NCBI RefSeq assembly: GCF_040938485.1
Contig: NW_027271024.1
Coordinates: forward strand, 2,232,001-2,296,000
Direction of reading: 5' to 3'
Length of the DNA stretch: 64,000 nt
DNA from: Diadema antillarum
Lineage: Eukaryota
The notes beneath the pieces are model-generated. The model was given only the letters and a program-made list of their open reading frames with translations, had not been told where the DNA came from and did not search any database. Both the position numbers and the translations under genes were made by a program. Positions 1 to 64,000 of this stretch are shown here, piece by piece. Numbering within the stretch: the stretch's first letter is position 1; every line of letters starts with the position of its first letter.

Positions 1-26959: not shown

Positions 26960-26996
<37 letters not shown>

Positions 26997-27709
26997 AAGG
27001 TCCTACAAGCATACATTTAATATTATATATGCATACACACACAAGCACAAGCACAAACACACACAAAGGAATATGTAGAGAGATGGGTAATTTGCCGTTG
27101 AACCGCCAGTTGCATATACAACCTCATTTAAAGGAGAAAGGCAAATAAATTATTGCAACATGTCAGATAACAGTGTATCTGAATAATCAATCTTTACACT
27201 CGGTTCAATCCTGGGATCCACGCTTATAAAAAGTATACAGCACATTTCTGTTAACATTTATACAAATTTCCATCGATTGACCATCAAGTTCTTTATGTTC
27301 GCAGTATTGAATTGTGCATCCTAGCCAGATATTATTATTCCTTTTGCTTTGATTGTCATATTTGATACTTTTTTCTTTGAGAAAAATCGAAAATACATTG
27401 AAATTCAAATTCAAATTCAAAGACAAAGAAAATAGGGACGTCCCGAGACACAAACACGCACACAAACACACAATGTCATACACGCAGATAGACAAGCAAA
27501 CAAACAAAAACAACTCACCTGAACAGAAGGCCAACCTATTTCCTCGTCGGGTGCACCAGCAAGTCTGATCGTTGTTTATCTGAGTCGCACACGCTGCGAA
27601 CAAAGCGGGAAAAAATGACCCAAAATTGTATTTGATGCAGAAACGAAAAGTTACCTATGTACCAATACGAAAATAATAGGGTTGATTCATCTTATTCATT
27701 TCGTTTCTC

Positions 27710-27747
<38 letters not shown>

Positions 27748-28514
27748 CATCAAAAAAAAAATATAGGTTTCGTCAAAACTGAACAACATTCGACAACATT
27801 TTTTCTGATCTATGTCTTTTTTAATCATCTTTTTAACTCTTTAAAGTTGGAGGAATCGAAAAGATACTTTACGGATTTGTTATCTATGAGAACGGGAAAA
27901 GCAAAAACAAAAATAGAAATAAAGACAAACAAAAACAAAATGAAACAAAACACTTTGCTCCCCTCCCTTCTACCCCGAGAAAACAAAAATGAACAGATAA
28001 CTTAAAAGTTCACATTGTGATGCAGGTTTACGAAGATTTAAAAAAACACAACAACAAACAAACAAACAAACAAACAAACAAACAAACAAATAAGACCCGC
28101 CAGAAGAACATCATGATAACTCACTCAAAAACTCGAGCAATTTTCAAAATATATTATGAAGACGTCTGTCTGTGCTTGTACAAGATTCTTATGTAAATAC
28201 GCACACACACACACACACACACATGTATATGTATATGTATATTCATATATACACATATATAATATGAAAACCTTAATGATAGAAAAAAATATATAAAGTG
28301 CTGGTTTTATAAAGACAGCTAATTGAAAGTCCTTGTACTTACGCTTGTACTTCTTCATGCTCTGACCCCTCTTCTCGGCGAGGTAGAACTCCTGCATGAC
28401 TGGGTCCCTCTTCATGAACTCCATGTCGGTGGCGAATTCGTCGTCGACCTCCATCTTGAAGGCCGAAGCGACGACCACGAGGGCCATAAAAGCGATGAGG
28501 ACCTTGGAAACCAT
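26174..28514 (-). CDS. Gene C: secreted 4-Cys cationic prepropeptide, 90 aa
   Basis: complement(join(28343..28514,27519..27593,26174..26199)). Protein MVSKVLIAFMALVVVASAFKMEVDDEFATDMEFMKRDPVMQEFYLAEKR|GQSMKKYKPCATQINNDQTCWCTRRGNRLAFCSGAAGGEGI*. Canonical splice sites. Confidence 0.92.
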
Positions 28515-28697
28515 GATGACTCTGTAACGCAAGAATATTCATATTTGTTCAAAGATATTTGTAATGAAGATTCAATTTAGTTTTGGCTTACCTATTACAC
28601 ACCTTTTTATACTATATGCATTCATTCTTTCAGCATCATTACGACTACATCTTTATTAATGCTAGTAAGCAATTATGCGATCTTTAAAGGCACTGAA

Positions 28698-29093
28698 CAG
28701 GCCCGTAACAAGGATTTTTCTGAGGGGGTGGGGAGGGGGTCAGAATTAGAAACAGTAGACCACTTCCAGGTTTAATCAGCTGATAAAAGCAAAAAAAAAA
28801 AAAATGTAAATATTTCTCGTCCCACTTCCGGGTTTCATCGGCTGACTAGCAAAAAAACAACAACAAACATACAAACAAAACAAACAAACAAACAAACAAA
28901 CTAACAAAACCCCAAAACTATAGAAAACAAAAACAACAACAAACAAATCTTCAGCGCAATTTTCTGGCGCCACTTCAAGCTCCCTTTCATTTATTTATTT
29001 ATTTTCTGACAAATTAGACAATTAACGGGGGGGGGGGGGGGGGGTTCCGCCTCTTGAATACCCTGCATCTCTCCGCCCTTAGTTACGGGCCTG
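28698..29093. mobile_element. hAT-like MITE in intron 1 of gene C
   Basis: 12-bp TIR CAGGCCCGTAAC / GTTACGGGCCTG with internal poly-G tracts. The 8-bp target duplication is not preserved. Confidence 0.55.
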
Positions 29094-29280
29094 CTAAAAT
29101 GAACTAACCAATAACATATTGATAGAACCTCTTCATGGCCATGAGACTCAAACATTAGAAAAATATGGGCAAAGAACCATGTGACACTTTCTTAAGCAAC
29201 ACACCAAAATACGTAGGGATAGGTCGACAATTGTGATGGCAAAGTTAATCCAAGATACTATATACTAGGTTGATACTTAC

Positions 29281-29394
29281 GTACTTATGATGGAAGTGTA
29301 GGAAGGTCGATTGTTGAGGATCTCTTGCTGATTAGGGCTGATCTCTACCCATCGAACGACTGCCTTTTATACATTTCTCGATCCGAGCTAATCC
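29281..29394 (-). promoter_or_regulatory. Gene C core promoter (GGATTA + TATAAAA) and non-coding exon 1
   Basis: GGATTA at 29394-29389, TATAAAA at 29371-29365, donor GTAAGT at 29280-29275. Aligns with the D/E promoters. Confidence 0.78.
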
Positions 29395-29440
29395 CATTTG
29401 ATGTAACGAACATGTCTCATAAAGATATCATGTGACATAA

Positions 29441-29489
<49 letters not shown>

Positions 29490-30167
29490 TGGAGATTGAA
29501 AGGGAGGGGAGACTTAATAAGGAGTTAAGACATTTGCTCCAGACCCCCCCCCCCTTCTCATAAGAAAAAAAAATCATTCTTCCCTGTGGACCTTTATCTT
29601 TGGTCGAAAAAACAACAACAAACAAACAAGATAAAACAAAGAAAAATGTGACAGTTCCATCTGGCTAAAGTTGGCTTATCTTAGCTAGGCCTACTCTTAA
29701 GGCTCGGTTGATCATGTATTTTATACTCATGTAATCCATGTGATAATGGTCTCCTGCCGAACAATCTGTCGCTGTTAATTATGTCATGTTAGGAGAATAT
29801 TAAGTTGAAGGGAGTACGGGGAGTTCTAAAAAAAAACAACAACACAAAATAAAACTTCGTGCTGAACTTTCGTCGGGGGTCATCCCACGAGACCAACACC
29901 ACTTGTCATCATACAGCCAATGACTTTGACACTACAGCATGTTCCAGAAAATCATATATAATCATACATTTGTTTTATGTGATGTTCATGAATAGGAAGA
30001 TATAATACCTCTCTCTTTTCGTACGATTCCCAATTTATTATTCATAATTCATGCAAGACTGAGTTAGAACATCAGACAGTATGGCTACTAAAGTTTCATT
30101 TGCACGAGCAAATGGCGACTTTCAATGGGTTTTTCTCAATCTTTTGCAAAAACATGAAACCACAGCC

Positions 30168-30560
30168 TTAAAGGGATTGTATAGTTTTGGTTGAGACCTA
30201 ATTTCTGGTTTCTAACATTTTTTGGTGAGATAATGAGAAACCTCTTATGAAATATGAAAGAGCATGTAATTCCATGAGGAATTCAACGTTTATTCTATGA
30301 AAATTTGTTTTGAAATGGCTGAGATATCCAAAACATGGCGATTCTGATAAAGTGTGGGACCCACATTTGATTATGATCACTTTGTTTTACTTTGTTTTTG
30401 GATGTTTCAGTCATTCCAAACCCAATTTTGATCAAACAAACTTTGAATTCCTCTCAAAATGGTATACTCTACTACTATTTCATAAGTTTTTTCTTGGTAT
30501 CTCGCAAAAAGTTAAAAGCCCAATATTCTAATCCCCACCAATTCTGTACCATCCCGTTGA
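30168..30560. mobile_element. Degenerate TTAA MITE related to the 36231 family
   Basis: TTAAAGGGATTGTATAG start, shared internal TGAAATGGCTGAGATATCC motif, decayed right TIR. Confidence 0.65.
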
Positions 30561-30932
30561 TATCCATTCTTTTTTCCTTCCTATGACATCACATGCGTAA
30601 AAAATGATCTACACCTGCTCGAGAAAACTTAATTTGAAAATATGCTTCCATTTTACCCACAAAGATGGATAGTAAATAAGGAGCCAGTTAGATTTCCCGA
30701 CGTCTGCCCGACTTGGCAGATAATAATGGCCTTCATGCTTCAATGAATTTACACTAACATGAAGGGAGGGAGTAAAATGGGATATTACAGACGGTTCGGA
30801 AGAGGTTCGTAAATTAGCACATGATCGTGAGCTTGCCTGACCATGCAGCAAACCACAGAGCAAAGGCTGTTCATCCACGGAATGTTGAAGGGGGGGGGGG
30901 GGGGGAGTAACCGACCGAAAAAGCCTTCCAAT

Positions 30933-30965
<33 letters not shown>

Positions 30966-31499
30966 ACAGAAGATGACTTTCTGCCCTGCACTTGTACGTT
31001 TGAAATGTTAGAAGCGCAAGTTCAGTGATAAATAAAGTGATTTACCCTCTCTTTCTGCTTCATAGCTCCCTCTTCAAAAACCTCAAAACCCTGTCAGTGA
31101 TGAAGGATGAACCACGCGTGAGGGAAATGTAGAGAGGAATGAAACCAGTGATATAAATTTGAGGTATACGAAATCATCAAAATGTGTACAGTACCATTGT
31201 TGCAATGTTGATTTCCCATAGCCATTTGACTGCATGCAGCCTGGGAATACACATGATAAGTCTTCAATTATTGGTTGAATATCATAGCTTATTGTAAATA
31301 GATGACAACGAAGTGCTTTCCGTCTCATACAGCGTTCTCTGTAAATACCCCTCCATCCCAACAACGTTCACTGTAGCACTGCCACTGTTTTGTGTGAATT
31401 CAATGGCGCAGGTGAGTCCATTGTCTAATGCTAAGTCCGGAGAGCTGAATGCTTGTTTTTCGACAATCCGTAGAGTCGGAAGAAATGAAGCATGTTTTC

Positions 31500-31852
31500 A
31501 TGCACATTTTTCTCTAGCGTGCGTTATTCGTATTTGACGCATAAGGTCTCATACGAAAGAACAAAATATGGATATTTAGGTTATGAACTTTGTTTTTCGA
31601 AATCATAAGGCTAAAAGTCTGAAAATCTCACTTAAAATCACCATTTGCGCGTGCTATCAAATGAAAATTTGATAGCACCACTGTTCGTTCCTCTTACTCA
31701 GTCATGCATGAACGATGAACATTAAGTTGTACATCAAATGAAAGATGAAAAGTTTATCTTTCCATTGATGCATATCTTTAAAAGAAAATGTATGATTTTG
31801 ATAGTGAAAAGTTGCAAGGAAACTCGGTTTCGTTTTTTTCAGGGACACGCTG
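31500..31852. mobile_element. Right end of a Tc1/mariner-type MITE
   Basis: Ends ..TTTTTCAGGGACACGCTG-TA. The left TIR is not clearly found. Confidence 0.35.
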
Positions 31853-32837
31853 TATAGGTAAAGACAGCCCATGATTTCGACGTCACAATACAGGGCTTAA
31901 TGTGTCGGTCTCGTGGGCTTCGTATGCTTAATGTCTAACTCATGGACCGTGTGACTCGTGGGTTGTATAACTCTTGGGCTGTATGGCTCATTAGCTGTAT
32001 AATTCGTGGGTGTCGAACTCGTGACGTGCACTCTTTCGTTATTGCCCCTTTCATAACTTGTACTATAATTTCAGAAAAGATAAATAGATAATCCGAAAAT
32101 CAAGAATGATTTAACCCATATAAATCCTAAAATTTTCCCCCTTTTCCTTATTCTTTACTGATACTAAAAGCGTAACTTTTTAAAAAATCTGATCACCTGA
32201 TCTTTTGGTTTTGATTGGATATGACTTGACCTTCAGTAAGCCTTACCTATATATAGGCCTATTATGGGTTTTTAAAATCTTATTTTTTAATCTAATCTAA
32301 TTGATCTGAAAATTAAGTTAAAACAAAATTGACTAAAATTGATTTAAACTGAATTTATAACCCGTTTAAACTCATCATTAAAGTGGAATAAAAATATAGG
32401 CTTTATCCTATTACAAAGGTACGTGTGTGTTTATAACACGCTTATGCATATTATTATACTATGAGCTTATATGAAAAATTATACAAAAACGCACCACATA
32501 CATTTTATCGTACTAAACATCGACTTTGGAACAGGTATTCAATGATGTTGAGTATAATTCTGATAAACGTGCATCATTTTGTGGAATATAGACAAATAAG
32601 CAATGCATTTTCAAATTAAAGATTTACACACTCATGCATGACAACATAACCGATCTTTCACAAAATGATTATATTCAACAAAATTAATATACCTTCTTTT
32701 ATTTTGAGACGGATACAATTGGCTGCAAAGAAAAGCAGTTTGTCCGAATGCGCCATGAAATTGATATAATTTGCTGTGAAGACCAGTGGTGATCTGGCAA
32801 CTCTGCCCGTGACAACTTCCTATCATGTGTAGACTTA

Positions 32838-33880
32838 TTAACCTTATAAAGCCCAAGGGGGCACATTGTGCCCCCTACCAGATTTTCATTTGCCACTCCT
32901 TAGCCCTTTATTCGATTTCAACCAAATTTGGTGACTTTTTCTAAAATCTTATTGCAAACATTTTGATGTATAATTTAGCTATATTTGTTGTCGCTGGGTG
33001 CCATGGCAATCATAAACTAACAACCATGTCAGTCAGATTTTGCATCTTTTTTTCTGTTCTTATTTCATTTAACAGCATTACAGTGTATGAGATAGGGGTT
33101 TCTTGGCTGGAATTTGTTGAAGGAGCAGAATGTGAAGTAATAATGGTCCTAGAAAGTTTTTCTGATTATTTCCTTTGTTTTTATGTGACAAAGGCATAAA
33201 ACAATAGGTATAATAGTGATGATAGAAAACAACAATATTACTTAAAGATTGCCCTTCTATTTTGTGTTATTTTGATTCCTTCAACAAAGTTATGCATCTA
33301 ATATCATAAGTTTATCATATTATTAACTGGCAATCTCAAAATTCCACTATTATGCAAATATGAAATGTCATAACTATCTGTTAAAATAACTGTTTGGGAT
33401 GTACCCATCCCAAATATTTCATCTCAGGTCTCATAATGTACTACTTTATGTGGATATGAATAGCGCCACCATGTGGTGACCTTGAGAAATTTCAACAATA
33501 ACAAATAATAAGATTTCACTTGCTTATCATTTGTAGCAAATATAAAAATGATCGGTGTATGGTAAGACATATATAATGGGGATAACGAAATTATACAGAA
33601 AAATCATGTTTTTTCGCATATTTCTTATGTATTTCTTTATATTTTGGTAAATAGCGCCCTCCATGGGAAACCTTGAGAAAATTCAAACTGACGGTCGGTC
33701 ATATAGAATATGAATTACTCTACCTATATGCAAGATATGACGATGATACATCTAATGATAAAAAAAGTTATACAGGGGGCACAATGTACGCACGAACACA
33801 TTTTTGCCTACAAAGCATATAATTTTTGAAATAATAGCATCCCGACCTCTATTTCTTGTGGCCACGGGCTACCGGGTCAC
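32838..33880. mobile_element. Probable decayed piggyBac-type non-autonomous element
   Basis: TTAACCTT..GGGGGCACATTGTGCCCCCT start, with inverted AGGGGGCACAATGT at about 33773 and internal direct repeats. The right end is uncertain. Confidence 0.35.
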
Positions 33881-34040
33881 CGTATCAATCAATAAAGCTT
33901 TTATAAACATGATGCATATCTATCTATATGTGCCTACATGATGTGCTCGATTCCACCGTAATGATGAAATCCAAGGGATGATAATTTCATGTTGAGCGGT
34001 TCGAAATTGTGTACAACATATATAAAGAATACATACATTT

Positions 34041-34813
34041 CTTTTTATAGATACTTTATTTTCTGCAAATCATACATAAATTGCATAATTATGAACATAG
34101 GAAACATACAAAGTATATTTGAAACAGAGTCGTTTGACGTGCATAAACAACGATATAAAAGGAAATTAATGATACAATATTACAGTATGCATGTCTATGC
34201 AGCAGGGATTACAAAAACAATATTATATTTAAGAAGCAATAATGCAGGGGGCCGCCATTGTAAGCGTTGCTTGAATAGATGGCCGGCCCGAGGAAAAGGT
34301 AGGGACGTATTAGATTCGTAACAATACAAATTCCGCTGCGAAGATAGCAAGGGAAAATAAACTCTGATGTGTGATGGTGGTGAATGTGCGTGCAAGTGCT
34401 TGAAAGTGCATAGGGGCAGATAGGCTGGAATTTAGTGTAAAAGAATTGGTTTGCTGGAAGAGCGAACGACATGCGATGTTGCTATCGGGAGACCAACATG
34501 AGTCATATCAATTATTCGTGCTTAATTCGTATTTGAAGGACACTGTAGTAAGATATGCTTCTTTAAGTTTGCTTTTAATGAAAACAAGGAGGCACACTGT
34601 TTCAACTCCTCGGGAAGAGTGTTCCATGTATCCGGACCCTGATGTCTTGTCGTCTTTTGAGCAAGTAAAAGCTTTGGATTACTTAAATGAAAATCATGGG
34701 AACGACGGGTAGGGTATGGGTGAATATGGTCATTGGTTACTAGGGCATTAAGGAAAAGTGGTAATACATTTCGAATGTGTTTATACATAAATATGGCAGT
34801 TAGGTATAAATGT
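34041..34813 (-). mobile_element. 3' fragment of a related L2/CR1-group LINE
   Basis: ORF 34522-34788 (HPYPTRRSHDFHL..GPDTWNTLP..) is homologous to 9820-10065. It carries a similar 3'UTR hairpin (about 34245-34295) and an A-rich end near 34045-34065. Confidence 0.8.
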
Positions 34814-35578
34814 AAATCATGGGCCTTTAGAGTTTTTAGGCGATGGGATCAGTGTGAGCCCAAGAAAAAAAAAACTAAAACCAAAAAACCCAACATTCAA
34901 ACCATAAAGGCCATCGCCCTTTCTAAACCTAGAATTGTCAGGTCTGGTGAGGTTAACCTATAACTTGCCACACACGCAAAAATGTGATCATCACTAAGTC
35001 TTCTTGGCAGCCAAATCCTATCCTATCAAAACAACAAAATGGGGTCATAGCACTTTGAGGAGATGTGTCATCCTCTTTTAGTTAGAAATGGAAAAGAAAA
35101 AAAAAGTTTTAGGGAGGAGGGGGTTAAGCAAAAATTCCAAGGATTTCAGATGGTTTCTTTACAGCCAAGCGTAAAAGTTACAAATGGAGCAGGACGGAAA
35201 GGCATCACATAACTATGAGCGCATTCATTCCGGAAGACTTTTTATTCTCACTTCAACGTTACATTCCCCTAAGACTGCTTATTAAACACGGGCGTTCATT
35301 GACACATAAACAGTGACAGATTGTCCCTCGAAAGGACATCATCATTTCTACTGAGGTTAGGATGAAATCCATGACCAACCGAGCCTTAAGAGTAGCTAAG
35401 CTACGCACAGCTTGGCCAGATGGAACTCTTAAATTTTGCAATGTTTTGTTTTGTTTTGTTTTATAGAAAAAAAAGGAGTGCCGATAGGGAATAGTTAATT
35501 TACTTTTCAGGGATTCGCGGGCAAATGCCTGGTATTAACAACGCATATGGTCTTTCTTCTTTCCTTCTTTCTCTTTAT

Positions 35579-35747
35579 GTCACGTGACGTGGTTATGAGA
35601 CATATTCGTTACATCGAATAGGATTACCTCTGATCGAGAAATATATAAAAGGCAATCGTTTGACCGGTAGCAACCACCAGACGGCATCCAGAGTTCCTCC
35701 ATTGTCGACCTTCCTACACTTCCATCACACTCAGACAACTACCTAAC
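35579..35747 (+). promoter_or_regulatory. Gene D core promoter and non-coding exon 1
   Basis: GTCACGTGAC at 35579-35588, GGATTA at 35621-35626, TATATAAAA at 35642-35650. Exon ends at 35747, followed by GTGAGT. Confidence 0.78.
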
Positions 35748-36101
35748 GTGAGTATCACCATTTTATTGTCCGCTAGATGTAAATTTTGCCGTTATATCCC
35801 CCATAAATGTAACTACAACGTTAAATGTAATATAGACTTTAAATGTTTATTGACCAAGTCAAACCTAAATTTTGTACATTTTATTTCAACCCTAAATGTG
35901 ATAATCGGAAAAATCCCTGATACGTTTTAACCGTAGATGCAATCACGATCCTATTATAATGTAAAGATTTAACCCTAAATGGAATTATTAGTTAGTATAG
36001 GGTCGACATTATATTTAGAGGTGATGCAGCCATCACCAATGTCCAATGCTAGTACGATCTTGTCATTTTTTTAGGAGTGTCCCGCGGCTCTTTGTCCACA
36101 C

Positions 36102-36164
<63 letters not shown>

Positions 36165-36230
36165 TCACTCTGACAGCCTACCAAAGACTCGATCAACCAG
36201 TCTCTCCATTTAGGTATTCTTAAGATAACA

Positions 36231-36620
36231 TTAAAGGGACTGTACAGTTCTGGTTGAGGTGAGGATTTAGTTTGTAACGTTTTGCGAGATATTCAGAAAC
36301 CACTCTATGAGATGTCAAAAAGCATGTAATTCTAAGGGGTATCAAAAGTTTATTTGATGAAAATCGGTTTTGAAATGGCTGAAATATCCAAAAACAAGGT
36401 GAAACAAAGAGATTCTAATAAAAGGCGTGGCCTGTCGCCTTTCATTATTATTACTTTTTGGATATCTCAGCCATTTGAAAACCAACTCCATCAAATAAAC
36501 GTTGAATCCTTCTTGAAATTACATGCTCTTTCATATTTCATATGAGGTTTCTCATTATCTCACTTAGGAATGTTATAAACCTGAACCCCCATCTGAACCA
36601 GTACTGTACAGTCCCTTTAA
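36231..36620. mobile_element. TTAA-flanked MITE (Kolobok/T2-type) in intron 1 of gene D
   Basis: TTAA-AGGGACTGTACAG ... CTGTACAGTCCCT-TTAA. A TTAA target duplication with AGG termini is characteristic of T2/Kolobok MITEs. Confidence 0.82.
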
Positions 36621-36719
36621 GCCTCATTTACAGGAGTTGGAAGATTCAAGTAAAGAAAAAAAATAAGTTGAATCTTTACCCCAAGTATCGTTTCAAAAAT
36701 CTTTTGTCACAGAGTCAAC

Positions 36720-38385
36720 ATGGTCTGCAAGGTCCTCATCGCTTTCATGGCCCTCGTGGTCGTCGCTTTTGCCTTCGAGATGGAGGTCGATGACGAATTC
36801 GCCGCCGACATGGAATTCATGAAGAGGGACCCGGTCATGCAGGACTTCTACCTCGCCGAGAAGAGGGGCAAGAGCATGAGGAAGTACAAGCGTAAGTAAC
36901 GTGAATCCTGCATGACTAGGGTTAGATGCGCCTGCAGCACTTTCATGAATAACAAATCCCCCCCCCCCCTCGTTCAGGCGGTCAATGATACACTTAAAGT
37001 TACGCTCCAGGTTCTTTTTAGAATTTTGGGATTCCTTTCGGATGGGAACAGGCTTTGAAAGGGAGTCCAGCAAAAATTACCCTCTATCGAGGTATCTGGA
37101 AGGGAAGCCAGCAAAGCAGCATGACGTATGTACAGTGCATGTGGCTAAGTGTCCTGCGAAAAGAATCCCAGCCCGCTGTGCCTGGCAGCAAAACATACAC
37201 ATAAATCAGAGAGATGCGTCTCCCTGCATCAATATATGAGGGATATTCGGGAGATCTGGCAAACACCAAGAAGTCCCACTATATTTCGGTGGTGTTTTTT
37301 TTTTTCGAGGGTTTTCAAACTAATCCTATTCGGAACCCTATTTCAGGATAATTTGGGAAAGATTTCATAACTATGCCTGATTAAGAATATTATTCATGGA
37401 AAAAATACTGAAACAGTCTTTTCGATTCCTCTGACTTTCAGGTCTTAAAGGTCCTGTTAACCTTTGGGAGCAGTGATTTAAATGTTCAAGATATCACCTT
37501 TGATGCATATGTGTAGGTCAGTTGTATCACAAAACATCCTACCATAAATTATAAAATTTTTGCAATAAAGAATAAGATATAAGGAGATATCACTACTTTC
37601 TCACTAAATCATACTGTAGACGGTTTAGCCTGGAAATATTTGTTATTATAACCATTGTTCATATTTTGTTTATATAACAATACTTGACATCGATTATACT
37701 TGTTCAAATTTTACATTTTTTGTTTCTATCCCTAACTCACATATTAGAACTATTTTCAAGCGCCGATGCTGGGTTTTTGTTTCATCTGCAAATGATAAAT
37801 TGTGCCTTTAATATGACTAAAAACATAGAAACAAGGGGAAGATGACCTTGTCGAATATCGTACGGTTTTGTACATTGTTAATGAAAATACCAAATCTAAG
37901 ATAGATGCAATGAAGAAAATGAGTTGAATCCCCCTTTCCAGGTCTCATTCATTCATTTTGTTTCTTTATTCGTCATTTTATTTCGGGGGGATGTGACACA
38001 GTGGATAAAACTCTCGACTCTCAATCGAAGGACGCGAGTTCGATTCCAGAAAAGTGCCTACGTCCTTGGACAAGCCTAGCTTTACCCACCATGTCCCTCT
38101 CGACCCAGGTGCATGCATGAATGGATACCTGGTAATGCTAGGGTAATAGTAATGGCAGGGCCCTCTGGTAGAGCAGTGACAACACTGAAGAGGCTACCCT
38201 GGATAGATAGGACTTTATAACTTTACATAACATATATTCCTCCACTCTGTTCGCAGCGTGTGCTACCCAGATAAACTCAGACCAGACTTGCTGGTGCACC
38301 CGACGAGGAAACCAGTTCGCCTTCTGCACAGGTGAGCTTTTCTTATTGCTTGTTTGTCTGTCCGTTTCGTTGCGTCCATGAGAGA

Positions 38386-38424
<39 letters not shown>

Positions 38425-38713
38425 TCTCTCTCTCTCTCTCTGTTTATGTGTTTATGTGTTTACTGTAACTTTGCTCTTGCGTTTTGGTCAATGTCTGTAT
38501 CAATCAATGTCTTTTTTTTTGGTTTAGCCTTTTCCCACTTTCCAGAAGTCAAGTAAGTAATACGTTGTATCGCTCTTTCCTTCAGCTTAAAAGAAAAAGT
38601 CTCTTCATTTTTATCATATATATATAATTATATATTACATATTGTTTACTATATTATTACAAATCATACTGTGATTCTTCATTTCAGGAGCTGCCGGAGG
38701 AGAGGGCATCTAA
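36720..38713 (+). CDS. Gene D: secreted 4-Cys cationic prepropeptide, 90 aa
   Basis: join(36720..36891,38257..38331,38688..38713). Protein MVCKVLIAFMALVVVAFAFEMEVDDEFAADMEFMKRDPVMQDFYLAEKR|GKSMRKYKPCATQINSDQTCWCTRRGNQFAFCTGAAGGEGI*. AATAAA at 38883-38888. Confidence 0.92.
37445..37811. mobile_element. Second TTAA/AGG MITE family, in intron 2 of gene D
   Basis: TTAAAGGTCCTGTTAACCTTTG ... CAAATGATAAATTGTGCCTTTAA (imperfect TIRs). Orthologous copy at 58085-58454. Confidence 0.65.
37986..38225 (+). mobile_element. tRNA-derived SINE in intron 2 of gene D
   Basis: A-box-like TGACACAGTGG, B-box GAGTTCGATTCC, central CTCGACCCAGGTGCATGAATGGATACC and a LINE-like 3' tail. Orthologous copy at 58650-58880. 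Confidence 0.75.
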
Positions 38714-40831
38714 AAAAAGAACTCCGTCACGACCACTTCAATAACCCCTGACCCGAATCACTCCCGGAAAAAGCCAGGACATGTTCAACGACCAAGAGAA
38801 TGTCATGTAGATTCTGATGTAGCAGCTGCTATAATCACTAATAGTTTCTATGATTTTTGACCCAGATTTTGCCATGGCCTAGAATAAATACGAATATTTT
38901 AAAAAACGGTTGCCTCGCATAGCGTTGTTTAGACTTGATCTTGTCGTCTGTCAATGTTTGGCAAATAATTCTAAGAATGGTGAGAGAATGGTTGGTATGA
39001 CGAAGGTGTTTTGCTGTACTAGAAATGTAGAATGTTAGTAGTAGTATAAGATAAACAAGAACGAACAAAAAGAGGTGTACATATCTATCTCTCTCTCTTT
39101 AGATCTACAAACACTCACTCACACATTGACAATATGATATATGTATATACACACACGTATATATGAATATACAGTATGATATGTGCATTAAATTTTAGTG
39201 TCTGTAAAACACAGAGTAACAAAAGTAGTATCAGGAACTGGCAGGATTATGATTATAGAGAGTGACACCAGTTACGCAAGACACTACGCATTATTGGAAT
39301 GAGATTATTCGAAAAGAAAATTCATATACATTGTTGTAGGTGTCAGAAAAACCCCACCATTTTCTACTGTTGATCTGTAATAGTTACGAAACTATACATA
39401 CCACTGTCATTGATATGAGTTATAGCTGAATAGTGTACAATTTAGTTAAAGGTGATTTGAATATGAAAGTATGAATCAGTTTCATTAAATCCATGATTAA
39501 TTCTAAAGTTAAGTTCCAGAGTTTGGTCGAATTTGAACTCTCTGTACAAAATCAAACTTTACACAAGAACCAATGATGTGTATATGAGAATGTGTGCTTA
39601 CAATGACCCCTAACAATAGACATGAATACCACAAATACCACCTTTTCAGAGCATTGCTGACTAGGCTTAAGGTCTCTTGCTCAGACGCGCATGGATGCTT
39701 TATTAATAATTCATGATGGATTGCCCAGGGCATCTACTGCTAGTCTGAATTCTTGGTAAGGGGTAAAATGCATGCACATGAAAAAAGTAAGCACATGTTT
39801 TCATGTGCTTTTAAACACTACATTTCAGGATGAATAAAAGACTAGCTGTGATAGTGTAATAGAGCATTCAAACCCTGGCCATTGTTTAGGACCATTGTCT
39901 GGGTGTTAACCACACACTCCCATACACAGCAATTAACCCCTGTGCAAAGTGAAAGTTTTGTATAGAGGGTTGAAAATAGAGCAAAATCTGAAACTTTACT
40001 TCAATAAAAATAAATCTTGAGCTTATTGAAACTGATTTATGCTCCTTTTTCAAATTACCTTCGACAAAATTGTACATTTTATCAGTTATTGCTCATACAA
40101 ATGTCAGTGTTTTTTGATATATAGTATTTGATATATTAAAGATAAAAAGTGGGAAATGTTTGAAGATATACATAATATGATATATGATATATAAATATGT
40201 ATTATGATATTCAATGTAGCAAACCACTCTTTAACGTCAGGATCGGATTTGATAAATCATCATGTTATATATCATGCTAAACACAAGGCAAGGCTTATGA
40301 TATCAAAATACAAAGTTAAACTGATTTTAAATGACAGTTTGGGGTTTTTTTTAGCAACACCAAAATTGGTATAGGTATCATTTTTTGCAATTTAATTTTC
40401 AATGAATTTATACTGTATCTCAAAATAATAGGTAATGCACTATACATAATAATGTAATATGAAATATCATATTTTCATCACATTTAACATAACAATTCGT
40501 TCGATTGCTATCAATGGAAATTGTAGTGTAAATGAAATAAATAAACCAGGAAATACAGCATGTATCACAAGTTGTACTGTTACTCGTACAGAAATGAAAA
40601 GTCTGTAAGGTTAAGGTCTGAGGGGTAAGAGTGATTTAATGATATAATAACGTTGCTTGATAGAAAGCCTGAATTTACAAACAAACCTAACGAATCTGCA
40701 TCAATCAAACCTGTAAATGTCTTGGAAGGCATGTATAATGACACCCTTACCTGGGTTGCAGTTTTCACAAGTCTTCAATGACACGATGAATAACATATCA
40801 ATGTGGCACTAAATGATGCAGGAATAACACG

Positions 40832-40868
<37 letters not shown>

Positions 40869-41826
40869 GGGGGGGGAGAAGGAAATAGAAGATATAAAGT
40901 GAACAAGACGAGATTATCATTTTTTTTTCATTTACATTAATCTAGTATCTTGCTTTTTGAAAGTTTGTTTTCTATTGTGTTACTCTTTGCGGTACTTTTA
41001 GTTATTGATTGTTTCTTGATGTACTGTTAAATGTATATTCATGTAGTGATGGGCAGTGTATTATACAATATCATATCATCTAATTTAGGGATTGTAATGA
41101 AATCATAGCTGTGTTACATGTATTTTACATTTGAATCGTTCTATGTTCGTTCTATGTGTCTTCTATCGTTCTAAATGTATTGTTGTGTATACAGCCATGA
41201 TATTTGTTTATATTCAAGACGTATGTATATATATATATATATACATTTTTTTTTGCACTTTACCGTTATTTATGTATGTATGTTGACCCATATGGAAACC
41301 AGGTCTGCTGATCACGGTGTTCCACCCCAAGAAGTGGCAATAAATTCAAATGCATGATTAATTATAACATGGCATTGATCCATGATATTAGGTGTTTTTT
41401 CTTTTCTCTGTTTAGTTTTACAGGTCATGGTAATTGAGTTTATCTCAAATGGGGGCTCTACCAGTCATGGGTTTCCTAAATTTCAGTGGTAGCCACATTT
41501 TCAATTATTTTGTCAGGGCTAGGAAAATGAAACTGCTTTATTAGTTTGATCAAGAACATGCTTTGTGTATCGATAGGTATATCGTCGAGTGTAAAAGACA
41601 GTACAATATTAACAAATTTACTTTTGATTTACGCTCCCCCACTTTGGTTCTTGCAACTGCAAGTGTTGCAAGTGATGTTATAAGTACATGTATTATTGTT
41701 CGGACTATTTTTGAACATAAAAATGGACAAACTATTATTATATAGTAATAGTTGTAATAATTATTGTAGCTCAGTTATGTTTGTTTCATACATTTTTGAA
41801 CAGACAGTGGATATAAATTCAAATCA

Positions 41827-41863
<37 letters not shown>

Positions 41864-43176
41864 TACAAATCACTAATCCCAATCATTTATCAGTAATAAC
41901 TAATTAGTAAAAAAGACAAACTCACAACAATAAGCCCTCGTCCTTACTTTTCCGTGACTTATTCACGGAACATTTCTAATTCCATTTCTACGTTTTTAGG
42001 TAGATAATAATAATGCCTTGTTCTCATAGTATAAACACACAGCAACATCCAAACGCCGTTACTAGAGAAACCAATCATAGATAAATGCATAATTGGCATA
42101 AATAACATAAATAGATTTAAAAAAAGGAGATGTGATACATTTTTGTAAATCTTTTGATATTTAGAATATAACAATCTTACCAACATCCAACAAAATGTTT
42201 AGAGATTCCATTAAGGTATGTAATACTTTGAACATGAGATGTTGAGCATGACTGTTTAGACGCATGCTAGGTAAAGGAAAATATGGTGATAGCTATTTAT
42301 AAAATCACAACTTACGAATATAAATGTAAATGTAACATTGTGTGTGTTGGCATTTCATCAAACATTACACATTTCCATTTGACTATATAGATTTATTGAT
42401 TCCACTTTAATGTTGAGAACAATGGGGTGATAATTTCAATCTCTTACCGTTCAAAATTGTGTTCAGCATACGACGATAATACACATTGGCTGAAAACTAT
42501 AAAGTCCTTGGTCTTTTAAAACCTAGAGTTGTCAAGGTAATGATTGTCTACTGGTTGCCTTACAAGCAACCGGACGTTCATCAATGTCAAAATGCCAAAT
42601 TTAGGTCATGGCCCTTTGAGAAAGTAAGACTTTAGCTTTTAGTAGAACATGGAAACGGGAAAGATTTTCAGGAAGGAAGGGAAGGGGAATAGGTTAAAGC
42701 ATAAACTCCAGAGGATTTTAAATGAATGTATTTCCTGAAAATCTGGAGGAGTGGAAGTTATAACTTGGGCATGACGGACGTTCAACACCTGCGAGTAGAT
42801 TCTTGAAGACTGACTCTTTATTCTCACCTTAACGTAACAGATCGATGACTCAAACAAACAGGAACAGATTGCTCGTCAAAAGGACATCATCACTTCGATT
42901 ACGTGGGATATGAAATACATGACCAACGGAGCCTCAAACGCATCTCGGCTAAGCGAGAATTGGCCAGATGGAAGGGTTCCATTTTGCTTTGATTATATGA
43001 CTTTGTTTGCTTCTACACATGAAGAAAAAAGAACAGGGAAAAGTTAATTTACTTAATAGGGAAGCAGGAAGAAATGTCACGTCAAATAACAACGTATGTA
43101 GTCTTTTCTGCCCCTCCCTCCCCCTCACACAAACACACAAAATCTCTCTTTTTCTATCGCTTGGTATCATTTTATG

Positions 43177-43290
43177 GGATTAACTCTGATCGAGAAATAC
43201 ATAAAAGGCAGTCGTTTGACGGGTAAAGATCATCAGACGCCAGCAAGAGATCCTCAACAGTCGACCTTCCAACACATCCATCACAACTAC
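43177..43290 (+). promoter_or_regulatory. Gene E core promoter (variant CATAAAA) and non-coding exon 1
   Basis: GGATTA at 43177-43182, CATAAAA at 43200-43206. Exon ends at 43290, followed by GTGAGT. Confidence 0.75.
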
Positions 43291-43987
43291 GTGAGTATCA
43301 CCGTCGTATTGTCAGCACCCTAACTTTAACTTTTCCGTTGTATAACTTCTACACGTAGTAACAGCATCACATTTAATATGATTCATTTTAAGCCTTAATG
43401 TGATATCAACCCTTAATAGAATTATTCTAACGCTATTATGTAAGCCCATGATAATCAATTCAAACCTAAATGTACGAAATTTTAACCCAGGCCTAAACAA
43501 TTGCTGAATGTCATACCAAAACAGGAAACAATCCTGAATGTTGAACATTTCAACCATGGTTCATGATATTGACTCTAAAAAGAATTAGTTTTTCCCATAA
43601 ATTTAGTTAAGTCAGTATACTAGTCACTATGTCAACCAATTCCCATGCAATGAAAATGGTATCTGGGCAGGTTGGTGAGGAAAAGGTCTAATAGCTCTTT
43701 ATCCATATTATTGTTTAAAAGTTTGATTTTGATTGTCTTCCAGATGTTCTATCAATGAATCACTCAATTTTAATTTCCTCAAAGATAAGGTGATGATAGA
43801 TTGCAAGGGTAGTTTAACAGGAAGGAGAGAAAGTAAAGATAGTAAAACAAGCAATATGACAGGTGAGCCAAAATATTATATATATATATATATATATATA
43901 GATATATACATGTGTGTGTGTGTGTGTGTGTATGCAAATATATACATATTGAATAGAAACCAAGTTCATGTTGCCATTACCATCAAA

Positions 43988-44110
43988 TTATTTCAGCACA
44001 CAAACTTTCGAGCTATTCGCCCTTTCTCAAGTGCTCTTGATTCACAAGAACACCTGAGAAAGGGTAAATCGCTCGAAAATTTGTGTGCCGAAATAAACTT
44101 TTGGTATTGT

Positions 44111-44145
<35 letters not shown>

Positions 44146-44220
44146 GAACTTGCTTCGAAATGGCGCTAAATCCATCATTTTTCAATGGATTTAGCGCCTT
44201 TTGGTTGCAAGCTCTTCATA
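43988..44220. repeat. Two adjacent imperfect hairpin elements among TA tracts in intron 1 of gene E
   Basis: The 43988-44098 hairpin is homologous to the arm of the 25349 palindrome (CACACAAA..TTTCG..CGCCCTTTCTCAAGTG). A second hairpin lies at about 44140-44220. Orthologous copies at about 63785-64000. Confidence 0.7.
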
Positions 44221-44259
44221 TATATATAAATGTATATTTTCTTTTGTCTTAGAGTCATC

Positions 44260-44532
44260 ATGGTAAGCAAGGTCCTCATCGCTTTCATGGCCCTCGTGGT
44301 CGTCGCTTCAGCCCTCGAGTTCGCCGAGGGAGATGAGTACGCCGCCGACATGGAGTTCATGAAGAGGGACCCGGTCATGCAGGAGTTCTACCTCGCCGAG
44401 AAGAGGGGCCAGAGCATGAGGAAGTACAAGCGTAAGTATCACTTGAATTTGTCTGCTTTTCTAAAACCTGCCTCTACATTTCTTTAAGATGTGATATTAT
44501 TGTTATGCATATTGAAGAGTTTAAATAAAAAA

Positions 44533-44576
<44 letters not shown>

Positions 44577-45487
44577 TATATATCCATTTGATTAATTTGA
44601 GATATGTGATATTGAAACTGCTGAAAAGCAAACAAAATAATCAAAATGTATTCGAATGTTCTGGTAGATTACACGTCATATATTTTCAAAGAGTGCTTTT
44701 AATATGATCATATATAATTGGTTGATGAAAATCATTGTTGACCATCGTTAAGTAACTTCATAACGTAACCTTTTGTTTGGATATTCCCATTAGGACAGAT
44801 TTCAATGTATGAATTTTGATTCTTCATTTATTTATTCATATGTGCGTAATAGTGTTCTCTTAAACACATTCGTACAGTACTTTTGCAATCTCTCCATGCA
44901 AGCTTTTTTTTTATGATACAAAGTTTTGTTTAAAAAAAGGTCAAAACTGACAGAATGACAGATTGTATGTATACATTGGAAAGAAAAAAAAATAAAAGTA
45001 AGATTAAAGAAATTAGTAACATGAGACGACCACATTATGACCATATCTTATGATATGGTGAGGTGTTTTTTTTTCGATCCTGGCTCACACTCATTTACTT
45101 TTTTTTCCCGTTAATTTGCTCGCAGCGTGTGCCACCCAGCTGAACGAGGACCAGACCTGCTGGTGCAGTCGACGAGGTGGCAAGTTCGCCTTCTGCTCAG
45201 GTAAGCTGTTGTTAGATAATAATTTCCTTGTCTGCCTGTCTGTGTACATGTGGATGTGTGTGTTATGGTTTAGCAGAATGGACGTCTGTTTCTTTTAGTT
45301 GCTTTTGAAACCGATTGTTCAGATAGGATTTTACTTAATAATTACGTAATGTTGATATATCTCTTTAAGCCTTTTCTTGTCACTAAACAAGCGTAAGCTA
45401 TATTGTTCTTTTACTCATCGTTCTTTATTTTATCATCTGTTATCTTTATTTTTCATTTCAGGAGCTGCCGGAGGAGAGGGAATCTAA
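44260..45487 (+). CDS. Gene E: secreted 4-Cys cationic prepropeptide, 90 aa
   Basis: join(44260..44431,45126..45200,45462..45487). Protein MVSKVLIAFMALVVVASALEFAEGDEYAADMEFMKRDPVMQEFYLAEKR|GQSMRKYKPCATQLNEDQTCWCSRRGGKFAFCSGAAGGEGI*. AATAAA at 45669-45674. Confidence 0.92.
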
Positions 45488-47732
45488 ACCGGAACTCCGC
45501 CATGACCTCTTCAATGACCCCTGACCCGAGTCACTCTCGTAAAGAGCCAGGACAAGTTCAATGACCACGCGAATGTCTAGACTCTGAAGTATATAGACGC
45601 TGCGATCATCAAGTGTTAGATTTTTGTCCCCTTGATTTTCGCCCCAGATTATGCTATGAATTAGAAGCAATAAATCTTATATAAAACTAAAAGGCTAGGT
45701 TGCTCAGTGTCGTTTAGGCTTGGGTCTCGAGGTCTGTCGATGTTTTGCAATTATGAAAGAAGAGTGTAATATGAAGAAGGCGTTTTGATGTTTTGCAATA
45801 GTAGAAATGAAGAGTGGTAATAGGAGTATAAGAGAGATGAGAACGAACAAGCAGAGTTGTAATCATCTATCTGTCTTACTTTCTTAATCTCCATAAATAC
45901 AAACACATGCACACACATACAATCGCACATAGTGTGTACATAAATATACATAATACATACAATATATATTTAATTATATTTGTATATATATATATATATA
46001 TATATATATGCATACATAAATATATATCTCATACATACATACATTACACATATGCACATTTAAAACTTTTTCTCTAAATCACAAAGTTGCAAAAGCATGT
46101 TAGGATCAAACCTCTGTCGTGCAAACTTTAACGAACGGAATAATGATATATAATGAGGGACACCATTTCTGCATTATCATTGTACATGTACAAATTGTTG
46201 ATAATATGCCCTATAACACATAGTTGTTGTTTTTTTACAATCTTCAACAAAAGTGTACACAAGGTACAATAGATAATACAGAAAGGCTATAGCTTTAGCG
46301 TAGCTTGATATGCTTGCAGCTCTTATACATAAATCATATAATAAACACAGAGAGAAAAAAAAATATACGGGAGTGTGACTTACGTAGAGAAATATATACG
46401 ATAGAAGAAAGAAAAAGAGGACAAAAAATAGTTTGCCTGGTTCAGCAAAGGTTTGCCTATTGTTCACATAAAATGATAATCAGCTTACACAGTATTTATG
46501 AATATGTTATCAACAGGTTCATGGGAGTATAGGGGGTATGGTGCCCACACATCCAATGTGGAGGTAAAAAGTAAGGAGAAGGACGCTTTCATGATAATCA
46601 TTGATTGGAGTATTAAAAAAGAAAACAAAAAAATGACACTCCTGATCATTTATTTTATAGAAATGGCGATACACACAAGCAATCCTCGATATTCTTTGAG
46701 AACATCGGTAAAATCAATTTGCCAGTCTCAGTGTCGTTTGTTTGTTTGTTTGTTTGTTTGTTTGTTTGTTTGTTTTTTTTTGGGGGGGGGGGGGCTAGGA
46801 ATAAAATGTTATCGAGAATTCCCCCTTTTTTCGAATAGGCTATGATGACTTTATCCAAACCCCGAGAATTTATTCTTTTCCTTCTGGAGGAAAAATAACA
46901 CGTATAGAATTGATTGTTAGATATATTTACATTATGTACATACAATTAAACATCATTAATCATTATTTAAAGATGGATTCATCTTTGTGAGGAAAGCAAA
47001 CATGAAAGTAATGGACTCCGAGATACACCGAATATATACAACCTGAACCAATATTTATCATAATAACATGCATTTCACTCAAGCAAACTTAAACTATGGA
47101 ATAAATCAGAAACGGTTTGGGTTTTTTTTTCAGAGGTGTGACGGTTTTGTCAAGGCCCCATGGAATCAAGGGAATAAACAGAAATGAGAAAAAAAAAAAG
47201 GAAGAGAAGATGAAAAAGTAGGTGAAATAAAAACAGACAAACCAAGCACAAATTCAAGACTCCTCCACTCCCAAAACACACGCACACACATACCAGGAAA
47301 TAAAAATAGAAGGTCGCTTAATCGTGTTGATAATGATGACATTTTGCCACAGGTCTGTGAAGAATGTGCACATATATTAACGTTATGATTATGTGATGCT
47401 TGAAGGGCCTATGATTTCTATCATCAGTGGATGTATAACATGCCAAACACCAGCTACAATAACAACAAAGAGAATATCTTGGACATATCTAATGAAATTC
47501 ATGACAAACAGAGCATGTAGCGTTGGAGCCCCCCAGTGGGAATGTGATGGAACATACTTCAGAACTTACTGTGATATCGATATTGTGTTTCGGATGTCTC
47601 CTGCTGGTCCATACACCTCACACACACATGAGGAAAACACATATTCACACCATGATGTCTCCCTTCAGATGACAGAACGAATCATAAAAGTTTTCAAGAC
47701 AGAACCGTTTTTTCTTTATTACAGACTAAAAG

Positions 47733-47823
47733 TATAAAAAGGAGATCACAATACGGCATGACAACAGAACTCGAAAACACCTTTCAGCTTTACACATCCA
47801 CTACTGGCTCACTCACCAACCAC
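47733..47823 (+). promoter_or_regulatory. Gene F TATA box and non-coding exon 1
   Basis: TATAAAA at 47733-47739. The leader ends ..CCAC|GTAAGT at 47823, the same layout as in the paralogs. Confidence 0.7.
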
Positions 47824-48625
47824 GTAAGTTCGATCATCACTCACGAGTGTTAAAACCCCGCTTGTAATAATTTGCAACCTAAAATACATACATATAGGCT
47901 TCTTAAATGTGCCTTAATTCATAATTCAATCGATCAGCTTGACCGGTTATTCACTATTCATAATATGTTCGCATAATGTGTTTTTCCTTCTTTCTTTGTA
48001 AATTAGGGCAGCAGTTTGTAAATTCTCTCTTTTCTTTAGATAAATTAAAAAAAAGATGCAGAAGGATGTTTGTGAAAGAAAATGCAATATCATGTCATTT
48101 CCGTTAATGCAAACTAAGACATAGTTATTTCATGTGATTTCTATACAATATTATATCCTCGGCAGTTACACTCAAACCAGCAGACCTCTCTTTCTCACTC
48201 TCAGTCTCTCTAGATATACATAACTTGATCATATTCGATATATTCGTGCCATCATTTACTTATTCGCATGAATATTCATAGACTCTGCAAGAGACAACTT
48301 TCATTTGTAGAACACTGTCTTATTTAAGTTTGCAGGTTAATCATTTGGATCGATTAGTGACGTCATTATATTGAACAGTAAGAGCAAAAAGATTTTTCCT
48401 CTCTTCACTATAATATGCATATTAAGACATTATCTTTAAGTCATTCACTTAGCTTCATTCAAGGTCATAGATATTTTCTAATGTTTAAAATATCATTTCT
48501 ATACCTCTTAAACAACAATTTCCTTGTTTGTTTCAAATATATAAAACAGCTGTATCGAAACTTCTTTTTTTTTCAGAAAAGTAAGGCTTACTCCTTCATT
48601 CATTATACATTGCAGCCGTGTCATC

Positions 48626-50413
48626 ATGGTGTCCAAGGTTGTGATGGTCTTTGCGACCCTCGTGGTCGTCGCGTCGGCTCTCAATTTCGCCGAGGAAGAC
48701 AACTTCGCCGCCGACATGGAATTCATGAAGAGGGACCCGATCATGCAAGAGTTCTACCTCGCCGAGAAGAGGGGCGAGAACACGAAGAAGTACAAGCGTG
48801 AGTAGGAATTAGATGCGAAGAACGGTGCAGTGACTAGCAAATAACTGTCATTTTGCCATTCACCGTCAGTATTAGTGAGCCAGATAAGGTCCTATTCATT
48901 TTGTTATACAGGACATTGACGATGTTTAATCTAAGAAGGTACATACCACACTTCAATTTTAGTTACGGTTTTATTTGTAGTCAAACAATCAATAAGAAAA
49001 TGATTATCAATGAGGGGAAGAGAAGGGGGAGAAATTCAGGCAGCATGTCCATGCTTGATTTAATATTTGAAGAGTTTTATCGCAAAATGACCCACGCGCC
49101 ATTTTCAAGCATTTAATAGTAAGTCCATCATCAGATAGAACAATATTAAACCTTTCTTGTGTTGCGTCACTTGTGACGTAACAAGGAATATTCTATAAGT
49201 TATGACCAAAAATATTCTGATTTTTTAATCATTTTCTTTGTTTTTCTTTAGCAGCTTTAATCACAAATGTATCAACTTAATGAAAATGGATTTAGCTCGT
49301 TTTGCGATAAAACTCTTTATTTCATAAGCCGGGCTCTGAGTTTAATTTATTTATGTTCCCTTTATTTGAGGCATTTCATCATGTGTCACACATACCTTTG
49401 TCATTAGTAGTTATATGAAGAAAAAATGATAAGAAAATACTGAATACTTTTAATCATAACGTCTAGAATATCCCTTGTAATGTCACAAGTGAGGTATTAC
49501 TGGAAAGGTTTGAGTTTGCTCTATCTGATGATGGACTTACTTTGAAAGGTTTAAAATTGGCGTTTAGCTCATTTTGCAATATTTTTTTTTCATTATATGA
49601 ACTTTAAGTTAACTTCATTTGAATACTTTTCAATTTTTGTTGTTTCAAACAGTTATCTATCTGATTTTCTCGACAGCTTGTGCGACCCAAGTCAATGCAG
49701 ACCAGACCTGCTGGTGCACCCGTCGAGGAAATAGATTCGTATTCTGCACAGGTGAGGGGGATAGCACGTTAACTCAACGAATTCAATAATTTTAGATTGA
49801 TCTGGCATTATTATTATTTTTTGTTTTGGTGACGGAAATAACCTCGGCATTCAGATACATTTCAAATTTTATGATATTGGAAAATATTTTAGAAAATACG
49901 ACTGTGGATACGCAGAAAACTTTCATTTCTTCATAATTGAGAGTCTATTTTTTGACCAGAAAGCAAAGATTTCGAAAAGTAACACGTTTGCACAATGAAG
50001 CATGACAAATTTGAAATAATAGGACTGTATCATTGAGAATCTGCTAAATTTTCTAGCTGAAGATATCACTGGCGGATTCACCGATTGTACTGTTATCTCA
50101 GTATTTACGGTTGACGTCTTGATTTCATTCTATTTTCATCTTTATTTCATTTTAATCGAGTACACGTAAGGTGTATATACCACAAGTTATTTTGTCTTGA
50201 CCTTTGTGTGTGTGTGTGTGTGTGTGTTTGTGCGATACATTCTCTTGCATGAGATTCGGTTCTCAACTTTGTTATGATTGTGAAGGCCTTCATTTGAATC
50301 ATCATTATACGTGCGCTTTTTTTTTTCTTAACGTTATTTTCTATTCTTTTTTTGTCCAATACTTCTTAATTTTCAAATAATTTGCAGAAGTTGGCACTGG
50401 AGAGGGAATATAA
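48626..50413 (+). CDS. Gene F: divergent paralog of the 4-Cys prepropeptide family, 90 aa
   Basis: join(48626..48797,49677..49751,50388..50413). Protein MVSKVVMVFATLVVVASALNFAEEDNFAADMEFMKRDPIMQEFYLAEKR|GENTKKYKPCATQVNADQTCWCTRRGNRFVFCTEVGTGEGI*. Same exon sizes as the others. The last acceptor is CAGAAG (NAGNAG). Confidence 0.88.
49066..49580. mobile_element. Nested inverted-repeat (MITE-like) region in intron 2 of gene F
   Basis: AAGAGTTTTATCGCAAAA (~49071) is mirrored at ~49277-49298. AGTAAGTCCATCATCAGATAG and CTTGTGAC..TATTCTA are mirrored at ~49460-49540. Confidence 0.55.
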
Positions 50414-51424
50414 ACAGAAATGTCGACGAATTCTCCAATCATCGAACCTCTGCTACCAGGATCACGATTTCGACAAAAGAAATGCATGCATAAAGACTAC
50501 AGAAGTGACATGATGATATCACTTCACTTAACAGCAGCTGGCGTTGAGTATTTTTCTCTCTTATTCACATGATTATTACTGTGAGGTGAAACCAGTAAAA
50601 GAATACCTCGCGATAATAGCACAACTATTTACATGGTGACTGTATTCATTATTTTGATTGTCCGCGCTTTAACGGACATTGTAACGTAAGTACGAGAAGC
50701 AAACCAGAAAATGAGTGTAACATGCGTTGTCTCGGTGAGTTTGAGAGAGGAGAGTGAACTATCGATAGAAATATGCTGCTTGAAGGAAAGAATGGAGGCA
50801 AAAAAAAAAATCACACCTAACGAAGATCAAACCTTTTCATGTCTTGGAAGTCACATATCCAAATGGTCGACCTCTTGATAGGCGGAGATGGTAATTACTC
50901 TAAGAATACTCAGAGCCACATGCCGCTAGCAAGGTCTTCTGCTCACACGCCGATTCTCGCTTGATTCACTCAGCCGTAGGCACGGGGGAGTTTCTCAACT
51001 GATCTCTGCCATGAACGGCTGGGGATTCCGCTGGGCTAGCCAGCTATGTCGACAGCGCCTGTCTAGGGAGAGGCAGTCAAATGTTGAATCTCGAGAGGCC
51101 GGGTGTGATCGCCGCAATGCGGCCTAACGACACCGTCTCACCAGCCCCATTTGGCACGTGAGGTTTACTTGAATTTTGTTTGGTGTTCTCTTCAATAATT
51201 GTGCCATTCATTATCAGCGAGTAACATCTTTCTCCTTTACGTGGATACCCTTTTCTGTACATTGGAAATTAACACCTGCAGTTTGGTACGTGTTATGCAC
51301 CAAGGCAGCTGCTGGTTTAAGTGTCCTTTCCTTTTAAAATGAGGACTGTATGGTGGAGGTAACGTTTACTTCACTGGCCTAGGTATGGGTGTGGCTCCTT
51401 TGCACCAAGGGTACATAGCAAGTC

Positions 51425-51870
51425 TAAAAGTTATGAATTGTTTAAGTTTCAGTGCCTCCATAACTTGATGAGAAGACTACAGCAGTTCGTGACGTTTTTC
51501 CATAGCAACGATATAACGAAAAAGAGAATTCAGAATTCAACATATTCATTTTCCAAACATAATGAAAGAGCACTCGGCCTATACCTCTTTCAGAAAGCAG
51601 GGGGAATAACATTACCTTTTAAATGTATCAGTTTCAAGTGAAGGAAAATTATACTTTTCACTAAAAAAGAAATTTTGTTTACTTTTCTTCTACTTTTTTT
51701 CTTCTAATCATTGTCCTGCAGAGACGTCACAAACTGTTATAGTCTTCTCATCCAGCCGATGCGATGGCGGCACTGAAACTTAATTCATAACTTTGCAACC
51801 CATTGTCCTATTGTCATCAAACTACACAGATGTATTCTATACTGATACTGCTGCATTCACTCAATCCACA
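51425..51870. mobile_element. Partial, decayed copy of the 21770 MITE family
   Basis: Shares GATGAGAAGACTAC, GCAGGGGGAATAA and AGTCTTCTCATCCAGC in the same order as 21908-22320. Confidence 0.6.
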
Positions 51871-51980
51871 TTCGTATTTGGTACTATGTAGGTGTGTTCT
51901 TTCCTCCCCCCCCCCCCCCTCTCTCTCTTTCTCTCTCTCCCTCTCTTGTCGAAATGTTTGATACCGATCGTTGTCGTACA

Positions 51981-52290
51981 TTAAAGGGTGGGTGTGTACA
52001 GTTCTGGTTGAGGTGAAGATTGAGTTTTTAACCTTTTGTGAGATATTCAGAAACCACTCTATGAGATGTCAAAGAGATCCAAATGAAAGGCGTGGCCTGT
52101 CGCCTTTTATTGTCATCACTTTTTTTATATTTTAGCCGTTTGTAAAAACCAATTTACATCAAATAAACGTTGAATCCTGATGAAAATTACATGTTCTTTC
52201 ATATTTCATAAGAGGTTTCTCATTATCTTACTTAGGAATGTTCAAAACATGAATCCCAGCCTCAACCAATACTGGGTACAGTCCCTATAA
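51981..52290. mobile_element. Internally deleted copy of the 36231 MITE family
   Basis: TTAAAGGG..GTACAGTTCTGGTTGAGGTG start and GTACAGTCCCTATAA end. Confidence 0.7.
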
Positions 52291-52447
52291 AGGGAAATTT
52301 TGCACTGACTATTGCCTGATATATCGGTGTCTCGTGTTATTAAAGGGGAGTTGTTCCCAAATATATTTAGGTAACATTCTCCTTTAACGTAGGACACCGA
52401 TACGTAACCAAAACATTTCGGCAAGAGAGAGAGAGAGAGGGATAGAA

Positions 52448-52532
<85 letters not shown>

Positions 52533-53019
52533 GGGTAAGGAATGAAACGCTGGAAGATGATCAGAGGATGTATTAATATGTTGATAGAGAACAGTGAGAA
52601 TGACTGACGTAGTATTTTGTTTGAAATGCATTTACGGATATGGTTACAAGTTTGACAATATGAACTGTATGATGCAACATTTAAACAGCATCTTTAACAC
52701 TCACGTGTTCATTGTTCGACCGTCATAAATGTTTTTTTTTTCCTTCTATCAGCGAACAATAGACATAAGATACTTTTCGCTATACCTGATTTCACTCCGA
52801 ACGCAAAGCTATATCATATTCTGCCAAAACATCGTCGAAAAAAGGATCCGTAAAAACTGCCACATTGAAGATTTGGATATCTAGATGATGTCTGTTGGTA
52901 CATGACTGTGTGGCATTTGTATTGATTTGTCTGTTTGTATGTCTCTCGCACTCTTTATCATTGGCGGTGCACTTAAATTGTTTGTTTGTTTGTTTGTTCA
53001 TTTCCATCTGAGAGATGGT

Positions 53020-53208
53020 TGGATAGCCCATATTCAGGTACGTTAAGCTGGTCTTCCATGGGGTCCAGTTGGATGTGAGGTGGGACCTTTCACCAGGTTA
53101 AACACCCTACTCTTTGCTATGAATGAATAAAGAGAGATCTTTTACGTGAATGAGTTGTTACTGTCTCATACACGGGACCTCCATTTTACGTCCTAACCGA
53201 GGGACGAA
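53020..53208 (-). mobile_element. DeuSINE/Nin-domain SINE fragment
   Basis: Minus strand CGTCCCTCGGTTAGGACGTAAAATGGAGGTCCCGTGT..CACGTAAAAGATC..GCAAAGAGTAGGGTG resembles the Deu-domain core as I recall it. Needs a Dfam/Repbase check. Confidence 0.5.
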
Positions 53209-53669
53209 AATTAATCTTCCTTGTCTCCCTCTCAATCCTGCGTTCCCTCTTTTCTCCTTCATCTTGAGCTAATCTCAATCTCACTTTATTACATTTTTCT
53301 CTTTATATAATATCTTCTCTCCCTCTCACTCTCTTTTTTTCTCCTGTTATGAATATGCATATATGCAAATTATTGCATTATGAGTAACCCACGTGGTAAG
53401 AATTTTCGAGAGATCGCATATATCACGTTCGAGGAATAGAGGTAGATCTTACCATTCCCTCCTAAAATGGTTGGTGGTGATGTGACATTTACAACTCTTC
53501 AGAGTTACAGTACTTATGCGTGTGTGGTTGATTGTCATAATGTCCTTCTTGAGGTCGCAACATTCTCTTGAACGCCTTATTTCTAAAGACCGATAGAACA
53601 AGCTCGACAAATCAAAAATTGGGCATCGTTCTACTCGAGACAGCAGTTTATTGATCTAAAATGCCGTAA

Positions 53670-53841
53670 GCGAATCATATTCGAGCAAAAACATAGAATT
53701 ACAAGTGGCAGCTGCCGTCATTGCCTTTCCGTGTAATTCTTCAAGTCTGTGTTGCATAATGGTCTTTCACGTAATCGAGGTCTGGATGTGTGTTTGGTGG
53801 TCTGAAGTCGACTGCTTACATGCCCTGTCCACCGGCAGCTC
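53670..53841 (-). pseudogene. Orphan last exon and 3'UTR of a ninth family member (relic)
   Basis: Minus strand reads TAG|GA GCT GCC GGT GGA CAG GGC ATG TAA (53841..53816; GAAGGQGM*), the same 26-nt size as the family's last coding exon. The downstream GCAGCTGC-CACTTGTAATTCTATGTTTTTG aligns to the G/D 3'UTR. I found no exon 2 or exon 3 upstream (53850-55400). Confidence 0.75.
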
Positions 53842-56152
53842 CTAGATATTCAGAAGACACGTACAGGAAAAAAGAATATATAAAGCAAAACATAAAAAAA
53901 AGCTGCGCTGTGCCTCATCAACATACTTCACAACAACATGAGATTCCAATGCCTTTTTTTTTTGCAATAAAATGCCTTTTAACAAGCTAACAAAAACAAA
54001 GTAGAAGAACATCCAGCACAAATCTTCATATTCAATTTGAAATGAATTTCAGTCAATAAAAAGGATGAAACAAATAGATTTTCCAAAGTAGTCCAACATA
54101 AAGAAGAAATATGATATCTGTTGTCCAAAGGTCAAAATAATAAGGACATTATCATTGAAATATTGCCTTCCAAATAAATCTTAGCCCAGTTAGGATGAGA
54201 TGATGAAGCAATATAGAAAGAAGGAGGAAGAGAAGGAAGAAAAAGAAATATAAGTAGAGGGAAAAGAAGAAACATAAGAAGAAGGTGAAGAAGAGATTAC
54301 GGTCGTGTTCACTCGTATTATGTGACAACTAAGAATTCACATACATTTTGTATATACATTGCATACCAATGGTATTCGAGGAATTAATTATTGCGTCAGA
54401 GGGGGCTCATTGTTATTGCTAGTTTTTGCGGGGGTTGGATATTTTTTAGGATACATTCATTTAAATTGTTTCAATTGGTAAACTGAAATGTAATAGCATA
54501 ATCAAATAAAAACTATCTTTATAAAGGCCTACTTGTCGCTCTTAGTCAACTGTCTTTGAAATTTTGTTGAGGTGACTGACTTGGTTTTGGCCTGAAGATT
54601 TAAAGGATGTTCGACGCAATCTCTTGTGAAAAGTTCTGAAACGAAGTGATGTAATTTATTGTATTTCAATTTGTACGCATGCTCACTAAGTATCAGAAGA
54701 CGAACTAAATAAGTTAAGAAAAGAGTGAATAAGCAAAATTTGCTATGCACTAAGTTGTATTGGCTACTTCTATAGAAGTTTAAATCCAGTTCTTACTTTC
54801 TATTTACAGATTGTAATCTTAAGCCTCTTTTAAGGATCTTGAGAAATTTGAAGATCTCGTAACAAATTCTCAACAACTCTATCGTCATTGGTTGTGATAT
54901 TCCTGTTGTGTCGATTTTTAAGGCATGTGGCCTTGGCGTAACCATCTAAGATGAGTTTAGTTTGAAAACACACCTTAATATTATGTAAACCAGCAGCTCT
55001 GTGTTTATAAAACTATAATAAAGAAACTGGAGAATGCGTCTATTTTAGTCATTTTGATAATGATAATGATTTGCTTATTAAATTCTGGAATCTCAGCTCA
55101 CAGCAGGAGTCGAACGGAAACGAAATTCAGCCGCAAGGCTTCTAACTTGCAAAAGGCAATCGGATCACAAAACTCCTAACCTTTATATTCTTCATTGGAT
55201 GCCGATAAAGGCCATTATGAAGATTTGACAATTGTATTCTTGATTGGAAATGCCCCACCTATAACATCTATCTACATATGCCTGCATGATGTCTTCGATT
55301 CCACCGTAATGATGAAATCTAAGGGATAATAATTTCAGTTTAGGCAGTTCGAAATTGTGTACAGCATACAAGAATACATACATTCAAATCATGAAGATCA
55401 AGAAGCCTTTAGAGTTTTTAGGCGATGGGATCAGTGTGAGCCCAAGGAAAAAAAAAAACTAAAACCAAAAAACCCAACATTCAAACCATAAAGGTCATCG
55501 CCCTTTCTAAACCTAGAATTGTCAGGTCTGGTGAGGTTAACCTATAATTGCCACACACGTCAAAAATGTGATCATCACTAAGTCTTCTTTACAGCCAAAT
55601 CCTACCCTATCAAAACAACAAAATGGGGTCATAGCACTTTGAGGAGATGTGTCATCCTCTTTTAGCTAGAAATGGAAAAGAAAAAAAAAGTTTTAGGGAG
55701 GAGGGGGTTAAGCAAAAAGTCCAAGGATTTCAGATGGTTTCTTTACAGCCAAGCGTAAAAGTTACAAATGGAGCAGGACGGAAGGGCGTCACATAACTAT
55801 GAGCGCATTCATTCCGGAAGACTTTTTATTCTCACTTCAACGTTACATTCCCCTAAGACTGCTTATTAAACATGGGCGTTCGTTGAAACATAAACAGTGA
55901 CAGATTGTCCGACGAACATCATCATTTCTACTGAGGTTAGGATGAAATCCATGACCAATAGAGCCTTAAGAGTAGCTAAGCAACGCACAGCTTGGCCAGA
56001 TGGAACTCTTAAATTTTGCAATGTTTTGTGGTTTTTTCTTAGAAAAAAAGAGTGCCGACAGGGAAAAGTTAATTTACTTTTTAGGGATTGGCGAGCAAAT
56101 GCCTGGTATTAACAACGCATATGGTCTTTCTTCTTTCCTTCTTTCTCTTTAT

Positions 56153-56317
56153 GTCACGTGACGTGGTTATGAGACATGTTCGTTACATCAAGTGGGATTA
56201 CCTCTGATCGAGAAATATATAAAAGGCAATCGTTTGAAGGGTAGCGACCACCAGACGGCATCCAGAGATCCTCCATAGTCGACCTTTCTACACTTCACAC
56301 TCAGGCAACTACCTAAC
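56153..56317 (+). promoter_or_regulatory. Gene G core promoter and non-coding exon 1
   Basis: GTCACGTGAC at 56153-56162, GGATTA at 56195-56200, TATATAAAA at 56216-56224, donor GTGAGT at 56318. Confidence 0.78.
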
Positions 56318-56676
56318 GTGAGTATCACCATTTTATTGTCCGCTAGATGTAAACTTTGCCGTTATATCCCCCATAAATGTAACTACAACGTTAAATGTAA
56401 TATAGACTTTAAATGTAGGCCTCGTTTATTGACCAAGTCAAACCTAAATTTAGTACATTTTATTTCAACCCTAAATGTGATAATCGGAGAAAAAACACTG
56501 ATACGTTTTAACTCTAGATGCAATTACGATCCTATTATAATGTAAAGAATTAACCCTAAATGGAATTATTAGTTAGTATAGGGTCGACATTAGATTTAGA
56601 GGTGATGCAGCCATCACCAAATGTGCAATGCTAGTACGATCTTGTCATTTTTTTTAGGAGTGTCCCGTGGCTCTTT

Positions 56677-56816
56677 NNNNNNNNNNNNNNNNNNNNNNNN
56701 NNNNNNNNNNNNNNNNNNNNNNNNNNNNNNNNNNNNNNNNNNNNNNNNNNNNNNNNNNNNNNNNNNNNNNNNNNNNNNNNNNNNNNNNNNNNNNNNNNNN
56801 NNNNNNNNNNNNNNNN
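56677..56816. other. Assembly gap (140 N)
   Basis: Run of N. The orthologous interval in copy 1 (about 36095-36180) holds a (TAT)n tract. Confidence 0.98.
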
Positions 56817-56867
56817 ACCAAAGACTTGATCAACCAGTCTTTCCATTTAGGTGTTCTTAAGATAACA

Positions 56868-57259
56868 TTAAAGGGACTGTACAGTTCTGGTTGAGGTGAG
56901 GATTTGGTTTTTAACGTTTTGCGAGATATTCAGAAACCACTCTATGAGATGTCAAAGAGCATGTAATTCTAAGGGGCATCAAAAGTTTATTTGATGAAAA
57001 TCGGTTTTGAAATGGCTGAGATATCCAAAAACAAGGTGAAACAAAGAGATCCTAATAAAAGGCGTGGCCTGTCGCCTTTCATTATTATTACTTTGTTGGA
57101 TATCTCAGCCATTTGAAAACCAACTCCATTAAATAAACGTTGAATCCTTCTTGAAACCACATGCTCTTTCATATTTCATGAGGTTTCTCATCATCTCACT
57201 TAATAGGAATGTTATAAACCTGAATCCCCACCTGAACCAGTACTGTACAGTCCCTTTAA
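56868..57259. mobile_element. Same TTAA MITE in intron 1 of gene G
   Basis: Same TIRs and TTAA flanks as 36231-36620. Confidence 0.82.
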
Positions 57260-57359
57260 GCCTAATTTACAGGAGTTGTAAGATTCAAGTAAAGAAAAAA
57301 AAATAATTTGAATCTTTACCCCAAGTATCGTTTCAAAAATCTTTTGTCGCAGAGTCAAC

Positions 57360-59057
57360 ATGGTCTGCAAGGTCCTCATCGCTTTCATGGCCCTCGTGGT
57401 CGTCGCTTTTGCCTTCGAGATGGAGGTCGATGACGAATTCGCCGCCGACATGGAGTTCATGAAGAGGGACCCAGTCATGCAGGACTTCTACCTCGCCGAG
57501 AAGAGGGGCAAGAGCATGAGGAAGTACAAGCGTAAGTAACATGAATCCTGCATGACTAGGGTTAGATGCGCCTGCAGCACTTTCATGAATAACAAATCCC
57601 CCCCCCCTCGCTCAGGCGGTCAATGATACACATAAAGTTATGCTCCAGGTTCTTTTTAGAATTTTGGGATTCCTTTCGGATGGGAACAGGCTTTGAAAGG
57701 GAGTCCAGCAAAAATTACCCTCTATCGAGGTATCTGGAAGGGAAGCCAGCAAAGCAGCATGACGTATGTACAGTGCATATGGCTAAATGTCCTGCGAAAA
57801 GAATCCCAGCCCGCTGTGCCTGGCAGCAAAACATACACATCAATCAGAGAGGTGCGTCTCCCTGCATCAATATATGAGGGAAATTCGGGACATCTGGCAG
57901 ACACCAAGAAGTCCAACTATATTTCGGTGGTGTTTTTTTTTTTTCGAGGGTTTTCAAATTAATCCTATTCGGAACCCTATTTCAGGATAATTTGGGAAAG
58001 ATTTGATAACTATGCATGGTTAAGGAATATTATTCATGGAAAAAATACTGAAACAGTCTTTTCGATTCCTCTGACTTTCAGGTCTTAAAGGTCGTGTTAA
58101 CCTTTGGGAGCAGTGATTTAAATGTTCAAGATATCACTTTTGATGCATATGTGTAGGTCAGTTGTATCACAAAACATGGTACCATAAATTATAAAATGTT
58201 TGCAATAAAGCCTAAAATACAAGGAGATATCACTATATTTCTCATTAAATCATACTGTGGACGACTTAGCCAGGAAATATTTGTTATTATAACTGTTGTT
58301 CACATTTTGTATATTTAACAATACTTAACATTGATTATACTTGCTCAAATTTTTACATTTTTTGTTTCTATCCCTAACTCACATTTTAGAACTACTTTCA
58401 AGCGCTGATGCTGGGTTTTTTGTTTCATCTGCAAATGATAAATTGTGCCTTTAATATGATTAATATATAGAAAAAAGGGGAGAGATTAGCTATGACCTTG
58501 TCGAATATCGTACGGATTTGTCTGAAGCTATCTGTACATTGTTCATGAAAATACCAAATGTAAGATAGTTGCAATGAAGAAAATGAGTTGAATCCCCCTT
58601 TCCAGGTCTTATTCATTTATTTTGTTTCTTTATTCTTCATTTTATTTCTGGACGATGTGACAAAGTGGATAAGACTATTGACTCTCAATCGGAGGACCCG
58701 AGTTCGATTCCCTCAAAGTGCCTACGTCCTTGGACAAGTTAATTTTACCCGCCATGTCCCTCTCGACCCAGGTGCATGAATGGATACCTGGTAATGCTAG
58801 GGTAATAATAATGGCAGGGCCCTCTGGTAGAGCAGTGACAACACTGATGAGGCTACCCTGGATAAATAGGACCTTATAACACTACATATTATATTCCTCC
58901 ACTCTGTTCGCAGCGTGTGCTACCCAGATAAACTCAGACCAGACTTGCTGGTGCACCCGACGAGGAGGCCAGTTCGCCTTCTGCACAGGTGAGCTTTTCT
59001 TATAGTTTGTTTGTCTGTCTGTTTCGGTGCGTCCGTGAGAGAAGAGAGAGAGAGAGA

Positions 59058-59092
<35 letters not shown>

Positions 59093-59382
59093 CTCTCTCT
59101 CTCTCTCTCTCTGTGTGTGTGTATGTGTTTAGTGTAACTTTGCTCTTGTGTTTTGCTTAATGTCTGTATCAATCAATGTCTTTTTTTTTTTGGGCTTTAG
59201 CCTTTCCCACTTTGCATAAGTCAAGTAAGTAATACGTTGTATCGCTCTTTCCTTCAGCTTAAAGAAAAAGTTTCTTCATTTTTATTATATATATATCACT
59301 ATATATTACATATTGTTTACTATAATTACATATTATATTGCGATTCTTCATTGCAGGAGCTGCCGGAGGAGAGGGCATCTAA
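57360..59382 (+). CDS. Gene G: duplicate of gene D, 90 aa (N->G in the mature peptide)
   Basis: join(57360..57531,58914..58988,59357..59382). Mature peptide GKSMRKYKPCATQINSDQTCWCTRRGGQFAFCTGAAGGEGI*. It differs from D by 2 synonymous nt in exon 2 and by AAC->GGC in exon 3. AATAAA at 59552-59557. Confidence 0.9.
58085..58454. mobile_element. Orthologous TTAA/AGG MITE in intron 2 of gene G
   Basis: Colinear with 37445-37811. Confidence 0.65.
58650..58880 (+). mobile_element. tRNA-derived SINE in intron 2 of gene G
   Basis: Same element as 37986-38225 (B-box GAGTTCGATTCC). Confidence 0.75.
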
Positions 59383-62300
59383 AAAGGAACTCCGTCACGA
59401 CCCCTTCAATGACCCCTGACCCGAATTACTCCCGGAAAAAGCCAGGACACGTTCAACGACCAAGAGAATGTCATGTAGATTCTGATGTAGCAGCTGCTAT
59501 AATCACTTGTTAGTTTCTATGATTTTTGACCCAGATTTTGCCATGGCCTAGAATAAATACGAATATTTTAAAAAACGGTTGCGTCGCATAGCGTTGTTTA
59601 GACTTGGTCTTGTCGTCTGTCTATGTTGGCAAATAATTCTAAGAATGGTGAGAGAATTGTTGGTATGATGAAGGTGTTTTGCTGTACTAGAAATGGAAAA
59701 TGTTAGTAGGAGTATAAGATAAACAAGAACGAACAAAAAGAGGTGTACATATCTATATCTCTCTCTTTAGATCCACAAGCACTCACTCACACATTGACAA
59801 TATGATATATATATATACACACGTATATATAAATATACAGTATGATATGTGCATTTAGTGTCTGTAAAACACAGAGTAACAAAAGTAGTATCAGGAACTG
59901 GCAGGATTATGATGATAGATAGTGACACCAGTTACGCAGGACACTACGCATTATTGGAATAAGATTATTCGAAAAGAAAATTCATATACATTGTAGTAGG
60001 TGTCAAAAAACCCCACCATTTTCTACCTTTGATCTGTAATAGTTACGAAACTATACATACCACTGTCATTGATATGAGTTATAGCTGAATAGTGTATAAT
60101 TTAGTTGAAGGTGATTCGAATATGAAAGCATGAATCATTTTTTATTAAATCCATGATTAATTCTAAAGTTAAGTTCCAGATTTTGGTCGAATTTGAACTC
60201 TCTGTACAAAATCAAACTTTACACAAGAACCAATGATGTGTATGAGAATGTGTGCTTACAATGACCCTTAACAATAGACATGAATACCACGAATACCACC
60301 TTTTCAGAGCTCTGCTGACTAGGCTTATGGTCTCTTGCTCAGACGCGCATGGATGCTTTATTAATAATTCATGATGGATTGCCCAGGGCATCTACTGCTA
60401 GTCTGAATTCATGGTAAGGGGTAAAATGCATGCACATGAAAAAAGTAAGCACATGTTTTCATGTGCTTTTAAACACTACATTTCAGGATTAATAAAAGAC
60501 TAGCTGTGATAGTGTAATAGAGCATTCAAACCCTTGCCATTGTTTAAGACCATTGTCTGGGTGTTAACCACACACTCCCATACACACTAATTAACCCCTG
60601 TGCAAAGTGAAAGTTTTGTACAGAGGGTTGAAAATAGAGCAAAATCTGAAACCTTACTTCAATAAAAATAAATCTTGAGTTTATTGAAACTGATTTATGC
60701 TCCTTTTTAAAATTACCTTCGACAAAATTGTACACTTTATCAGTTATTGCTCATACCAATGCCAGTGTTTTTTGATATATAGCTTTTGACATATTAAGGA
60801 TCAAAGTGGGAAATGTTTTAAGATATACATAATATGATATATGATATATAAACATGTGTTATGACATTCAATGTAGCAAACCACTCTTTAACTACAGGAT
60901 CGGGTTTGATAAATCATCATGTTATATATCATGCTAAACACAAGGCAAGGCTTATGATATCAAAATACAAAGTTAAACTGATTTTAAATGACAGGTTTTT
61001 TTTAGCAACACCACAATTGGTACAGGTATTTTTTTCAATTTAATTTTCAATGAATTTATACTGTATCTCAAAACAATAGGTAATGCACTATACATTATTC
61101 TAATATGAAATATCATATTTTCATCACATTTAACATATCAATTCGTTTGATCGCTATCAATGGAAATTGTAGTGTAAATGAAATAAATAAACCAGGAAAT
61201 ACATAATGTATTACAAGTTGTACTGTTACTCGTACAGAAATGAAAAGTCTGTAAGGCAAAGGGCTGAGGGGTAAGAGTGATTTAATGATATAGTAACGTT
61301 GCTTGACGGCTAGGACAATGAAACTGCTTTATTAGTTTGATCAAGAACATGCTTTGTGTATCGATAGGTATCGTCGAGTGTAAAAGACAGTACAATATTA
61401 ACAAATTTACTTTTGATTTACGATCCCCCACTTTGGTTCTTGCAACTGCAAGTGTTGCAAGTGATGTTATAGGTACATGTATTATTGTTCGGATTATTTT
61501 TGAACATAAAAATGGACAAACTATTATTATATAGCAATAGTTGTAATAATTATTGTAGCTCAGTTATGTTTGTTTCATACATTTTTGAACAGACAGTGGA
61601 TATGAATTCAATTCAAATCAATCAATTAATCAATCAATCAATCAATCAATTAATCAAAATTACAAATCACTAATCCCAATCATTTATCAGTAATAACTAA
61701 TTAGTAAAAAAGACAAACTCACAACAATAAGCTCTCGTCCTTACTTTTCCGTGACTTATTCACGGAACATTTCTAATTCCATTTCTACGTTTTTAGGTAG
61801 TTTTAATGCTTTATTCTCATAGTATAAACACACAGCAACATCCAAACGCCATTACTAGAGAAACCAATCATAGATAAATTCATAATTGGCATAAATAACA
61901 TAAATAGATTAAAAAAAGGAGATGTGATACATTTTTGTAAATCTTTTAATATTTAGAATATAACAATCTTACCAACATCCAAAAAATGCTTAGAGATTCC
62001 ATCGAGGTATAATATAATACTTTGAACATGAGGTGTTGAGCATGATTACGAATATAAATGTAAATGTAACATTTTGTGTGTGTGCATTTAATTATCTAAC
62101 ATTACACATTCCCATTTGACTAAATAAATTTATTGATTCCACTTTAATGTTGAGAACAATGGGGTGATAATTTCAATCTCTTACCGTTCAAAATTGTGTT
62201 CAGCATACAACAATAATACACACTGTCTGAAAACTATAAAGTCCTTGGTCTTTTAAAACCTAGAGTTGTCAAGGTGATGATTGCTAACTGTTTGCCGCAC

Positions 62301-62935
62301 AAGCAACCGGACGTTCATCAATGTCAAAATGCCAAATTTAGGTCATGTCCCTTTGAGAAAGTAAGACTTTAGCTTTTAGTGGAATATGGAAACGGGAAAG
62401 ATTTTCAGGAAGGAAGGGAAGGGGAATAGGTTAAAGCATAAACTCCAAAGGATTTTAAATGATGTATTTACCGAAAATCTGGAGGAGTGGAAGTTATAAC
62501 TGGGGCATGACGGACGTTCAACACCTGTGAGTAGATTCTTGAAGACTGACTCTTTATTCTCACCTTAACGTAACAGATCGATGACTCAAACAAACAGGAA
62601 CAGATTGCTCGTCAAAAGGACATCATCACTTCGATTACGTGGGATATGAAATACATGACCAACGGAGCCTCAAACGCATCTCGGCTAAGCGAGAATTGGC
62701 CAGATGGAAGGGTTCCATTTTGCTTTGAATATGTGACTTTGTTTGCTTCTACACATGAAGAAAAAAGAACAGGGAAAAGTTAATTTACTTAATAGGGAAG
62801 CAGGAAGAAACGTCACGTCAAATAACAACGTATGTAGTCTTTTCTGCCCCCTCCCTCCCCCCTCACACAAACACACAAAATCTCTCTTTTTCTATCGCTT
62901 GGTATCATTTTATGGGATTAACTCTGATCGAGAAA

Positions 62936-63912
62936 TATATAAAAGGCAGTCGTTTGACGGGTAAAGATCATCAGACGCCAGCAAGAGATCCTCAACAGTC
63001 GACCTTCCAACACATCCATCACAACTACGTGAGTATCACCGTCGTATTGTCAGCACCCTAGCTTTAACTTTTCCGTTGTATAACTTCTACACGTAGTAAC
63101 AGCATCACATTTAATATGATTCATTTTAAGCCTTAATGTGATATCAACCCTTAATAGAATTATTCTAACGCTATTATGTAAGCTCATAATAATCAATTCA
63201 AACGTAAATGTACGAAATTTTAACCCAGGCCTAAACAATTGCTGAATGTCATACCAAAACAAGAAACAATCCTGAATGTTGAACATTTCAACCATGGTTC
63301 ATAATATTGACTCTAAAAAGAATGAGTTTTCCCATAAATTTAGTTAAGTCAGTATACTAGTCACTATGTCAACCAATTCACATGCAATGAAAATGGTATC
63401 TGGGCAGGTTGGTGAGGAAAAGGTCTAATAGCTCTTTATCCATATTATTGTTTGAAATTTTGATTTTGATTGTCTTCCAGATGTTTTATCAATGAATCAC
63501 TCAATTTTAATTTCCTTGAAGATAAGGTGACGATAGATTGCAAGGGTAGTTTAACAGTAAGGATAGATAGTTAAGATAGTAAAACAAGCTATATGACAGG
63601 TNNNNNNNNNNNNNNNNNNNNNNNNNNNNNNNNNNNNNNNNNNNNNNNNNNNNNNNNNNNNNNNNNNNNNNNNNNNNNNNNNNNNNNNNNNNNNNNNNNN
63701 NNNNNNNNNNNNNNNNNNNNNNNNNNNNNNNNNNNNNNNNNNNNNNTGGATAGAAACCAAGTTCATGCTGTCATTACCATGAAATTATTTCGGCACACAA
63801 ATTTTCGAGCTATTCGCCCTTTCTCAAGTGCTCTTGATTCACAAGAACACTTGAGAAAGGGTGAATCGCTCGAAAATTTGTGTGCAGAAATAAACTTTTG
63901 GTATTTTATATG

Positions 63913-63956
<44 letters not shown>

Positions 63957-64000
63957 GAAGAACTTGCTTCGAAAAGGCGCTAAATCCATCACTTTTCAAT
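62936..64000 (+). other. Gene H (partial): promoter, non-coding exon 1 and intron 1 of a duplicate of gene E; coding exons lie beyond the window
   Basis: Near-identical to 43198-44186. TATATAAAA at 62936-62944. Exon 1 ends at 63028, followed by GTGAGT. By colinearity with E, the ATG is expected about 74 bp past the window end. Confidence 0.8.
63602..63746. other. Assembly gap (about 145 N)
   Basis: Run of N. The orthologous interval in copy 1 (about 43864-43950) holds (TA)n/(TG)n. Confidence 0.98.

Follow-up and report, generated by a model that had tools for sequence, protein, structure and literature searches.

Reviews of echinoderm antimicrobial peptides recognize three families, the strongylocins, the centrocins, and PpCrAMP of the sea star Patiria pectinifera (GenBank MF443207 / UniProt A0A223G1S1), the closest characterized system to the genes described here. 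PpCrAMP was purified by its antibacterial activity and is described as a β-hairpin in two reviews. Its precursor, given in a review supplement, has the framework that the initial annotation of this DNA had given for it, C-X8-C-X-C-X10-C with a KRKGG loop, in a peptide of 38 residues followed by a terminal Gly.

Here, we describe a head-to-head tandem cluster in a 64,000-nucleotide stretch of Diadema antillarum DNA (the window), with three genes on the minus strand and four on the plus strand. The cluster is probably best explained as seven intact paralogous genes for secreted cationic peptides that belong to an echinoid-wide family, are remotely homologous to PpCrAMP, and act as antimicrobials. 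D. antillarum has gone through mass die-offs more than once, which makes a list of its candidate immune effectors useful in practice.

A cluster of seven three-exon genes

A six-frame scan of the window recovered the motif C-X9-C-W-C-X9-C seven times, on the plus strand at 38259, 45128, 49679, and 58916 and on the minus strand at 11387–11455, 18640–18708, and 27523–27591; none of 200 mononucleotide shuffles of the window contained it. All seven gene models are intact, with canonical splice sites and three coding exons each (Table 1), and their exon joins are the same as those of the NCBI models in D. setosum and D. antillarum. The longer NCBI models imply an extra non-coding 5′ exon. The interval 38257–38713, to which attention had been drawn initially, runs from the start of coding exon 2 of g36.7k through the stop codon in its coding exon 3. 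Scans of the window for tRNAs and Rfam families were empty, no part of it resembled human sequence, and runs of N lie at 56677–56816 and 63602–63746.

Table 1 Coding exons of the seven genes in the window
Gene	Coding exon	Content	Position	Strand	Splice sites and remarks
g12.4k	1		12241..12412	-	
g12.4k	2	Cys exon, CDTQVNPSQTCWC...	11383..11457	-	donor GTCTGT
g12.4k	3	(G)AGNGAAI + stop	10901..10926	-	matches P0030 C-terminus
g19.5k	1	propeptide one codon shorter	19307..19475	-	
g19.5k	2	Cys exon	18636..18710	-	
g19.5k	3	(G)AAGGEAI + stop	17563..17588	-	
g28.5k	1		28343..28514	-	
g28.5k	2	Cys exon	27519..27593	-	
g28.5k	3	(G)AAGGEGI + stop	26174..26199	-	
g36.7k	1	signal peptide, acidic propeptide, KR, GKSMRKYK, first Pro-codon base	36720..36891	+	donor GTAAGT, phase 1
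g36.7k	2	(P)C-X9-C-W-C-X9-C-T + first Gly-codon base	38257..38331	+	acceptor ...TTCGCAG, donor GTGAGC, phase 1
g36.7k	3	(G)AAGGEGI + stop	38688..38713	+	acceptor ...CATTTCAG
g44.3k	1		44260..44431	+	
g44.3k	2	Cys exon	45126..45200	+	
g44.3k	3	(G)AAGGEGI + stop	45462..45487	+	
g48.6k	1	N-terminus GENTKKYK	48626..48797	+	donor GTGAGT
g48.6k	2	Cys exon	49677..49751	+	
g48.6k	3 (putative)	(E)VGTGEGI + stop	50388..50413	+	split codon G/AA = Glu
g57.4k	1		57360..57531	+	
g57.4k	2	Cys exon, RRGG vs RRGN in g36.7k	58914..58988	+	
g57.4k	3	(G)AAGGEGI + stop	59357..59382	+	

The predicted precursors are 89–90 residues long and consist of a hydrophobic signal peptide, a strongly acidic propeptide (net charge about -8) with one KR-DP site inside it and an E-K-R site at its end, and a 41-residue C-terminal part. 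This last, mature part has a net charge of +1.7 to +4.7 and a pI of 8.5–9.5, and it is composed of an almost invariant Gly, M-[KR]-K-Y-K, C-X9-C-W-C-x-R-R-...-C-x-G, and a 7-residue tail rich in Gly and Ala. As had been noticed at the outset, the Cys framework lies on one exon and the cationic N-terminus on the preceding one, and both the six-frame scan and the gene models bear this out for every gene. Exon 1 ends in each of the seven with KR followed directly by G-x-x-[MT]-[RK]-K-Y-K and one further base, at a phase-1 GT donor; the codon completed across the exon 1/2 junction is Pro (C/CG or C/CT), one codon ahead of Cys1, and a second phase-1 intron closes the Cys exon on its other side (7/7 genes). 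The PpCrAMP gene is said to carry an intron between its cationic N-terminus and its Cys domain; a scan of metagenomes with the precursor of PpCrAMP recovered no genomic locus from a sea star.

The protein of g44.3k is identical to database protein P0003 (Diadema setosum/antillarum) and that of g12.4k to D. antillarum P0030 across the 90-residue precursor; the exon 2 donor of g12.4k is weaker than the donors of the other genes. The most divergent copy is g48.6k. Its D. setosum orthologue, P0005, ends in ...CTGEGIAR, which looks, from its sequence, like read-through of the donor, and exon 3 of g48.6k is the least certain exon of the cluster because P0005 ends differently. At the other extreme, g57.4k is a recent duplicate of g36.7k (dS 0.038), and the two lie within a block of ~6 kb that is 94% identical and has an assembly gap inside, so they could be a single locus assembled twice. 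The older paralogues can be aligned only in exons and short flanks. The ratio dN/dS is 0.23–0.44 in every precursor region, tail included, and the seven paralogues are under purifying selection with no sign of diversifying selection.

An echinoid family and its C-terminal tail

Relatives of the cluster were found in other sea urchins, all of them labelled "uncharacterized protein" in the databases, and they fall into two subfamilies with a long and a short first loop. Invariant across the family are KR, K..K, the four Cys, R-R after Cys3, and, two residues beyond Cys4, a Gly. Conservation extends to the gene structure, with the same two phase-1 introns, including the one ahead of the tail, in all three mapped loci (two in S. 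purpuratus, one in L. pictus). One of the S. purpuratus genes, LOC115921513, has C-X9-C-W-C-X9-C, introns as in the Diadema cluster, and the tail AAGGENI. A relative in this species, SpCrAMP, has reportedly been described; if it is an S. purpuratus locus found here (e.g., LOC115921513), it is the direct orthologue of the Diadema cluster, and S. purpuratus then has one such gene where Diadema has six or seven. A PpCrAMP-like family is thus now seen to be widespread and multi-copy in sea urchins.

Expansion of the long-loop type is specific to Diadema, with six or seven genes there and one or two each in S. purpuratus, L. variegatus, and L. pictus, the counts outside Diadema being drawn from clustered databases and hence incomplete. 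This expansion, together with the statement in a review of urchin venoms that diadematid spine toxins are yet to be identified, would fit a role in the "venom" that diadematid urchins secrete from spines or epidermis, as opposed to one in internal immunity, but the family, tail included, is also present in urchins that have no venomous spines, and we regard such a role as highly improbable. The same review and literature searches on Diadema antimicrobials and the Diadema genome yielded no mention of any such family, and a literature search on SpCrAMP and the S. purpuratus LOC/XP identifiers gave no relevant paper. Pfam returned no family for exon 1 or for three Cys exons at a cutoff as loose as E 10, the family profile matched no PDB sequence at E 10, and word-index protein searches with exon 1 and the mature region found matches in Diadema proteins only.

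The tail had been described initially as AAGGEGI, encoded on its own exon and entered through a split Gly codon. A separate tail exon of eight codons does follow Cys4-Ser/Thr and the second phase-1 intron in all seven genes; the split codon is Gly (G/GA) in six, the exception being g48.6k, and AAGGEGI is literal in four, the other three reading AAGGEAI, AGNGAAI, and VGTGEGI. The tail had also been considered an addition peculiar to these seven peptides, which does not hold, as it is present in all sampled species of sea urchin: of the 34 relatives from Diadema, Lytechinus, and Strongylocentrotus, nearly all have G-A-x-x-G-x-x-[I/M/V] directly after Cys4-x. The tail has a dN/dS of about 0.4; within the echinoid family, it is ancestral and maintained by selection.

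This conserved tail poses a testable maturation question, namely, whether it is clipped and the peptide amidated or whether it is retained. The expectation that simple amidation would not occur agrees with the window genes, which lack the classical Gly-basic amidation signal, the Gly being followed by no basic residue. In S. purpuratus LOC105439745, which ends in ...C-F-G-A-F-G-G-K-K, a classical signal lies inside the tail, a point in favor of the view that the Gly after Cys4 need not be the amide donor. Two fates appear about equally likely: the tail may be trimmed by a non-dibasic route that cuts at the invariant Gly and gives a 33-residue amidated peptide, or it may be retained as a flexible C-terminus. 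The earlier suggestion of an inhibitory extension was rejected, since at most one residue of the tail is acidic and the tail takes no more than 1 off the net charge, making charge-based inhibition unlikely; the N-terminal propeptide fits that role. Head-to-tail cyclization of the plant cyclotide kind, an idea suggested by the Gly that is invariant at the N-terminus and by the tail at the other end, was likewise rejected because the residue before the Gly is T, S, A, N, G, Q, L, or F, with no conserved Asn/Asp, and because PpCrAMP was reportedly isolated as a linear amidated peptide.

It is possible, although rather unlikely, that the tail is a recognition element for non-basic C-terminal processing, with a clip at the invariant Gly and conversion of that Gly to the amide. 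If so, the tail would have been kept since the split of Diadema and the camarodonts, in each case downstream of a phase-1 intron that interrupts the codon for Gly. The amidated end would then be common to echinoids and sea stars but reached through unlike precursor designs, and the amidation signal would be of a kind previously undescribed in deuterostomes. In a variant of this reading, the propeptide could supply a second bioactive product, the conserved acidic 11-mer located between its two KR sites.

Predicted release, fold, and activity

The layout of the precursor suggests that it would enter the secretory pathway and be cut after KR by a proprotein convertase, with the acidic propeptide neutralizing the peptide until cleavage. 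The released peptide (net +2 to +5) would then fold into a small β-sheet held by two disulfides and, by analogy with PpCrAMP, may serve as an antimicrobial effector. In PpCrAMP, the disulfides reportedly join Cys1 to Cys3 and Cys2 to Cys4, and the C-terminus is said to be amidated. An AlphaFold2 model of the mature part (mean pLDDT 74.5) has strands at residues 7–9, 19–23, and 29–33 and a low-confidence tail, in agreement with the β-hairpin description of PpCrAMP. In its simplest register, the modeled hairpin 19–23/29–33 would place Cys2 (residue 20) opposite Cys4 (residue 32), an arrangement that leaves Cys1 for Cys3 and is compatible with the pairing reported for PpCrAMP. For this model, Foldseek found nothing in the PDB below E 0.6, and matches to catalase-peroxidases and SH3 domains were set aside as incidental hairpins.

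Purifying selection is atypical for immune effectors, which evolve fast, as is such strong conservation of the N-terminus and propeptide, and both speak against an antimicrobial role. They would suit peptides that act instead as signaling molecules of a neuropeptide- or hormone-like kind. Cuts at both dibasic sites would then yield the disulfide peptide and a conserved acidic 11-mer (D-P-x-x-Q-x-[FYL]-x-x-A-E), either of which may act on a receptor. Diadema and the two camarodont genera have kept in common both the N-terminal G-x-x-M-[KR]-K-Y-K and the stretch of propeptide from one KR site to the next, dN/dS is 0.2–0.4 without sign of diversification, and the signal peptide, spacer, dibasic sites, and conserved Gly near the C-terminus are all features of neuropeptide precursors. 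However, the sole characterized relative was purified by antibacterial activity, tandem multi-copy expansion and a net cationic charge are what immune effectors typically show, and a neuropeptide-type amidation signal is absent after the Gly; a purely signaling function is therefore unlikely in our judgment, and we favor the antimicrobial reading.

Relation to PpCrAMP and other echinoderm peptides

The initial annotation had proposed that these peptides are echinoid relatives of CrAMP, and alignment to the PpCrAMP precursor revealed similarity above chance by hhalign, hmmsearch, and shuffle controls. In hhalign, the PpCrAMP precursor matched the echinoid profile with a probability of 95.2% (E 2.6e-8, single target) and 35% identity over 66 columns that cover the signal, propeptide, and mature parts. 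In hmmsearch, the precursor scored 16.7 bits, which 3 of 2000 segment-wise shuffles reached, and the mature part scored 12.2 bits, a value that 1 of 2000 shuffles attained when the Cys were kept in place. The best pairwise match to PpCrAMP was S. purpuratus LOC115921513, at 21.7 bits. These scores (12–22 bits) are weak in absolute terms and fall below a database-wide threshold, and the proposed relationship, upheld by the alignments and the shared precursor layout, is a remote one.

The same low scores are what would be expected if the resemblance were convergent and the echinoid peptides an independent family of short disulfide peptides that shares with PpCrAMP, by chance, a C-Xn-C-X-C-Xn-C layout and a precursor built of signal peptide, acidic propeptide, and KR. 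PpCrAMP lies on a very long branch of the tree (3.7 changes per column), its loop lengths (8/10 in PpCrAMP vs 9/9 here) and C-terminus are unlike those of the cluster, and no sea-star relative came up among 1.84 billion proteins searched by HMMER with the profile. Convergence is nevertheless quite improbable, given that the hhalign match spans all three parts of the precursor, that so few shuffles reach the real scores, and that Diadema and Patiria belong to one phylum. The resemblance also goes beyond the Cys, in KR followed by G, C-E-x-x-F, x-[KR]-[RK]-x-G after Cys3, and a Gly after Cys4. As judged from these alignments, descent from a common ancestor with PpCrAMP appears supported but remote.

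The cluster thus has the precursor layout and Cys arrangement of the CrAMP family in addition to similarity above chance. Both systems have precursors of 79–90 residues in which a signal peptide, an acidic propeptide, and KR precede a mature peptide that starts from Gly, a cationic stretch ahead of Cys1, and four Cys arranged as C-Xn-C-X-C-Xm-C. They also agree in C-E-x-x-F in loop 1, in basic residues and Gly directly after Cys3 (C-[TS]-R-R-G here, C-D-K-R-K-G-G in PpCrAMP), and in a Gly placed shortly after Cys4. Besides the loop lengths, they differ in the residue between Cys2 and Cys3 (Trp here, Val in PpCrAMP), in the N-terminal stretch (9 residues here, 15 in PpCrAMP), and in the extra conserved KR-DP...AE propeptide segment of the window genes. 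Further differences lie at the C-terminus, where one residue is inserted here between Cys4 and Gly, and where PpCrAMP ends in Cys4-Gly-stop, the ending that reportedly gives an amidated Cys, whereas the window genes continue as Cys4-[ST]-Gly plus seven residues from a further exon, or Cys4-T-Glu plus seven residues in g48.6k.

Strongylocins and centrocins showed no sequence similarity to the cluster, and neither was recovered in any protein or profile search. Strongylocins have six Cys, whereas the mature part here has four and lacks the six-Cys motif. Centrocins are two-chain heterodimers joined by one interchain disulfide, in contrast to the one chain found here, which has four Cys and lacks an interchain spacer, and the window genes have no heavy- and light-chain organization. 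What the window peptides have in common with both families is that all are predicted or known as cationic secreted echinoid peptides that contain Trp and are made from precursors with a propeptide.

Gene structure and copy number in the peptide cluster

A six-frame scan of the whole 64 kb found exactly seven occurrences of C-X9-C-W-C-X9-C, four on the plus strand (genes g36.7k, g44.3k, g48.6k and g57.4k, named by exon 1 position) and three on the minus strand (g12.4k, g19.5k and g28.5k), while 0 of 200 shuffles of the window contained it. Some 0.6-1.4 kb upstream of every Cys exon (coding exon 2) is a conserved exon 1. It begins at an ATG, and its product runs from a hydrophobic signal peptide through an acidic stretch to F-M-K-R-D-P-x-M-Q-[ED]-F-Y-L-A-E-K-R, followed by G-x-x-[MT]-[RK]-K-Y-K; one additional base precedes the GTAAGT or GTGAGT donor. 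The scan and gene models thus confirm, for all seven genes, the arrangement described in the initial annotation, with the four cysteines on one exon and a cationic N-terminus on the previous one. In g36.7k, the Cys exon follows the acceptor ...TTCGCAG and reads (P)-C-ATQINSDQT-C-W-C-TRRGNQFAF-C-T with a final single G before the donor GTGAGC, and the tail exon (coding exon 3) follows ...CATTTCAG, completes the Gly codon as G|GA and encodes AAGGEGI before the stop. In all seven genes, the joined exons read through 89-90 codons without interruption; the splice sites are canonical, the two introns are in phase 1, and Pro is always the junction codon ahead of Cys1. The split Gly codon leading into an AAGGEGI exon was described too broadly: the tail has its own exon in all seven genes, but Gly is present in six and AAGGEGI in four, the others encoding AAGGEAI, AGNGAAI and, in g48.6k, VGTGEGI. 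No extra copies or fragments of the exon 1 or Cys motifs were found within the window.

In g48.6k, the most divergent of the seven, the split codon is Glu as modelled (G|AA), and the otherwise invariant Gly is missing. Its D. setosum orthologue, P0005, ends in ...CTGEGIAR, as if reading continued into the intron; relative to P0005, g48.6k has a G run longer by one base, which shifts that run-on reading frame. The C-terminus of g48.6k may be changing, or the copy may be decaying.

NCBI gene models of Diadema setosum and D. antillarum join the exons in the same way, and two of these models each encode exactly the same protein as a window gene. In older paralogue pairs, alignment holds over the three coding exons with their short flanks and fails over the introns. 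Summed over all pairs, which are non-independent, dN/dS was 0.34 for signal and propeptide, 0.40 for the cationic N-terminus, 0.23 for the Cys core and 0.44 for the tail (eight codons only), indicating purifying selection on every part, tail included.

Compared with D. antillarum contig JBFRCO010000104.1 (GCA_040938485.1), the window was 96% identical in one stretch and 88-91% in others, so it is Diadema DNA from a different haplotype, a different individual or a close relative within Diadema, and not the same assembled haplotype. Genes g36.7k and g57.4k, with a dS of 0.038 and a single amino acid differing between them, belong to a ~6 kb block whose two copies are 94% identical, an assembly gap interrupting the second, and D. 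setosum has a single orthologue, P0001, for the pair. A recent tandem duplication could account for the block, as could two haplotypes joined in tandem by the assembly, leaving a true gene count of six or seven.

Among other features of the window, an ORF with a clear reverse-transcriptase domain, adjoining minus-strand peptide genes, is a retrotransposon fragment. Several (GA)n runs are present, and in intron 2 of g36.7k (GA)n passes directly into (TC)n as a perfect inverted microsatellite, with a similar one in the duplicate gene. A stretch of g36.7k intron 1 looks by eye like a tRNA-derived SINE, with a GTGGATAAAAC...GGTTCGATTCC-like box; ARAGORN and Rfam scans of the window reported nothing.

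Coordinates of features in the window
Feature	Position	Strand	Remark
g36.7k Cys exon and tail exon	38257-38713	+	two short coding exons
Propeptide segment with internal KR-DP site	36816-36869		matching segment in six other exon 1 copies
g48.6k C-terminal region	49748-49790, 50388-50413		
Block with g36.7k	34823-40660		
Block with g57.4k	55405-61306		
N run	56677-56816		assembly gap
Stretch compared with JBFRCO010000104.1	8574-21053		includes peptide genes
Reverse-transcriptase ORF	8619-9257	+	RVT_1, E 9.7e-25
SINE-like stretch	37960-38200		
Inverted (GA)n/(TC)n, g36.7k intron 2	38373-38441		
Similar run, duplicate gene	59034-59112		
Other (GA)n runs	17194-17231, 29440-29492, 40830-40870, 52490-52535		

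Sea urchin relatives and the tail exon

Relatives were sought with a five-Diadema-protein profile against 1.84 billion proteins and with a word-index search using a 13-sequence alignment. Both searches returned echinoid relatives only (D. setosum, D. antillarum, Lytechinus pictus, L. variegatus and Strongylocentrotus purpuratus), with further relatives that were unnamed transcript or read-assembly products; every one is named 'uncharacterized protein', and the matches of the database-wide profile search included no asteroid protein. The 34 complete members share the KR site followed by an almost invariant Gly and [ML]-[KR]-K-[YF]-K, four invariant cysteines, R-[RK] after Cys3, a second loop fixed at nine residues and an invariant Gly two residues past Cys4. 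Variation in the length of the first loop (4 to 9 residues) divides the family into a short-loop group and a long-loop group that includes the window genes. In the tree, each window gene pairs one-to-one with a D. setosum or D. antillarum protein, and the seven form a Diadema-specific expansion within the long-loop group, of which camarodont species were seen to have one or two genes each. This lineage-specific expansion is the sole basis for supposing that the peptides belong to the uncharacterised spine secretion of diadematids, a pure speculation to which we give very little credence. Some models and transcript proteins (P0030, P0037, P0038, P0009, P0032 and P0035) are extended in frame at the N-terminus, ahead of the signal-peptide Met, with a motif, D-F-[IL]-F-H-S-S-T-P, common to Diadema and Lytechinus. 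This points to a conserved 5' leader exon joined by splicing closely upstream of the ATG.

The tail had been taken for an addition in these peptides, a view contradicted by S. purpuratus and L. pictus loci with the same tail exon and intron. Of 26 aligned mature regions, 25 have the pattern G-[A/V/Q]-x-x-[G/A/D]-x-x-[I/M/V] after Cys4-x, mostly as exactly eight residues including the Gly (two sequences extend by 2-3 residues), the sole exception being S. purpuratus LOC105439745, which ends G-A-F-G-G-K-K. Genomic mapping of this protein, S. purpuratus LOC115921513 and L. pictus LOC129274580 placed, at all three loci, a phase-1 intron one codon ahead of Cys1 and a second in the Gly codon, the last coding exon being the tail alone. 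A more divergent genomic contig (ENA assembly) has the identical first intron position and an exon reading C-X6-C-S-C-X9-C-S-G. Since tail and phase-1 intron are shared by Diadema and camarodonts, the tail exon is older than their split, and the tail is ancestral in echinoids.

Predicted maturation of the precursors

The propeptide has a net charge of about -8, counted from sequence, and the C-terminal 41 residues a charge of +1.7 to +4.7 and a pI of 8.5-9.5. The precursor would be secreted, a proprotein convertase would cut it after KR, and the released peptide, by analogy with PpCrAMP, the cysteine-rich antimicrobial peptide of the sea star Patiria pectinifera, would be antimicrobial. With an internal KR-DP site in the propeptide, a second product, the acidic 11-mer D-P-V-M-Q-[ED]-F-Y-L-A-E, could also be released; it is kept in Diadema, Lytechinus and most Strongylocentrotus relatives. 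A signalling role, which we regard as unlikely, would fit the purifying selection and the conservation of the N-terminus and of the propeptide segment between the two KR sites, which exceeds that expected of an immune effector.

The tail may stay on, or it may be clipped at the Gly with subsequent amidation, in favour of which stand the invariance of this Gly and the end of the PpCrAMP precursor at the corresponding Gly; against clipping, the Gly is not followed by a basic residue, and the LOC105439745 tail ends in a classical G-K-K signal, so that part of the tail stays on, at least there. The suggestion that the tail is inhibitory is implausible through charge, as it has at most one acidic residue.

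Relation to PpCrAMP

The PpCrAMP precursor (MF443207, printed in a review supplement) has 79 residues: a signal peptide of 21 residues, an acidic propeptide with KR at its end and a 39-residue part that starts with G, has fifteen residues, mostly basic or Gly, ahead of Cys1 and continues as C-X8-C-V-C-D-K-R-K-G-G-A-A-V-T-C-G-stop, in agreement with the spacing and KRKGG loop given in the initial annotation. Its proposal of echinoid CrAMP relatives was upheld by precursor alignment: PpCrAMP scored 16.7 bits against the echinoid profile, a score reached by 3 of 2000 shuffles (signal, propeptide and mature part shuffled separately), and hhalign gave a probability of 95.2% with 35% identity over 66 aligned columns. 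The mature part alone scored 12.2 bits, reached by 1 of 2000 Cys-fixed shuffles. These controls disfavour a convergent resemblance, which we hold to be quite improbable. The comparison is good evidence for remote homology, as a single pre-specified comparison in one phylum, and weak in absolute terms; the branch leading to PpCrAMP in the tree is very long. Its best single partner is LOC115921513 (21.7 bits), the orthologue of the Diadema cluster, and the KR-DP segment with its 11-mer is absent from both.

The window genes are a new, expanded member set of a known peptide kind. A sea-urchin relative, SpCrAMP, was reportedly described together with PpCrAMP, which lowers the novelty of the set. 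An AlphaFold2 model from the 26-sequence alignment (mean pLDDT 74.5, 50-63 over the tail) has strands at residues 7-9, 19-23 (T-C-W-C-T) and 29-33 (F-A-F-C-T), the last two parted by an R-R-G-N-Q turn, and this modelled hairpin agrees with the beta-hairpin of two strands joined by coil given for PpCrAMP in two reviews. In its simplest register, Cys2 would lie opposite Cys4, leaving Cys1 for Cys3. This matches the disulfide pairing of PpCrAMP, which is said to be Cys1-Cys3 and Cys2-Cys4.
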